NCBI GenBank assembly: GCA_049964715.1
Contig: JBMFXB010000002.1
Span: 12,386-76,385 of the forward strand
DNA: 64,000 nucleotides
Direction of reading: 5' to 3'
Source of the DNA: Candidatus Dormibacteria bacterium
GTDB lineage: Bacteria; Chloroflexota; Dormibacteria; Aeolococcales; Aeolococcaceae
Part shown: piece after piece, positions 1 to 64,000 of the stretch
Layout of the letters: each line of letters opens with the position of its first letter
Numbering within the stretch: position 1 is the stretch's first letter
Translations under genes and position numbers: made by a program
The notes under the pieces: model-generated
Told to the model about the DNA's origin: nothing
The model's input: the letters and a program-made list of their open reading frames with translations, nothing else
Databases searched by the model: none

Positions 1-161
1 CCTACCCTGCTTGCGGATTTTGCAAGACCCTTTTCACGAAGCCAGTCTTTTGCCTTCTCCACATCACCATCGTTTTCGACAAGTGCCTTCTTGCAGTCCA
101 TCATGCCTGCACCAGTCATGTCTCGAAGGTTCTTCACGGACTGCGCTGTGACTTCAGCCAT
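1..161 (-). CDS. tsf: Elongation factor Ts, N-terminal fragment (gene continues beyond window start)
   Basis: Reverse-strand translation from ATG at 159-161 gives [46 protein letters not shown], the conserved EF-Ts N-terminal UBA-like motif. Lies directly downstream of rpsB as in the canonical rpsB-tsf operon. Confidence 0.8.
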
Positions 162-162
162 C

Positions 163-930
163 TTATGCTTCTCCACCTTGTGCTACTGCAACTGCCTGTT
201 CACTGCTAGGGGCTTCCTTGACAGATGCATCTGACTTCCGCTTCTTCTGGAGTTCAATTCCTTCCTCAATTGCTCCCTGAACTGCCTTGAGAATGAGGGT
301 GATTGCACGCATCGAATCATCATTTCCCGGAATGACGTATTCAACCTTGTCCGGATCACAGTTAGTGTCGACTATCGCATAGATGGGAATATTGAGGGTA
401 TTTGCCTCTTTCACTGCAAGTGTTTCGCGCTTGCAGTCAATGACAAAAAGCACTCCTGGACGGGCATCCATTGTGGCAAGACCACCAAAGTTTGCCTCAA
501 GTCGAGTGAGTTCATCCTGATACATGTTTGCTTCTTTGCGTGACATGCGTTCAAAGTCTCCCCGCTCCTTGAACTCACGGAGTTCCTGAAGCCGTCGAAC
601 TCGCTGACGCATGACTGGATAGTTCGTGAGCATGCCCCCAAGCCACCGATTGACGACATAATGCTGTCCAGTAGCCTCACAGACCTCACGAATGACATCC
701 TGTGCCTGCTTCTTTGTTCCCACAAAGAGAACCTTGTCTCCGCTTGCAACTGCATCACGTATTGCATCTAGCGCTTCGTCAAGCATCAACTTCGTTTTCG
801 CGAGGTCGATGACATGGACACCGTTCCTCGAGGTAAAAATGTACGGGCGCATCTTCGGGTTCCATCGGCTTGTTCGATGACCGAAATGTACGCCTGCTTC
901 CAGCATCTGCCGCATTGTGACTGTAGACAC
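163..930 (-). CDS. rpsB: 30S ribosomal protein S2
   Basis: 255 aa ORF with S2 signature blocks ([36 protein letters not shown]). Stop TAA at 163-165, immediately before the tsf start. Confidence 0.95.
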
Positions 931-1074
931 AGTTCACATCCTCCAATTGTGGGTTGACCTCCACAGTGGATCACGTGCCTTCAGTTGCGCTTGTCACGCC
1001 ACCCTCTGGAAGCATCCCCACTGTGTGTGAATTGCTTCAACAATACCAGATACAAGGGGGCAAACCGTTTCAAG

Positions 1075-3477
1075 CTATTCTTCGGATTCCTCACTGTCAG
1101 ATCGCCTTGCAGCTTTTGGGGGACGGTATTTGCACGTTGGATACCCAGAACAGGCAATGAATGGACCGAATCGACCCTGACGGGTCACAAGCGGTTTTCC
1201 ACACTCTGGACACATCTCGCCTGTTGGTTCTACTTGTGGCCCTGCTGTCGATGCTGCAGACACAGCTGCTTCTGAACCAGGCTCGAGTGGTGCAGTATGC
1301 CGACACGCAGGATATGCAGAGCAACCTATGAATGCACCCCGACGTCCTCGTCGAACTACGAGTGGTTTTCCACAATCTGGACATGGGCCAAGATCTGGTG
1401 GTGGTGGGGCCTCCCCTTCTGGGCTGCTTGGTGCAACATACCGGCATGTTGGATACCCTGAACAGCCAACGAATGGCCCCCGACGACCCACACGCGTTAC
1501 AAGAGGCTTTCCGCAGAGAGGACAGTTTTCACCTGTCGGTTCTGCTGTACTACCACGTTCATTCTTCACGTAGTCGCATTCGGGATACCGCGAACACCCA
1601 ATAAATTCCCCATATCGGCCTTCCCTAATGACAAGTTGTCCCTCATGACACTTTGGACACTCTTCCCCTGTTTCTTTTACCGGGATTTTCACGCGTTGCA
1701 CGGACTCGTTCATTGTCTCGACTGTCTTCTCGAAGGGACCATACCAGCCCGCAACAATGGGTTCGTAATCCGATGTCCCTTCTTCAATCTTGTCCAGCTG
1801 ACTTTCGAGTTCTGCTGTGAAGGCTACATCGACTACAGACGGAATATTTTCCCTAAGTACGAGATCCACCGTCTTGCCTAATGCAGTGAGATACAGCTTT
1901 CGTTCCTTCTGCACGACATACCGTCGTTGCTGGATGACATCGAGTGTTGGTGCATATGTTGAAGGCCTCCCAATTCCCTTCTCTTCCAGATCCTTGATGA
2001 GGGAAGCTTCCGTGTACCGGGGAGGTGGCTGGGAGAAGTGCTGCTCTGCATCTATACGAAGTCCTGGAAGTGACTCGCCTTCACTGAGAGCTGGAAGGAT
2101 CTTCTCTTCACGATCTGTCCCCTCATCACGTCGCCAGACGCGCTGAAAACCATCAAACTCAACGACTGATCCTGATGCACGGAACAAACACCCTGCACGT
2201 TCAAGAACAACACGGGTTGACCTGATTTTCGCCTCCGACATTTGACTTGCCACAAAACGCTTCCAGATGAGTTCATACAGCCTGAATTGCGACGGATCCA
2301 GCACATCCTTCACTGCATCCGGTGTACGGGCCACATCAGTTGGTCTGATCGCTTCATGTGCATCTTGAACATGAAGTGCTGACTTGCCGCGTTGCACTGG
2401 TTTGGTAGTACGAACATACCGGTCGCCATACACTGCGCTGATATAGCCTTGTGCCATGCCAATAGCTTCATCACTGAGACGTGTTGAGTCAGTACGCATA
2501 TACGTTATGAGACCTACTGGCCCCTGATCACCCAGCTCCACTCCTTCATAGAGCTGCTGCGCGAGAAGCATTGTTCTCTTTGGAGAAAAACGGAGTCGTG
2601 TGCTTGCATCTTGCTGAAGAACGCTTGTGGTATACGGAAGTGGAGCTGAACGGGACTGACTGGTTGTAGTTACCTTTGTAACAGTCCAGAGTCCGGGCCC
2701 ATCGAGTGGAAACCCATCTTTCGCATAGCCAAGTTGCGCAAGAAGAGCAACAGCTTCATCCTCGGAATGTACGAGAACACGTTCCTCACTCTCTTTCTCT
2801 TCCTGTTCATCAGACTTCGTCTTTTTCTTTGGAGCTGGTTGTCCAGCGATTTCACTGAGACGTGCAGTGAAGGTTTGTCCATCCTCATGTTCAAGTGCAA
2901 CTTCCAAAGACCACGACTCAACAGGAACAAATGCTTCAATCTCAGCTTCCCTGTCAGCAACGAGCCTGACGGCTACTGATTGAACCCTTCCAGCACTGAG
3001 GCCAGCTCGAACCTTTTTCCAAAGAAATGGGCTGAGCTTGTATCCAAGAAGACGATCAATAACACGACGTGCTTCCTGGGCTGCAACGAGGGACCGGTCG
3101 ATGCTCCTGGGATGTTCCATAGCCTCTTCAACTGCACTCCTCGTAATTTCATGGAATACAATCCGTACAGGATTCTTCAGCTTCAAAGCCTCAGCAAGAT
3201 GCCATGCAATGGCTTCTCCTTCACGGTCAGGGTCTGAGGCAAGATACGTCTCTTCTGCCTGCTTTGCTGCCTGCTTCAGCTCCTCTATGCTCTTCTCACG
3301 ACCCTTTATGACCTGATACTGTGGCGTGAACCCATGTTCAATATCTACTCCGATCTTCGATTTCGGGAGATCACGGACATGCCCCATCGATGCTTTCACG
3401 ATGAATGACGATCCGAGAAACTTCGAAAGCGTTCTCGCCTTGCTCGGCGACTCAACAATAATGAGCTTCTTCCCCAT
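1075..3477 (-). CDS. topA: DNA topoisomerase I with four C-terminal C4 zinc-ribbon repeats
   Basis: TOPRIM start KLIIVESPSKA and the type IA core are present. Four tandem C-x2-C ... C-x4-C ribbons occur (CPKCHEG..CSRYPEC, CPLCGKP..CSGYPTC, CPDCGKP..CSAYPAC, CPECGKP..CSGYPTC). Start placed at the internal ATG (MGKKLIIV, preceded by AGAGG); the ORF extends to 3513. Confidence 0.9.
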   Translation of the reverse strand: MGKKLIIVESPSKARTLSKFLGSSFIVKASMGHVRDLPKSKIGVDIEHGFTPQYQVIKGREKSIEELKQAAKQAEETYLASDPDREGEAIAWHLAEALKLKNPVRIVFHEITRSAVEEAMEHPRSIDRSLVAAQEARRVIDRLLGYKLSPFLWKKVRAGLSAGRVQSVAVRLVADREAEIEAFVPVESWSLEVALEHEDGQTFTARLSEIAGQPAPKKKTKSDEQEEKESEERVLVHSEDEAVALLAQLGYAKDGFPLDGPGLWTVTKVTTTSQSRSAPLPYTTSVLQQDASTRLRFSPKRTMLLAQQLYEGVELGDQGPVGLITYMRTDSTRLSDEAIGMAQGYISAVYGDRYVRTTKPVQRGKSALHVQDAHEAIRPTDVARTPDAVKDVLDPSQFRLYELIWKRFVASQMSEAKIRSTRVVLERAGCLFRASGSVVEFDGFQRVWRRDEGTDREEKILPALSEGESLPGLRIDAEQHFSQPPPRYTEASLIKDLEEKGIGRPSTYAPTLDVIQQRRYVVQKERKLYLTALGKTVDLVLRENIPSVVDVAFTAELESQLDKIEEGTSDYEPIVAGWYGPFEKTVETMNESVQRVKIPVKETGEECPKCHEGQLVIREGRYGEFIGCSRYPECDYVKNERGSTAEPTGENCPLCGKPLVTRVGRRGPFVGCSGYPTCRYVAPSSPEGEAPPPPDLGPCPDCGKPLVVRRGRRGAFIGCSAYPACRHTAPLEPGSEAAVSAASTAGPQVEPTGEMCPECGKPLVTRQGRFGPFIACSGYPTCKYRPPKAARRSDSEESEE

Positions 3478-3595
3478 ACAGGCCTCTATTCCACACAAGA
3501 CTGCATTTGACACATCGACTTACGATCTGACTATCGGGCATCTGTGTGACCAGTACCCGATGCGCTGAACGTGCGCTCCTGCACTATACCACGGT

Positions 3596-3829
3596 CTACA
3601 TCGTGAATCGCACAGGTGCAGGCAGCTTCGTGCACGTATGGGGAAGGCTAAATCGGCACCGACACGTCACATGTCCACGTCGACCACGTCCAATGAGTTG
3701 CATAGGTGAACCGTGAGAGAGTGGAACAGACTGCCTCGTGAATCGCCGAGCCTCAAGCTCAGTGATAAGTCCACATTCGAGTGCCTGCTGCACCCACGAA
3801 GGAAATTCGTGTATCTCTGTGTCCTGCAT
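3596..3829 (-). CDS. Hypothetical small protein (77 aa), uncertain
   Basis: Uninterrupted ORF between topA and the upstream gene on the same strand. No recognisable motif. Confidence 0.2.
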   Translation of the reverse strand: MQDTEIHEFPSWVQQALECGLITELEARRFTRQSVPLSHGSPMQLIGRGRRGHVTCRCRFSLPHTCTKLPAPVRFTM

Positions 3830-3834
3830 GGAAT

Positions 3835-4377
3835 TCAGGAAATTTCCTGACCTGGCGTATGTGCTCCCCTGACACGACGGAACTCATGGATCACAGCCCA
3901 CGTGGCAATGGCATCGGAACGTTGTTCTCCACCATGCATAACAACACTGCCACCACCCATGGCATGGGATTTGTCTGCAATCTTCCATTTTGCACGGTAA
4001 GCTGCTATTGCCTCAGCTGCAGCTCTCCATGCCACTGCTGCTTCAGGTGCTTCTGGCATTTCACCAATAATGTTCACAAGATATCGAGGCGGAACCATTG
4101 CAGAGCGCACTGAATCAGGAACAACGACACCTGCAGCAGCCCCTGGTGCTTGTCGCACAAGGCCTGCATCCTCAAGCTCAAAGAAAGCTCTATCGACTGC
4201 CTCCTTTGCAAGTCCTGAGTCAGTGAGTGGCCGTTCCTCACCTTGGTGGTCATACAGCCACCGCAGAAGGGTACGTGCATGTGGAGTGAGCGTTGCACCC
4301 ACTGCGTCGAGATTTGGCTCAACGGCCTCGGGAGTACGTGGTGCAGGTTGATGCTGCCTGTGCTGGCGACGGTTCAT
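3835..4377 (-). CDS. Hypothetical protein with winged-helix-like segment
   Basis: Start moved to the internal ATG (MNRRQHRQ), which is preceded by GAGGAGGG. The segment LTPHARTLLRWLYDHQGEERPLTDSGLAKEAVDRAFFELEDAGLV looks like a wHTH. No family recognised. Confidence 0.45.
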   Translation of the reverse strand: MNRRQHRQHQPAPRTPEAVEPNLDAVGATLTPHARTLLRWLYDHQGEERPLTDSGLAKEAVDRAFFELEDAGLVRQAPGAAAGVVVPDSVRSAMVPPRYLVNIIGEMPEAPEAAVAWRAAAEAIAAYRAKWKIADKSHAMGGGSVVMHGGEQRSDAIATWAVIHEFRRVRGAHTPGQEIS

Positions 4378-4605
4378 TCGTAATCCCTCCTCATCCCTGA
4401 TTGCCGTAATTGTATCGCATGCTTGTGTGGTCTGTGTGATGGACAGAAGGTAGTTGCCAATGTGTATCCTAATATCCGAGCCCAAAGTGAACTGTGCGAT
4501 CTTCAGCTACATGGATCCACGGTGTTGCAGATGGAACAATCGAGTGAGGAGTGCAGATTGATGATGCAATGCATGCGACGGCTGCAATCAGTACCGAAAC
4601 GGACA

Positions 4606-5124
4606 ATGATGAAAACGGTATCCGCCATCCTTGCAGGTGGTGCAACTTTACTCCTTACTGCATGCTCTCCTGGCTACTCGAATGTTCCAACAAATACAAT
4701 TCCACCGACAACACCAGCAGTGACTCCCAATGCCTGCAATCTTCTTTCAACTGACAATGTCACTGCAGCGCTTGGTACGAGTACATGGAAATCCGACTAT
4801 TCAACACCTGCATTTCAGGTGAGCCAGTCACAATCGTTCGGTGGAGCAGGAACTCCAATTGGTCAATGTAGATACAGTGTTTCCGACGGAAGGGCACTTG
4901 TCGTGACCGTTTACCCAGGAACACCACTTGCATCCCTCGGTTATGACATTGGTACTTCAGCAACATCCACATCTGCACCCGTTGTAAAGGAATCGACAAC
5001 ATCGGGAATCATTGCCTTCATGAGTGGTGAAAATGCAATAGAGATCGCCATTGACCGTGCTGACTTGAGCCCGTCATCTCGCAGTGCAGAGCTTGAGACA
5101 CTTGAGCAGCAGGTCAACAGTTAA
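4606..5124 (+). CDS. Lipoprotein (lipobox LLTAC)
   Basis: MMKTVSAILAGGATLLLTAC|SPGYS is a signal peptide plus lipobox cysteine. The mature part is Thr/Pro-rich. Start chosen at the in-frame ATG-ATG at 4606. Confidence 0.6.
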   Translation: MMKTVSAILAGGATLLLTACSPGYSNVPTNTIPPTTPAVTPNACNLLSTDNVTAALGTSTWKSDYSTPAFQVSQSQSFGGAGTPIGQCRYSVSDGRALVVTVYPGTPLASLGYDIGTSATSTSAPVVKESTTSGIIAFMSGENAIEIAIDRADLSPSSRSAELETLEQQVNS

Positions 5125-5176
5125 CATCGGTTTTACTGGTTAAACAATTCCTACTGAAGCCGGAATGCCTTGCGTG

Positions 5177-5761
5177 CTATCCAAAATTCCATGTAAGTGG
5201 TGGCGAAGTCATGTTTGCTGGCTGGTATGTGAGACTTACAATAACAGCGTTAGACGGCACGTAGAAGATGATGAGACCACGCTTCATGACATTCAAAGGC
5301 AAAATATTTCCCTTGTGCAGAGTGCTTGCTGTAACAAATGGACCAACGCCGTGATACGTGACAGATGGCTGGGTGGAAGCTGGAAGATACTGAATGCCAT
5401 CTGAGTCCATAAGTGATGCACCAAAGCCAGCATTGAGAGTGATGCTAGCATCTGCTCCCACAGTAAATGTGGACATACCTTTATAGGTAAATCCAAGTTC
5501 AAATGCAACAGCTCTCTCTCCCCTTGGGGCAACACTTCCTGAAACAGGATCTATCACATTGACAAGGTCAACGTTGACACGTGCAAAACTGCTGTCGCTC
5601 CCCTCTGGAATGTTGATACTGTGTTCGATGCCTGTTCCTGCATACTTCACGTACACAGGGGAAGCCTGAGGAGATTGGACTGTTCCACAGGCAGCAACAA
5701 CTGCAATGCCTATCAAAGCACACCCACTGCGCATTGACAAAAGCAACCCACGATTAAGCAT
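5177..5761 (-). CDS. Lipoprotein (lipobox VAAC)
   Basis: N-terminus MLNRGLLLSMRSGCALIGIAVVAAC|GTVQ is a signal peptide with lipobox. No other motif. Confidence 0.55.
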   Translation of the reverse strand: MLNRGLLLSMRSGCALIGIAVVAACGTVQSPQASPVYVKYAGTGIEHSINIPEGSDSSFARVNVDLVNVIDPVSGSVAPRGERAVAFELGFTYKGMSTFTVGADASITLNAGFGASLMDSDGIQYLPASTQPSVTYHGVGPFVTASTLHKGNILPLNVMKRGLIIFYVPSNAVIVSLTYQPANMTSPPLTWNFG

Positions 5762-7148
5762 GAGACTGCCCCCTACTCACTGTCCTACGCTTCATTATGA
5801 CCACTGTGATCCCAGCTGCAAGTACAACCACCACTACAATTGCTATTCCTAACCACAGTGGAAATCCTGAATTCCTAGTCGTTCCAAGATCAAGAGGGGA
5901 AAGCGTATTCCCTGTATGAAGAACAATGAAACCATTCTCAGGTGTGGTAATTCCTGCAAAGGCAACAGTACCCTGGCTTACTGGAGTTACAGCATTAATC
6001 TCACCATTCGTTTTCTTGCCATTAATGGTTATCTCAACCACAGTCCAGGATGTACCATTAAAATGCTGAATGAATGGAGTGGGTATGAGCGTCTTACCCT
6101 GCCTACCTATAGAAGTAATTCCACTCACCCACACATCGTTGCTACCAACAGCACCCACCGATGTCACTGAGAAGTTTCCTCCAGACACAGTCCTAAAGTT
6201 AGGCAGTGTAGAAAACGCTGTGCCATTCCAGTGATATATTCCCGTCTGCTGACCTAATGGTGTACTTATCTGTACTGCTATCCACAGGTTACTACCTGAA
6301 TTTCCCGATAGAAATGTTGGACTTGCAATTGCTCCGCCATTCTGTAACGGAATTGCATTGTTGGTAAAAGTGGATCCATTCCAAACCTGCATGACAGGTG
6401 ACTTGCGCACTGTGCTGCCAATCAGGAAAACAACGTTGTTGGGAGTAAAAGCCTCAACCGCCTGCAAATATGAGTTGGCCAATGGCTCCTGCAGACTTGT
6501 CCATGTAACTCCATTCCAGTGGAACATGAAGTTCGTAGGAGCTCCCTTTGTTCCACTAAAGCCAGTAGCCCAGACATCATTTGGAGCGTCCTCTGAAACA
6601 CTGTATAGCGACCCTGGTACTGTTTTGGCCACTGTAGGAAGGGTTGCAAGTTGCCATGCACTACCATTCCAGTGATCTGCAAATGCATACGAAGGCACTT
6701 CATCCGAAAACTTGTTGCCTGGCTGTGAGGAACCAACAATCCAGACATCATTTGATGCAAGTGCACTAACAGAATTTACAACAGTGCTTGTACCAGGAAA
6801 TGATGGAGATATATCATGCACACTGCCCCCAGATTCAATCTCTACAAACGGCAATATCTGGCCCCCCGCAGCATTTGGAGCATGACCTACTGCTGAACCA
6901 GCGACGACAATACCGCCACTGCCTGGAATGGATGAAATGCCTGAAATGCTTTCCGTGAATGTATATCCGGAAGGAACACTTGAAGGTCTAAGCAAGGTAT
7001 ATTCCGTCCATCCCGAGCTAGATGCAAGAACCATGCTACCCTGCAAAAACAAAGCTGCAGCGAGAACAAACCCTGCAACTAGGTCAAGGTTTCTCAATCG
7101 AGGGAAATTCATGAATCCTCCTACTCCATTGGACAAAGTACGTTGCAC
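5754..7148 (-). CDS. Surface-anchored beta-propeller-like protein with repeated WNG motifs
   Basis: N-terminal signal peptide (LVAGFVLAAALFLQG). At least five spaced repeats HWNGSAW, HWNGVTW, VWNGSTF, HWNGTAF, HFNGTSW occur, resembling BNR/Ycf48-type propeller blades. C-terminal TM anchor LWLGIAIVVVVVLAAGITVVIM followed by KRR. Overlaps the downstream lipoprotein gene by 8 nt. Confidence 0.55.
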   Translation of the reverse strand: MQRTLSNGVGGFMNFPRLRNLDLVAGFVLAAALFLQGSMVLASSSGWTEYTLLRPSSVPSGYTFTESISGISSIPGSGGIVVAGSAVGHAPNAAGGQILPFVEIESGGSVHDISPSFPGTSTVVNSVSALASNDVWIVGSSQPGNKFSDEVPSYAFADHWNGSAWQLATLPTVAKTVPGSLYSVSEDAPNDVWATGFSGTKGAPTNFMFHWNGVTWTSLQEPLANSYLQAVEAFTPNNVVFLIGSTVRKSPVMQVWNGSTFTNNAIPLQNGGAIASPTFLSGNSGSNLWIAVQISTPLGQQTGIYHWNGTAFSTLPNFRTVSGGNFSVTSVGAVGSNDVWVSGITSIGRQGKTLIPTPFIQHFNGTSWTVVEITINGKKTNGEINAVTPVSQGTVAFAGITTPENGFIVLHTGNTLSPLDLGTTRNSGFPLWLGIAIVVVVVLAAGITVVIMKRRTVSRGQSHA

Positions 7149-7235
7149 ATTTTCATGGTCATCATACTCTGGATTGTTTGTTCCTGCTGCTGTTTGGTAG
7201 TCACATCCTCAAGAAGAGTCAGACATATCTACAGG

Positions 7236-7267
7236 GAAGGAGGAAACCCCTTTGGGTTTCCTCCTTC
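7236..7267 (-). terminator. Perfect 14-bp stem hairpin immediately 3' of the Tyr/Trp-rich protein gene
   Basis: GAAGGAGGAAACCC-cttt-GGGTTTCCTCCTTC at 7236-7267, lying 29 nt after the stop at 7296. No clean U-tract on the - strand. Confidence 0.5.
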
Positions 7268-7295
7268 ATTTGAAACATTTATCTAGATCCATTAC

Positions 7296-9245
7296 CTAAC
7301 CATTACTGCCTTCGATCTGCTTCACCTGGAGTGTAATCGGGTTTACTGCATTGTAGGAGACTGCGACGGTTGTCCATGGCCAGTCATGCCATGCTCCATC
7401 TAGTTCCTGGTAAGTGACATTTTGGTAGGTATTTGTTGTGTAGTAATGAAGCTGCCAGTTCCATCCTACATATCCGTACCACCACGTATTCACATTCCAA
7501 TATCCATAGTAGTTTGTATATCCATGAGGTGTGGCAAAGATGTAGGCAGGATAGCCAGCATAACTTTCCCACCCAAGAGGGTACGCGTACCAGCAGTTGG
7601 TATTCCATGAATACCCCATATCATTGTCACCGTCAAGATCAAGGTTTGTCCATCCAGTGAAATTGCAATTGTAGATTGAACGACTGTTCCATCCAGTGGG
7701 ATATGCCTCATATGCCCAGTTGTATGAGTACCAGTAATCAGTGTATGAGCCAACTGCATAGCTTAGCCACTGAGTATAATCCGTCTTCCATGCAGGATCC
7801 TGAGACCAGCTGCTTGATGTCTGGAAAACAGGTTGGCTCAATGGATCATTGATTGTGTAGTACTGGAAGTAGGGTGGTGGAACATTGTAGTTGTACTGGC
7901 ACCCAGATGCCTGTGCACAGGTATCAACCACAGTGGTCGTTTGCACAGAGTTGTTTGGAGCAGAGTTAATCTGATAGTACTGATACGACTGCTGGTAAGG
8001 AACGTATTCCAGCACCCATTGCTGGTAGTACTGTGACGTATGGTAATAGGCTGTGTATGATGCAACATACTGCTGATCCACATAATTCGTTACTGGTGAG
8101 CTAGTTAGATATGGATACCATACCCCGCTCGGGAAAGTAGTTACTCCACCTCCATATGCCTGGTACAAAGAGGAGTAGCCAGTAGTGTAGGCATCATCAT
8201 TATCAATGCCAAGACATCCTGACCATGAGTTGTAGTCAGGCCAGACATACGTACCAGCCCATGTTTCCCAGTTCCAGCTCACGCCAACGTTGTTACAGCC
8301 ATTGAACTCATCATACGGGGAACCATAGAAACCGTCATAACCACAGCATCCTGCCCACGTACTCTGACCGGAACTCAGTGCAGGAAACCAACCAGCTGCA
8401 TAGACATTCTCTGCTGTGTATGGTTGCGAGTTGTTTGCAACATAGTACTGTGTAAACGACTGGGTCTGATCATTCGTTGCACCAGCAAGCCATGCCTGCG
8501 GATGTTGAGAAGTATAGTAGGCAGTGTACTGTGGGCAATTCACAAGGGTGCCAGCTAGAACAGATGCAGGATTGCCACAGTCATAGTGCACTGAATAAGT
8601 CTGTGCAACGTAGGTCGTATACGGTTGTCCTCCACTCCACTCCACCACCACTGCTGGCTGGTAGGTATTCGCAGTAGCATAGTCATGAATGGCATTCAGT
8701 GTGTAAACAGGCGGAGTACCGGAGTCAGTTCCAAAGGATGTGTACTCAATACACGGCTGCAGGCTGCCACTCGTTGGACTAGTAGTCGGATTGAATGGCA
8801 GATTTAGATTCTGATCAGTTGTATACTGGCAAACCTGATCAGGATTGTTGTTGCCGTAGTAGAATTCCACGATAACCTTCTGGGGAACCCATTTTATGAG
8901 AGCACTGGTGCCATTTGTTGGCGGATTGGCACCAGGATTTGTACAAGTCGTGAGCGCAATCTGGTTATTGCCATTGACTGGTGGCTCAGTGTATACACAT
9001 GCATCCACTGTAGCTGTAAAGTGCTCGGGATATCCAACGACACCTGGCGTTGGTGCAACCTGTAAGGTTGCACTGCTCGCAGGTGGACATGACTGCTGTT
9101 GACCAACCAGGTAGCAATTGAGAGTAGATACGGGGGGAGGAGAACTTGCGGCAACTGTTTGATAATTGGCAAGTGCAGTGAAAGCAAATGCTAGCAAAAC
9201 AGCAATCCACCTCATTACTAGGCGAGCAAAACTCGACTGAACCAT
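7296..9245 (-). CDS. Secreted, extremely Tyr/Trp/Asn/Thr/Gln-rich protein, about 650 aa, almost devoid of charged residues
   Basis: Signal peptide (MRWIAVLLAFAFTALA). The N-terminal third is Cys-containing (CYLVGQQQSCPP, DACVYTEPP, TTCTNPGANPP, DQVCQYTT, QPCIEY). The C-terminal 250 aa are dominated by aromatics (YGYWNVNTWWYGYVGWNWQLHYY, WYSYNWAYEAYPTGW). Immediately downstream of, and same strand as, three TadE-like genes. Confidence 0.6.
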   Translation of the reverse strand: MVQSSFARLVMRWIAVLLAFAFTALANYQTVAASSPPPVSTLNCYLVGQQQSCPPASSATLQVAPTPGVVGYPEHFTATVDACVYTEPPVNGNNQIALTTCTNPGANPPTNGTSALIKWVPQKVIVEFYYGNNNPDQVCQYTTDQNLNLPFNPTTSPTSGSLQPCIEYTSFGTDSGTPPVYTLNAIHDYATANTYQPAVVVEWSGGQPYTTYVAQTYSVHYDCGNPASVLAGTLVNCPQYTAYYTSQHPQAWLAGATNDQTQSFTQYYVANNSQPYTAENVYAAGWFPALSSGQSTWAGCCGYDGFYGSPYDEFNGCNNVGVSWNWETWAGTYVWPDYNSWSGCLGIDNDDAYTTGYSSLYQAYGGGVTTFPSGVWYPYLTSSPVTNYVDQQYVASYTAYYHTSQYYQQWVLEYVPYQQSYQYYQINSAPNNSVQTTTVVDTCAQASGCQYNYNVPPPYFQYYTINDPLSQPVFQTSSSWSQDPAWKTDYTQWLSYAVGSYTDYWYSYNWAYEAYPTGWNSRSIYNCNFTGWTNLDLDGDNDMGYSWNTNCWYAYPLGWESYAGYPAYIFATPHGYTNYYGYWNVNTWWYGYVGWNWQLHYYTTNTYQNVTYQELDGAWHDWPWTTVAVSYNAVNPITLQVKQIEGSNG

Positions 9246-9440
9246 GCAATTCCATTTAAACCATCGAGTCATCTGTACTCACCCCCACAACTAAAGGTGA
9301 ACGCCATTTCAATACCTTTCATTATCATTAACCACGTTCACAACACCATGGTGTATTTGTAACAGGATAATGACTGAAGGTTTCAATGCAGTACCTGATA
9401 CATATTCCAAACGCAGGGCAACCTTCCAACTGGAACCCAC

Positions 9441-10034
9441 TTAGCAATAGTCAATGGGGACTGCTGAGGTTGGACATACATGGCTCCTGAATGGTTCCAG
9501 TGCCTCTGCAGAAGTAGCCTGCACCGTTGCATGGTTCCATATGGGAATCCAGGGTAGTGTGACATTGGCTGTAACATCCACACCTACCACTCCGCCCCTC
9601 CAAATCCCAAAACACCCCCCATCACTTCCTGTTCCCCCATACCCATCGCTACAAACCGCTGGAATGTTGGTACATATGTTGCTACCTGCTGTAACTACGC
9701 ATTTTGACTGGGGTGAAATTGCTGAAACACAAGTTATAGTTGGTGATGGAAGAGTACTGAAAAGAGATGATTTCAAGGCTGCATCAAAGGCATTTATAGC
9801 CTGTGCATACCCGACATCGCCATTCGAACAAGAGTCATTCGCGTTGCGGGCAATTGTCAATGCTGACTCAGTCGTTGCCTGCTGCAGGAGGCTTTGCGCC
9901 TGGATATATGAATCAATTGCAATGGCACCCAAAAAAACTGTGAGCATCACTGGAAGAAGAACTGCAAATTCAACCATTGTTTGACCAACTGCATGCTTCC
10001 TTGGATGAATTCGAAAGTGATGGAGTCGTTTCAT
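9441..10034 (-). CDS. tadE: TadE-like pseudopilin (Flp pilus assembly)
   Basis: N-terminus ...HAVGQTMVEFAVLLPVMLTVFLGAI matches the TadE/TadG N-terminal motif (G/Q-x-x-VEFAL + hydrophobic helix). Confidence 0.75.
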   Translation of the reverse strand: MKRLHHFRIHPRKHAVGQTMVEFAVLLPVMLTVFLGAIAIDSYIQAQSLLQQATTESALTIARNANDSCSNGDVGYAQAINAFDAALKSSLFSTLPSPTITCVSAISPQSKCVVTAGSNICTNIPAVCSDGYGGTGSDGGCFGIWRGGVVGVDVTANVTLPWIPIWNHATVQATSAEALEPFRSHVCPTSAVPIDYC

Positions 10035-10684
10035 TGCTCAAACTCCTGGACCGTGTATGTATCTTGCGCATATACAGGAAGTTTGTTACCAAGTATCGGA
10101 GCTGGTGCAATGAGAGGTTTGTAACCGGCAATGGTGATAGTTAGCTCAACTGCGGATGTTGATGCTCCCCCATTCGTATTTGCTGTAGCACATATAAGCA
10201 AAACGTTGGATGTTGAGGAGGGTACAAGAGTATTAAGATACGACAGCATTTGCTTCTCTGTTGGAGGCGTTGTGACACTGTACCCCGATGCACTGCTTGG
10301 ACGCTCTGATGGCGGGCATGAGGCAAGTGGATCAGGAAGCTCGGAACTTGGCACGCTACCTGTACACGGTAAACCATATGTTCCACTAACTAGCGGTGTT
10401 GCACCAAGAAAGCTCTCCGAAACTGCTGCCTTGTAGGCAACCTGTCCAGCATTGCACTCAAGCCCAAGTGCATCCGTTGGCATGCCTACAACCTGTACCC
10501 CCTCCTGGGAAGCAAAATTGAGGCTGTTCAAGTCAAGTTGCCAGAGAAAAGCTACCACACCCCCAAAAATAATCACTATGAAGACAGGAAACACGAACGT
10601 AAATTCAACAAGCGATTGTGCTCGTGAGTTATGGCGATGGGAATGTCGCATTGCTGAAACAGCTCTTCCGTAATTGTTTTCCAT
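10031..10684 (-). CDS. TadE-like pseudopilin
   Basis: ...SRAQSLVEFTFVFPVFIVIIFGGVVAF is a TadE-type N-terminal motif. Start trimmed from the ORF start at 10783 to an internal Met; the exact start is uncertain. 4-nt overlap with the downstream tadE. Confidence 0.65.
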   Translation of the reverse strand: MENNYGRAVSAMRHSHRHNSRAQSLVEFTFVFPVFIVIIFGGVVAFLWQLDLNSLNFASQEGVQVVGMPTDALGLECNAGQVAYKAAVSESFLGATPLVSGTYGLPCTGSVPSSELPDPLASCPPSERPSSASGYSVTTPPTEKQMLSYLNTLVPSSTSNVLLICATANTNGGASTSAVELTITIAGYKPLIAPAPILGNKLPVYAQDTYTVQEFEQ

Positions 10685-10686
10685 GG

Positions 10687-11502
10687 TCAATTGCCCAAAC
10701 ATCCATACGCAGAATCCGTTGCCTGCATGAGAATATGCGATTCCCCTATAAATATGCCAAATGGCTGACTTGCCTGCATCCACACATTTACTGTTACCTG
10801 TCTAGCAAACTGCTGTGTAGCTGGACAGACATAAGGAGAACTTCCCGCCTCATCACCGTCCGCACCAGAAGCATCATCGGAAGTTCCGGTTGCTGAATCA
10901 TCACTATCTAGCATGTAACCTTTGCTCACAAGAACCTGAAACTCGATATTCGTCAGCGAAGAGCCTTGTTCATAATTGGAGCATTGTGTCAATGAATATG
11001 GGCTTCCCATACTTTCAGTCCCCTTACAAGGCTGACCAGAAGTGGGAGCTGCAGCTGCATCAATTGTGTACCCAGGGAACGCTTGCTGGAGCACATTGGT
11101 AACGGAACTGTCAGCAGAGTATGATGCGATTTGTTCCTCTTCGATGGTTTGAGCTCCATCTGGAGTTGTTGTTAGGATTCCTGGGGATGTCTCCATTCCC
11201 TGACTTATTGGGGGCAAGCCAGATGCATAGAGTGAAGTAGTAGACTGACCAGTTCCCGGATACGTACCGTACTGGCATTCATATTCATCATATGTGTACT
11301 GTGATGCCATGCATGCGTCTCCACTTGCAGCAACTGCAGCTACTACAGTTGCTGCATCAAGTCTGCTACGTGCATTCAGATAGATCTCACCCGACATTGT
11401 AAGACCCAGCAGGGCAATTATGACTGGCAACATGAGAGCGAAAAGTGGCATGACTTGTGCTCTGCTACCATGTCTCTTCGCAGGCATACAGTTACCTTTC
11501 AT
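10687..11502 (-). CDS. TadE/TadG-like pseudopilin (larger paralogue)
   Basis: ...GSRAQVMPLFALMLPVIIALLGLTM N-terminal motif. Start set at MKGNC, preceded by GAGGAA; the ORF extends to 11568. Confidence 0.6.
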   Translation of the reverse strand: MKGNCMPAKRHGSRAQVMPLFALMLPVIIALLGLTMSGEIYLNARSRLDAATVVAAVAASGDACMASQYTYDEYECQYGTYPGTGQSTTSLYASGLPPISQGMETSPGILTTTPDGAQTIEEEQIASYSADSSVTNVLQQAFPGYTIDAAAAPTSGQPCKGTESMGSPYSLTQCSNYEQGSSLTNIEFQVLVSKGYMLDSDDSATGTSDDASGADGDEAGSSPYVCPATQQFARQVTVNVWMQASQPFGIFIGESHILMQATDSAYGCLGN

Positions 11503-11675
11503 GTCGTTCCTCATCATGCAACGCAGTAATGAAAGGTGTCGATTATTCTTCACATCAGCTCTTCTCATCCCAATAGTCGACTACAGGTGAACTCCATCAT
11601 CATTACATGGATTTTCATTACCGATGATTGCAGGTCGGTTACAACTTTGACACATCGCTTCTCAATTTGCACTCT

Positions 11676-12542
11676 TCAAGAAGCATCTCCATCATGCTGC
11701 TTTATGTCTGTACTGTTTGGTGGAGCATATCCCTGAATGTACTGGACATTGGACGGCTCGATCACGGCAGTAGATCCTGCATATGAACCCGTCACAGAGA
11801 ACGTGATCGTTCCCAAATCACTTCCCGGAACATCAATTGACCACTGCACTATATCACCACTCGACCCCAGGTAAACATTTGCTGCGAGTTTTGAGCTGTG
11901 TGACATTGCAGTAACAACCACTTGGTCTACGAGCAATGACTCTTCACTATTGCTCTGCTGTAGTACTGATTGCAAATCAGTGGTTACCCTGTATGATTCA
12001 GCAGAACGGCCAGCGATGGTTGTGGGGCCTGTATCTTCAACTTTGACTATTCCATTGTCCACAATCTCTTCCGTGATAGCAGGATTCAGGAGAAGCAAGT
12101 CATCTGCAAATGAGCTGAGAGGCTTTGCAACTGGTGGTGCTGACTGGAGTACCAGTCCTTTCCATACCTGTGAAGATGTTCCACTTCCCACATATCCCAC
12201 ATATGCACTTCCCAACTGTTCCACAAGCGAAAAGGCTTTCGGTTGACTCGATGCAATGCCAGCATTCGTTGCAAAATTGTAGTGTCCAACCACTTCTTGA
12301 GCCATGGTGAATGGGTTTACTGCGGATTGACGATTCCATTTGCCGGTGAATGTATAACTCCCTGTTAGGAGCTTTGCATAGCCCACTGCAATTCGATTTA
12401 CATCCCCCATTTGGGCAGGGGACAGTTGTTGACCTCCAACACTTGACTGTACCCTATGAGTTGAGTTTCCAATTGCTGTTGTGCCACACGAAGTGGTTAT
12501 ACAGATTCCCAGAGCAAGGAGAATTGCAAATGAGCGATTCAC
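11676..12542 (-). CDS. Lipoprotein (lipobox ITTSC)
   Basis: MNRSFAILLALGICITTSC|GT is a signal peptide plus lipobox. No domain assigned. Confidence 0.55.
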   Translation of the reverse strand: MNRSFAILLALGICITTSCGTTAIGNSTHRVQSSVGGQQLSPAQMGDVNRIAVGYAKLLTGSYTFTGKWNRQSAVNPFTMAQEVVGHYNFATNAGIASSQPKAFSLVEQLGSAYVGYVGSGTSSQVWKGLVLQSAPPVAKPLSSFADDLLLLNPAITEEIVDNGIVKVEDTGPTTIAGRSAESYRVTTDLQSVLQQSNSEESLLVDQVVVTAMSHSSKLAANVYLGSSGDIVQWSIDVPGSDLGTITFSVTGSYAGSTAVIEPSNVQYIQGYAPPNSTDIKQHDGDAS

Positions 12543-12634
12543 CAGTCCAACTCCTTCTCATGTTCATGCAGATCCACCACATGTATAGCACTCTAGTAAT
12601 CGAACACATCGAAGGCAGCTGGACTGTCACACCT

Positions 12635-13237
12635 TTACAGTGAATTCAGTGGACTTGGAAGTGGGCCAGAAGCAAACATGAATGATGAATACACGGTAAT
12701 TGGTTGTATTGGACTGATGAAGTAGACAATATATTTCGTAGGTTGGCTTGGTGCGTTTGATGAAACATTTGAAACAGTGAAATTGCCCTGGATAATTACT
12801 ACCCAAACCTTATCTGGAAGATTTTTTTGGCCTGAAAGAAACTGGCTCAATTCACTTGTGGCAACTTCCTGTGGAGGAAGACACTGTATTTGTCCTTTCG
12901 CACTAATATTGGACTGTTGATTGAGAACCTCATGCACGAGTGACGTAGCTTCACTGGCACTCACTGGACCAGAGGGCTGTGTAAAAGGAGGAACAGTCTG
13001 TCCCGGGCTCAACGTTATTGGGGTGGGGGTTGGCCCATTGGGTTGGATCGTTGCAGCCCCACATGACGAACTGTACGAAGCGTTGACGAGGGGCCCAACA
13101 TGGGAACTCGGCTTGGGTATAGGAGCCGTAGGAGTAGGGCTTGGATGCTTGGTCGCTGAAGGGGCACATCCAACAAGGAGTGCCAAGCCCACAGCCACAG
13201 TAGATCCTGATATCCACTTTCTTAGTACAGTTCTCAT
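12635..13237 (-). CDS. Pro-rich lipoprotein (lipobox LLVGC)
   Basis: ...GSTVAVGLALLVGC|APSATKHPSPTPTAPIPKP. ORF extends to 13282; the internal Met MRTVLRKW was chosen as start. Confidence 0.5.
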   Translation of the reverse strand: MRTVLRKWISGSTVAVGLALLVGCAPSATKHPSPTPTAPIPKPSSHVGPLVNASYSSSCGAATIQPNGPTPTPITLSPGQTVPPFTQPSGPVSASEATSLVHEVLNQQSNISAKGQIQCLPPQEVATSELSQFLSGQKNLPDKVWVVIIQGNFTVSNVSSNAPSQPTKYIVYFISPIQPITVYSSFMFASGPLPSPLNSL

Positions 13238-13288
13238 GGTCACTGAATAACGATTTCCGTTGCTCATTAAGAATTTCTCCATCTCGGA

Positions 13289-14152
13289 CTAGTGAAACAG
13301 TGCCTGGAAACTTCCAGAATTCATACCCTGGTCAGGGCTGGGTGATGGTGATGTTCCAAACTTCACGTAGTTTGTATTGCTCAGGAGTACATATTCCAGA
13401 ATAGAACTCTGAGTAGAGTTGCGTGAATCCATGAGATACGACAAGAGTTCTGCCTCAGATTCAGGAACGCCTACGATGAGTTCCGTAGCAGCCCCTGCAG
13501 TTTGACCAACTGTGCCAACATTCAGGATCGTCACATTATGCGCCATGATCTCAACATTGCCTTGGCCATTGGCGTCTCCGAGAATATCTATCTGGTCACC
13601 TGGCTGAAGGAAGCCCCCTACACCTTGTGTAGCATTCATGGGTATAGCTATTGCAACGTACCCAGATGGCAGGGAGAATGCCTCTTCCCGGCAGCCTGCC
13701 TGGGTGGCAACGGTCGTGGAACTTGATGAACTCGGAGAACTCGAAGGTGAGATGGAAGTAATGAGCGTGGGCGAAGCCGTTGCCTGGGGCGTGCAGACAA
13801 CTGCGATTCCCGACGTCTTGGTTGGGCTTACAAGACTAGGTGTGATTACCTGATTGGGAACAATGCTGACTATTGCATACTGGCCAACTACTTTCGTCGG
13901 ATCAGTGAACGCACCAGCTGGAACTGCAGTGGTCGGCACCTGAGTTGCAACGACCTCTGACTGTGTTATTGCACTTCCATTGGGGATTTCAGTCGCGGCT
14001 TCAACAACAGTGACTGTCGGAACATTTGCACCACCACCACCGGCCTTCGTTAGCACGATGAGACCCACTGCTCCTGCACCTGCAACAATGAGACCAACGA
14101 CAATTGCGATGAGTTTGTTCGGGCGGCCACCTGGCCTCATATTCATTCCCAT
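13289..14152 (-). CDS. cpaB: Flp pilus assembly protein CpaB/RcpC-like (N-terminal TM + SAF domain)
   Basis: TM segment LIAIVVGLIVAGAGAVGLIVL followed by NGSAITQSEVVATQVPTTAVPAGAF, typical of CpaB. Ser-rich linker. Start among M26/M28/M30 of the ORF (which extends to 14227). Confidence 0.7.
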   Translation of the reverse strand: MGMNMRPGGRPNKLIAIVVGLIVAGAGAVGLIVLTKAGGGGANVPTVTVVEAATEIPNGSAITQSEVVATQVPTTAVPAGAFTDPTKVVGQYAIVSIVPNQVITPSLVSPTKTSGIAVVCTPQATASPTLITSISPSSSPSSSSSTTVATQAGCREEAFSLPSGYVAIAIPMNATQGVGGFLQPGDQIDILGDANGQGNVEIMAHNVTILNVGTVGQTAGAATELIVGVPESEAELLSYLMDSRNSTQSSILEYVLLSNTNYVKFGTSPSPSPDQGMNSGSFQALFH

Positions 14153-14255
14153 ATAGCTGATCCTACATCCTTTGTTTGCAGCATTGGCGGCATGTGTCGC
14201 ATGGGCATTGCATATGCGATTCGACACCTAGTGTATTGTAAATAGCAGTAATTGT

Positions 14256-14735
14256 GTGTTGAACTGTGTTACGGTTCTGTGCCAATTGGTTCTGTACGAC
14301 CAGCAACTCCTCCTCAAGACTACATCCCCGTCACAGTCAGGTGACAGATTTGCAGCAGCAGATCCTCACCAGTCCCAGTCACCATACAGTGAAGTCATCA
14401 AGGCACTGGAGCTTCGAGGGAGGAGCACAACGATGATCGTGAATCAGCATCTCAGCAGCAGGGAAATCCGGGATGCCTTCCCCAGAGGTCTTCCTGATCC
14501 AACAGTACGCGATAGCATTGCCTCAGCCATCCTGCATGACTATCACTTTGGAAGTGCACAGACCTTGGCCATGCCAGAATCCATGCGACCAGTTCTCGAG
14601 AGTGTACACAGTACTGTTGCTCCCCGGGTAAGTACGTACTACTCCAAAGTGGAGTCCGCGCTTGCAGCCCAGCTACCATCTGCAAAACAGACACAGGGTG
14701 CTCGAGTGCGGGCGAACGTCAACCTCATCGAATAG
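14256..14735 (+). CDS. Hypothetical protein
   Basis: First gene of a + strand cassette lying between two - strand Tad gene groups (cpaB ends at 14152; flp starts at 17406). No motif; start uncertain. Confidence 0.35.
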   Translation: MLNCVTVLCQLVLYDQQLLLKTTSPSQSGDRFAAADPHQSQSPYSEVIKALELRGRSTTMIVNQHLSSREIRDAFPRGLPDPTVRDSIASAILHDYHFGSAQTLAMPESMRPVLESVHSTVAPRVSTYYSKVESALAAQLPSAKQTQGARVRANVNLIE

Positions 14736-14774
14736 TGCATCGCCATCTCGAACGTATGTGTCACTTTCGGTAGC

Positions 14775-15665
14775 ATGAAGGATGTGGCAGTACCAACATA
14801 CCCTTCACTGAAATCTCAGGAAGAGCCAATGACTTCATGTATGGATCTTCATCCTCTTGAAAGATGGTACTCAGAACATGGAAGACATCACCTCCCCTGG
14901 CGTCACACACAGGATCCATGGCACATTCTTGTAAGTGAAGTAATGTTGCATCAAACCCAGGTGCATCGAGTTCTTGGCTACTGGGAGCTGTTTATCTCAC
15001 GCTGGCCGACCCCACAGGCATTTGCAGATGCACCACTACATGACCTCCTGCGTTCCTGGAAGGGACTTGGATATCCCCGTCGTGCCCGCAATCTCCAGGC
15101 ATCAGCATCAACCATAGCCCGTACTGGCTGGCCCGAAGATGAAAAGGGACTCCTTGCACTTCCAGGTGTTGGAACGTATACAGCCCGAGCGATGCGCATC
15201 ATTGCCTGGAACGATCCAGCTTGCCCTCTTCCCCGTGATGTCAACATCACCCGCATATTCCAGCGACTCTCTGGTACCACTTCGCTTGTAGAGCCTGTCG
15301 GATGGCAGGGCACCCGGAGAGATCTTGTGTATGCTCTCTTCGATCTTGGTTCACTCATCTGCCGTGCACGGACACCTTTGTGCCAACATTGCCCTGTCCA
15401 TGAATCGTGTGTCGCATGCACTTCAGAAGATAACTTTCAGGACCCTCCAACACATCGGCAAGCACCGTTTCATGGCTCCTTCCGTGAGCTCCGCAGTGCA
15501 GTTCTACAAATTTGCATTGCAGAACCTTCCATCTCGAAGGACACTCTCAAGTACCTGTGTAGTCCACTTCTTGGTAGAGTTCCAGAACAGGATGAGCTGG
15601 ATCGTGCCCTGCACTCACTTGTAACAGATGGGCTCCTGGACATGATGGAAGAAGAGGCCACTTAA
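14775..15665 (+). CDS. HhH-GPD DNA glycosylase, MutY/Nth family, with [4Fe-4S] loop and no NUDIX domain
   Basis: Helix-hairpin-helix LPGVGTYTARAMRIIAWN, catalytic-Asp region PRDVNITRIFQRL, and cluster ligands C-x6-C-x2-C-x5-C (CRARTPLCQHCPVHESC). At 296 aa it is too short for the MutY C-terminal NUDIX-like domain. Confidence 0.7.
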   Translation: MKDVAVPTYPSLKSQEEPMTSCMDLHPLERWYSEHGRHHLPWRHTQDPWHILVSEVMLHQTQVHRVLGYWELFISRWPTPQAFADAPLHDLLRSWKGLGYPRRARNLQASASTIARTGWPEDEKGLLALPGVGTYTARAMRIIAWNDPACPLPRDVNITRIFQRLSGTTSLVEPVGWQGTRRDLVYALFDLGSLICRARTPLCQHCPVHESCVACTSEDNFQDPPTHRQAPFHGSFRELRSAVLQICIAEPSISKDTLKYLCSPLLGRVPEQDELDRALHSLVTDGLLDMMEEEAT

Positions 15666-15667
15666 CA

Positions 15668-16726
15668 ATGAGATCCGAACTCAGTACAACACTCCTACGT
15701 GATGGCCAGGGCATCAGCCTTCAACCGACGCTCACTTTGGATCCAACTCGTATCGACCACCCAGAGCCGCTTGCCAATGCTCATCGCGTCGTTTTTGCTG
15801 GATTTGCCTCTTCGTACAGTATCCTCTTCCTTCTCGAACTCCTTGCAAGTCCCGAATTCACTGTTGCCGGTATCCTCACCAGTCATCGAAGTGGCAACAT
15901 CATTGCCAACAATCGAACCTTGGCTGATATAGCCACCCAATTCAAGATACCGTTCATTGGTGCAACTGACATCAATGCCCCGGAGATAGCTTCAGAAGTG
16001 CATGGATGGAATCCCGATGTTGGTATCATCGCGAGCTTTGACCAGATCTTCCGTTCCCAGTTCCTCTCAATCCCGGTTCATGGGTGGGTCAATGTCCACC
16101 CTTCACTTCTCCCAAAGTATCGCGGGGCTGAGCCTCTTTTCTGGACTCTTGTGAACGGAGAACTCACTGCCGGTATGTCATTTCACCGTGCAGTGGAGAG
16201 ATTCGATGAAGGTGCACTACTTGCTCAGTGCATCATTCCTGTCGAAAAGGATGATACTGCTGGACGGCTTCTAGAGCGGATCATGACAGCAGCACTTCCC
16301 CTCATTCCAGCAGTTCTCTCCCACTGCATACATGGCGGAACAAGCACTCCCCAGCCACAAGGCACGTTCAGTACAGCTCCCCCCATAGGACACTTCCCTC
16401 TTGCTGCCTGTGCGAGTGCGAGTCATGCAAAAAGGATTGCATTTGCAACACTTCCGGACTTTGCTCCATGGATCGAGCTCACAGGAACCCGATTCTTTAT
16501 CCGCTCGATTTCGGATGCACCCCTTCTCAATACCCTTTCGTATACCTATCCTGATGGAACCCAGCTATGGTTTCCTGAACTCACGGAACAATGTAGTTGT
16601 ATCCAACAGCGTCCAGATTGCCCAGCTATTCGTGATACGCTTCCCACGTCACGCTCGATACCTTTTATAGTAGGTAGCAGCGAATACATATCCACACTGC
16701 AGAGCAGTGCAACGAGGAATTCATGA
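15668..16726 (+). CDS. Formyltransferase-family protein (Fmt-like, with N- and C-terminal extensions)
   Basis: HPSLLPKYRGAEPLFWTLVNGELTAGMSFH matches the HxSLLPxxRG catalytic motif of Fmt/PurN formyltransferases. Begins 3 nt after the glycosylase stop, so probably cotranscribed. Confidence 0.65.
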   Translation: MRSELSTTLLRDGQGISLQPTLTLDPTRIDHPEPLANAHRVVFAGFASSYSILFLLELLASPEFTVAGILTSHRSGNIIANNRTLADIATQFKIPFIGATDINAPEIASEVHGWNPDVGIIASFDQIFRSQFLSIPVHGWVNVHPSLLPKYRGAEPLFWTLVNGELTAGMSFHRAVERFDEGALLAQCIIPVEKDDTAGRLLERIMTAALPLIPAVLSHCIHGGTSTPQPQGTFSTAPPIGHFPLAACASASHAKRIAFATLPDFAPWIELTGTRFFIRSISDAPLLNTLSYTYPDGTQLWFPELTEQCSCIQQRPDCPAIRDTLPTSRSIPFIVGSSEYISTLQSSATRNS

Positions 16727-17157
16727 ACGACAGGAAGTCACTCAGCGACCAGACTGATCCTTTGCACACCTATGTGGATGAGGAGAAATTCTTTACACTC
16801 ACTGCTCCTGAACACTCTGGTTCAACAAAAACACTCTGCCTGTTTCTCCTCAGCGAGGAAGTCAATGAGCAGGCACGAGAGGGACATTTTTCTCTCATCT
16901 CTGGCTATACACGTGAAAATGAACCAAAGTGCATAACCAGTGATGCACTGGCTGTCCTCCTCATTGATGGTGGTGTAGAGGGTGCTGAACGTTTGTGCGG
17001 AAGAATTCTGCAGCTTTTTGCTTCCCTTCACCTTGAACACATTCTCACGATCCTTGTGGTGTCCCTTCCTGAAGCACTTACTCCTGAGCATGCAGCCAAG
17101 CTCGTAGCAGAAGGACGAACACGTGAAGCTGGCTCTGTCCATCTCATTGCATCGTAG
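16723..17157 (+). CDS. Hypothetical protein (possible degenerate receiver-like fold)
   Basis: Overlaps the formyltransferase stop by 4 nt. The segment ITSDALAVLLIDGGVEG is reminiscent of receiver domains but lacks clear signature residues. Confidence 0.35.
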   Translation: MNDRKSLSDQTDPLHTYVDEEKFFTLTAPEHSGSTKTLCLFLLSEEVNEQAREGHFSLISGYTRENEPKCITSDALAVLLIDGGVEGAERLCGRILQLFASLHLEHILTILVVSLPEALTPEHAAKLVAEGRTREAGSVHLIAS

Positions 17158-17183
17158 TCCTGCTCTCTGCATATGCAACAAGA

Positions 17184-17213
17184 GCAGCATGACATGCTGT
17201 ACATGTCTGCTGC
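17184..17213. terminator. Imperfect hairpin between convergent genes
   Basis: GCAGCATGACATG-ctgta-CATGTCTGCTGC, about 12 bp stem with one bulge. Lies between the + cassette end (17157) and the flp stop (17242). No strong U-tract. Confidence 0.35.
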
Positions 17214-17241
17214 CCTTGCCGCGTTTCAATGAATACAGTGC

Positions 17242-17406
17242 TTATCCTGTCGCGTATTTCACTCCTTTCTCAATATTGGAATACACATTGTTGACCTGAT
17301 GACCAAGAAGAATCACTGTCACAAGTACTGCCAGTGCAATGAGTACGATTATGAATGCATATTCGACAATACCCTGACCTTTCTCCTCCTGACATCCCAG
17401 TCGCAT
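17242..17406 (-). CDS. flp: Flp/Fap family pilin (prepilin, 54 aa)
   Basis: MRLGCQEEKGQGIVEYAFIIVLIALAVLVTVILLG... carries the Flp motif G|xxxxEY followed by a hydrophobic helix. GGAGGT lies 3 nt upstream of the internal ATG; the ORF extends to 17457. Confidence 0.8.
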   Translation of the reverse strand: MRLGCQEEKGQGIVEYAFIIVLIALAVLVTVILLGHQVNNVYSNIEKGVKYATG

Positions 17407-17547
17407 CCTACCTCCATATAAAAGCAGGACTGGAAGAGATCGTAGCCACGTTGCCACTATAGGCTTCCTCCTTTATATCTGACGTTCTCGCACACCTGAT
17501 AATTCTGTGGGGAATTATAGCACCCTGTCAAATTTACATACTTTGCG

Positions 17548-18477
17548 TCATCCACCTGTCATAATCTTGACGATTGCAGGTCCGAGAAGCACAAGGAAAA
17601 CACAAGGAAAGATACAGAGGAGCATTGGCAGAAGCATGAGGACTGGTGCTCGATGTCCTGCCTCTTCTGCCCTCTGCTTCCGGATACGTCGAAGTTCTTC
17701 GGATTGGACACGAAGGACATTCGCAACACTCACACCTAGTGGCTCTGCCTGCACAACAGCACGAATAAAGTTGTCAAGCTCCTCTACCGGATTTCTCTCA
17801 GCCATTGCTGAGAGAGCTTCAAGACGTGGTCTTCCAAGTCGAATCTCATCTAGCGTTTTCTTGAACTCCCTCCCAAGAGGACTCTGCTCAGACTCTGCGA
17901 CGCGGGACAATGCCATGTCCATGCTGAGACCAGCCTCCATACTGATGGTAAGGAGATCCATGACTCCTGGCAGTGCCCGGGAAATGAGTTTCTGCCGCTT
18001 CTTGATCTTGCTCTTGAGGGAAGAGACTGGCAGACTCCTTCCAAAGAACACACCTCCTGCAACTGCTGCAAGAGTGATTGGAAGGCCAAAGTCGAAGTAA
18101 TTTCCCAGAAACAGTGCTGCGAGCACAAAGACGATTGGGAGCAGGATTTGCTGTCCAAGAAGCATCTGTGGTGATTTCCCCTCAACATCAGCCTGTACAA
18201 TGAGCCGCTGAAGCTTTTCAATCTGACCAGCCTTGGAACTCCGCATCATGATATTGCCTATGCGATTAAAGAGTGGAGTGATCACACGATCAGTAAAGGG
18301 AAGTGCCATCTCTTCCTCGCCAGGAAGTGCAATATTTGATCCACCCATTGCCTCATCGACACCGTAGAGTCGCTGCTCAAGTCGATCCTTGCTAGTCGAT
18401 GGAGAGGCTATTACCAACACAAGGACAAACACACCAACTACAACAGCAATGCCCTCAATGATCGTGATCGGTGTCAT
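17548..18477 (-). CDS. tadC: Flp pilus assembly inner-membrane platform protein TadC (T2SS-F domain)
   Basis: 309 aa with TM segments flanking a cytoplasmic T2SSF-like domain (LISRALPGVMDLLTISMEAGLSMDMALSRVAE..LGRPRLEAL). GGAGGTG lies 8 nt upstream of the ATG. Confidence 0.75.
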   Translation of the reverse strand: MTPITIIEGIAVVVGVFVLVLVIASPSTSKDRLEQRLYGVDEAMGGSNIALPGEEEMALPFTDRVITPLFNRIGNIMMRSSKAGQIEKLQRLIVQADVEGKSPQMLLGQQILLPIVFVLAALFLGNYFDFGLPITLAAVAGGVFFGRSLPVSSLKSKIKKRQKLISRALPGVMDLLTISMEAGLSMDMALSRVAESEQSPLGREFKKTLDEIRLGRPRLEALSAMAERNPVEELDNFIRAVVQAEPLGVSVANVLRVQSEELRRIRKQRAEEAGHRAPVLMLLPMLLCIFPCVFLVLLGPAIVKIMTGG

Positions 18478-18482
18478 TGTCT

Positions 18483-19469
18483 CTACACCTCCACATTCAC
18501 GATTTTTCTGATGATGGCATACCCGCCAGCAATCATGAAGAATGCAAAGCCGAGCATGATCTGACCTGGGAGTTTTGTCAGCATTGGATCAAAGTAACTT
18601 GGTGCAATCATGTAAAGGATGCCACTCAGTGCAAGGGGAAGCACTATGAGTACCCAACCAGATGCACGTGCCTGGCCAGTTATCGTCTTGATCTCACCTT
18701 TGATTCGTACACGTTCACGTATCGTGTACTCAATATTGTCGAGAATGACGGCCAGGTTACCCCCTACCTGCTGCTGTATCTGGATTGCAGTCATGAGAAG
18801 CTTCAGGTCCTCTGATTCACTTCTGTCGACCATATGGCCAAACGCTTCAATAAAGGGGACTCCCAACTGGGTTTCCCTCATGACACGTGCCATATCAGGA
18901 CCCATTGGTGGTGCTGCATTCTGGGAAACAAGATTCATTGCTTGTGCAAGGGTGTAACCGGCCTTCACACCATTGCTCAATGCAAGAACTGTCGGACCAA
19001 GCTGATCCTCAAACTTCTTTCGTCTTTTGTTGTACCGCATCTTCAAATAGATACGCGAGCCGAAAAAAACAACTGCAAACCCAATGATGAGCCCGATAAT
19101 GCTCTTAAAGCGCAACATGAGAAGGAGACCCAGCACTATACTCGCAGCTGAAACCATTGCTGTCCACTCAGTGGGATGAAGCTTGAGATCAGCCTTCTGA
19201 AGCTGCTCAACGAGCTTTGCACCCCGGGATGACTTCTCGAACCGTTTTCCCACACTCTGCTGCAATGAATCTCGAAAGTCAAATGAACTCTTCTTGGTAC
19301 CCTGAAGTGCAAGAGGGGTATCACCATACTCGTCCTCCCATTCACTTTCAGCCGATGTTGCAAGTGAAGGGTCTTCGACTGGAGTACTCTTGGCTCCAGT
19401 GAGCATGAACACACCACCAAACACTCCCAGAACAACGAGTGCACCAGCAATCAGAGAGACGAGGCTCAC
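18483..19469 (-). CDS. tadB: Flp pilus assembly platform protein TadB (T2SS-F domain)
   Basis: 328 aa with T2SSF domain (LALSNGVKAGYTLAQAMNLVSQ...ETQLGVPFIEAFGHMV) and N- and C-terminal TM helices. GTG start preceded by GGAAGGGTGAAG. Confidence 0.75.
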   Translation of the reverse strand: MSLVSLIAGALVVLGVFGGVFMLTGAKSTPVEDPSLATSAESEWEDEYGDTPLALQGTKKSSFDFRDSLQQSVGKRFEKSSRGAKLVEQLQKADLKLHPTEWTAMVSAASIVLGLLLMLRFKSIIGLIIGFAVVFFGSRIYLKMRYNKRRKKFEDQLGPTVLALSNGVKAGYTLAQAMNLVSQNAAPPMGPDMARVMRETQLGVPFIEAFGHMVDRSESEDLKLLMTAIQIQQQVGGNLAVILDNIEYTIRERVRIKGEIKTITGQARASGWVLIVLPLALSGILYMIAPSYFDPMLTKLPGQIMLGFAFFMIAGGYAIIRKIVNVEV

Positions 19470-19484
19470 GATACTTCACCCTTC

Positions 19485-20297
19485 CTACTGGACATAGTTA
19501 TTGAGATTAGATGGACCAACTGTTGCTGCACCTGTAAGTTGACCGTTCTGGTACAGCGAACCATTTGCAATGACAAAGCTCAGTATTGCTGATGGATCTG
19601 TAGCCTGCAGATACTCAAATGCTGCAGCCTGTCCTGGAGACATTTCCACAATGATCACTGACGGGGTAGTCACAACTGGAGCAGCAGCAGTGGTCGAGGC
19701 TGTACCAGTTTTTGCTGCAGGTACTGCAGCTGCTGCAGCAAGGGTTTCATCAAGACTTCCCACCTTGAGTACCTTGATATCCTGGAAACCAAATGAAACA
19801 GGTGTTCCCTTGCCTCCAGCTTGAGTGAGAATATTGATGTAGTCACCCGGCTGGATGTAATAGCCAAGTCCGAGTGTCTTGCTTGTGGAAATCGCAACAG
19901 CAACATTACCAGGATCTGGAAACACACTGTCCGCTGCAGAAGGTACACCTGTAGCATTCGAAGTCACAAATGTCGATTGAAGAATTGTTCCTTGGGCAAT
20001 CTGGATTGCAGAGAATTTTCCAACAACACTCGCAGCTGTTGAAAATACTGTGCCCTGGGGAAGGACAGACTGTGGCACCTTCTTGACAGCCACCATGCTT
20101 GCTGAGAGTGACGTTCCCTGCGGAATGCTTGTGGTCGCCACGACGACGCTCACAGTTGGTCCCTGCACGGAACCTGTGGACGTGGCAGCAGCTTTCGGAG
20201 CATGTCCTTGAGACAATGCAAGTGCAAATCCACCTGCTGCCACAACTGCGGCAATGATTGCAATGAGAATCCTTCTGCTCTGTCCACCTTGATTCAC
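19485..20297 (-). CDS. CpaB/RcpC-like protein (second paralogue)
   Basis: TM segment ILIAIIAAVVAAGGFALAL followed by a SAF-like region (SIPQGTSLSASMVAVKKVPQSVLPQGTV). GTG start with AAGGAG 6 nt upstream. Confidence 0.65.
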   Translation of the reverse strand: MNQGGQSRRILIAIIAAVVAAGGFALALSQGHAPKAAATSTGSVQGPTVSVVVATTSIPQGTSLSASMVAVKKVPQSVLPQGTVFSTAASVVGKFSAIQIAQGTILQSTFVTSNATGVPSAADSVFPDPGNVAVAISTSKTLGLGYYIQPGDYINILTQAGGKGTPVSFGFQDIKVLKVGSLDETLAAAAAVPAAKTGTASTTAAAPVVTTPSVIIVEMSPGQAAAFEYLQATDPSAILSFVIANGSLYQNGQLTGAATVGPSNLNNYVQ

Positions 20298-20462
20298 TTA
20301 AATCTCCTTATGGATGGGCTGCAACCACACAGCGGTGCTTTCTCCTGCACCACTCTCAATCCTACGAGAGCCTTTCGTGAGACACGATGTTTTCACACAC
20401 TTGTCACCCGATCGCATCACGAGGAGAACGCGTGAATCCCCCCGCCAGCTATACTGCGTTCG

Positions 20463-21131
20463 ATGGCAGAAGAGAAAACCCGCTCCCGGATCTACCTTGT
20501 GCGACACTGCGATGTACACAACCCAGAGGGCATCATCTATGGTTTTCGACCTGGCACACACCTCAGTGCATACGGTGTTGCACAGGCACGCACACTTGGC
20601 ACATTCTTCAAACACCGTCCCATTGTGGCCATCATCACCAGTCCTCTGGAGCGTGCACAGGAAACAGCATCAATCATTGCTGATGCCCACACTCCACCAC
20701 TTTCCTTGACTGTTTCTGATGACCTACGCGAGGCAGATTTCAATAAGCACCTTGAGGGCATCAAGCGTCCCCTCATTCCTCTTCTTCGACCACTCTGGCT
20801 CATCCACCTGTTGGCACCCGGGCTCCTGCCCAATGATGAATCAGTGAATGCGCAGGCACAGCGGATGTTTCGTGCAATCCATACAGCTCAGGCAACGTAT
20901 CCGACAGGAGATGTCATCCTTGTCAGCCATGGGGACCCGATCCAATCCCTCTGGATAACAGCAACTCAACGATCCAGATACGCTATTCACCATCTCCAAT
21001 GTGCAAAAGGAGGCATGCTCATCCTCGATATCGCAGATGGTCCACGCATCAGCCTCCAGTACCTCTCACCCCTCGACATCCGCTACCGTGCAGCACACCC
21101 GGATTCACATGAAAAGTCACACGTACACTGA
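20463..21131 (+). CDS. Histidine phosphatase superfamily protein (phosphoglycerate mutase-like)
   Basis: RIYLVRHCDV...LSAYGVAQARTLG...SPLERAQETA matches the RHG-family catalytic core with Cys in place of Gly. Conserved His near the C-terminus (LVSHGD). Confidence 0.6.
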   Translation: MAEEKTRSRIYLVRHCDVHNPEGIIYGFRPGTHLSAYGVAQARTLGTFFKHRPIVAIITSPLERAQETASIIADAHTPPLSLTVSDDLREADFNKHLEGIKRPLIPLLRPLWLIHLLAPGLLPNDESVNAQAQRMFRAIHTAQATYPTGDVILVSHGDPIQSLWITATQRSRYAIHHLQCAKGGMLILDIADGPRISLQYLSPLDIRYRAAHPDSHEKSHVH

Positions 21132-22613
21132 CTACACATTCTGATGCTCACGTGGGGCACTATCTGTCAAAGGTGGTGTCTTTTGGGATTCTCCAGCAGG
21201 CAATGGTACATTGACACTCTGGGATGACCCGTTTGTCCTTGTTTTCTGGGACACCCTAATTGCCTTCTCCCTTTTGTCGAGAATGGGCTTGATGTACAGC
21301 TTCAGGATAATGCCCAGCATGATGAGAAAGAAGGAGACATACACGAGCGGGACCCCGCTGTCCTTGGAGATCTGGAAAAGGGAATACGGCTTCAGTGAAG
21401 TAAACGAAATTGTGAATGGTACAGAAGTGCCATTTGCACCTGGCAGCTGGAGTTTGAGTGTAGTGCCTAGTGGGAGATATACTTCCTGACCGTTCTGGAA
21501 GTACGGGACCATCTGTGAAACATCGAGAGTGTCAACATTCTGAGGCACGCCACTTGTCAGTCCCAGATTTCCTATAAAAAGCTGCATTCCAACAACGGGA
21601 TTGTTCGCGACTCCACCGCCTGGAGCATAGGTCGTCCCAATCGTGTTGAGCTGCCCCGAGTTCGTTACGGGCACAATGGGTCTCGCATCCGGCAACATCA
21701 CCATCTGGGCACCAACCTGAAGCGGGTGCTTTGCACCTGGAACTGTGTAGTTGAAATCCGGGACCTTGAGAACACAAGTTTCATCGGACTTGTTTTCACC
21801 AAAACACTCGATGGGACTACTGAACACGACCTGACCAGCAGGATTGCGTACAGTGATGACAGGTGCCCACCCATAGTCCTGCTGGTAAATGTGGATTCCA
21901 TCAATAGCAAGGTAATGGTTCACTTCGACATTGCGTGTCAAAATTGGCTTCCCATGCTGATATACAGTGAGGGAACTCTTGTAGAGGCTTGCCACTCCTC
22001 CAGCTCCGTACTTCGCAACAAAACTGTTCAAGTGAAGCTGGAGATTCGTGTGGTATCCGTTCGAGAGGACACCCTGGTCAAGTGAGTCATAGGACGCAGC
22101 AGCCTCAGTGACAGTCTGACCCTGAATAATCGTGAGAAGGCCATCAAAGCCTGTCGCCTTTCCCCAGATTGCTGCAATGAGGATGAGAAAGAAGGAAGTA
22201 TGAAAGAGCCAGCTTCCCCACTCTCCCCAGTACTGGGCATTCCTCTTGTATCCACGAACTGTGCGCACAATAAGAGCCTGGCCACGCCGCAATACACACC
22301 AGCCAAGTGACAGATAGAGAGCTGCAACAAGGGCGTAGAACAGCGGGGAAACAAATACTGAGGTGAGCGGTAGACCAATCGCTGAAGCAAGGCTATTTAG
22401 GTGCTGGTGAGATGCAAGAAATGAGTCAACGAGTGTTTGTGAGTCCGTATTCTGCTGCGGAACAAATGCTCCAACAAGGGTAATGGCAATTATTGCAATC
22501 AGGAAATAGATCGCTGTTCGCATCCTGGTGAATTCATGCCAGAACTTCAACCAGTACCGCAGTACTCGTGGAGTATGTCTGCGCTTCGCAATAGCGTGCG
22601 TTGTCACCTTCAA
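21132..22613 (-). CDS. ResB/Ccs1-like cytochrome c biogenesis protein (putative)
   Basis: N-terminus YWLKFWHEFTRMRTAIYFLIAIIAITLVG resembles the ResB N-terminal motif. Topology is N-terminal TMs, a large extracytoplasmic domain and a C-terminal TM (LVYVSFFLIMLGIIL). No ccsA/resC is adjacent. Confidence 0.5.
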   Translation of the reverse strand: MKVTTHAIAKRRHTPRVLRYWLKFWHEFTRMRTAIYFLIAIIAITLVGAFVPQQNTDSQTLVDSFLASHQHLNSLASAIGLPLTSVFVSPLFYALVAALYLSLGWCVLRRGQALIVRTVRGYKRNAQYWGEWGSWLFHTSFFLILIAAIWGKATGFDGLLTIIQGQTVTEAAASYDSLDQGVLSNGYHTNLQLHLNSFVAKYGAGGVASLYKSSLTVYQHGKPILTRNVEVNHYLAIDGIHIYQQDYGWAPVITVRNPAGQVVFSSPIECFGENKSDETCVLKVPDFNYTVPGAKHPLQVGAQMVMLPDARPIVPVTNSGQLNTIGTTYAPGGGVANNPVVGMQLFIGNLGLTSGVPQNVDTLDVSQMVPYFQNGQEVYLPLGTTLKLQLPGANGTSVPFTISFTSLKPYSLFQISKDSGVPLVYVSFFLIMLGIILKLYIKPILDKREKAIRVSQKTRTNGSSQSVNVPLPAGESQKTPPLTDSAPREHQNV

Positions 22614-22672
22614 CCCCTCCTACACCTGCACTTCTCCCACTCTACGCTACCAAGCTCAAGCAGTGCAGTCAG

Positions 22673-24202
22673 TTACGGAGTAGCAATGCGAACTAGCAGT
22701 GAATCCCTCGCAGACAGTGCAAGGTGATACACCACGGGAACAAAGACGCCAAAGAGGACTGTTGCCACAACTCCAAGACCCACTACCACTGCACCAACCC
22801 GTGCTGGTGCAAACCAGGAATCAACTTCTCTGTGTTCACTCTCCTGTGGAGTGTAGAGAATGAGGATGACACGAATGTAGTAGAAGATCGATATTGCGCT
22901 CGTGAGAACACCCCAGATGGCAAGGGCAATCTGTCCATTCTGTATGGCACTTGAAAAGACGAAGAACTTCCCCCAGAACCCAAGAAGAGGGGGAAACCCG
23001 GCAAGCGAAAGGAGTGAGAGTGAAATCATTGCTGCAACATAGGGATGCTCATGCCCAAGTCCTCTCAGTGCACGGTACGAAGAAGAATCGTCATCGCCCT
23101 TTGCCACGAGCATTACTCCTGCGAGAACACCAAATGTGCTAAGCGTATATGCAGCCAAGTAGACCAGCACACCAGCAATCGCAGCACTTCCCGAAACTGC
23201 AACTCCGATGAGCATGTACCCTGCCTGGGCAATACCAGAGTATGCAAGCATACGCTTGATGTTCGTCTGCCGCAGTGCTACAAGGTTACCGATGAGCATC
23301 GACAGTATCGAGATTGCGGATACTGCAATTTCCCAGTGGGTGTACAAGGGTGTAAGGGCCACACTGAAAATGCGCAGGATGGCTGCAAATGCAGCAACTT
23401 TCGTTGCAACACTCATGAAAGCAGTGACTGCAAGTGGAGCACCTTCATACACATCGGGAGTCCACATATGAAATGGAGCTGCACTGACCTTGAAGCCAAG
23501 TCCAACAAACACAAGTACTATCCCTGTCAACAACAGTGGATCCACTGTCTGCAAATCTGATGCAACAACCTGGGCAATTGCCGGAAGCTGAGTGTGACCT
23601 GTCTCACCATAGACAAGAGCCATGCCCATAAGCAAAATTGCTGAAGCAAAACCTCCCATGAGAAAGTACTTGAATCCCGCTTCCTGCGATTTCGTGTTTC
23701 CACGCCGGAAACCTGACAAAAGATACAAGGCAAGTGACAACAATTCGATGGACAAAAAGACCATCATGAGGCTTTCTGAGGATCCCAGAAACATCATTCC
23801 TGCACTTGCTGCGAGTATGAGTGAATAAAACTCACCATGATGAATCTTCTGGCGTTCCAAATATGAGGGACTGAGTGCAATGACAAAAAGCGCTGCAAGA
23901 AGAATGAGTCCATTGATGAAGAGACCAAAACGGTCATATGAAAACGACTCTGCATACACAGAGATCTGTTGACTCCCAACTGTTACCCAATCAGCAATAG
24001 TGACGATACCAGCAGCAAGCAGCACAAGGAGTGACCATACTGCGAGCCATGTCCTTCTGGATGGAGGAACTAGCGTGTCAAGAATCATTGTGATAATGAA
24101 CCCACCCCCGACAATGAGTTCCGGCAAGAGATGAACCACATCAGACCCTGATGGGAATTGAAGTGCGGGAAGTGTGGCTGCGAGCATGTGCGCGAGGGTC
24201 AT
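22673..24202 (-). CDS. nuoN: NADH-quinone oxidoreductase subunit N
   Basis: 509 aa polytopic antiporter-like subunit. Last gene of the nuo operon; overlaps nuoM by 4 nt. Confidence 0.85.
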   Translation of the reverse strand: MTLAHMLAATLPALQFPSGSDVVHLLPELIVGGGFIITMILDTLVPPSRRTWLAVWSLLVLLAAGIVTIADWVTVGSQQISVYAESFSYDRFGLFINGLILLAALFVIALSPSYLERQKIHHGEFYSLILAASAGMMFLGSSESLMMVFLSIELLSLALYLLSGFRRGNTKSQEAGFKYFLMGGFASAILLMGMALVYGETGHTQLPAIAQVVASDLQTVDPLLLTGIVLVFVGLGFKVSAAPFHMWTPDVYEGAPLAVTAFMSVATKVAAFAAILRIFSVALTPLYTHWEIAVSAISILSMLIGNLVALRQTNIKRMLAYSGIAQAGYMLIGVAVSGSAAIAGVLVYLAAYTLSTFGVLAGVMLVAKGDDDSSSYRALRGLGHEHPYVAAMISLSLLSLAGFPPLLGFWGKFFVFSSAIQNGQIALAIWGVLTSAISIFYYIRVILILYTPQESEHREVDSWFAPARVGAVVVGLGVVATVLFGVFVPVVYHLALSARDSLLVRIATP

Positions 24203-25782
24203 GCATGCACCTCATGAGTCATTTGGGTTGGTGATGTGATGGCTGAGGCATGCTGCGTATGAGAGGTAGTAATGTACTGCTGGACACTGCCCTGATCGAG
24301 CTGCCCCACGATGTTCGGAAAGAGTCCAAGAACAATCATCAATGCGCAAAGGGGAATGAGAACCCACCGCTCGGGAAGTCGAAGATCAGCAATGCCCTCC
24401 TTTGTTCCCTTGTGGAGTGGGTCATGCATGAGTCCCTGATGGAGACGAAGCATGTACCAGGCTGCAAGAACAACACCGATGCCGGCAACGACTGCGAGGA
24501 TCCAGTTTGCTTCGAAAGCTCCAAGCATGATCATGAACTCGCCTGCAAATCCATTGAGTCCGGGCATGCCAAGAGCAGCAAGCGCTGTAATCATAAAGAG
24601 GAAATACATCCACGGCATTGCCTTTTCCAGTCCTGACATGAGAGCACGGTCACGGGTACCTGTACGCACTTCAATGAACTCCATGATAATGAAGAGTGCA
24701 GCAATGATTATTCCGTGATTGATGACCTGCAGTATGGCACCATGCAACCCGATTACAGTCATGGCAAAGACACCAAGTGAAATAAAACCAAGATGACTAA
24801 TGCTTGAATAGGCAACGATACGCTTGATATCCACCTCTTGAAGTGCCATGAAGGCACCGTAGAGAATAGAAACAAGTGCAAGGACGAGGAGGAGTCCCTG
24901 AAAATCGTGCATTGCATGAGGAAAGAGGGTCATTGCATATCGAATGAATCCGTATATACCAAGCTTGCTTACAATCCCTGCAAAGAATGTGAGTCCACTT
25001 GCAGGCAGTGACTCATAGAGATCTGGCAGCCATGTGTGGAATGGTACTAGCGGCACCTTGATGGCAAATGCAAGTGCGAATGCAAGAAAGGCAAATTGAT
25101 CTGGTGTAAGGAGTCTCCACCCCAGTCCTGGAACAGTAACTACACTTTGTCCAGTAGTCTGACGTGCAGCGATAGCTTCGTAATTGAACGATCCTCCTGC
25201 TTGTGTATGGAGGTAGATGATGGCAAGTAGCATGAGAAGACTTCCTGCAACGGTATACCCAATGAACTTGATCGTTGCCCTGTGTCGCTTTTCGTTGCCA
25301 AAACTGCTGAGAAGAAAATACAGCGGCAAGAGCATTCCTTCCCAGAACAGGTAGAACAACAGGAGGTCTGTACTGAGAATAACTCCAGCAGTTGCAGCCT
25401 CAGTGAGAATCAGGAGACCAAAGAAAAGCTTCGGCCGATCAATACCGCGCACCATGGCAACGACAACTCCCAGAAGAAACACCACTGCATTGAGAGCAAG
25501 AAACCATGCAGAAAGTCCATCGAGACCGAGTCGATATGATGCGCCAATCTGTGGAAGCCATTGAACATCTTCGACATATCTGAAGGAGATTGGAGATCCT
25601 GTGACTGTGGCCTGACTAAAATTCAGAAGAAGGCCCAGAACAACAAATCCAGTCGCCAGAGCTGCAATGAGTGCAAAGGTCTTGATGAGCCACGCCTCAC
25701 GACGAGGAGTGCACAGTATTGCCAGGGCCCCGATAACCGGAATGAGCAGAACAAGTGTAAGCCATGAAAATCCCGAAGTCAT
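24199..25782 (-). CDS. nuoM: NADH-quinone oxidoreductase subunit M
   Basis: 527 aa antiporter-like subunit, position and similarity. Confidence 0.85.
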   Translation of the reverse strand: MTSGFSWLTLVLLIPVIGALAILCTPRREAWLIKTFALIAALATGFVVLGLLLNFSQATVTGSPISFRYVEDVQWLPQIGASYRLGLDGLSAWFLALNAVVFLLGVVVAMVRGIDRPKLFFGLLILTEAATAGVILSTDLLLFYLFWEGMLLPLYFLLSSFGNEKRHRATIKFIGYTVAGSLLMLLAIIYLHTQAGGSFNYEAIAARQTTGQSVVTVPGLGWRLLTPDQFAFLAFALAFAIKVPLVPFHTWLPDLYESLPASGLTFFAGIVSKLGIYGFIRYAMTLFPHAMHDFQGLLLVLALVSILYGAFMALQEVDIKRIVAYSSISHLGFISLGVFAMTVIGLHGAILQVINHGIIIAALFIIMEFIEVRTGTRDRALMSGLEKAMPWMYFLFMITALAALGMPGLNGFAGEFMIMLGAFEANWILAVVAGIGVVLAAWYMLRLHQGLMHDPLHKGTKEGIADLRLPERWVLIPLCALMIVLGLFPNIVGQLDQGSVQQYITTSHTQHASAITSPTQMTHEVHA

Positions 25783-27761
25783 CGGACAACAACCCCCACG
25801 ATAATGATGACAAAGAGCACTGCGAAAAATACCATGTACGCGATGTAGTCACGTATGAGACCACTCTGGAAAGGCTGAAGTGTGTTACCGAGATCATCTA
25901 CTCCAATCCCCACACCTTCGACCCAACCATCCATGATATCCGGCTCAATGAGTTTCCTGCACCACAGAGCAAAAGCTCGAAGAGGACGTACAAGAATTGC
26001 ATCATACAGTTCGTCGAAATAGAACTTGTGCAGTGACAGCTGGGTAAGGAATCTTGGTATGCGATTTGCAACTGTCTCGGCATCCGGATCACGATGGAGC
26101 CAGAGTCGAAGTGCTGCTCCAACACCAATGAGGCTCATCGCCGTGCCGACAAGCATGCCAATCCACCCCGTTGCTGCACTGGGCTCATGGGCAAGTGGAC
26201 CACTGGTGATCGAAGTAAAGACTGGAGAGAGAAACTGGGCAAAGTCCTGCACGCGAACTGTACCAAAGGTTATCGGCCACCAGAGAAAGATGCCTGCAAT
26301 TGCACTGAGGACAGCAAGTGTGACAACAGGAAACAGCATGATCTTCGGTGCCTCATGAGCTGCAGCTGGACGTGCAGTCTGTGGCTCTCCCTTGAAGACG
26401 AGAGCCCACAGACGAAACGCATAGAGACCAGTCAAAACATTGATACATACCCCAATGATGTAGAGGATGAGTGCAAAATGCCCTGGACCATTGAGGATGC
26501 CATAGCCCAGGAGGTTTTCCTTGCTGAACCAGCCTGCAAACAGAGGAATGCCAGAGAGGGCTAGTGAACCTATGAGAAATGACTTTTCCGTTATCTTGAG
26601 CTTCCTGCCAAGCCCCCCCATCACGCGAATGTCCTGCTCATCATGCATCGCATGGATGACATTCCCTGCCCCAAGAAAGAGGAGAGCCTTGAAAAAGGCA
26701 TGTGTTACCAGGTGATACATACCTGCTGCATATGCCCCCATTCCCACTGCATAGATCATGAGTCCAATCTGTGACATCGTGGAGTACGCAATGACACGCT
26801 TGATATCTACTTGGCTTAGGGCAATGATGCCTGCCATGAAAGAGGTCCCAATTCCAACGCATGCAACAAGTCCCTGGATGATGGGAGCACGATCGAAGAG
26901 TGGATGAAATCTGGCAATAAGATAAACCCCTGCAGTTACCATCGTGGCAGCATGAATGAGTGCTGACACTGGAGTTGGGCCCTCCATGGCATCAGGAAGC
27001 CATGTGTGAAGGGGAAATTGGGCACTCTTTGCAAATGCGCCTATGGCTAGAAGCAAGCATATCCATGTGGTCGTAGCCCCACCATACTGGAACGATGCAA
27101 CATTCCTGAAAATCGTAGGAATGCTCATCGAGTAGATATGCGTCCCAATCGGGTTCATGACATTGGTCACGATAAGAAATGATGCAATGACAAGTGCAAC
27201 GTCCCCGATGACCTGGGTAATGAACGCTTTCCTTGCTGCCACGACTGCACTTGGACGGTCATACCAGAAGCCAATGAGAAAGTAACTACTCACAGCTACG
27301 AGAGCCCAACCAATAATGAGGAACACCAGATCTGCTGCCAATACGAGAAACAGCATGGAAAACACGAAGAAGTTCATGTAGGAGAAGAAGCGTGCTACTC
27401 CTTCATCGTGTTCCATGTAGCCGACGCTGTAGACATGGATGAGAAATCCTACACCAGTCACTACAAGAAGCATGATGATGGACAGCTGATCTACTGTAGC
27501 CTGAAATGCAACTGACAGGGAGCCGCCAACGACATACCAGTTCCATAGCGTTACAGTGACTGCGCGATGAGAGCTTGCTGCCGTGAGCATCACAATGAAC
27601 GCAATCACACTCACACCAAAGGCAGCGCCAATTGAAGTTGTACCCACAATGTTGACAAGTCCACGTCGCTTGGCAGAGCCGAATGCTGCATTGATGAGCG
27701 ATCCCAGAAGTGGAAACCCAAGGACGAGAAGCACGACAATAGTGACAAATCCCTGACTCAT
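25779..27761 (-). CDS. nuoL: NADH-quinone oxidoreductase subunit L
   Basis: 660 aa antiporter-like subunit with long C-terminal extension. Confidence 0.85.
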   Translation of the reverse strand: MSQGFVTIVVLLVLGFPLLGSLINAAFGSAKRRGLVNIVGTTSIGAAFGVSVIAFIVMLTAASSHRAVTVTLWNWYVVGGSLSVAFQATVDQLSIIMLLVVTGVGFLIHVYSVGYMEHDEGVARFFSYMNFFVFSMLFLVLAADLVFLIIGWALVAVSSYFLIGFWYDRPSAVVAARKAFITQVIGDVALVIASFLIVTNVMNPIGTHIYSMSIPTIFRNVASFQYGGATTTWICLLLAIGAFAKSAQFPLHTWLPDAMEGPTPVSALIHAATMVTAGVYLIARFHPLFDRAPIIQGLVACVGIGTSFMAGIIALSQVDIKRVIAYSTMSQIGLMIYAVGMGAYAAGMYHLVTHAFFKALLFLGAGNVIHAMHDEQDIRVMGGLGRKLKITEKSFLIGSLALSGIPLFAGWFSKENLLGYGILNGPGHFALILYIIGVCINVLTGLYAFRLWALVFKGEPQTARPAAAHEAPKIMLFPVVTLAVLSAIAGIFLWWPITFGTVRVQDFAQFLSPVFTSITSGPLAHEPSAATGWIGMLVGTAMSLIGVGAALRLWLHRDPDAETVANRIPRFLTQLSLHKFYFDELYDAILVRPLRAFALWCRKLIEPDIMDGWVEGVGIGVDDLGNTLQPFQSGLIRDYIAYMVFFAVLFVIIIVGVVVR

Positions 27762-27765
27762 TGCT

Positions 27766-28074
27766 TTAGTCCTTCATCTCATCAAGACGGTCCACATCGA
27801 GCGTGTGCTCAACACGGAATATTCTTGTTACCATTGCCAGTCCAACTACGACTTCAGCAGCTGCCACAACGATCACCATGAAGGCGAAAATTTGGCCACC
27901 AAGACTGTTGAGTGCTCGTCCGTACGCAACAAGCACGAGATTCACGGAATTGAGCATCAGCTCAACTGACATGAAAACGACAAGTGGATTTCTTCGGATA
28001 AGGACACCTGTAGCTCCAATCATGAAGAGGAGAGTGCCCAGAAACAAAAGGAATTGAAAATCTCCAGTACTCAC
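27766..28074 (-). CDS. nuoK: NADH-quinone oxidoreductase subunit K
   Basis: 102 aa, 3-TM subunit. Confidence 0.85.
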
Positions 28075-28625
28075 AGTCCTTTCCTCGCATGATGGGTAAG
28101 ATATACTGCTCCAGCTGCAGCTACGAGAAGGAGCAGGGATGACACTTCAAATGGCAGCAGGTACTTCGTGAACAGCTCACCCGCAATGGTTTGGACATTG
28201 CCGTGCGCATTCACGGCCTGCTCTGTGAATGCAAATGATGAGGCATGAGAAACAGTGCCCACAACGGCTCCCCTGATATGTCCGTTCTGTATCACTGCAG
28301 TACTCCCGGCCATTGTCCAGACTCCCACTGCTGCAATAATCGATGCAAGTACTCCCAGCACCATATGCCAATCCACTCGTGGGCGTTCCTCTGATCGGGG
28401 ATTGAGTAGGGCAATGATAAACACAAAGAGCACCATCACTGCACCTGCATACACAATGATCTGAACTGCAAAGAGAAACTGCGCATTGAGGATAAGGAAG
28501 ATCACGGAAAGTGCACAAATAGTCACAACGAGGCTGAGTGCCGAATACAGTGCATGTGATGACCAGATAAGTGAGATGGCTGAGATAACTGCAATCGCAC
28601 CAACGAACCAGAGAGCCCAGTTCAT
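28071..28625 (-). CDS. nuoJ: NADH-quinone oxidoreductase subunit J
   Basis: 184 aa membrane subunit. Confidence 0.8.
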
Positions 28626-29260
28626 TCGCGTTCTCCTTCACTCTTTCCAACCCTTTTCACAGTTGGAGGTGTTATTTCGAGCCCTCCATGTCCTGGGGTT
28701 GCATCGTCAGGATGAACATGAGAATCCTCGAATGCATCCCACGCCTTGACTGGATCCACTCCCGTTTCGAGCTGTTCATGACCACGCTGATCTGCTCCTG
28801 CACCGAGAGTACTTGGCTTCTTTCCACCTGACGTGAATGATGGCCATGACTCGAGGAGTTCAGCTTTTGTCACAACAGTGTGTTCCCGCCTGTAATCTGC
28901 AAGGTCATACCGTGGTCCAAGTGTGATTGCTTCCGTTGGACACGCCTCTGCACAGTATCCACAATAGATACACCGCATGAGGTTGATCTCGTATCGGGCA
29001 GCATACCGTTCCCCAGGCGACACTGGATGCTCCGGATCGTTCTCTGCAGGCAGAACGTATATGCAACCAACAGGGCATGCAGCAGAACACAGTTCACAGC
29101 CAATGCACCTCTCCAGGCCATTATCGTATCGATGGAGCATATGCCGCCCTCGATGCCGAGGAAACGTGGGCTTCTGCTCCTCAGGATAGTTCAGTGTAAT
29201 TGGTTTTCTGAACATCTGTCGGAGTGTAAAGGCCATGCCTTGTGCAATCTCTTTCAGCAT
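28622..29260 (-). CDS. nuoI: NADH-quinone oxidoreductase subunit I (2x[4Fe-4S])
   Basis: Two ferredoxin motifs, CIGCELCSAACP and CIYCGYCAEACP. Start trimmed to MLKEIAQG to remove overlap with nuoH; the ORF extends to 29347. Confidence 0.85.
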   Translation of the reverse strand: MLKEIAQGMAFTLRQMFRKPITLNYPEEQKPTFPRHRGRHMLHRYDNGLERCIGCELCSAACPVGCIYVLPAENDPEHPVSPGERYAARYEINLMRCIYCGYCAEACPTEAITLGPRYDLADYRREHTVVTKAELLESWPSFTSGGKKPSTLGAGADQRGHEQLETGVDPVKAWDAFEDSHVHPDDATPGHGGLEITPPTVKRVGKSEGERE

Positions 29261-29271
29261 CCCCCTACTCC

Positions 29272-30291
29272 TTATGCTGCTCGAAGCGCAATGACCACAC
29301 CGGTAACGATGATGTTCGCAAGTCCGAGGGGAAGGAGCACCTTCCACCCGAAATTCATGAGCCTATCATATCGGAACCGAGGCAATGTAAATCTGATCCA
29401 GATCATCGTGAAGAGAAGAACAGCTATCTTCACGAGATACCAAATGACACCCGGTACAAATGACAAGAATGCAAACGGTGGAAGCCATCCCCCAAGGAAC
29501 AACGTTGTTGCGATCGAGCAGATGATCACCATATTGATGTATTCAGCAAGGAAGTAAAAGGCAAAACGCATTGATGAATACTCAGTATGGTACCCAGCAC
29601 CGAGTTCAGACTCTGCCTCTGGCAGGTCAAATGGAAGTCTGTTTCCTTCAGCGAGCCCTGCAATGAAGTACAGGAAGAAGGCTAGAGGTTGGACAAATAT
29701 AAACCACAATCCTGACTGCTTCATGACAATCTGCTCGAGATCAAGGGATCCCGACAAAATGACCACTCCCATGATTGCAAAGGCTACTGCCATTTCATAT
29801 GACACAAGCTGGGCAGCAGATCGAAGGCCGCCGAGAAGTGAGTATTTACTGTTTGCAGCATATCCGCCAAGGAAGAGTGAGTACACTCCGAGTGATGTCA
29901 TGGCAAGGATGAACAGCAGGCCAACATTGACGTGAATAAGATCCCAGTGCAATGTGTATGACCCAATTGTTGTTGGACCATTTACTGGAATTGCTGCAAA
30001 AGCAAAAATTGCGACAGAGCCAGCAATGCTTGGTGCAAGGAGAAACAGGAACCGCTCCCGCCCCTTGGGTGCAGTGTTCTCCTTGAAGAAGAGCTTTACA
30101 ACATCAGCAAGTGGCTGCAGAAGGCCCAGTGGGCCAACACGATTTGGACCACGACGCAGTTGGATCCGGGCACTCACTTTCCGTTCTGCATAGGACATGT
30201 ATGCAGCAGCAGTCGCAACAAAGATGAGAATGATGACTGCCTTGAGAACAACGATTCCCACCCATCCCCAGAAGGAAACTGCTCCTACCAT
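29272..30291 (-). CDS. nuoH: NADH-quinone oxidoreductase subunit H
   Basis: 339 aa membrane subunit. Confidence 0.85.
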   Translation of the reverse strand: MVGAVSFWGWVGIVVLKAVIILIFVATAAAYMSYAERKVSARIQLRRGPNRVGPLGLLQPLADVVKLFFKENTAPKGRERFLFLLAPSIAGSVAIFAFAAIPVNGPTTIGSYTLHWDLIHVNVGLLFILAMTSLGVYSLFLGGYAANSKYSLLGGLRSAAQLVSYEMAVAFAIMGVVILSGSLDLEQIVMKQSGLWFIFVQPLAFFLYFIAGLAEGNRLPFDLPEAESELGAGYHTEYSSMRFAFYFLAEYINMVIICSIATTLFLGGWLPPFAFLSFVPGVIWYLVKIAVLLFTMIWIRFTLPRFRYDRLMNFGWKVLLPLGLANIIVTGVVIALRAA

Positions 30292-32219
30292 GCGACCCGC
30301 TCTCCTTTCCGGCTGAGTGAATATGCTGGTACATCATGTGCAATGCGCTCATATACTGATGCAGCTGTAGGAACCCAATTTGGTTCGTCTCCACATACCT
30401 TGGCAAGTTCAGTCAGGACGACAAGTTCATTTGGGGTCCGTGTTGCTGGAGGAAGGGCTGGCCGCAGTGATTGAACACGTCCCTCCGTGTTCGTGACAGT
30501 ACCTGCCTTCTCAAAGAAACTGTGACCTGGAAGTACTACAGTCGCATTGTCAGTTACGATGCTTGGCACATCTTCGATTGCAACGACCACTTCGCACGCT
30601 GAAAGAGCTTCCCTGAGTCGTGCTTCTCCTATCTCCTCGACAAGATCGCTACCATGCACAACGAACATTGCCTTGATTGCTCGATTCGTTGCAAGGTCAA
30701 GTACCTGGCCAAGGTACTTTCCGGACTTCTTGGCAGGAACATATCCTGGAAGGAAATTTGGCTCAATGCCAAGATCTTTTGCCCCACGACCGTTGACTGC
30801 CCTGGTGATGGTGAGCTGCTGCACATTCTTTGCTTTACGAGTAAGTTCCTCGCGAAGAGCTGCTGCAATATCACGGTCGTCCTCGTGAACAATCACCCCT
30901 ACAGTTCCCTCTGCATGTACAGAGAGAACAACATCATGCACATCACTTCCATCTTCACGAACACGAAGTACCTGCACACCACGCTTTGTTTGTGCCTTTC
31001 TCAAACGAAGAGTCAGTACTGGTGACTCAACTTCTCCTCTGCTTCCAACTACAATCACTGTGCTGCACTGTTCAATATCTGCAATGCCCAGTGCATGCTC
31101 AGCAGGTGACAGCTTCAGGAATTCACGAATTGAGTGATTGACATGTTGCGTATCGAGTACTTGTCGTGCAAGGTGCTGAATGAGCCAAAGTTCTTCATTC
31201 GTGAGATGCGGGGATGCCAGCACTGCAATAGCACTTCCTCCGTGCTTCTCACGTACGCCAACAAGCTGTCTCCCAGCTTCCACGTAGGATTCCTCTATGG
31301 TCGTGAAGTCTGCCTTCTCTCCTCTCCGGTGTATTGAGGGGCGGTGTATTCGTTCCCGATTGTTCCACGATGTAGCACTGTATCTTCCACGATCACAGAG
31401 CCACATGTCATCGACTGCTGGATTGTCACGTGAAGCAAATCGCCGAACTTCGAAATCCCTGCTGTCAACAAAGATATTGCACCCGTACGAACAACCTGGG
31501 CAAATACTCGGAGTACGCTGGAGATCCCAGGGACGGGAAGTAAATCTGTACTGCTTGTGCGTAAGTGCACCAACAGGACATACCTCGGGGAGATTACCCT
31601 GAAATTCTGAGGTAAGGGGCTCACTACTGAACGTTTCTACTACTGTCTTGATACCCCGTTCCCTGAGGACAATTTCCTTCTCACCTGTGATCTCATCGTA
31701 GTACCGCACGCATCGCCAGCAGAGTATGCACCGTTCCTGATCAAGTTCGATCTTGTCAGAAAGTGAAAACGCCTTTTTCGCATGCACCTTGTCAGTCGTG
31801 CTGAAACGTGAATCGTTTGGTCCATAGCGAAATGCGAAATCCTGAAGGTCGCACTCACCCCCGCGATCACAGACAGGACAATCGAGAGGGTGATTCTCAA
31901 GCAGGAACTCCAGTACTCCTTCTCTCACCTTGTGAACACTGTCACTCTTTGTGGTCACTACCATGCCATCTGAAACAACTGTTGCACATGCAGGTTGTAG
32001 CTTTGGTATCTTCTCAATGTTTACAAGGCACATTCTGCACACTGCAACAGGATCCATCTTCGGATGAGCACAGTACACAGGTATATGAACTCCTGCAGCA
32101 AGAGCAGCATCGAGAACGAGGGTTCCCTTTGGAACACGAACTGTTACCCCGTCAATGGCAACACCAACGAGACCGTCATCAATGACAGTCTCCTGGGTTG
32201 CACTGTTCTCCTCAGCCAT
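30285..32219 (-). CDS. nuoG: NADH-quinone oxidoreductase subunit G (75 kDa Fe-S subunit)
   Basis: N-terminal 2Fe-2S and 4Fe-4S cysteine clusters (CRMCLV.., CPVCDRGGECDLQ, CILCWRCVRY) plus a molybdopterin-oxidoreductase-like domain. Confidence 0.85.
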   Translation of the reverse strand: MAEENSATQETVIDDGLVGVAIDGVTVRVPKGTLVLDAALAAGVHIPVYCAHPKMDPVAVCRMCLVNIEKIPKLQPACATVVSDGMVVTTKSDSVHKVREGVLEFLLENHPLDCPVCDRGGECDLQDFAFRYGPNDSRFSTTDKVHAKKAFSLSDKIELDQERCILCWRCVRYYDEITGEKEIVLRERGIKTVVETFSSEPLTSEFQGNLPEVCPVGALTHKQYRFTSRPWDLQRTPSICPGCSYGCNIFVDSRDFEVRRFASRDNPAVDDMWLCDRGRYSATSWNNRERIHRPSIHRRGEKADFTTIEESYVEAGRQLVGVREKHGGSAIAVLASPHLTNEELWLIQHLARQVLDTQHVNHSIREFLKLSPAEHALGIADIEQCSTVIVVGSRGEVESPVLTLRLRKAQTKRGVQVLRVREDGSDVHDVVLSVHAEGTVGVIVHEDDRDIAAALREELTRKAKNVQQLTITRAVNGRGAKDLGIEPNFLPGYVPAKKSGKYLGQVLDLATNRAIKAMFVVHGSDLVEEIGEARLREALSACEVVVAIEDVPSIVTDNATVVLPGHSFFEKAGTVTNTEGRVQSLRPALPPATRTPNELVVLTELAKVCGDEPNWVPTAASVYERIAHDVPAYSLSRKGERVAW

Positions 32220-32229
32220 TCTCCCCTCC

Positions 32230-33510
32230 TTAGACCATCACCACTGGATGGCGAACTGGACATGCAGGTACTCCACAGTGCGATCTGAATTCCTCCCGGA
32301 ATGCCTTATACGCTGACATGACAAACCACGTTGCAGTGTCTCCAAGTGGACAGAAGCACTTCCCATTCATGTTGTCACAGATATCTTCCAGCGTTGCGAG
32401 CTCATCAAGGGTTGCTTCTCCTGCTTCAAGCCTGTGCATGAGCTTCGACTCGAAGTAAGTCCCTTCTCTGCATGGAACACACTTTCCACAAGACTCATGA
32501 TGATAAAAGTCAACTAGCCTCATTGATACATTGACCATGCACGTTGTCTGATCCATGAAAATCATGGCCCCTGCACCGAGAGAGGATCCTGCCTTTGCCA
32601 CTGCATCGAAGTCCAAAGGAAGATCAAGGTGTTCAGGAAGGAGAACCTGCATCGAGCCACCACCAGGCTGAAATGCCTTGAGCGTACTTCCCTCAAGCAT
32701 TCCTTGGCATTCCTCTTCCAGGAGTTCCCGAATTGTCGTACCCATGGCCATCTCGTACACACCTGGACGGTTTACATGGCCCGAGCAGCAAAAAAGTCGC
32801 GTTCCAGCACTCGTCTCACAGCCTATGGTCTTGTACCATGCTCCACCGTGTTCAATTATGTGCGGAAGTGTTGACAACGTCTCGACATTATTTACTACTG
32901 TTGGCTGACCATACAGCCCTTTTATTGCAGGAAATGGTGGTTTGAGCCGTGGTTGTCCACGATACCCTTCGAGTGAGGAAAGTAATGCTGTCTCCTCACC
33001 GCATATGTATGCACCTGCTCCACCATGAACAATGATTTCACAGTCAAAGTCCTTGCCCATGATATTCTTGCCGACATACCCTTTTGCTCGGGCTTCCTCA
33101 ACACATCGTTCAAGAGTGAGTCGTTGATCATGGTATTCACCACGGATGTATATGAATGCGTGGTGAACCTGAAGGGCAAATGCTGCTATAAGGAGCCCTT
33201 CTATTAGTTGGTGGGGATTCTTGTCAATGAGATAGCGATCCTTGAAGCATCCTGGTTCAGATTCATCCGCATTGCAGCATAGATACCGTGGAAAAATATC
33301 CTTCGGAAGAAAGGACCACTTGGTGCCTGTAGGAAATGCTGCACCACCACGACCCCGAAGACCGGAAGCCTTGACTTCCTCAATAATTGCCTCGGGAGTC
33401 ATGCCCAGTGTCTTGCGGAGGGATTGATACCCGCCAGTTCGCTCATATCCCTGAAGTGTATCCAGGTCTTTGTCGCCGACGTGTGCTGTGAGCAGTCTGT
33501 GTTCAGCCAT
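32230..33510 (-). CDS. nuoF: NADH-quinone oxidoreductase subunit F
   Basis: GGAAFPTGTKWSF FMN/NADH-binding motif and C-terminal 4Fe-4S cysteines. Confidence 0.9.
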   Translation of the reverse strand: MAEHRLLTAHVGDKDLDTLQGYERTGGYQSLRKTLGMTPEAIIEEVKASGLRGRGGAAFPTGTKWSFLPKDIFPRYLCCNADESEPGCFKDRYLIDKNPHQLIEGLLIAAFALQVHHAFIYIRGEYHDQRLTLERCVEEARAKGYVGKNIMGKDFDCEIIVHGGAGAYICGEETALLSSLEGYRGQPRLKPPFPAIKGLYGQPTVVNNVETLSTLPHIIEHGGAWYKTIGCETSAGTRLFCCSGHVNRPGVYEMAMGTTIRELLEEECQGMLEGSTLKAFQPGGGSMQVLLPEHLDLPLDFDAVAKAGSSLGAGAMIFMDQTTCMVNVSMRLVDFYHHESCGKCVPCREGTYFESKLMHRLEAGEATLDELATLEDICDNMNGKCFCPLGDTATWFVMSAYKAFREEFRSHCGVPACPVRHPVVMV

Positions 33511-33531
33511 TATTCTTCCTCGCAGTACATT

Positions 33532-34134
33532 CTATCGTTTTGAAGAACGACGACGACCTTTCTTTGGATCGGCTTCCGTTTTCTCCGATGTCGACTCAGT
33601 GTGGAGTTCGTGAGCCTCTTGTGGACCTGTTGCACCATGATGGCCTTCTTTCTGTGCAGGAAGGTACTTCTCAGTGTGTTCGAGGAGGTCATCGATCTCC
33701 TCTGGCGTCAAATGCTCGACAAAGTGGTGATCCAGCTGCATGGCTGGAGCGTAACCGCATGCACCCAAACACTCAACTGTACGTTCCCACGTCATGGTGC
33801 CATCTGCTGAGGTTGCTCCTGATGGACCAATACGTGCCTGAAGTCGATCGGCGATGTCATCTGCACCACGCAATGCGCACGATACGTTCGTGCACACCAG
33901 AAGGAAGTGCTTTCCACGGGGCTTGAGTGCAAACATTGAATAGAAGGTCGCAACAGACTCCACCTCACTCGGAGTGATACTAAGGAGATCAGCAATATCT
34001 GCAAAACGCTCTGCAGTAATGTAGCCCTCTGCTTCTTGTACAGCCCAAAGGGCAGGAATAACAGCACTTCGTGGTTGTGGATACCGATCCCGGAGTGTCG
34101 AGATTGATGTTCTGAGAGTATCTGGCAGTGTCAT
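33532..34134 (-). CDS. nuoE: NADH-quinone oxidoreductase subunit E
   Basis: Thioredoxin-like 2Fe-2S subunit (CTNVSCALRG, CLGACGYAP). Basic C-terminal tail. Confidence 0.85.
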   Translation of the reverse strand: MTLPDTLRTSISTLRDRYPQPRSAVIPALWAVQEAEGYITAERFADIADLLSITPSEVESVATFYSMFALKPRGKHFLLVCTNVSCALRGADDIADRLQARIGPSGATSADGTMTWERTVECLGACGYAPAMQLDHHFVEHLTPEEIDDLLEHTEKYLPAQKEGHHGATGPQEAHELHTESTSEKTEADPKKGRRRSSKR

Positions 34135-35402
34135 TAGCGATCTACATCCCCCAATACTATGTCGATCGAACCTATGATTGCGACTGTATCCGCAATAAGA
34201 TGACCCCTGGCCATACTCGGCAAGCCAGCAAGATTGCTAAACGATGGAGCACGTACCTTGCATCGATATGGACGATTGCTTCCATCACTCACAATGTAGT
34301 ATCCAAGCTCCCCACGAGCTGACTCTATGGCTGTGTATGTTGTCCCCTTTGGAGGATGCATACCTTCAGTGACGAGCTTGAAATGATTGATAAGGGATTC
34401 CATACTCGTATTGATCTCGTTCCTTGGAGGTGGGGACACCTTCCTGTTCATGGAAGTAACTGGCCCCTCAGGAAGTCGATCAAGTGCCTGAGCAATTATC
34501 TTGAGAGACTCACGCATCTCTTGCATTCTGCAGAGGTATCGGTCATAGACATCTCCATGGGTACCAATCGGAACATCAAAGTCGAATTCCTCGTAGCCGC
34601 AATACGGCTGTGCTTTTCGGAGATCAAATGGAATACCCGAACCACGAAGGCTGGGGCCAGTAAGACCATATGAGACAGCATCATCCTTGCTGATCACACC
34701 GATCCCAATCGTCCGATCCCGAAAGATTGGATTGTTTGTCACAAGAAGGTCGTACTCTTCAAATGCCTTCGGGAATGTGTCGAGAACATGTCTGACCATG
34801 TCGACAAATCCCACTGGAACATCTGCCATCAGACCACCAATGCGTATGAATGATGTGTGCATTCGTACACCACTGATGAACTCATTGATATCAAGGATCG
34901 TCTCTCGCTCACGCCATGCATACATGAATGGTGAGGTTGCACCCATATCCATGGCGCTCGTTCCGAACCAGATGAGATGACTTGCAATACGTGTGAGTTC
35001 AGAGAGGATCACACGAAGATACCGTGCACGCTCAGGAACCTCGATACCAAGAAGCTTCTCTACAGCAAGGGCAAAACCGAGATTGTTGAGCATCGGCCCG
35101 AGATAATCCATGCGATCCGTATACGGTACGCACTGCCAATACGTGTGGGATTCAAACGACTTTTCAAACCCAGTGTGGAGATATCCAATATCTGGTCGGC
35201 ATTCCTTCACGACTTCTCCATCAAGATCCAGTACAAGCCGGAGCACACCGTGTGTTGAAGGATGCTGTGGACCCATATTGAGTTCCATCGTGCCGTCATC
35301 CAGCTGTGTCGCATCAATGGCACTATTCCCAGGATCAAGGCCGACAGATGCACGACCACGTGCGAATTCATCCATCTCCTCTCCCGTGCTGTCCTGTACC
35401 AC
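34134..35402 (-). CDS. nuoD: NADH-quinone oxidoreductase subunit D
   Basis: 422 aa, 49 kDa subunit. Confidence 0.9.
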   Translation of the reverse strand: MVQDSTGEEMDEFARGRASVGLDPGNSAIDATQLDDGTMELNMGPQHPSTHGVLRLVLDLDGEVVKECRPDIGYLHTGFEKSFESHTYWQCVPYTDRMDYLGPMLNNLGFALAVEKLLGIEVPERARYLRVILSELTRIASHLIWFGTSAMDMGATSPFMYAWRERETILDINEFISGVRMHTSFIRIGGLMADVPVGFVDMVRHVLDTFPKAFEEYDLLVTNNPIFRDRTIGIGVISKDDAVSYGLTGPSLRGSGIPFDLRKAQPYCGYEEFDFDVPIGTHGDVYDRYLCRMQEMRESLKIIAQALDRLPEGPVTSMNRKVSPPPRNEINTSMESLINHFKLVTEGMHPPKGTTYTAIESARGELGYYIVSDGSNRPYRCKVRAPSFSNLAGLPSMARGHLIADTVAIIGSIDIVLGDVDR

Positions 35403-35995
35403 TATTTCATCTCCCCGGGCATCGTGTCTGGTCTCTGCGCTTCCTGAGAAGCCCAGTGAATGTTATGTGTGAAGGCAACAGGTTCTCCGAAGGAGATGTA
35501 GTCCTTCCTGAGAGGATACCCCTCCCAGTCATTTGGGAGCAGAATGCGCTTGAGGTCATGATGGCCATCAAACACGATTCCAAAGAGATCGAATGTTTCT
35601 CGCTCGTGCCAATCCATACCAGCGTACATGTCCTCAAGAGTTGGAACATGTGGATCTTTCTCAGTGACTCGCACAATGATTTGAACTGAATCATTAAAAG
35701 AGAGTGAACGAAGAACGTAGACAACATCAAATCGTGGTAGATCCGGCTCTCTGTCAGGGTAGTCCACTGCAGTCACAAGCACGGGAAGGGTATAAAGTGC
35801 TTCATGATGATCCCGAAGGAGTTTCACGACTGCCACAAGTTCACTGCGGTCTATGACGACAGTGAGTTCGTCACATGAAACATGTTCCTCAAGGATTGCC
35901 TGTGGCATGGTCCGTTTCAACACATCACGTGCACGAGCTCCTGAAACAATCGGGTTTACCGATCCCTGCGTGTCTGTCACGCCATATCCCCCCAC
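35402..35995 (-). CDS. nuoC: NADH-quinone oxidoreductase subunit C
   Basis: 197 aa, 30 kDa subunit (separate C and D genes). Confidence 0.85.
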
Positions 35996-36552
35996 AATTT
36001 CGGATCCTGCTCATGGGAAATCTTCTTCTGGAGCTTTACGACTGCATCGAGAAGACTCTCTGGTCGGGGAGGACATCCTGGAATAAATATGTCGACTGGG
36101 ACAACCTTGTCCACACCCTGAACGATGGCGTAGTTGTTGAACATTCCACCGCTGGATGCACATGCACCCATGCTTATCACCCACTTGGGCTCTGCCATCT
36201 GGTCGTATACCTGACGAAGAACTGGTGCCATCTTCTGTGAAACACGCCCGGCAACAATCATGACATCTGACTGCCGAGGAGAGGCACGAAAGACCTCAGA
36301 ACCGAATCGAGCCATGTCGTACCGAGCTGCACCTGTTCCCATCATCTCGATCGCACAACATGCAAGTCCAAAAAGGGCAGGCCAGAGGGAACTGTACCGC
36401 CCCCATTTAACGACCTTATCTAGCGTTGTTGTGATGAAACCGCTTTGTGCAGCAAGCCTCTCACCTTCAAGTGAACGAGGAAGTGCAATTGTTCCTTCAT
36501 CGCTTGCACGCAGCCATGGCTCACTCATTGCCAGTAGGGTATGTTCATTCAT
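35977..36552 (-). CDS. nuoB: NADH-quinone oxidoreductase subunit B
   Basis: [10 protein letters not shown] and CPPRPE 4Fe-4S (N2) motifs. Confidence 0.9.
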
Positions 36553-36904
36553 CCCACTTCAGCGCCCCCTTGCGCCACACATATACAAGCCCCAAAAAAA
36601 GCGTTGCAATAAAGACACCCATCTCTATGATGCCAAAGACTTTCAGCTCACGTACGATGGTTGCCCACGGGAAAAGAAAGACAGACTCCACATCAAACAC
36701 AATGAAGAGCATTGCAGTGACATAGAATCCAATTGCAAACCTCCGATGCGCCTGCTCTGCAGGTACGATGCCAGACTCGTAAGGAACATCTTTTGCAGCC
36801 AGGTGCCGTTTGGGTCCGACAAACGATGCCACGATGGGCACGACCACTCCGAACGCAAGGCAGACGATGAGAAAGACGACGAGTGGGAGGTAGTTACTTA
36901 ACAT
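36545..36904 (-). CDS. nuoA: NADH-quinone oxidoreductase subunit A
   Basis: 3-TM subunit. Start trimmed to [14 protein letters not shown] (about 120 aa); the ORF extends to 37033, but that would overlap the divergent dehydrogenase gene. Confidence 0.8.
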
Positions 36905-36978
36905 CACCCCTATGCTAGCAAAAGGATGAACACTCCCTCGGGAAGCAGAGAGAGCTCCAAGTACGCTATAACCAGCAC
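36905..36978. promoter_or_regulatory. Divergent intergenic region between nuoA and the short-chain dehydrogenase gene; likely nuo operon promoter
   Basis: Position only. No confident -35/-10 assignment made. Confidence 0.3.
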
Positions 36979-37779
36979 ATGGTACTCCCTGCTCTTCCCT
37001 CCTCTCTACCGGTCCTGGTGACTGGTGCCTCAAGTGGTATTGGGGCTGAATTTGCCCGCCAATTCGCTGAACGTGGCCACAACTGCACTCTTGTTGCTCG
37101 CCGTGAAGATCGACTCACACGTCTTGCACAGCAACTAACTGCTACCTACGGAATAACAGCTACACCACTTGTTGCAGATCTCACCACACCAGAAGGTATC
37201 GATGCCGTAAAGACACACATTGCTACCCCAACAGCGTGGATCCTTGTGAACAATGCAGGTTTCGGAACATCCGGACCATTTGCCAACACGCACGTTGAAC
37301 GGGATCTCGAGGAAATCCGACTCAATGTGACTGCTCTCCTTGCCCTCACCCATCAAGCTCTCATACAGAATTTGCCTCACAGGAGTGGTGGAATCATCAA
37401 TGTTGCAAGCCTTGCTGGATTTCAACCGATACCGTACATGGCGACGTATGCAGCAACAAAGGCTTTCGTCCTCCATTTCACAGAGGCAATTGCCCAAGAG
37501 AATGCTGGTAGTGGCGTTCGCATTCTTGCACTCTGCCCAGGACCAGTTCCCACGGAGTTTGGAACTATTGCCCATGCAGGACCAATGTTCTCTCAGGTTC
37601 CAACCATTCCGGTGGATCAGTGCGTCCAACTTGCACTTCGTTCATTCGACCGCAATCGTGTCATCTGCGTACCTGGGAGTGGACCAACAGTCCTCTCTAC
37701 ACTCTCTCACCTAGCTCCACGCAGTCTCATTCGAAAGTCCCTTGGGCGGGTCCTGAAGGCAGGAATCGCTCGTAACTAG
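36979..37779 (+). CDS. Short-chain dehydrogenase/reductase
   Basis: VLVTGASSGIGAEFARQFAERGHNCTLVAR Rossmann motif (TGxxxGIG), NNAG, and YxxxK in the region YMATYAATKAF. Confidence 0.85.
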   Translation: MVLPALPSSLPVLVTGASSGIGAEFARQFAERGHNCTLVARREDRLTRLAQQLTATYGITATPLVADLTTPEGIDAVKTHIATPTAWILVNNAGFGTSGPFANTHVERDLEEIRLNVTALLALTHQALIQNLPHRSGGIINVASLAGFQPIPYMATYAATKAFVLHFTEAIAQENAGSGVRILALCPGPVPTEFGTIAHAGPMFSQVPTIPVDQCVQLALRSFDRNRVICVPGSGPTVLSTLSHLAPRSLIRKSLGRVLKAGIARN

Positions 37780-38687
37780 TGCACCTCATCATGGGGACGG
37801 AGACGAACTTCAACAGAACCCTCATGACGACGGACCTCGAATATTGTCTGTGGTGCTGATGCAGGTCCATGGACGACTTCACCGGTAGCAAGATCAAAGA
37901 CACTTTGATGCCAGGGACAGGTAACGCACCCATCTGTATCAACACTTCCCTCTGCAAGGGGCCCCCCTGCATGCGAACAGGTGTTTGCAAGCGCATAGAT
38001 CTTCCGGTGATTTTTGTACAGAACGATATCAACTCCATGAGCAGATACTTTCGTAAGTGTATTTTCCTTGAGGTTCTCATCCTGCATTACTGCAATCCAC
38101 TGCTCGGGATATGCTTCAAATGCTCCGTGGTTGACACCCATTCCCTTACGGAGGGTCATATGCCCCCCAACAAAACCTGCACCTGCAAGGAGACTGAATC
38201 CAAGGAGTCTGAGTGCTCGTGCCCGGAATCCATGACCACGCAGTCTGGGTTCAAATGACAGGAGATAACAGGATAGTCCAGCACCATTGCCAACGGCATG
38301 GATGAACCCTATACGCTTCTCTTCGCCATATGCATCAACCCAGTCTGCAAGGCCGCTCGCTACAGTTGGTATAGCTGCAACAAGGCCAACTGCCACAAGA
38401 AGATCACTACTTCTTCGTGCATGGCGTGTTCCGACTACATGGAGAAGAGTTCCAGATGCAAGTGTGCCAATCACAACATCCGTAAGAGCAGGATGCACAG
38501 CATGTCCAAGCCACCCTCCAGTGAGTGCATCCTTGAGTTCACCTTGGGGAAGCACCTCGCCAATCAGCTTCTGGAGTGCATCTGCATACCGATCCAGCCT
38601 GTCATCCCTCGAAAGCCGCTCAAGTAGCTGCTCCCACTGACGCCGCCCTTCATGCTCCATTGACATACCGTTCCTCCTCAACTCCAC
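37776..38687 (-). CDS. Membrane protein with C-terminal Rieske [2Fe-2S] domain
   Basis: C-terminus CSHAGGPLAEG...CPWHQSVFD gives the Rieske CxH...CxxH motifs. The N-terminal half has several TM helices (DUF2231-like arrangement). Confidence 0.7.
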   Translation of the reverse strand: MELRRNGMSMEHEGRRQWEQLLERLSRDDRLDRYADALQKLIGEVLPQGELKDALTGGWLGHAVHPALTDVVIGTLASGTLLHVVGTRHARRSSDLLVAVGLVAAIPTVASGLADWVDAYGEEKRIGFIHAVGNGAGLSCYLLSFEPRLRGHGFRARALRLLGFSLLAGAGFVGGHMTLRKGMGVNHGAFEAYPEQWIAVMQDENLKENTLTKVSAHGVDIVLYKNHRKIYALANTCSHAGGPLAEGSVDTDGCVTCPWHQSVFDLATGEVVHGPASAPQTIFEVRRHEGSVEVRLRPHDEVH

Positions 38688-38700
38688 TCTACTTGCATTA

Positions 38701-38735
38701 CACCAAAACAGGGAATCCGTAACCGGATCCCCTGT
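38701..38735 (-). terminator. Rho-independent terminator of the WXG100 gene
   Basis: On the - strand: ACAGGGGATCCG-gtta-CGGATTCCCTGT followed by TTTTGGTG. Lies 25 nt after the stop at 38760. Confidence 0.55.
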
Positions 38736-38759
38736 TCGTAAATTACTTCTGCATATTGG

Positions 38760-39047
38760 TTAATGAAACGTCGACGAAACGGAAGACTCTGTCTCACGAT
38801 ACGAATTAGCTGCCTGATGAAGCTTCGCTGCAATCTGTATCAATGCATCCTGTAGCTGTTTTGCACCCGAGTTCCACTCCTGGTACAGACCATCAAAGTT
38901 TTCGTGAGCAACACCACTCCACACGGACTGGAGAGCATCCACCTGTGAGCGCAGCTGTGTGAGGATTTGCTCAATATTGTCATTTGCCGAAGTAGCATTA
39001 TTTCCTGCCTGATCTACGTCATCAGGAGTTACTGCAAAACCACTCAT
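38760..39047 (-). CDS. WXG100 family protein (ESAT-6-like, 95 aa)
   Basis: MSGFAVTPDDVDQAGNNATSANDNIEQILTQLRSQVDALQSVWSGVAHENF... has the central W-x-G motif (VWSG) and the size and helical-hairpin layout of WXG100 proteins. AGAGGAG lies upstream of the internal ATG; the ORF extends to 39140. Confidence 0.7.
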   Translation of the reverse strand: MSGFAVTPDDVDQAGNNATSANDNIEQILTQLRSQVDALQSVWSGVAHENFDGLYQEWNSGAKQLQDALIQIAAKLHQAANSYRETESSVSSTFH

Positions 39048-39223
39048 TTTTTTGACTCCTCTGCTGCTGTGCACTCCTCCACCCGTTAGGGCTTGGTGCA
39101 AGTATACGAGGTGACTTTTCACGACAGGTCTTCCTGTCACCCCATTGTTACCATTTCGCCGACAGCCATGATAACGATGTTTCAGTTCGCAATGTCACTC
39201 CCCATACCCTTCCCGAAGGTACT

Positions 39224-39502
39224 GTGAATTCTCTACACTGCATACACATGGCAGCATCAGCTCCGAACACTGCAACACTCACTGTTCCCACTTCGCTCTA
39301 TGCAAAGTGTGTTGCAGCAGCGCATATGGCCCGCTCCACTCCCGATGAACTTGCCTGCCGAATTCTTTCACAGTATTTGCAATCTGCTGAGGAAATGGAC
39401 GAACTATTTGCTGAAGCAGAGCTCACTGCTGCAATGCATGGACTAACAGAGAATGACATTGTTGATGCTGTCCACCGAACTCGAAAGGCACTTTCACGAT
39501 GA
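39224..39502 (+). CDS. Putative antitoxin partner of the PIN toxin
   Basis: Small ORF ending with ATGA overlap onto the PIN gene. C-terminal acidic/helical region. Family not assigned; the start may be the internal Met at 39248. Confidence 0.4.
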   Translation: MNSLHCIHMAASAPNTATLTVPTSLYAKCVAAAHMARSTPDELACRILSQYLQSAEEMDELFAEAELTAAMHGLTENDIVDAVHRTRKALSR

Positions 39503-39942
39503 CAACTGCACCACCTCAAGGACCTCCGACACGGGTCGTCTTTGACACAACCATTCTTATTGGTGCTGTGTATTTCAATGGAGTCATGCGTCGTGCTCTC
39601 ATGTCAACAACACGACCGAATGTCCAGCTGTACACCAGCTACCGCATCCTCTCTGAATTTTATTGGACCTGTGCGAACGATCCCCGCTTCCGCACCAGAC
39701 GTCAACACTACAAGACACTCTGGACAATGCTTCGTGCAAAGACTGTTACCCCTACCACCATTCCGCCGACATGTCCCGATCCCAATGATGACCATGTGCT
39801 TGGAGCTGCAGTTGCAGCGAAGGCGGACATGATTGTGAGTACCGATCATCATCTTCTTGGCATGAAGGAGTTTCGGGGGATACCCATAGTCACACCTGCT
39901 GAGTATCTCAAGTCACTTGTCCGACCAGAGCAGACTCTGTAA
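39499..39942 (+). CDS. PIN-domain protein (VapC-like toxin)
   Basis: RVVFDTTILIGAV (first acidic Asp) and DPNDDHVLGAAVAAKADMIVSTD (further conserved acidic residues) are typical of PIN nucleases. Confidence 0.6.
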   Translation: MTTAPPQGPPTRVVFDTTILIGAVYFNGVMRRALMSTTRPNVQLYTSYRILSEFYWTCANDPRFRTRRQHYKTLWTMLRAKTVTPTTIPPTCPDPNDDHVLGAAVAAKADMIVSTDHHLLGMKEFRGIPIVTPAEYLKSLVRPEQTL

Positions 39943-40135
39943 CAGCTATATTCCCTCGTTTGTGCATTGCTGCAGCCCACACATCGGTGTGAATGCTGCT
40001 GACCGGGAACTTGTGGAATGCACGTACTTCCTTGCTGCTTGCAAAGGAGCACATGTAGCTTTGGGACAGCGTTGCGGGCACATGCTTGGATCTTCACCTC
40101 GAGTGTGCACGCATGACACAAGCCTTGGAAGAAGC

Positions 40136-40540
40136 CTATTCAAGACCTTGTGAGGACAATCGTGTACGGTCGATATGCATCATGGCATCAAGAGCTGGAG
40201 TGACCCTCCTTTCGAGGATGAGGAGACGTGGTCTTGTGCTTCTGGAGAGTTGATGGGGATCAACTACTTTCGATGGCCCACGTACTGCATCATGCGGAAA
40301 CTGATCCCGTGTAATATCAAGTTCCTCACCTGAATGAAGGACGAGAAGGTAGTGGGGCACGTTATTGTACGTTGTCCGAAGTATGGTCCCTCCGAGATAC
40401 GAATGGAGGATGAGTGTTGTCACAGCACACTGGCCAGTTGATGGAAGTTCTGCTGTCCACTGCTCTGCTTTCCAGGCAGTAGTAGCATCCCATGCCTGCT
40501 CAAAAATTGCGCGAATTGCTGCTATGCGCTGTGGATCCAT
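40136..40540 (-). CDS. Hypothetical protein
   Basis: ORF extends to 40744 but overlaps the divergent methyltransferase. Trimmed to the internal Met (MDPQRIAAIRAIF). No motif. Confidence 0.35.
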   Translation of the reverse strand: MDPQRIAAIRAIFEQAWDATTAWKAEQWTAELPSTGQCAVTTLILHSYLGGTILRTTYNNVPHYLLVLHSGEELDITRDQFPHDAVRGPSKVVDPHQLSRSTRPRLLILERRVTPALDAMMHIDRTRLSSQGLE

Positions 40541-40611
40541 TCTCCCCTCCTGCAGTATCGTAGGTACACTACCATGTCCCTTCTGCCTTCGTCCAGTGGA
40601 ATGTAAAATGA

Positions 40612-41421
40612 ATGACCAAGGGGTACACATCCATGTCATCACTGCGCAACATCGCATGGAAACAAGTCGATCCAGCTCTCTATGATGCTGTTCGCCCACA
40701 GTATCCAGAAGAACTTCTTGCTCAGTGCAGTGACGTTCTTGCAATCACACCAACGACACGGATCCTTGAGATTGGTGCTGGAACTGGCATTGCGACCAGG
40801 CCACTCCTGATGCAGGGGAGCGTCATTGATGCACTCGAACCAGATCGCAGGTTCGCTGCTTTCCTTGCACAACGTACTTCCAGTTCACGTCTTTCTGTCC
40901 ATGCTTTCAGCCTTGAACAATGGATCCCAAGTACACCTGCCCATCATGTGGTAGCTGCCAACAGCTGGCACTGGCTCAATGCGGATACAGCCCGTAGTGC
41001 ACTTCAGAATGTGGTTCAGCCTGATGGACTTCTTGCAGTCCTCGAGTACCACCACTGTTCTGGTGGCAATATGGATGCATTCGAAGCGATCCACTGCCCC
41101 CTAAACTGCAAATCTCCTGGAAGGAATACATTCATACGAAGTGCACAGGAAATCATCAACGACATATGTGCACAGTGGCAACACTACCATCCAGTACTCC
41201 CTCCCACTGCTGTGGAAGTAGCCATTCCGTACACAGCTGAAGCCTACTGCAATCTCATCGCAACATATCCCGATATACTTGCCCTTCCCCCAATGGCATA
41301 TGAAAACATTCTTGCAACTTCACGAGTCGTCATTGAGGCACTTCCGGATCACACGATATGGAAGAACTATCTCTTCTCACTTACCATCATCGAGATTTCC
41401 GCCTTTCTCGGTACTCCCTAA
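40612..41421 (+). CDS. Class I SAM-dependent methyltransferase
   Basis: ILEIGAGTGIATRPL motif I (ExGxGxG) and LLAVLEY post-motif. Confidence 0.65.
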   Translation: MTKGYTSMSSLRNIAWKQVDPALYDAVRPQYPEELLAQCSDVLAITPTTRILEIGAGTGIATRPLLMQGSVIDALEPDRRFAAFLAQRTSSSRLSVHAFSLEQWIPSTPAHHVVAANSWHWLNADTARSALQNVVQPDGLLAVLEYHHCSGGNMDAFEAIHCPLNCKSPGRNTFIRSAQEIINDICAQWQHYHPVLPPTAVEVAIPYTAEAYCNLIATYPDILALPPMAYENILATSRVVIEALPDHTIWKNYLFSLTIIEISAFLGTP

Positions 41422-41486
41422 TACGGAATGCCTAGCGCTTCAGGCAGTGAAACAACGACAATAGGGAGAAGATCGACAGATCTCAC

Positions 41487-44117
41487 ATGGAGATACCCGC
41501 AATGGCCACTGGTCTCGATTCCCTGCAGCGCACAGATGCTGAAGCACGTGCTCGTCTTCTCAGCAATATTTCGTATGATGTCACCCTTTCCCTCTCTAAA
41601 GATCCAAAGCAGGAGACATTTTCCAGTACTTCTGCAATCACATTTGACTGCAGTGGGGATAATGCATCAACATTCTTGGATGTCAACGCTCGTTCCATCC
41701 ACAAAGTCATGCTCAACGGTCGGGAACTCCGTCCAGATGAGTACACATTCCGTGAAGGGAAAAGACTTGAAATCAGCGGGCTTTCTCGTGGTTCGAATAC
41801 TCTCACGATCGTTGCTGAGATGGAATACGGCCAGACGGGCGTTGGGCTGCATCGCTTCGTGGATCCAAGTGACCAACAGGTCTACCTGCATTCCCATTTC
41901 GAACCTTTCGACGCCCATCTCATGTATCCCTGCTTCGACCAACCAGATCTCAAGGCCACGTACAGCTTTCATGTAACTGGACCCAAAGACTGGAAGATTG
42001 TATCCAACTCTCCTGCAGCTGCCATACACGCTCTTCCATCAGGCGAGCAACTGGTTGACTTTGCTCCAACGAAGACGCTGTCAACATACCTTACTGCCCT
42101 TGTAGCTGGTCCATTCGATGAATACAAAGATCAGTACAATGGTGTTCCCCTTTCCATCTACTGCAGAAAGTCTCTTGCACCGTACATGACCCCAAAAGAG
42201 CTTGATGAGATGTTCACATTGACAAAGCAGGGTCTTGCCTACTACGAACAGCTCTACGGTGTACCGTATCCCTTTCCAAAGTACGACCAGCTTTTCGTGC
42301 CGGAATTCAATGCAGGTGCCATGGAAAATCCAGGATGCATTACCTTTCGTGAAGACTATATCTTTCGGGGTGTTGTAACGGATGCTGCCCGGGAAAATCG
42401 TGCAAATACGATTCTTCATGAGATGGCCCACATGTGGTTTGGCGACTACGTGACGATGAAGTGGTGGAATGATCTCTGGCTCAATGAAAGCTTCGCAACG
42501 ATGATGTCGTACCTTGCACTCACGGAGGCAACCCGGTTCAAGCAGGCTTGGGTAAGCTTTGCAAATACGGAAAAGTCGTGGGCTGCACGCCAGGATCAGC
42601 TTCCAACAACCCACCCCATTGCGAATGATGCTCCAGATACAGAAACAGCAGAAACGAACTTCGATGGCATCACATATGCAAAGGGAGCTTCCGTACTACG
42701 TCAGCTCCTGCCATACGTTGGCCGTGACAACTTCTTCACGGGGCTGCGGTCGTACTTCAGTACATATGGCTGGGGCAATGCAACACTCCAGGACTTTCTT
42801 GCCAAACTTGCTGCAGCTTCCGGCAAGGACTTGACAACATGGTCCAGGCTGTGGCTTGAAACGACCGGGATTTCAACAATGTCCACCCGTACGAATGAGT
42901 CAGGTGGAGTGTATACGTCGTTTGCAGTACGGCAGCGTGTGCCAAAAGACCATCCGACCCTTCGTCCACACATCATGAATATTGGACTGTACAACCTGGA
43001 TGCATCAGGAAAGCTCATTCGGACACGATGCCTTGAGAATGTCGCGATACATGGCTCATCCACAGACATACCTGAACTCATCGGAGAGCGCGTGCCGGAT
43101 CTGCTCGTGCTCAATGACCAGGATCTTACCTTTACAAAGGTTCGATTTGATTCCAAGTCCTTATCGACACTGGTCCATCATCTTTCTGACATACCCGATC
43201 CCCTTACCCGCTCTCTCTGTTGGGCAGCGTCTTGGGACATGCTGCGAGATGCAGAGCTGTCTGGCAGTGCATTTATCGCACTCTTTGCAGAACAGGCACC
43301 CCATGAAACAGAAGTCGCTACTGTAGAACGTCTCATTGCACAGGCAAAAAGTGCAGCTACCCTGTATGGGCATCCTTCCACACGCGATGCCAAGCTTGCC
43401 TCGCTTGCACAGACAGCACACTCTGCGTACACGACTGCGAAGGATGGTTCCGATCTTCAGCTTGCATGGTTCAAGGCTTTTATTGCATTTGCGACATCTG
43501 ACACTGAATTGACAATGGTAAGGGAGTACCTTGACGGTACAAAAACGGTACCAGGCATTCCTGTACACACGGATCCACAACTTCGCTGGCTTCTTATCAA
43601 CCGCCTGGCACAAGCCGGGAAGGTTGATGCTACCTTCATCGAAAGAGAGCAGAAGCGGGAAAACACGGATCTCAGCCAACTTCGGGGTGCAACTGCTCTT
43701 GCTGCACTCCCAACAAAAGAAGCAAAGGAGCAGGCATGGCTTCGACTCACGGCGGATCCCACGCTTTCGTTGTACCTACGTGAAGCCATCCTCGCAGGAT
43801 TTCAACAACCTGGACAAGAGTCACTCACGAAAGAGTACATCACCAAGTACTTTGCACAACTCCCTTCGATGTGGACTTCGTACGATCATGAGACTGCAGC
43901 TGCAATGACTACGATGCTTTACCCATCATTTACTGTCTCCAAGGAGACTCTTGCAGCAACGAAAAGTGCCATAGGGGATGCCCGGCTTCCCTTTTCTGCA
44001 CGACGCTCTCTTCTTGAATCTGAGGACACTGCCAAGCGCATGCTTAAGGCACGAGCCCTGGATCGTACAGCTCCTCGTCCAGGAAGTCCCGAAGCACGTT
44101 CAGTGGACAAATTCTAG
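41487..44117 (+). CDS. pepN: Aminopeptidase N (M1 family)
   Basis: GAMEN exopeptidase motif (NAGAMENPG), HEMAHMWFGD HExxH zinc motif and the downstream WLNESFA glutamate. 876 aa. Confidence 0.9.
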   Translation: MEIPAMATGLDSLQRTDAEARARLLSNISYDVTLSLSKDPKQETFSSTSAITFDCSGDNASTFLDVNARSIHKVMLNGRELRPDEYTFREGKRLEISGLSRGSNTLTIVAEMEYGQTGVGLHRFVDPSDQQVYLHSHFEPFDAHLMYPCFDQPDLKATYSFHVTGPKDWKIVSNSPAAAIHALPSGEQLVDFAPTKTLSTYLTALVAGPFDEYKDQYNGVPLSIYCRKSLAPYMTPKELDEMFTLTKQGLAYYEQLYGVPYPFPKYDQLFVPEFNAGAMENPGCITFREDYIFRGVVTDAARENRANTILHEMAHMWFGDYVTMKWWNDLWLNESFATMMSYLALTEATRFKQAWVSFANTEKSWAARQDQLPTTHPIANDAPDTETAETNFDGITYAKGASVLRQLLPYVGRDNFFTGLRSYFSTYGWGNATLQDFLAKLAAASGKDLTTWSRLWLETTGISTMSTRTNESGGVYTSFAVRQRVPKDHPTLRPHIMNIGLYNLDASGKLIRTRCLENVAIHGSSTDIPELIGERVPDLLVLNDQDLTFTKVRFDSKSLSTLVHHLSDIPDPLTRSLCWAASWDMLRDAELSGSAFIALFAEQAPHETEVATVERLIAQAKSAATLYGHPSTRDAKLASLAQTAHSAYTTAKDGSDLQLAWFKAFIAFATSDTELTMVREYLDGTKTVPGIPVHTDPQLRWLLINRLAQAGKVDATFIEREQKRENTDLSQLRGATALAALPTKEAKEQAWLRLTADPTLSLYLREAILAGFQQPGQESLTKEYITKYFAQLPSMWTSYDHETAAAMTTMLYPSFTVSKETLAATKSAIGDARLPFSARRSLLESEDTAKRMLKARALDRTAPRPGSPEARSVDKF

Positions 44118-44134
44118 AGGCAGAAATGGCTCTC

Positions 44135-44168
44135 CTGGGTGGAGCAGGATCAATCTTGCTCCACCCAG
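44135..44168. terminator. Bidirectional terminator hairpin between convergent pepN and the ferredoxin-NADP reductase gene
   Basis: CTGGGTGGAGC-aggatcaatctt-GCTCCACCCAG, 11 bp perfect stem. Confidence 0.55.
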
Positions 44169-44185
44169 GATGCAGTACCTGTGAC

Positions 44186-44980
44186 CTACTCAGGCCAGTA
44201 CTGCTCCTCATGGATCTGGTTGATGTTCAAGCCTTTCCTCTTCAGGATCTCCTTCGCATGCGTGATCATGCCTGGATGACCACACAGATATGCTGCACCA
44301 GAGCCCGGTACAATACTGAGTTCATCAGCATACTTGCGAAGAAGCTCATCTACGCGGCCAGTTTCTCCTGTCCAGTCAGGATGTTCCCATGGCCGACTGA
44401 GCGTTGGAACATACCTGAACCATGATTCAGATTCAGAGAGAGCATTCAATTCCTCTGCATATCCGAGCTCAGCACTATGGCTTGCACCATGAAGAAGCAG
44501 GACATTCCTGTCTTCTGCGTCTGTTCCGTTTTGCCGCTCCCGAACCATGGTGCGAAGTGTACTTACATACGGCGCAACTCCAGTTACCGTTGCAACAAAG
44601 AGGAGTGGTCCATGCATCAAGGGAAGGTTCTTGAGAAAAAGTCCCTTCGCTTTCTTTCTCACAACGAGTTCCGTGCCTGGCTTGCACGCATGAAGGGGAA
44701 CAGAGAGTTCGCCTCCAGGAACGCGTTCAAGAAAAAGGTCGATGACATGATCCTCAAGCGGAGATGAACATACAGAGTATGGCCGTTCAATAAGACTGCC
44801 CTGTACATCCAACCCTATTGTCACATACTGACCAGACCGGAATGGTATGGTTTCTTCCAGCTGTATACGTATGAGCCACAGATCCTCAGTAAGATCCGTA
44901 CGGTCGATGATTGCTGCAGTTGTAAACTTCTCTCGATCGATGGTGTGTGCTTCCACACATTCAGTGTAGACATTTCTCAC
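44186..44980 (-). CDS. Ferredoxin--NADP+ reductase-type flavoprotein
   Basis: RPYSVCSSP (RxYS FAD-binding motif) and a later NAD(P)-binding region (LLHGASHSAELGY). Confidence 0.7.
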   Translation of the reverse strand: MRNVYTECVEAHTIDREKFTTAAIIDRTDLTEDLWLIRIQLEETIPFRSGQYVTIGLDVQGSLIERPYSVCSSPLEDHVIDLFLERVPGGELSVPLHACKPGTELVVRKKAKGLFLKNLPLMHGPLLFVATVTGVAPYVSTLRTMVRERQNGTDAEDRNVLLLHGASHSAELGYAEELNALSESESWFRYVPTLSRPWEHPDWTGETGRVDELLRKYADELSIVPGSGAAYLCGHPGMITHAKEILKRKGLNINQIHEEQYWPE

Positions 44981-45014
44981 ACGACACTGCTCCTACCACC
45001 TCGAGCAAAGACAT

Positions 45015-45353
45015 CTAGTCTTCAGATTGCTTAGGAGAGCCAGCAATGTCCAGCACCCATTCCGGGAGTCCTGTGTCTACCCCACTATCAGTCCCAGTAC
45101 CCCGTTCCAGGTGACTTATGTGTCGCCAGTATGGTGCTGTCAGACGCCACGTCCGACCACAGGAACATTGCCACATTGAACGTGGGCCAATCGTTGTGAG
45201 TTCATCCTCGGATGGAAACTCGCACTCATGACTGTCTCCGTTTTCGCTATCCCACAGCACAAGAGGTGTCACATGCTCTGAGCGTTCGACTTTCCGGATC
45301 CAGTGTCCCAATGCGGATCTCCTTTCATGGCGTGGAAAAGCTGCATCCAGCAT
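45015..45353 (-). CDS. Hypothetical protein (possible Cys-rich zinc-binding)
   Basis: HECEF...CSCGRTW cysteine/histidine cluster. Downstream of the anti-sigma gene. Confidence 0.35.
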   Translation of the reverse strand: MLDAAFPRHERRSALGHWIRKVERSEHVTPLVLWDSENGDSHECEFPSEDELTTIGPRSMWQCSCGRTWRLTAPYWRHISHLERGTGTDSGVDTGLPEWVLDIAGSPKQSED

Positions 45354-45388
45354 ACAGTGACTGGATGGCCCTTGTGGAGGGGGGAGAA

Positions 45389-45961
45389 TTATCCAAAACG
45401 CGGTGAAGGGATACCCGTTGGAGCAGGTGGCTGAACAGGAAGTGACTGATTTGCAACCACAGGAGGTGTGGGCTGTACTGAAGGAGGCGATGGTGTGGGT
45501 CGTGCTGAATGTGGTGCATTCCCATGATGTGAACCCTTCTGACTCTGTGCTTCATGCTGGGAATTACCATGACTGCTTGCTTTTGCTTGCGTTCGCACCT
45601 GAACACCATGCATGGAAGCATGGGAACTCACACAAGAACCGACACCATGATTATTCGATTGGCTCCTGCACACTATTGTCTGCTGCGAAATGGAATGCCC
45701 CCAGACAAGGGGATCCGGACTTCCCGTTACTACTGCTTTCACGCCAACTGATGCTCCTGCAAGTAGAAGAGCAGTAAGTCCTCCTACTGCCAGCTTGTTG
45801 AGCATGAGACCCGCAGCACTTGCCTTCCAGAGCCACCGGAAGTGATGGGGCCGGGAACGATTCTTCCACATAGCATCGGGAATCTGGGCATGCTGCATCT
45901 CCGTCACACGAACCTGAAGTTCGTGTTGCAGCTGCTTCTCGAATGGTGTCAGATCGTTCAT
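45389..45961 (-). CDS. Putative anti-sigma factor / membrane protein with His-rich extracytoplasmic region
   Basis: Immediately downstream of the ECF sigma gene. Single TM (GLMLNKLAVGGLTALLLAGASVGV). Extracellular part is rich in His/Ser/Gln (SHGNSQHEAQSQKGSHHGNAPHS) with a Pro-rich tail. Confidence 0.5.
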   Translation of the reverse strand: MNDLTPFEKQLQHELQVRVTEMQHAQIPDAMWKNRSRPHHFRWLWKASAAGLMLNKLAVGGLTALLLAGASVGVKAVVTGSPDPLVWGHSISQQTIVCRSQSNNHGVGSCVSSHASMHGVQVRTQAKASSHGNSQHEAQSQKGSHHGNAPHSARPTPSPPSVQPTPPVVANQSLPVQPPAPTGIPSPRFG

Positions 45962-46021
45962 GCGTATTCTACAGCTCCCCTGTTCTATATCTGATAACGC
46001 TTGTGACTGGCAAAGTAGCCA

Positions 46022-46594
46022 CTACTTTTCTTCTTCCCACTTCAGTTCCTTCTGCAGCCGGTTTCTTGCAAGACTCAACCGTGAAGCGACTGTACTCTCC
46101 GAAGTCCGAAGGATTCTTCCAATCTCACGATTCGTATAGCCATATGCATATCGCAGTACTACACACACTCTTTGTGCATGGGGGAGATTCTGGATGGCCT
46201 CCATCACAGATGTGGTGTATAACGGTGTACTGGTTGATGCGACAACACGTTCTTCAACATCGTCTCCAAGCCCTACCATTGCCCGGATGCGTTTGGACCG
46301 TATGTGGGAAATGACGACACGATATGCAATAGTAAGGAGCCAGTGGGCTGCAGGTGCATCTGGTCGCCATCGATCCCAAGCCTTGTACGCACGGACAAAA
46401 GTTTCCTGCGTACAGTCCTCTGCGGCATGCTCGTCTCGAATCAATGACCTGACAAAGAAAAGAACATGCTGGTATTCCGTTCTGTACAGCTGCTCAAAAT
46501 CCACCTCGGATCCAGGACAGTAATCCTCATGAAAAGCACCTTCCTCGGCTCCGAAGTGCATAGCCCCAGGGCTCAGAGAAGACTGGTCCTCCAT
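46022..46594 (-). CDS. RNA polymerase sigma-70 factor, ECF subfamily
   Basis: Region 2 (DCTQETFVRAYKAWDRW) and region 4 HTH (VCVVLRYAYGYTNREIGRILRTSESTVASRLSLARNRL). Confidence 0.8.
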   Translation of the reverse strand: MEDQSSLSPGAMHFGAEEGAFHEDYCPGSEVDFEQLYRTEYQHVLFFVRSLIRDEHAAEDCTQETFVRAYKAWDRWRPDAPAAHWLLTIAYRVVISHIRSKRIRAMVGLGDDVEERVVASTSTPLYTTSVMEAIQNLPHAQRVCVVLRYAYGYTNREIGRILRTSESTVASRLSLARNRLQKELKWEEEK

Positions 46595-46719
46595 GACTGG
46601 GCTGTACCTCCACCTGCTGACCGCACAAGCGGTTCACTGCACTTGTTTTGTCCTCTACACAGTACCACTGCTCTCTGTGCCAGGCTCCTCAATGAGGAAA
46701 CGTACACCGGCGCTCCCCA

Positions 46720-46769
46720 ACAAATACAGAAAAGGTGCCCTATCCACCGCAAGCGGCATACAGGGCACC
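46720..46769 (-). terminator. Rho-independent terminator between the upstream secreted-protein gene and the ECF sigma gene
   Basis: On the - strand: GGTGCCCT-(20 nt loop)-AGGGCACC followed by TTTTCTGTATTTGTT. Stem at 46734-46769. Confidence 0.55.
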
Positions 46770-46790
46770 TGTGACGATGGTGCTTCTTGG

Positions 46791-47192
46791 TCAGTGAGAT
46801 CCAGCAGCACTTCCTGGCGAAACTGGAACATGACTACTGTTGTGCTGTGTGGCAGCAGCAGCTCGATGCTTCTGGCCATTGCTGCTCGCTACCTTTTTAA
46901 CACACTGCCCAATGCCATGCTGTCCTGCTGTCAGGGCTGCCTTGCATGATGCTACAGCCTGAACAACGAGTGCTCCATGAGTCGATGTCGCTGGCGTTGC
47001 CGTTGCTGATGGTGAAGGTGAAGCAGCAGGACTCACTGCTGGAGTCGATGCTGGAGAAGAGGTGCTACTGGGATTTGGGAGTTTGACAGAAGCAGGAACG
47101 ACTGCTGCTGCTGTAACAAGACCTGCTCCAACGACTGCAACTGCTGCAACTGCCTTCGCAGAGATTCCAAGTGATGAGAGGAACTGAAACAT
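46791..47192 (-). CDS. Secreted low-complexity Ala/Ser/Pro/Thr-rich protein
   Basis: Signal-like N-terminus (AVAAVAVVGAGLVTAAAVV) and SPASTPAVSPAASPSPSATATPAT low-complexity region. Confidence 0.4.
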   Translation of the reverse strand: MFQFLSSLGISAKAVAAVAVVGAGLVTAAAVVPASVKLPNPSSTSSPASTPAVSPAASPSPSATATPATSTHGALVVQAVASCKAALTAGQHGIGQCVKKVASSNGQKHRAAAATQHNSSHVPVSPGSAAGSH

Positions 47193-47278
47193 GCGAACAA
47201 CCTCCTTATAGAACTCTCAGTTCATACCTTCTGACAGTGAAACGCTCCAGCAGTGTGAAGTATCCAATCCTTCGAAAT

Positions 47279-48103
47279 TCAGTCATCAACCAATTCGACA
47301 ATCCCATGAATGTCCTGTTCCAGGAGTGACCGGTGGATGCTCCTGTAGTGGATGTCGTGAAAGAGTTTTGCAGTAAGAATGCGGAGATGCCAACCTGTCA
47401 ATCGAGCAAACCCTGCAACAGCGACTGCACCGCAGATCGGACCACAGCAGTACACCCAGAAATCATTCCACACACCGGAGAATAGTGCAGGTCCGAAGCT
47501 TCGTGCAGGATTCATCGAAGCACCTGTGAGGGGTGCCCCAACACAAACGAGAACAGGAACAAGGCACCATACTGCAATGGGTGTCCACTTCGCTCTCTTC
47601 GTGGAAGCAACACAGAAGAGAATGGTTCCTACCAATGCTGCAGTGAGCAGAGCTTCAATGCCACATGCAAGCAGAGGAAAAATGTGGAAGCCAGGTTTCG
47701 TTACTGCCTCGCCAACTGCATGCGCCTCAGAACCAAATACAGTCAGCCACACAGCCATTGCACATACTGCACCAAGACACTGAAATGCAATGTAGCCAAT
47801 GAGGTTCTTCCAGGAAACATGTCCTGTGCACCAAAATGCAACGGAAACTGCTGGATTGAGATGGGCTCCACTTAGCCTGCCTATGGGAAGATATGCAACG
47901 AGCGCTCCAGCTCCTCCAAAGACTGCCCCAACACAGGCAAACCTGAAGTACGCTCCACTACCCGTCACACTGCCATGGTATGTCGCAAAGGCAATACCGA
48001 TAGCAGTGAACCCTGCAAGGAGCAAAATCAGAGTTCCAATGAGTTCGCAGAACCATTCAGGAAGAGCTGTATTCCACAGTCGATGCTGAAGCGTGCGAAT
48101 CAT
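47279..48103 (-). CDS. MIP family channel (aquaporin/glycerol facilitator)
   Basis: Two NPA boxes: SGAHLNPAVS and SMNPARSFG. Confidence 0.85.
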   Translation of the reverse strand: MIRTLQHRLWNTALPEWFCELIGTLILLLAGFTAIGIAFATYHGSVTGSGAYFRFACVGAVFGGAGALVAYLPIGRLSGAHLNPAVSVAFWCTGHVSWKNLIGYIAFQCLGAVCAMAVWLTVFGSEAHAVGEAVTKPGFHIFPLLACGIEALLTAALVGTILFCVASTKRAKWTPIAVWCLVPVLVCVGAPLTGASMNPARSFGPALFSGVWNDFWVYCCGPICGAVAVAGFARLTGWHLRILTAKLFHDIHYRSIHRSLLEQDIHGIVELVDD

Positions 48104-48810
48104 ACCTTCCCAAACCGTACCCTCAACAGATCAATGAAGGTCTCGAAAGAATCCTTGACCGAACTCACGTGTGAAGCTTCAACATGAGCCCAATGGACAG
48201 GGACTTCAAGAATGCCAATGCCTGCCCGTCTCGCACGGACAAGAGTTTCCACATCGAAACCCCACCGATAGATCGTAAGCCTGTCAAAACAGACGTGTGC
48301 TGCCTTCTCTGTATAGACCTTGCACCCACACTGTGTGTCATGGATATCCGGGAGAAGCAGGAGCCGTACCAGGATGTTGTATGTCCGTCCCATGACTTCC
48401 CTGTACCACGGCTGATGCACAGTGACAGTACTTCCCCTGAGTGCTCGTGATGCAATGACAACACCATACGTGTCAGACAACTTTCCAATGAGCAAGTCGA
48501 GATCTTCAAGAGGTGTACTGAGGTCAGCATCCACAAAAGCTCGCACATCACCCTTGGCCTCACGCATGCCCCGTTGAATGGCAGCTCCCTTTCCACGATT
48601 CACACCTGCTGCAATAACGTGCAGATTTGGCCAGTCCTGCTGGAGCCTTGTCACAGCCTCAACAGTATCATCCGTACTGCCGTCATCAACAACAATGACT
48701 TCGTATTCCTGGGAACTTTCTTTAAAGTGCTCATGCATCCGCTCAAGAGATGCAGGGAGTCTGTATGCCTCATTGTAGGCAGGAACAATTATGGACAACA
48801 CGGAATTCAA
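48100..48810 (-). CDS. Family 2 glycosyltransferase (polyprenol-phosphate sugar transferase-like)
   Basis: LSIIVPAYNEA...VIVVDDGSTDDT...FVDADLS (DxD) GT-A fold motifs. 4-nt overlap with the flanking genes. Confidence 0.75.
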   Translation of the reverse strand: MNSVLSIIVPAYNEAYRLPASLERMHEHFKESSQEYEVIVVDDGSTDDTVEAVTRLQQDWPNLHVIAAGVNRGKGAAIQRGMREAKGDVRAFVDADLSTPLEDLDLLIGKLSDTYGVVIASRALRGSTVTVHQPWYREVMGRTYNILVRLLLLPDIHDTQCGCKVYTEKAAHVCFDRLTIYRWGFDVETLVRARRAGIGILEVPVHWAHVEASHVSSVKDSFETFIDLLRVRFGKV

Positions 48811-49589
48811 CTCACTCGCCGTTCAAGACGCTCACGAAGATAAAACTCTGGGAGCACACGTTGTCTTGTAATACGCCACGGTTGAAGAAGCAGTCTCCAT
48901 GCCCACTCACCACCAATGCGCTGAACTACTTGAGGTGCACGGTGCACAACTCCTGCGAGGTAATCGAAAGTGCCACCGATACCAACCCCTACTGGCGCAT
49001 CCATAAGGGGAAGAAACCTGTCGAGAAACTCCTCCTGCTTGCCAGCCCCATACGCTGCAAACACTACCTCAGGAGAGCATTTCGCAAGTCGCTCTGCTGT
49101 CTCCTGTGTTGGATGGCCAGAGTCTGCAGCAACGATCAAGAGACCCGGAACAAGCTCTCGAGCACGTTTGGCAGCTCTTCCAGCAATGCCCGGTCCTGCA
49201 CCAACGAAAGCAACTCGATGTTCATGGAGGGCTGCTATTGGAAGATAGGCCGTAACGAGGTCTGCACCCGTTACGCGGACTGATTCAGGATGTCCACGCT
49301 TCTGCAACGCATTGACTACTCCTATTCCATCGGGAATGACTACGGAAGCACGCTCAAGAATTCCTCGGAATGCGTCGTCATTCTGTGCCCGAATAACCAT
49401 CTCTGGATTGAGGGTAACAATGAGATGTGGTGCATTCCATGCCCTGGCACCTTCGCGATGATCCTCCACAGCAGCCACGATTCCTGCAAGGGTAGTCTCC
49501 ATGTCAATGACATCGACAGGCACTCCAAGAATACGTTCTCGCTCAGGCAACACGAAATCGTGGTGCATTTGCTCGTGATTGGCTTGCAT
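48807..49589 (-). CDS. WecB/TagA/CpsF family glycosyltransferase
   Basis: ILGVPVDVIDMETTL...IVTLNPEMV...VIPDGIGVV are characteristic of the family. Start trimmed to MQANHEQ; the ORF extends to 49658 into rpsI. Confidence 0.7.
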   Translation of the reverse strand: MQANHEQMHHDFVLPERERILGVPVDVIDMETTLAGIVAAVEDHREGARAWNAPHLIVTLNPEMVIRAQNDDAFRGILERASVVIPDGIGVVNALQKRGHPESVRVTGADLVTAYLPIAALHEHRVAFVGAGPGIAGRAAKRARELVPGLLIVAADSGHPTQETAERLAKCSPEVVFAAYGAGKQEEFLDRFLPLMDAPVGVGIGGTFDYLAGVVHRAPQVVQRIGGEWAWRLLLQPWRITRQRVLPEFYLRERLERRVS

Positions 49590-49623
49590 ACTGTCACCTC
49601 CGCTTGCGGAGTGCGGGACGCGC

Positions 49624-50028
49624 TTATCGCTTCGTATATTGCGGAGCCTTGCGGGCACGCTTGAGGCCGTACTTCTTCCGTTCCTTCACACGGGAGTCCC
49701 GCGTGAGAAGCCCGGCTCGCTTGAGTGGTGTTCGGAGGGTGTCCTGCCAGATGGAAAGTGCCCGAGCAATACCGTGGCTTACAGCACCTGCCTGACCTGA
49801 CATACCTCCGCCTTCAACCTTTATGGTCCCTGAGCACTTGCCCAAGAGTCCTGTCACACGTAGTGGTTGCATGATGACGATTTCAAGGTCTCTACGGCCG
49901 AAGTACTCACTGGGGGATTTTCCATTGATGACAAATGACCCCTCACCGGAAAAGAGACGTACACGCGCGATCGACGATTTCCGTCGACCAGTTCCGTAGA
50001 AGTATTTCTGCTCAATCATTGCTGTCAC
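49624..50028 (-). CDS. rpsI: 30S ribosomal protein S9
   Basis: C-terminus GGGMSGQAGAVSHGIARAL...KKYGLKRARKAPQYTKR. Confidence 0.95.
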   Translation of the reverse strand: MTAMIEQKYFYGTGRRKSSIARVRLFSGEGSFVINGKSPSEYFGRRDLEIVIMQPLRVTGLLGKCSGTIKVEGGGMSGQAGAVSHGIARALSIWQDTLRTPLKRAGLLTRDSRVKERKKYGLKRARKAPQYTKR

Positions 50029-50491
50029 GAACTATCTCTCCCAATCGTCCAAAGGTGATTCGAACCGGTTTTTGTGCATGATGCTCATGATGGTCGTCTG
50101 CATAGATCCGAACGCAAGTGAGCATGTCACGACCTAAGGTATTATGCTGAAGCATTCCGCGGATTGCACTTCGCAAGGGAAACGTTGGATCATGTTCCAC
50201 AGCTTCCTCATACGACCGTGTCCGAAGTCCGCCAGGATATCCTGTGTACCTGTGATACTGCTTCTTTTCCTGTTTGCTTCCTGTCACACGCATTGCCGAA
50301 GTATTGATGACAATGACATGTGCTCCAGAATTGATATGCGGAGTGTACTGTGGACGATGCTTGCCACGAAGGATCCGGACAATGTTTGTTGCCAGTCGTC
50401 CGAGTGTTTCGTTACGAGCGTCAACGAGAAACCACTCCTCATCACGCTCAGCTGGTGATGCAAAGTACGTACGATTGGTGACGCTACTCAT
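50012..50491 (-). CDS. rplM: 50S ribosomal protein L13
   Basis: WFLVDARNETLGRLATNIVRILRGKH... Start trimmed to MSSVTNRTYF; the ORF extends to 50575. Confidence 0.9.
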   Translation of the reverse strand: MSSVTNRTYFASPAERDEEWFLVDARNETLGRLATNIVRILRGKHRPQYTPHINSGAHVIVINTSAMRVTGSKQEKKQYHRYTGYPGGLRTRSYEEAVEHDPTFPLRSAIRGMLQHNTLGRDMLTCVRIYADDHHEHHAQKPVRITFGRLGEIVRDSND

Positions 50492-51290
50492 TGTGAGATC
50501 CCATTCCTTCGTTCCAGTTAAATACAGTGTTGGGATATGTGACGTTCCAGAGATACAGGCCATGGGGTGGTGCACTCCATGGAATACGTCTTCCTCCCTC
50601 TGGAGATACTATCATGTTTGCAACTGCGCATGTCATAGTGGGGTTCTGGGCAGCATGCACCATTCCGCCAACAAGATGTCGTACCATTCCACGAAGAAAT
50701 GCATTGGCAGTTACTGTATATGTGCCGACCTGAATCGCCAGTCCTCCAACTTCACGTTTCTCCCACTTCCACATGCTTTCTGTCACAGTACGTACCGTGT
50801 TGGTTCCGTGTGGAGCAATCCCGACTGCAGCAAAATCATGAGTACCAATAACAGAACGTGCACATTCATCGAGAGATGCATGGTCAACTGCCGAAGATAC
50901 ATGCCAGTATGCTGACCGTAGTGTTGGGATGGGTAATTCCCCTTCGGAAATCACATAGCAGTATGTTCTCTCTCGCGCATCGAACCGTGCATGAAATGAC
51001 TGAGGTACTTCCTGTGCACCAGTTATGCGGATTGATGCAGGGAGCCGTGCATTGAGTGCACTTCCCAGACGCTGTGCCCCATGCTTCCAGCCAGGGCAGG
51101 TAACAGCCATGACCTGTCCCACTGCATGCACTCCACGATCGGTGCGTCCAGCAGCAGTCCATTGAGAATACTCTGGTTCACAATCCAAAAGACACGCCTT
51201 AAGCGTACCTGCCACAGAAGATGCTGTTGGTTGTTCCTGCCATCCAGAAAAATCCGTTCCATCATATGCAACACGAAGTGCTACTCGCAT
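50484..51290 (-). CDS. truA: tRNA pseudouridine(38-40) synthase
   Basis: MRVALRVAYDGTDFSGWQEQP...GRTDRGVHA (catalytic Asp). Confidence 0.9.
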   Translation of the reverse strand: MRVALRVAYDGTDFSGWQEQPTASSVAGTLKACLLDCEPEYSQWTAAGRTDRGVHAVGQVMAVTCPGWKHGAQRLGSALNARLPASIRITGAQEVPQSFHARFDARERTYCYVISEGELPIPTLRSAYWHVSSAVDHASLDECARSVIGTHDFAAVGIAPHGTNTVRTVTESMWKWEKREVGGLAIQVGTYTVTANAFLRGMVRHLVGGMVHAAQNPTMTCAVANMIVSPEGGRRIPWSAPPHGLYLWNVTYPNTVFNWNEGMGSHNE

Positions 51291-51353
51291 GGATGTGCCT
51301 ATTCACTGCATGTGTACAACGAAGTTGTGCAGCGAGAACGGAGACCCTGCTCT

Positions 51354-51710
51354 CTACGCTTCCACAAACTCGATGATAGCCATGGGAGCAGCATCCCCTT
51401 GCCGAATACCGCAGTGGACAATACGTGTGTATCCCCCAGGACGATTGAGGAACCGTTCCCGGTACACAGAATACAGACGCTTGTGTGCCTCACGTCCATA
51501 CACTATGCTTGAAACCTTTCTGTGAGATGCGACATCGTCCACTTTTGCAGTTGTAACGACACGCTCAACCCAACGTCGGAGTTCTTTCGCCTTTGCTTCT
51601 GTTGTCGTGATCCGTCCATGAAGAAGGAGAGCAGTGATGAGATTTCTCATCATCGCCTGGCGATGTGCGCTATCCCTATTGAACTTACGACCACTCTTCT
51701 GATGCCGCAT
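51354..51710 (-). CDS. rplQ: 50S ribosomal protein L17
   Basis: MRHQKSGRKFNRDSAHRQAMMRNLITALLLHGRITTT. Confidence 0.95.
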   Translation of the reverse strand: MRHQKSGRKFNRDSAHRQAMMRNLITALLLHGRITTTEAKAKELRRWVERVVTTAKVDDVASHRKVSSIVYGREAHKRLYSVYRERFLNRPGGYTRIVHCGIRQGDAAPMAIIEFVEA

Positions 51711-51716
51711 GGTGTG

Positions 51717-52703
51717 TTACTCCTGCTCCTCAAGTGCGGAAGCAAATAGACTTCCGAGTTCCTCGTCCGAAACAAGCTGCTTCTCAATGAGCTTCAGTTT
51801 TACTTCATCAAAGGACTTCTTGCCAAAGTTCCTGAGTGTAAGCAGCTCTTCCTCACGCATAGCCACAAGTTGTCCAACTGTCGTGACATCATTTGCCTTC
51901 AGGCAATTGAGTGCCCTCACGCTGAGGTCAAGTTCTTCAACTGGAACGTTTGCAAGTCGTGACTGGAGATCATTGCCACCTGAAGAGGCTGTGACGGGTG
52001 GTGTTTCAATACTAGTGCGAAAGTGCACAAAAAGATCAAGATGGGACGTAAAGATTGCTGCAGCTTCACTGATGGCATCGACAGGATTGAGTGTCCTGTT
52101 CGTCCACACTTCCATGACCAAGCGGTCCCAGTTCGTATCCTGTCCGACACGGGTTTTTTCAATGACGAAATTCGCCTTCTCAACAGGTGTGAAGGTAGCA
52201 TCCACAGGAATAACACCTATTGGCTGTCCTTCCTTCTTGTTCTTGTCTGCTGCAAGGTATCCCTTTCCACGTTCGACAACGAGCTCCATCCGAAGGGTTG
52301 CATCCTTCCCACTCAATGCACAAATGTACATTTCAGGGTTGCAAATCTCAACAAGGCTGTTCGGCTCAATATCGCCTGCAGTGACGACTCTTTCACCCTT
52401 GACTTCTAGGCTGAGACGAACTGGTTCATCTGAATGCGAAACGACATGGAGCCCTTTGACATTGAGGAGGATCTCAGTTACATCCTCCTTTACAAAGGGT
52501 ACTGCACTGAATTCATGAGCAACACCGTCAATCGAAACCGCAGTGACTGCAGCACCTGGAAGTGACGACAGGAGAACCCGGCGCAGCGAATTGCCGAGTG
52601 TTGTTCCAAATCCAGGCTCGAGTGGCTCTATCGTAAACCGACCATATTGGTCGTTCGACTCAACTTCTTTCACTGTTGGCGCGTACATTGTTTCTCCAGT
52701 CAT
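51717..52703 (-). CDS. rpoA: DNA-directed RNA polymerase subunit alpha
   Basis: 328 aa. N-terminal domain IEPLEPGFGTTLGNSLRRVLLSSLPGAAV and C-terminal domain (VEELDLSVRALNCLK). Confidence 0.95.
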   Translation of the reverse strand: MTGETMYAPTVKEVESNDQYGRFTIEPLEPGFGTTLGNSLRRVLLSSLPGAAVTAVSIDGVAHEFSAVPFVKEDVTEILLNVKGLHVVSHSDEPVRLSLEVKGERVVTAGDIEPNSLVEICNPEMYICALSGKDATLRMELVVERGKGYLAADKNKKEGQPIGVIPVDATFTPVEKANFVIEKTRVGQDTNWDRLVMEVWTNRTLNPVDAISEAAAIFTSHLDLFVHFRTSIETPPVTASSGGNDLQSRLANVPVEELDLSVRALNCLKANDVTTVGQLVAMREEELLTLRNFGKKSFDEVKLKLIEKQLVSDEELGSLFASALEEQE

Positions 52704-52746
52704 TTACCTGCCCCTCGTTCGTGCACTTGTTCGATAGCTCTGTCAG

Positions 52747-53379
52747 TTACCGGCTGTAATATTCAACGATGAGCTGCTCGTTGATTTCCCGCTCCATCTC
52801 CGGACGTTCCGGAAGCCGGACGACTGTTCCACGGTAGGACTTTGTGTCCACACTCAGCCACTCTGGCACCGAGCGTCCCTGATGGACAACCTGTGCACCA
52901 GTTTCCAGTGCAAGAAGGTTCCGACTCTTTTCACGGACTTCAACGACATCGCCAGGCTTCACCTGTGCTGAGGCGATGTTCACTACACGGCCATTCACAG
53001 CAAAGTGACGATGATTCACAAGTTGTCGTGCCTCATTCCGGGAAGAGGCAAAGCCAAGTCGGTACACAACGTTGTCAAGTCGACGCTCAAGCTCTTGGAG
53101 GAGCACAGTTCCAGTGACTCCCTGACTGCGTTCTGCCCTGTCGATATAGATACGAAACTGACGCTCAAGTACACCGTACAAACGGCGTGCACGCTGCTTG
53201 GCGCGAAGCTGGATACCGTAGTCACTAACCTTTCTACGCGAAGGTGTCGTGTGCTGGCCAGGAGGTGTGCCGTTCCTCTTCTCAAGAACGCAGCTGCTGT
53301 AGCACTTCGTGCCTTTCAGAAAAAGCTTTGTCCCTTCACGCCGACACAACCGACAGACAGGTCCTGTTTCTCTCGCCAT
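52747..53379 (-). CDS. rpsD: 30S ribosomal protein S4
   Basis: N-terminal zinc ribbon CRLCRREGTKLFLKGTKC and S4 domain (RLDNVVYRLGFASSR). Confidence 0.95.
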   Translation of the reverse strand: MARETGPVCRLCRREGTKLFLKGTKCYSSCVLEKRNGTPPGQHTTPSRRKVSDYGIQLRAKQRARRLYGVLERQFRIYIDRAERSQGVTGTVLLQELERRLDNVVYRLGFASSRNEARQLVNHRHFAVNGRVVNIASAQVKPGDVVEVREKSRNLLALETGAQVVHQGRSVPEWLSVDTKSYRGTVVRLPERPEMEREINEQLIVEYYSR

Positions 53380-53402
53380 TGTCCTTCCCTACTCCTCTTG
53401 TC

Positions 53403-53795
53403 CTACACACGACGCCGCTTTGGCGGCCTGCACCCGTTATGTGGAATGGGTGTCATATCGGTAATTGCTGTTACATCAAGTCCTGAAGACTGCAGGCTCC
53501 GGATTGCTGCCTCACGTCCTGCTCCTGGCCCCTTTACGAACACTTCGATACTTCTAAGGCCATGTTCCATGGCACGCTTTGCTGCATTCTCAGCTGCTAC
53601 CTGTGCTGCAAACGGTGTTCCTTTCCGTGAACCCTTGAAGCCTTGACCGCCTGCTGAACTCCAAGCAAGAACGGCACCCTGAGGGTCAGTAAGACTGACA
53701 ATCGTATTGTTGAACGTTGCGAGAATGTGCGCTTGTCCAATGACAACATTCTTCTTCTCGCGACGACGAGTACGTACGACCTTCTTCTTTGCCAT
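53403..53795 (-). CDS. rpsK: 30S ribosomal protein S11
   Basis: [14 protein letters not shown]-type start and S11 signature. Confidence 0.95.
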
Positions 53796-53809
53796 GTCCT
53801 TCCCTTACC

Positions 53810-54187
53810 CTACTTCTTCTTCTTTGCACTGACTGTTCGACGTGGTCCACGGCGAGTTCTGGCATTCGTCCTGGTTCGTTGACCACGAACAGGAAGCCCT
53901 CGACGATGTCGGATCCCACGATATGAACCAATGTCCATCAGCCGCTTGATATTCATGGCGACCTGTCGACGAAGATCTCCTTCAACACGACCCTCAAGCT
54001 CCTTTGCGATGATGTCACGAAGCTGCGCAACCTGCTGATCTGTAAGATCCCCAGTGCGAGTATCTTCATCCAGACGAGCCCGCTCAAGAATATGCTTGGC
54101 AGTCGTCGGTCCAATGCCGTAAATGTATGTCAACGAAACGACAATGTGCTTGTCGCGCGGAATATCAACACCAGCGATACGTGCCAC
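53810..54187 (-). CDS. rpsM: 30S ribosomal protein S13
   Basis: (M)[28 protein letters not shown] start. Confidence 0.95.
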
Positions 54188-54199
54188 TCGTCCTTCCTC

Positions 54200-54313
54200 T
54201 TAACCTTGCCGCTGCTTGTGCTTTGGATTCGTGCAGATGACCCGGACAACTCCGTGGCGACGTATGACCTTGCAACGTTCACACATCTGCTTAACCGATG
54301 CTCGAACTTTCAT
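54200..54313 (-). CDS. rpmJ: 50S ribosomal protein L36
   Basis: Not in the supplied ORF track (under 60 aa). Reverse-strand translation gives [37 protein letters not shown], 37 aa with the C-x2-C-x12-C-x4-H zinc motif. Confidence 0.85.
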
Positions 54314-54562
54314 GATAGTGCATTCCTCATGGTGCTCACGATTCACAATACCAAATTCACACATAGCCACGGATTGTATCTCTACCGTAGCCTTACATCC
54401 TCACACCCCCTGGCGGATGCAGTGTTACTTATTATATGGAATTCCTCAGTCAAAGAGCAAATGTGCACATGCTGTCCTTCCAGCAATTAAAGAAGAAAAG
54501 GAGGAAACATCATGGTCTCCCCCTTTCAATACGTGAAGCAATTATGTACTACATATAGAGAA

Positions 54563-55645
54563 CTACACAGTCTTCTTCCGGTCCTTTAGCCGAGTGAGCA
54601 GCAAGCCCGTCAGGATCATACCGAGAGCGAGTAAAAGTCCAAATCCCAGTCCTGTGGCCGGTACTGAAGCTCCAAGTACTTCACCTGAGGCTGGATCCCC
54701 TGGAGTTGGTTGGCCACCAGTTGAGACACCAAGCACTCCACCTGTCGGCGTATGCGGTGGTGTTGATGTTGGAAGTGGAGTGGATGTTGGTATAGGTGTT
54801 GATGTAGGCGTAGTCGTTGGTGTTGATTTTGGCGTGGTAGTTGGTGTGGATGATGGCGTAGTCGTTGGTGTTGATTTTGGCGTGGTCGTTGGTGTGGATG
54901 ATGGCGTAGTCGTTGGTGTTGGTGTGGATGCAGGCGTAGGCTTAAGCGTTGGTGCAGGTGTAGGAGAATGCGTTAGTGCCACTGGGGGGCAGTCCACCCA
55001 GAAGGTCTTGTGCTTCTGCGGATCCATGCTGAACTGCAGCTTGAAATGCAATCCCTGTGTAGCTTGGGGTACATCACCATTTGAGAGGGCATGAGCCACA
55101 AGTTGGGCAGTATTGATCTGGGCAACAACATTCGTTCCAGCATGTACTGTCCACAGTGCTTCTGAGGGTGCTGCCTTGGTTCCAGGCCATGCCTGGTCCT
55201 GGCTGTATCCAGGTGCTGAAGCTGCATCTGAAGCAAAATGTGACGGGCCTGTCAAGGTCTTTACATCACCTTTGCCAGATCCTGTACCGTTCCACCCATC
55301 AATGGTGAAATACCCTGATGAATCAGCAAGATCACTTGCAAAAAGATAAATGACTGGAGGACAGCCAAGTTTCGGATCGTGCTCATGACCGGGATCAGTA
55401 AATCCTGATGCACTATCGAGCCACACATCCCCATGGTTGTTGTTTCCACCACTTGCATTGCCGGTTTTCGAGTTCCCGCCAAGGCTGTTCGGGCTACTTG
55501 CAAATACGACTCCGGACAGCCCAAGTCCAAGTACTGCACTAAGCACAACGCCGAGAACACTCTGCATCAACAGACTTCCTCTTCTCGACAGACGTCTCAT
55601 GTGAAATGTCGTGGTACTGTTTACAGTACGCATACTCCCCCCCAA
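54563..55645 (-). CDS. Cell-surface protein with Thr/Pro-rich tandem repeats and LPXTG-like (VPATG) C-terminal sorting signal
   Basis: N-terminal signal/TM (LLMQSVLGVVLSAVLGLGLSGVVFA), a globular domain, then repeats (TPTTTPSS/TPTTTPKS) x5. The C-terminus SVPATG-LGFGLLLALGMILTGLLLT-RLKDRKK has the motif-hydrophobic-basic tail arrangement of sortase substrates. Confidence 0.65.
   Translation of the reverse strand: MGGSMRTVNSTTTFHMRRLSRRGSLLMQSVLGVVLSAVLGLGLSGVVFASSPNSLGGNSKTGNASGGNNNHGDVWLDSASGFTDPGHEHDPKLGCPPVIYLFASDLADSSGYFTIDGWNGTGSGKGDVKTLTGPSHFASDAASAPGYSQDQAWPGTKAAPSEALWTVHAGTNVVAQINTAQLVAHALSNGDVPQATQGLHFKLQFSMDPQKHKTFWVDCPPVALTHSPTPAPTLKPTPASTPTPTTTPSSTPTTTPKSTPTTTPSSTPTTTPKSTPTTTPTSTPIPTSTPLPTSTPPHTPTGGVLGVSTGGQPTPGDPASGEVLGASVPATGLGFGLLLALGMILTGLLLTRLKDRKKTV
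54790..54960. repeat. Imperfect tandem nucleotide repeats (about 48-nt unit) encoding the Thr/Pro-rich linker
   Basis: Units such as gtagtcgttggtgttgattttggcgtggt(a/c)gttggtgtggatgatggc recur back to back within the surface-protein gene. Confidence 0.6.
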
Positions 55646-55880
55646 TCATCTTGGATGATATCTTCCTTACCCAATCGATGTGTATTTGAATTCTAACTGA
55701 TTTGGTCTGCTTTACGCAACAATTTCGTCACATGACAGATTGTGTACAATGACTTCCCTTATGACGTCATGTAACAGCAGTGTCGCACCTTGTGCGATAG
55801 ACATATCTCCATATGCTGTCAGGTACAACAATGAAAGGTGACGATTCGGCGCGAGGATGTACATCTCAAGGGAATGAAAC
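55646..55880. promoter_or_regulatory. Divergent intergenic region between the surface-protein gene and the TadG-like gene, containing two palindromes
   Basis: TGACGTCA perfect 8-bp palindrome at 55762-55769 and TCGCAC-ctt-GTGCGA inverted repeat at 55783-55797. The region is AT-rich relative to its surroundings. Confidence 0.35.
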
Positions 55881-57167
55881 ATGGATCGTATGCCAGTTCA
55901 CGAACGTGGGCATGCATTGCTAAAGCTTGCCATTATCAATCACGGGCCGACTCGAAGGCGAGCACTTCAGCGTGGTCAGTCCATGGTCGTTTTTGCAATG
56001 ACATCGCTCATTCTCATTGGTGTTGTAGGTCTCACAGTGAATACGGGCTGGGGAACAATCCAGCGTGAAACAGCTCAGAGTACTGCTGATGCTGTTGCAC
56101 TTGGCATTGCATATGGCTTCAACAATGGCGACAACCTCAATGTTGCAACGCATGACTACGCAGGTCCGATCATGCAGGCAAATGGCCTTCCCATGTCAGA
56201 CCTCACAACGAAGATGATTACCACAGCTACTTCAGTCGAGATCCAGGCAACTGTCTTGGTAGGTGTTACATCTTTCTTCTCGGCTGCATTTGGCAACAAG
56301 ACCTTCACAAGTGGAGCAACTGCTGAGGCACCTCTCACGATTCAGTGCGGTCTCTGCATTGATGGCACAATGACGGACAACCTGTCTGCTACAGGAAATC
56401 CAAGCATTGATGTATCAGGTACAAACATTTATACAGCAGGGAACCTTTCTGTCGGAGGCAGTGCCCAGGTATCAGCAAACAACGTCTTTGTCAGTGGTTC
56501 AACGACAGTATCCGGTACCGTGATTCCATCCCCGCCGATCACGGTTCCTCCGTTTCCCAATCCTGTTGCAGAGCCACCTCCACCCACCTGTTCCACCCTT
56601 GCTGCTGAGGGAGTCAGCGACTGTCCTTCCGTCCAATCAGCTGGCAACCCCATGTTTCCAGGCGTGTACAACAACATCACCCTCAATGGAGGTGCAGGTG
56701 ATGTGACAATGGAACCTGGCATCTACGTCATTACAGGAAATCTGAAAGTCAGCTCAACGACGGACCTCACGGGAAGTGGTGTCATGCTGTACTTCACCTG
56801 CAGTTCATTCCCGAATCCATGTCCAGCAAACTCCACTGGCGGGAGTCTCACGATTGAGGGCTCCGGCAACATCAATCTCACACCGCCGACCTCTGGACCG
56901 TATCAGGGGCTCCTTATCTATCAGGATCCAAACAACAGTTCCCCCCTATACCTTACAGGTGGAGGCGATCTCAGTCTCACGGGAACAATCTACGCTCCTT
57001 CCGCAACCCTGCAACTCCAGGGCAATTCTGGAGCCACGACGTCACTCAACTCAATCATTGATGTCGGTGGAGTAACAGCAAAAGGGGATGGAACCATTAA
57101 TGTGAGCTACAACGAAAATGCAAACTATGTGAATGGCATTACGAAGAGTGAGTGGCTCTATCAATGA
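55881..57167 (+). CDS. TadG-like pseudopilin / pilus-associated protein
   Basis: N-terminus ...LQRGQSMVVFAMTSLILIGVVGLTV is the TadE/G-type motif. Large Thr/Ser/Gly-rich domain. C-terminal region IYAPSATLQLQGNSG resembles the conserved TadG YAP..GN motif. AAGGGA lies upstream of the ATG. Confidence 0.6.
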   Translation: MDRMPVHERGHALLKLAIINHGPTRRRALQRGQSMVVFAMTSLILIGVVGLTVNTGWGTIQRETAQSTADAVALGIAYGFNNGDNLNVATHDYAGPIMQANGLPMSDLTTKMITTATSVEIQATVLVGVTSFFSAAFGNKTFTSGATAEAPLTIQCGLCIDGTMTDNLSATGNPSIDVSGTNIYTAGNLSVGGSAQVSANNVFVSGSTTVSGTVIPSPPITVPPFPNPVAEPPPPTCSTLAAEGVSDCPSVQSAGNPMFPGVYNNITLNGGAGDVTMEPGIYVITGNLKVSSTTDLTGSGVMLYFTCSSFPNPCPANSTGGSLTIEGSGNINLTPPTSGPYQGLLIYQDPNNSSPLYLTGGGDLSLTGTIYAPSATLQLQGNSGATTSLNSIIDVGGVTAKGDGTINVSYNENANYVNGITKSEWLYQ

Positions 57168-57655
57168 GGACATCCCTCATTCCTCGTCACAGAGCTCAGG
57201 AATCTGGACAGGCAGTAGTAGAGTTTGCACTCTTTCTTCCCATCATCCTGCTTCTTCTCTTTGGTGCAGTAAATGTGTCCATTCTCTTCAACAACATCAC
57301 CTCTCAGGACGGCGCAGTCCGTGATTCAGCTCGATATGCCAGCATCAATCCAGCATCCTTCAGCACCCACACTCCCCCTGATGCCAACTCCATCCAGGGC
57401 ATTGCCTACGCTGAAAACACAAGTCTTACTCCAGATGCAATCACGATCAACTACTACTATCCCGATGGGGGTCTCTGTGGCACGTATACAGCTGGAGATG
57501 GTTTCGTTGGAGATCAAACAGATTGCACACAACCCGGTTACTTCGTACAGGTTGTCGGAAAAGTCATCTATACTCCAGCCATCATCAATGTTTTCAGTGG
57601 TTTTGGTTCTGGTGGGCTCCCCATCTCCACTTCATACGAGTTTGTCATCCAATGA
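57152..57655 (+). CDS. TadE-like pseudopilin
   Basis: ...ESGQAVVEFALFLPIILLLLFGAV is a textbook TadE N-terminus. Overlaps the upstream gene. Confidence 0.7.
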   Translation: MALSMRTSLIPRHRAQESGQAVVEFALFLPIILLLLFGAVNVSILFNNITSQDGAVRDSARYASINPASFSTHTPPDANSIQGIAYAENTSLTPDAITINYYYPDGGLCGTYTAGDGFVGDQTDCTQPGYFVQVVGKVIYTPAIINVFSGFGSGGLPISTSYEFVIQ

Positions 57656-58203
57656 AACAGCATCGCAAGCAACGACGAATGACACGTGCACAGGCAGCAG
57701 TCGAACTCGCCCTCATAGCACCCATTCTCCTTGCAACCATCTTCATCCTCCTTGACACTGCACTTTTCTATACGACGGAGCTTTCTGCTGCTAATGCTGT
57801 GCAGTATGGAGCCCGATACGCAGCAGTCCATGCTATTGAGTGGTCGAACGCCAATCCTCCTGCGTCCGACACTATCCAATATGCTGTGACCTCAAATGAA
57901 GGTCTTGCTACCCTCATCAACCAGGATGCTACAGCCCCGGATGGTAGCCCGAACAGGACATACCTTGAGGTCACATATTATGACACGAGTGGCGATACGA
58001 TGACTGAGTGTGGTTCATATACTGTTGATAACGGCTTCCAGGCAGCTTCCGGGTATACAGAATTCAGCTGTGTTCAAGCTGGAAACATGGTGAGGATCAC
58101 TATCCACTGCGTGTACACTCCCCTCACGCCCGTACTTGGTCAATTCCTTCCCAATGGTATAGTCATCAGTGAATCTGCAACTGCACTCATTGAGCATATC
58201 TGA
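57652..58203 (+). CDS. TadE-like pseudopilin
   Basis: MKQHRKQRRMTRAQAAVELALIAPILLATIFILLD. Start set at the ATGA overlap with the previous gene; the ORF begins at 57523. Confidence 0.65.
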   Translation: MKQHRKQRRMTRAQAAVELALIAPILLATIFILLDTALFYTTELSAANAVQYGARYAAVHAIEWSNANPPASDTIQYAVTSNEGLATLINQDATAPDGSPNRTYLEVTYYDTSGDTMTECGSYTVDNGFQAASGYTEFSCVQAGNMVRITIHCVYTPLTPVLGQFLPNGIVISESATALIEHI

Positions 58204-58241
58204 GGAGTGTGACTTGCGTTCCTTGACCCGCAACTACGGCC

Positions 58242-59045
58242 TCAACCAACTGCACATTTGCGCTCTTGGAGAATGACTCGCTCAGAAGGGCGCACTGTGA
58301 GTACATGGGGACCATCTTCCGTTATTGCAACTGTATGCTCTGCATAGGCGGACCAGCTTCCATCCTGCGTGACAACTGTCCAGTTGTCCTCCAACGTGCG
58401 AACAGCATCACGGCCCTTGTTAACCATGGGCTCAATCGCAATGACATAGCCTGGCTTTAGTTCATTGCCTGTACCTGGCTTTCCATAATTGGGCACCTGT
58501 GGTGGCTCATGCATATCCCGCCCGATACCATGGCCAACATAATGTTTCACCACCGCGTAGCCATGAGACTCGACATATGTCTGAACCGTATGTCCAATAT
58601 CGCCAATGTGAGCTCCTGGTCGTGCTACTTCTATCGCCCGATACAGCGCTTCCTGTGTCACATCAATGAGCTTTTGCATCCCTGGCTCAACATTGCCACA
58701 CGGCACAGTGAGTCCACTATCCGCCCACCATCCATCGAGAATGAGACCACAATCGAGCGAAACAATATCTCCATCCTGCACCACCCGCTCTCCAGGAATG
58801 CCATGTACTACTTCATTGTTAACAGAGATGCATATGGACTTTGGGAAGCCATCATAACCAATGAACCCTGGAATACAACCATGATCCCTGATGAAGGTCT
58901 CTGCTTCACGGTCGAGAGTATTGAGTGTTACCCCTGGCGCAACATGTGTGGCAACATGCTCAAGGCATGCACCAAGAATCTCTCCTGAACGAGCCATTCG
59001 TGCGATTTCATCAGGCTTCTTCAGTCGAAAGCTCTCGCCCCGCAT
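58242..59045 (-). CDS. map: Methionine aminopeptidase, type I
   Basis: Pita-bread fold metal ligands (DIVSLDCG, HGIGRDMHE, EPM). Start trimmed to MRGESFRLKKPDEIARM; the ORF extends to 59081. Confidence 0.9.
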   Translation of the reverse strand: MRGESFRLKKPDEIARMARSGEILGACLEHVATHVAPGVTLNTLDREAETFIRDHGCIPGFIGYDGFPKSICISVNNEVVHGIPGERVVQDGDIVSLDCGLILDGWWADSGLTVPCGNVEPGMQKLIDVTQEALYRAIEVARPGAHIGDIGHTVQTYVESHGYAVVKHYVGHGIGRDMHEPPQVPNYGKPGTGNELKPGYVIAIEPMVNKGRDAVRTLEDNWTVVTQDGSWSAYAEHTVAITEDGPHVLTVRPSERVILQERKCAVG

Positions 59046-59634
59046 GATGCTCCTCCTCAAGATTTCCCTTCTCCAACACATGAATGAGTCTCGTCGTCAC
59101 AGTATCAACATCCGGCGTGCCATCGACATCGACCATCGGTGCCCCCTGTGCACGGTAATACTCGATGGTGGGAATTGTCTTTTCCTCATACTCCTTCAGA
59201 CGCTGTTTAAGCACTTCAACAGAATCATCCGATCGACCTTCAACTGTCGCACGGTGTTGAATACGCTCCAAAATGACATCCGTCGGAACAGAAAGATGAA
59301 CAATGAGATCTATCGTCATTCCGAGTTCCCTGAGAAGATCAGCCAGGCCCTCTGCCTGTGGCTTTGTGCGTGGATACCCATCAAGGAGGACACCGTTGAC
59401 ACCTGTCGTTTCCAGAAGGACACGACGAATCATGGCGAGCATGTACGAATCTGGAACGAGTTCTCCACGATTCATGAGATCCTGGACTTTCTTCCCAAGT
59501 TCAGTCTCTTCAGCAATCTCCTTCCGAAGCAATTCACCTGTGCTGACATGTCTGAGATGAAAATGGGCTGCAAGTTGTGCTGACTGTGTCCCCTTACCAC
59601 TTCCTGGAGGACCACAGATGATGTAGTGCTTCAT
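59011..59634 (-). CDS. adk: Adenylate kinase
   Basis: P-loop GPPGSGKGTQ. LID region with Ser/Thr rather than a Cys4 zinc site. Confidence 0.9.
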   Translation of the reverse strand: MKHYIICGPPGSGKGTQSAQLAAHFHLRHVSTGELLRKEIAEETELGKKVQDLMNRGELVPDSYMLAMIRRVLLETTGVNGVLLDGYPRTKPQAEGLADLLRELGMTIDLIVHLSVPTDVILERIQHRATVEGRSDDSVEVLKQRLKEYEEKTIPTIEYYRAQGAPMVDVDGTPDVDTVTTRLIHVLEKGNLEEEHHAGRELSTEEA

Positions 59635-59648
59635 GGTGGAAGCGGCTC

Positions 59649-60968
59649 CTACCGTATAAAACCTTGATAATCACGCATTTGTAACTGTGCTTCAATCTGA
59701 CGCATTGTGTCAAGGGCAACCCATACCACAATAAGGATTGACGTTCCACCCAGGTACAGGGAAGTTGTTGAGACTCCCGTCATGAGACTCGTGAGAAGGG
59801 GAAGAACAACAGTTATTGAAGCCAAGAACAGCCCCCCTACGAACACAACACGATTCCGTACCTGTGCAAGGTACCGCGAGGTAGGTGGTCCTGGCCGAAT
59901 TCCCGGAACATACATGGCGCTTCTCTTGAGCTGATCCGACATATCGTCCGCATTGAAGATGACAGTTGCAGCATAGAAATACGTGAATGCAATGACAAGA
60001 ACAAAGTAAAAGACGTTATAGATAACCTGGGTCACAATCGGACCACCATTCGGGCTCCAGTTGGCTACAAACCATTTCCCAACCCCACCAATCCAGCCTG
60101 GCGCATTCTGAATAAAGGATCCAAGTGTTGCTGGGAAAAGCATGAATGACACTGCAAAGATAATGGGGATTACTCCACCTGCAGTGACTGGGATGGGAAG
60201 ATTCGTCCGGTTCGCTCGCTGTGCTGTACCGGAGCGTGGATTCGTCACACGCGTCATTGACTGTACAGGAATGCGACGCTGGCCCTGCTGCATGAGAATA
60301 CTCAATGAAATGACAACGAGTGCAATGACACCCATGCCAAATATCTGGATGATATGTCCTCCACCAAGTGAGCCGTAACTTGTAACTGCGAACGGAACAC
60401 GGCTGACAATACCTGCGAAGATGATAAGCGAGATTCCCTGCCCAATACCGTATTCAGTAATGAGCTCTCCCAGCCACATCGTGATGAGTGTTCCTGCAAG
60501 GAGGATAAGCATGATTGTCAGGATTGTCGTTGCAGGGGTTGTCGAAGACAGTACTTGACTGTTCTCGAACAGAACAATGACACCATAGGACTGCAGGAGG
60601 GACAGCGGTACTGTGAGCCACCTTGCATATCGATTGATCTTGCGGGCTCCCTGCTCACCTTCCAGTGCAAGTTCGCGAAGTCGCGGGATCGATTGCTGCA
60701 TGAGCTGAAGCATGATCGTCGCGTTGATGTATGGGTTCAGTCCAAGCGACACAATTGAGAATTGACTGAGTCCACCCCCACTGAAGATGTTCAAGAGCCC
60801 TAGAAAGGTATTCCCTGAAAAGAGTGACTGCAAGGCAGTAGGATTTGCTCCCGGGATTGTGATGGCCGCGAGAGCTCGAAATGCAAGAAGCATTCCCACC
60901 ATGAACAGTAGTTTCTTCCGGAGCTCAGGAAGTGCGAACGCACGCTTGAGCGCCTCGAGCATGCTCAC
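59649..60968 (-). CDS. secY: Protein translocase subunit SecY
   Basis: 439 aa, 10-TM protein in the canonical position between rplO and adk. Confidence 0.9.
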   Translation of the reverse strand: MSMLEALKRAFALPELRKKLLFMVGMLLAFRALAAITIPGANPTALQSLFSGNTFLGLLNIFSGGGLSQFSIVSLGLNPYINATIMLQLMQQSIPRLRELALEGEQGARKINRYARWLTVPLSLLQSYGVIVLFENSQVLSSTTPATTILTIMLILLAGTLITMWLGELITEYGIGQGISLIIFAGIVSRVPFAVTSYGSLGGGHIIQIFGMGVIALVVISLSILMQQGQRRIPVQSMTRVTNPRSGTAQRANRTNLPIPVTAGGVIPIIFAVSFMLFPATLGSFIQNAPGWIGGVGKWFVANWSPNGGPIVTQVIYNVFYFVLVIAFTYFYAATVIFNADDMSDQLKRSAMYVPGIRPGPPTSRYLAQVRNRVVFVGGLFLASITVVLPLLTSLMTGVSTTSLYLGGTSILIVVWVALDTMRQIEAQLQMRDYQGFIR

Positions 60969-61453
60969 TCAGCAGTCTCCACTCCTTCGGATTCGCTGCT
61001 TCCAGGAAGTGGAAGGATGTCAACTGAGCCACCAAGCTCCTCAATCTGTTTTCGGGCAGCTCCAGTTACATATGTCGCCTTGACATCAAGCTTCACTCGA
61101 AGGACACCAGCTCCCAGGATACGGAGTGGCCATTCAGGATGCTTGATGATACCTGCTTCAGCGAGTGCAAGACTGTCAACAGTTGTACCTGCATCGAACC
61201 GGTTTAGCTTGGATACATTCACAATTTCAAACCTGGTTCGCCAGTGATTGACAAAACCACGCCGTTTCGGAAGTCGCTGCGTAAGTGGCATCTGACCACC
61301 CTCGAAGCCAATTGGCAAAGAGACACTTGTACGTGCAAACTGTCCCTTTTGGCCACGTCCTGCAGTCTTTCCCTGTCCAGCTGAAATACCACGGCCAACC
61401 CGCTTTCGCTTCTTCGTGCTCCCCGGAACGGGATGCAGTTCATGCACGTTCAT
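60965..61453 (-). CDS. rplO: 50S ribosomal protein L15
   Basis: KKRKRVGRGISAGQGKTAGRGQKGQ. Start trimmed to MNVHELHP; the ORF extends to 61594 over rpmD. Confidence 0.85.
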   Translation of the reverse strand: MNVHELHPVPGSTKKRKRVGRGISAGQGKTAGRGQKGQFARTSVSLPIGFEGGQMPLTQRLPKRRGFVNHWRTRFEIVNVSKLNRFDAGTTVDSLALAEAGIIKHPEWPLRILGAGVLRVKLDVKATYVTGAARKQIEELGGSVDILPLPGSSESEGVETAE

Positions 61454-61487
61454 GAGATCTTCCTGCCTTTCCTGTAGTTCTGTTAAG

Positions 61488-61697
61488 TTACTTTCGTGCG
61501 CCAGTTGGTGCATCAGCAGGTACACCATCGACAGACACAAGATGGCGTACTTTGTCGACCATGCCACGCACAGCCGGCGAGTCATCATGTTCAACTGTGT
61601 GATGAAGCTTCTTCAGTCCGAGGGCTGCAATCGTTGCCTTCTGGTCAGAAGGATAACCAATTGCGCTTTTTCGGTAGGTAACATGTATTGTTGCCAT
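61488..61697 (-). CDS. rpmD: 50S ribosomal protein L30
   Basis: MATIHVTYRKSAIGYPSDQKATIAALGLKKLHHTV. Confidence 0.85.
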   Translation of the reverse strand: MATIHVTYRKSAIGYPSDQKATIAALGLKKLHHTVEHDDSPAVRGMVDKVRHLVSVDGVPADAPTGARK

Positions 61698-61706
61698 CAT
61701 TTCCCC

Positions 61707-62270
61707 CTACGCGTGATGCTCCTCTACCTTGCCCTGAAGTCGTGCAGCAAGCTTTGGTCCTGCAATCCGTTCTGGAGTCTTCCCGCGTGCAGCTGCAACC
61801 CGATGAATTGTACGGAGCTCAGAAAGTGCCTTTACTGTTGCATGCGCAACATTGATCTGATTGCTGCTTCCCAGTGATTTTGTGAGAATGTCATGCACAC
61901 CAGCTGCCTCAACGACAGCACGCACGGCACCACCGCTGATAACGCCAGTACCTGGTGCTGCTGGCTTGAGCATGACTTGAGCTGCTCCGAATTTCGAGAT
62001 GATCTCATGTGGAATGGTACGTCCCATGAGCGGAACGGTCACAAGCGATTTTTTCGCACGCTCAATTCCCTTGCGAATAGCATCAGGTGTCTCACCTGCA
62101 CGCCCAACACCGACACCGACATGACCATTGCGGTCACCGACAACGACAAGTGCACGGAAAGAGAATCGACGACCGCCTTTGACGACCTTCGCAACCCTGC
62201 TCAGTGAGACTATTCGTTCATCCCATTCGACAACAGGTGTTTCCACTGTCATCTCTGTTGCTTCTGCCAT
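61707..62270 (-). CDS. rpsE: 30S ribosomal protein S5
   Basis: [22 protein letters not shown] and the downstream S5 C-terminal domain. Confidence 0.95.
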
Positions 62271-62273
62271 GAC

Positions 62274-62654
62274 TTAGAACTCCAGTCCCGCTGCCCTGGC
62301 AGCGTCAGCTAATGCCTGAATGTATCCGTGATATCGGTATCCCCCGCGGTCAAAGACGACAGCTGTGATCCCTTCCTTCTTCGCCCGCTCTGCTATAAGC
62401 TTCCCGATCTCAGCAGCAATATCCATGTTCCTTACTGTACTACCTGGTGATTCCTTGGAACGGAATGAAGGTTCATACGTTGAAGCTGCTGCAATGGTAT
62501 GGCCCCGTTCATCATCAATGACCTGAACTGCAATATGGCGAAGGCTGCGGTAGATACTCAGGCGTGGACGCTCAGCAGTTCCAAATACTGCCCTGCGGAT
62601 GCGGTAGTGCCGACGCTGACGAGCAGCGGAGCGCGTACTCAGACGTACTCTCAT
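62274..62654 (-). CDS. rplR: 50S ribosomal protein L18
   Basis: [18 protein letters not shown]...[29 protein letters not shown]. Confidence 0.95.
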
Positions 62655-62657
62655 TCC

Positions 62658-63209
62658 TTACTTCCCTTTCCCTGCTTTTCCAGACTTTCCAGCCTTGCGC
62701 CGGATCTTCTCCCCAACATACATCACACCCTTTCCCTTGTACGGTTCTGGCTTTCGAAATGCCCTGAGCCGAGCTGCAACAAGTCCTACAACTTCTTTGT
62801 CTGGACCTGTCACAACAATTCGTGTTGCAGATGGAGTTGCAAGTGTGATGTGCTCTGGCGGAGTGTATCGAATTGGATGCGAATAGCCAAGCGTGAGAAC
62901 CAGATCTCTTCCAGCCATGGTTGCACGATATCCAACACCGACCAGGTCGAGTTCCTTCGTAAACCCGGCATTGACACCTGTCACCATGTTTGCAATGAGA
63001 GTTCTCGTGAGACCATGAAGTGAACGCGATTCATGAGAATCGTCAATTCGCTTCACTGTGACTGTTCCACCATCAACTTCGACAATGACACGGTCTGTCA
63101 GCTCACGGCGGAGCGTGCCCTTACTCCCAGTGACGACGACTTCACGTCCGTCCCTTGTCGCCTGGACACCCTCAGGAAGCAGGATCGGCTGCTTGCCAAT
63201 GCGTGACAT
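62658..63209 (-). CDS. rplF: 50S ribosomal protein L6
   Basis: MSRIGKQPILLPEGVQATRDGREVVVTGSKGTL. Confidence 0.95.
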   Translation of the reverse strand: MSRIGKQPILLPEGVQATRDGREVVVTGSKGTLRRELTDRVIVEVDGGTVTVKRIDDSHESRSLHGLTRTLIANMVTGVNAGFTKELDLVGVGYRATMAGRDLVLTLGYSHPIRYTPPEHITLATPSATRIVVTGPDKEVVGLVAARLRAFRKPEPYKGKGVMYVGEKIRRKAGKSGKAGKGK

Positions 63210-63221
63210 TATTCAGTCCCC

Positions 63222-63620
63222 CTACCACACGTAAGCGACGACTTCGCCGCCAATGCCTAGATGATGTGCCTCGCGCCCAGTCATGATGCCACGAGATGTT
63301 GAGATGATCGCCACACCGAGTCCGTTGAGCACACGGGGGATCTCCTGCTTTCCTGCATACACACGACGTCCTGGTGAACTCACACGCTTAAGGCCATTGA
63401 GAGCCTTGCCTTGACGACGTGATGGTGGCTTCAAGGTCACGACAATGGATTTTGCCGGAACTTCGCCTGTCACTTCAAATGAATCAATGAACCCCTCTTC
63501 AACGAGGACTTTCACGATGTGCTCCTTCATACCGGAGTGTGGAACAGCAACAGTTGCATGATGTGCAAGAGCACCGTTCCGGATACGAGTCAAAAGATCT
63601 GCAATAGGATCACTTACCAT
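63222..63620 (-). CDS. rpsH: 30S ribosomal protein S8
   Basis: MVSDPIADLLTRIRNGALAHHATVAVPHSGMKEHIVKVL. Confidence 0.95.
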   Translation of the reverse strand: MVSDPIADLLTRIRNGALAHHATVAVPHSGMKEHIVKVLVEEGFIDSFEVTGEVPAKSIVVTLKPPSRRQGKALNGLKRVSSPGRRVYAGKQEIPRVLNGLGVAIISTSRGIMTGREAHHLGIGGEVVAYVW

Positions 63621-63626
63621 TAGTTG

Positions 63627-63812
63627 TCACCATGAACTCTTACGGACGCCAGGGATCTGCCCACGTCCTGCCAATTCCCGAAAACAAATACGACACATAC
63701 CAAATTTCCGCATGTATCCACGCGGACGTCCGCACAACGCGCACCGGTGATAGTCCTGCGTTGAGAACCGTGCCGGACGGAGTGCCTTTGCGATAAGTGA
63801 CTTTTTTGCCAT
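63627..63812 (-). CDS. rpsZ: 30S ribosomal protein S14, zinc-binding type Z (61 aa)
   Basis: C-x2-C-x12-C-x2-C ([20 protein letters not shown]). Short Z-type length. Confidence 0.9.
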
Positions 63813-63834
63813 GTGTCCTTCTTCCTACTCTGTT

Positions 63835-64000
63835 CTACTGTGTCTGGTGACTGCTTTCGCGGAATGGCATGCCAAGCTGTTTCAGCAGCATCCTTCCCTC
63901 ATGATCATTCGAGGCAGTTGTGACCATGCACACCTCTAGTCCTCGTAGTTTATCAGTTTTCTCATAGTCGACTTCCGGGAAGATAATCTGCTCCTTGAGA
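63835..64000 (-). CDS. rplE: 50S ribosomal protein L5, C-terminal fragment (gene continues beyond window end)
   Basis: Reverse-strand translation ends ...[40 protein letters not shown], matching the L5 C-terminus. Stop at 63835-63837. Confidence 0.8.

Follow-up and report, generated by a model that had tools for sequence, protein, structure and literature searches.

A TadG–TadE–TadE minor-pilin operon and a divergent, probably sortase-type surface protein between map and rpmJ in Candidatus Dormibacteria

Myxococcus carries four dispersed kilLMN clusters, whose TadE/F/G-like products supply a single Tad pilus with alternative heterotrimeric tips; the variable domain of these tips is carried by the large TadG-type pilin (PMC12075869). 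In the canonical tad loci of Aggregatibacter, Caulobacter, and Pseudomonas, tadE, tadF, and tadG come last in the tad operon, beside tadA, tadB, tadC, and tadD, and are presumed to prime Flp pilus assembly. In the monoderm Micrococcus luteus, Flp pili are reported to serve natural transformation (PMC4322843). Finally, the ribosomal gene cluster usually changes by gaining a few genes between its operons (PMC8046335, a study limited to Gammaproteobacteria and Bacilli). The inserted genes fall precisely between two operons, the second of which retains its promoter, and the pattern is described as the usual first step in the break-up of the cluster.

The window analyzed here is a 64-kb stretch of DNA from a metagenome-assembled genome (MAG) of an uncultured Candidatus Dormibacteria bacterium, a member of a small group of soil bacteria. 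The open reading frame (ORF) listing and Pfam searches place a 3.8-kb block of four genes in the spacer between map and rpmJ, that is, where the spc operon (…secY-adk-map) meets the alpha operon (rpmJ-rpsM-rpsK-rpsD-rpoA-rplQ). The features of the window are as follows.

54200-54313, minus strand: rpmJ (ORF listing and Pfam)
54314-54462, minus strand: rpmJ promoter and 5′ leader, host sequence just outside the insert
54451-54467: boundary inverted repeat, left arm, CAAAGAGCAAATGTGCA, overlapping the −35 region of the rpmJ promoter
54496-54527, minus strand: intrinsic terminator, a 13-bp stem followed by a T-rich tail (terminator scan)
54563-55633, minus strand: surface-protein gene, 356 aa
55634-55880: divergent intergenic region between the surface-protein gene and tadG
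55761-55770: palindrome ATGACGTCAT (pattern search)
55783-55797: inverted repeat TCGCAC-n3-GTGCGA (pattern search)
55881-57167, plus strand: TadG-like gene, 428 aa (Pfam)
57164-57655, or from a GTG at 57152, plus strand: first TadE-like gene, 163 aa (Pfam PF07811)
57652-58203, plus strand: second TadE-like gene, 183 aa (Pfam PF07811)
58242-59045 (or to 59081), minus strand: map (ORF listing and Pfam)
58251-58268: boundary inverted repeat, right arm, in the last map codons (QERKCA)
9441-11568: second TadG-like/TadE/TadE trio, in the same Tad piece as the next feature
13289-14227: cpaB
17242-20297: flp, tadC, tadB, and cpaB, the Tad core piece

The plus-strand genes are ordered tadG–tadE–tadE, and an overlapping ATGA start/stop at both junctions indicates a translationally coupled operon. 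The second tadE converges on map across a 38-bp gap, in which the terminator scan and folding found no terminator and no significant hairpin. All three products exceed the gathering thresholds of Pfam itself. The TadG-like protein matches PF13400 (Tad) with 24.6 bits (cut-off 22.3) and DUF7305 (PF23981) with 32 bits (cut-off 27) over residues 263-386. The first and second TadE-like proteins match PF07811 with 40.9 bits (E = 2.3e-10) and 32.7 bits (E = 8.1e-8), against a cut-off of 22.9. The NCBIfam TadE models of the Rv3654c/Rv3655c type stayed below cut-off (20.1 against 50.95 bits, and 13.3 against 40 bits), and by these scores the proteins fall outside the actinobacterial subfamilies.

The N-termini were searched for a prepilin-peptidase motif, that is, Gly at −1 and Glu at +5, followed by a hydrophobic helix (↓ marks predicted cleavage). 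The first TadE-like protein, SG↓QAVVEFALFLPIILLLLFG, is a full match, beginning SG↓QAVVEF. The second, RA↓QAAVELALIAPILLATIFIL, begins RA↓QAAVEL, with Ala at −1 instead of Gly, and both TadE motifs are kept in the diverged ortholog L002. The TadG-like protein, RG↓QSMVVFAMTSLILIGVVGL, has no Glu at +5. The three share the predicted class-III signal form [G/A]↓Q..V[E/V][F/L], and these motifs, conserved in L002, resemble that of the window’s Flp pilin (KG↓QGIVEYAF). In NCBI the TadG-like protein has an identical entry, MGC8460447.1, named ‘TadE/TadG family type IV pilus assembly protein [Candidatus Dormibacteria bacterium]’, and its homologs are labelled TadG or TadE/TadG by JGI and NCBI. Those at 31-35% identity occur as TadE-TadG pairs in or beside complete tad loci, which hold CpaB, CpaF, TadB, TadC, CpaE, and a prepilin peptidase. 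The C-terminal part of TadG, which contains the DUF7305 match, is globular and probably β-helical. Between the window and strain L001, the segment of tadG encoding this part (56084-57083) differs at about five times the background divergence (4-5 times at synonymous sites), which would be typical of surface alleles exchanged between strains.

The divergently transcribed gene encodes a protein of 356 residues, counted from the ATG behind the ribosome-binding site GGGGGGAG. An N-terminal signal peptide (MRTVNS…GVVFA↓SS) is followed by a β-sandwich domain of about 170 residues, a linker rich in Pro and Thr, whose coding sequence is made of 24-nt repeats (54741-54962), and a C-terminal sorting-type signal. 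The last reads SVPATG-LGFGLLLALGMILTGLLLT-RLKDRKKTV; a hydrophobic stretch about 22 residues long separates the pentapeptide from a basic tail. This tripartite arrangement is kept in three orthologs. The protein has the signal peptide, Pro/Thr-rich wall-spanning linker, pentapeptide, hydrophobic segment, and Lys/Arg tail of LPXTG-type sortase substrates and is probably wall-anchored. In contrast to those substrates, the first residue of the pentapeptide is Val or Thr, not Leu. No NCBIfam cell-wall-anchor model matched the 59-residue tail or the whole protein at E up to 10, and tblastn with S. aureus SrtA found no sortase in the window or in any fetched locus. Across the family the pentapeptide takes the forms xPxTG (TPSTG, LPNTG), LPxAG, and LAQTG, followed by the membrane segment and basic tail. 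PxTG or PxAG with both of these elements was scored in 19 of 49 members, and three more (LPRSG, and LAQTG twice) were added by eye. The passenger β-sandwich is a new, Dormibacteria-specific domain with no Pfam family.

The rest of the Tad genes in the window lie in two other pieces, the core at 17242-20297 and the segment from 9441 to 14227 with the second trio and a cpaB; this second trio is only distantly related to that of the block. Pilin, platform, ATPase, and peptidase genes are all missing from the block, and the 64-kb window has no homolog of the ATPase (CpaF/TadA), the prepilin peptidase, or CpaE/TadZ. The first-pass annotation had described a four-gene insert between map and rpmJ made up of one TadG-like and two TadE-like pseudopilins and a divergent LPXTG-like surface protein, a third dispersed piece of Tad machinery with no pilin, platform, or ATPase of its own, at a site from which infA is missing. 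All of this stands; the N-termini fit the TadE/G profiles (PF13400 and PF07811, above cut-off), and tblastn with E. coli and B. subtilis InfA gave no match anywhere in the window.

The layout is much like that of kilLMN in Myxococcus xanthus (PMC12075869), as follows. In both, an adjacent gene trio encodes a large and two small pilin-like proteins whose N-terminal helices are hydrophobic, paralogous trios are scattered away from the core Tad genes (here two trios within 64 kb, plus a separate flp-tadC-tadB-cpaB core), and the large TadG-type subunit bears a variable C-terminal module. However, no relation is detectable beyond the Pfam Tad/TadE N-terminal domains, and the heterotrimer is here a prediction. 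The host, a Chloroflexota relative of monoderm type, is not known to be a predator, and neither a ribosomal-operon site nor a wall-anchored partner protein has been described for Myxococcus. The block trio has the Pfam TadE/Tad domains of canonical TadE, TadF, and TadG, a putative motif of the prepilin-peptidase type, and presumably their priming role in Flp pilus assembly, but it is detached from the core, is ordered G-E-E, and has no TadD or secretin context.

The block genes are under purifying selection, with dN/dS values of 0.06-0.12 between the window and L002, which indicates that they are real, functional genes. The first-pass annotation had suggested looking for deviating GC or codon usage over 54563-58203; GC and GC3 equal those of the neighbours, and codon usage shows no deviation. 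By Pfam and inspection of the loci, no transposase, integrase, or invertase lies in or beside the block, and a repeat search found no flanking direct repeats. Host-like GC and GC3, with no transposase or integrase, indicate that the block is not recently foreign. Of the marks of a mobile element or genomic island, only short boundary inverted repeats were seen.

The same block, in the same orientation, is present in four other assemblies of the genus-level clade. In L006, an equally close relative, map and rpmJ are just 350 bp apart, with neither block nor infA, and the site holds 240 bp of unrelated filler. Across the class, the junction reads map–infA–rpmJ, map–rpmJ without infA, or contains unrelated cargo: Rrf2, ABC transporter, and TauE genes; a LysR regulator; a pseudokinase-like protein; or an IstB/IS21 gene. 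Since L006 and about ten Dormibacteria MAGs lack infA and have no insert, the absence of infA at the junction is not tied to the block. The boundary of the spc and alpha operons is a permissive insertion site in Dormibacteria, and the block is an ordinary lineage-specific insertion at a junction that holds other genes in related lineages. The earlier description of an insert within one of the most conserved gene orders is correct as to the insert, but the implied surprise is smaller at a variable junction between operons. The case agrees with the insertions described in PMC8046335, here at the map–rpmJ junction in Dormibacteria, with several independent cargos across the class.

As read from the sequence itself, the rpmJ promoter has a −10 element, TATAAT, at 54437-54432 and candidate −35 hexamers at 54456-54462. 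The promoter and leader, which match no Rfam family, are about 88% identical to those of L006 and L002 despite saturated synonymous sites, and homology with L006 ends at 54462. The intrinsic terminator sits just downstream of the surface-protein gene; at its position L002 has a different sequence, still a GGGAGG/CCTCCC stem followed by TTTTTT. Because the block has a divergent promoter region and a terminator to itself and ends just short of the rpmJ promoter, which is intact, the ribosomal genes that follow are probably transcribed without disturbance.

We also note that the ends of the block are inverted complements of one another and that this is seen only in block-carrying genomes. The alignment score of the left arm with the reverse complement of the map 3′ end was reached by 2 of 2000 shuffles, and the RNAduplex energy of the pair (−26.6 kcal/mol) by 1 of 500. 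In L002 the complementarity is longer and lies in another register (−42.2 kcal/mol, z = −4.9). No such pairing shows in L006 or in 27 other Dormibacteria loci.

Comparison of gene order with related genomes, which had been proposed for dating the insertion, finds the block in five assemblies and not in L006, and does not separate gain from loss. It is possible, at somewhat less than even odds, that the ancestor of the genus-level clade already had the block and the L006 lineage lost it; on this view the lineage of the window did not acquire it recently. L002, which has the block, shares 84.5% nucleotide identity with L006, slightly more than either shares with the window (about 82%). Between the window and L002, dS of the block genes is saturated as in the flanking genes, which fits vertical co-descent since that split, and in L006 the site is occupied by the 240-bp filler. 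However, quartet-informative sites divide 39/36/33, a near-trichotomy with no clear branching order, the filler contains no detectable remnant of the block genes, and the more distant Dormibacteria compared all lack the block. Far less probable is an invertible or mobile cassette bounded by the inverted repeats at the map 3′ end and the rpmJ −35 region, in which flipping or excision would switch surface-gene expression relative to the strongly transcribed ribosomal operons. Surface-structure genes, as found here, are typical cargo of phase-variable loci, and the arms pair with each other in the window and in L001 (p about 0.001) and, through a different and longer sequence, in L002, a pairing lacking in the insert-free L006 and at 27 other Dormibacteria junctions. 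Yet the orientation is the same in five of five assemblies, no recombinase of the kinds sought is present, and inversion at the arms would swap the last map codons for a 22-codon extension. Moreover, the arms are short and imperfect, their register differs between the two lineages, and the left arm is partly promoter sequence that L006 also has.

Both palindromes of the divergent promoter region, reported earlier as a sign of dedicated regulation, are present, but the regulatory claim lacks support. It is improbable that the TGACGTCA palindrome and TCGCAC-n3-GTGCGA are operators of a dedicated regulator that coordinates the block with the flp core, even though both elements sit in the divergent promoter region, the second is expected just 0.17 times per window, and its 5-bp version TCGCA-n5-TGCGA survives in L002 after the loss of one arm base. 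Each motif occurs once in the window, with no enrichment over shuffles; ATGACGTCAT with up to one mismatch is found twice against 3.1 expected, and in L002 it is broken and reads ATGACATCCT. In an alignment of the window, L001, and L002, the segments TTGAATTCTAAC, CGTCACATGAC, and GTGACGATTCGGCGCG are better conserved than either palindrome. The pattern search upstream of flp and cpaB that had been suggested, extended to the other trio, found neither the motifs nor these segments, and the intergenic region has no Rfam match.

As to function, the trio might instead belong to a competence (DNA-uptake) pilus of the Tad/Flp type or to some other non-adhesive filament, with the surface protein as a passenger. 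We consider this unlikely. The Micrococcus luteus precedent speaks for it, the Tad loci inspected showed no secretin gene, as fits a monoderm-type machine, and homologs of the surface protein in other Dormibacteria do not adjoin tad genes. However, the block shows no sign of DNA binding, and the large, strain-variable, probably recombination-exchanged domain of TadG fits an exposed recognition or adhesion module. The surface-protein gene, the trio, and their conserved intergenic region are inherited together in five of five assemblies, which argues against a passenger. We propose, with a probability of roughly 0.65, that the block is a clade-specific, self-contained four-gene module encoding a second, Myxococcus-like minor-pilin set together with a sortase-type surface protein.

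In such a module, one TadV/CpaA-type prepilin peptidase would process both the Flp pilin, whose gene lies at 17.2 kb, and the three minor pilins. The N-terminal helices of these three would bundle into a heterotrimer that primes Flp polymerization and then stays at the pilus tip, with the variable globular domain of TadG as the exposed, function-giving part. The surface protein would be exported by Sec, its linker would span the wall, and a sortase would probably attach it at VPATG. Given the second, distantly related trio at 9.4-11.6 kb, and assuming a complete Tad machine in this genome, of which the window shows flp, tadC, tadB, and two cpaB genes, the two trios are probably interchangeable tip sets for one dispersed Tad machine.

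The layout of the block and its flanks described in the first-pass annotation is borne out by a six-frame ORF listing and by Pfam scans, as follows.

54200-54313, minus strand: rpmJ, the first gene after the gap, followed by rpsM, rpsK, rpsD, rpoA, rplQ and truA
54563-55633, minus strand: surface-protein gene, 356 aa from the ATG downstream of GGGGGGAG
54968-55498, minus strand: surface domain, a secreted beta-sandwich family (homologs P0109-P0157)
55881-57167, plus strand: tadG-like gene, with PF13400 (Tad) and DUF7305, each above threshold
57164-57655, plus strand: tadE-like gene 1, with PF07811 above threshold
57652-58203, plus strand: tadE-like gene 2, with PF07811 above threshold
58242-59045, minus strand: map, the last gene before the gap
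59011-59634, minus strand: adk
59649-60968, minus strand: secY, on the spc side, preceded in gene order by rplO

The three plus-strand genes overlap at ATGA and thus form one translationally coupled operon. Their predicted N-terminal cleavage motifs (a slash marks the cleavage site) are RG/QSMVVFAM for TadG, SG/QAVVEFAL for TadE1 and RA/QAAVELAL for TadE2, similar to the KG/QGIVEYAF of the Flp pilin in the window (about 17242-17400), and all three are kept in the diverged ortholog L002, a block-carrying locus from another assembly. With the Pfam matches above threshold, these motifs uphold the assignment of one TadG-like and two TadE-like pseudopilins.

The description of the block as a third dispersed piece of Tad machinery is also accurate, because the window contains a flp cluster and a piece combining cpaB with a second trio.

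17242-20297: flp-tadC-tadB-cpaB
13289-14227: a separate copy of cpaB
10687-11568, 10031-10783 and 9441-10034, minus strand: second TadG-like/TadE/TadE trio

No homolog of the CpaF/TadA ATPase, of a prepilin peptidase or of TadZ/CpaE was found anywhere in the 64-kb window, and the Tad system of the host organism is unusually fragmented. In the flp-tadC-tadB-cpaB cluster, the interval from cpaB to tadB lacks the TadA/CpaF ATPase that is usual there. In the minus-strand stretch holding the second trio (5177-11568), the trio is followed by three proteins without a Pfam match: one secreted, of 658 aa and with an extremely high content of Tyr, Trp, Asn and Thr (7296-9272), one of 464 aa anchored in the membrane at its C-terminus (5754-7148), and one of 194 aa that resembles a lipoprotein.

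A recent duplication of the second trio was considered as the source of the block and rejected, the N-terminal similarity being weak (E about 1e-5). The TadG-like protein has an identical counterpart at NCBI, MGC8460447.1, entitled 'MAG: TadE/TadG family type IV pilus assembly protein [Candidatus Dormibacteria bacterium]'. Among 5.8 billion proteins it has only two close clusters, at 94% and 77% identity, the next best match being at 35%, and no relative with a solved structure was found. Its homologs at 31-35% identity are present as TadE-TadG pairs inside or adjoining full tad loci, which include CpaB, CpaF, TadB, TadC, a CpaE-like protein and an A24 peptidase. The origin of the block genes therefore lies in ordinary minor-pilin genes of the Tad type.

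Four other assemblies have all four genes between rpsM/rpmJ and map, with order and orientation unchanged. The four are L001, a locus from a Logan assembly whose flanks are about 98.6% nucleotide-identical to the window; L002 (GCA_027451645.1, on the same contig as L007), whose SecY is 96% identical; and two ENA contigs, L093 and L094. A survey of the junction with Map as the query, taking one genome per GTDB species, yielded 32 Dormibacteria loci. Among them is L006 (MAS3.bin112), whose SecY and Map are 97% and 91% identical to those of the window, so that L006 and L002 are equally close to the window; the map-rpmJ gap of L006 is 350 bp, with neither the block nor infA. In nine more MAGs map is likewise followed by rpmJ without infA, across a gap of about 170-230 bp, and about fifteen of the surveyed loci have the classical map-infA-rpmJ order. 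The absence of infA noted at first reading extends to the whole 64-kb window, and a search of the window and of L001 gave no remnant or relocated copy. Since other junctions have neither infA nor the block, the absence of infA there is not tied to the block. The loci with neither infA nor an insert number about ten (L006, L008-L011, L013, L016, L017, L020 and L021).

Unrelated cargo stands directly downstream of map in L019, L022, L024, L030, L031, L032 and L033. In L031 it is a 4.6-kb segment with an Rrf2 regulator, a sulfonate/nitrate-type ABC transporter (NMT1-type binding protein, ABC ATPase and permease) and TauE; L019 has Rrf2 and TauE, and L022 has Rrf2, LysR and ABC genes. L030 and L024 share a pseudokinase-like protein, L024 with an IstB/IS21 gene in addition; an IstB/IS21 ATPase fused to or beside an MMPL fragment and a large membrane protein are further examples. 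Given this variety across the class, the map-rpmJ junction is a recurrently occupied slot in Dormibacteria. It coincides with the spc/alpha operon boundary, and a published reconstruction of the ribosomal gene cluster counted 163 alteration events (PMC8046335). The first-pass annotation had stressed a Tad insert in one of the most conserved gene orders; the insert is real, but the boundary that holds it has been filled repeatedly with unrelated genes and is demonstrably permissive in this class.

Composition gives no sign of a foreign origin, which we reject. The GC content of the block is 0.49-0.52, GC and GC3 match those of the neighbouring genes, and the deviation in GC or codon usage raised as a possibility in the first reading is absent from the GC, GC3 and skew profiles, except for a skew due to a Pro/Thr repeat. 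The block contains no transposase or integrase. When the window is compared with L002, dN/dS in the block genes is 0.06-0.12 and dS is saturated to the same degree as in the flanks, which fits functional genes inherited vertically from the split of the two lineages onwards. The lineages of window/L001, L002 and L006 form a near-trichotomy (82-84% nucleotide identity; 39/36/33 informative sites), so that a single gain and an ancestral presence with loss in L006 are indistinguishable. Against L001, the background synonymous divergence is about 0.04 and that of tadG is 0.18, 4-5 times higher, with the divergence concentrated in the globular domain (56084-57083; pN/pS 0.18). This suggests that the globular domain is a diverged allele imported by recombination, an event common for exposed surface structures. 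The domain of the surface protein has a pN/pS of about 0.95 against L001, from few substitutions only.

The surface protein has a signal peptide (GVVFA/SS), a globular domain of about 170 aa and a Pro/Thr-rich linker encoded by 24-nt repeats, whose number differs between the window and L001. It ends in SVPATG-LGFGLLLALGMILTGLLLT-RLKDRKKTV, with SVPATG kept in orthologs; this succession of motif, membrane segment and basic tail confirms the sortase-substrate-like architecture proposed earlier. Counting against formal membership among sortase substrates, no NCBIfam anchor model matches the protein, and neither the window nor the fetched loci yielded a sortase gene. The globular domain has 49 homologs, none with a Pfam domain in this region; all those whose source is named come from Dormibacteria. 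Its alignment contains the invariant or nearly invariant motifs GPGHExDPH…C, HFKLQ and PQKHKTFW..C, with His, Asp and Cys residues, and structure prediction was poor from the single sequence (pLDDT 46) and good from the alignment. A membrane segment and basic tail follow xPxTG in 14 of the 49 members, LPxAG in 5 and LAQTG in 2, three classes whose predicted features match the architecture of sortase signals. Another 14 end in a very basic tail of 40-60 residues with a terminal F[T/A]G, and the rest have truncated or different C-termini. The F[T/A]G tail is possibly a signal for sorting or anchoring that has not yet been described. At the three homolog loci inspected, none had tad neighbours; the tie between surface protein and pilus therefore rests only on co-inheritance and on a shared, partly conserved intergenic region.

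That intergenic region does contain both palindromes that had suggested dedicated regulation. ATGACGTCAT, when up to one mismatch is allowed, occurs 2 times in the window against 3.1 expected; TCGCAC-n3-GTGCGA occurs once against 0.17. In L002 they read ATGACATCCT and TCGCACGTTATGCGA, the perfectly conserved blocks nearby being TTGAATTCTAAC, CGTCACATGAC and GTGACGATTCGGCGCG. The sequences upstream of flp, of cpaB and of the second trio contain neither the palindromes nor these blocks. Altered in L002 and without recurrence at the other Tad pieces, the palindromes do not sustain the idea of dedicated regulation; regulatory motifs common to the block and the other Tad pieces were sought and none was found.

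On the rpmJ side, homology to the insert-free L006 covers rpmJ and a well-conserved 150 bp upstream, breaks off at 54462, and picks up again only near 58278, within the 3′ end of map; in between, L006 carries unrelated filler of 240 bp. A candidate rpmJ promoter, read from the sequence, has TATAAT at 54437..54432 (minus strand) and candidate -35 hexamers at 54456-54462, so the block stops at the edge of the rpmJ promoter. The segment 54314-54462 (minus strand) is about 88% conserved among three lineages with saturated synonymous sites, and is probably a clade-specific promoter and leader. No consensus RNA structure was found for the leader in 12 Dormibacteria sequences, no Rfam family matches 54314-54462, and when 53700-58600 was scanned against Rfam by E-value, the only match was to Alpha_RBS near rpsM, below threshold. 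A strong intrinsic terminator with a 13-bp stem (54527..54496) directly follows the surface-protein gene, and L002 has a terminator of the same form and other sequence there.

At its two ends the block has arms that form inverted complements. The left arm (54451-54467) overlaps the -35 region of the rpmJ promoter, and the right arm (58251-58268) lies within the last codons of map. Their local alignment is matched by 2 of 2000 shuffles in the window and 1 of 2000 in L001, and their RNA duplex (-26.6 kcal/mol in the window) is reached by 1 of 500. In L002 the complementarity is longer and in a different register (1316-1345 and 5143-5185; -42.2 kcal/mol, z = -4.9); it is not significant in L006 and 27 other Dormibacteria junctions. 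Complementarity is thus confined to genomes carrying the block, with a register that differs between two lineages, and it is possibly the footprint of a rearrangement, or a coincidence. The arms might instead serve a function, either as the ends of a 3.8-kb surface-gene cassette that a recombinase from another part of the genome flips or excises, or by pairing in read-through RNA; the latter, if true, would make expression of the pilus-tip set and wall protein vary inversely with ribosomal-operon transcription. The tad operon converges on map, and the 38 bp between tadE2 and map hold no significant terminator hairpin (z = -0.64). Yet the block has one orientation in all five assemblies, two additional strains included, no recombinase gene is nearby, an inversion would change the end of Map, and the left arm is partly promoter sequence also present in L006. 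We regard a function of the arms as very improbable.

The best reading of the block is that of an additional Tad tip or minor-pilin set accompanied by a putatively wall-anchored protein. The closest described system is that of Myxococcus xanthus, in which four dispersed kilLMN clusters encoding TadE/F/G homologs form alternative heterotrimeric 'Tip' complexes. These prime and cap a single Tad pilus, with a variable module exposed on the large TadG-type subunit; the same priming and capping role was proposed for TadEFG in general (PMC12075869). The two trios and one core of the window fit this picture. Our proposal starts from what the block pilins display directly, namely their gene content, motifs, coupling, conservation and context. 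On this proposal they would be processed by a TadV-type peptidase, TadG and the two TadE proteins would form a heterotrimer that primes Flp polymerisation, and the variable TadG domain would be located at the pilus tip.

The block is not a new kind of system, since pilus-tip gene sets and small insertions between ribosomal operons are both known, and neither the block nor its context overturns current understanding. Even the 'universal' ribosomal cluster has a soft spot at the spc/alpha boundary, filled several times in Dormibacteria, and for annotation a Dormibacteria-specific family of surface proteins with alternative anchoring tails is flagged. With this block the Dormibacteria, poorly known and uncultured, join those bacteria whose TadE/TadG minor pilins come in several detached sets, which supports a recent proposal that exchangeable tip complexes serve to customise Tad pili.
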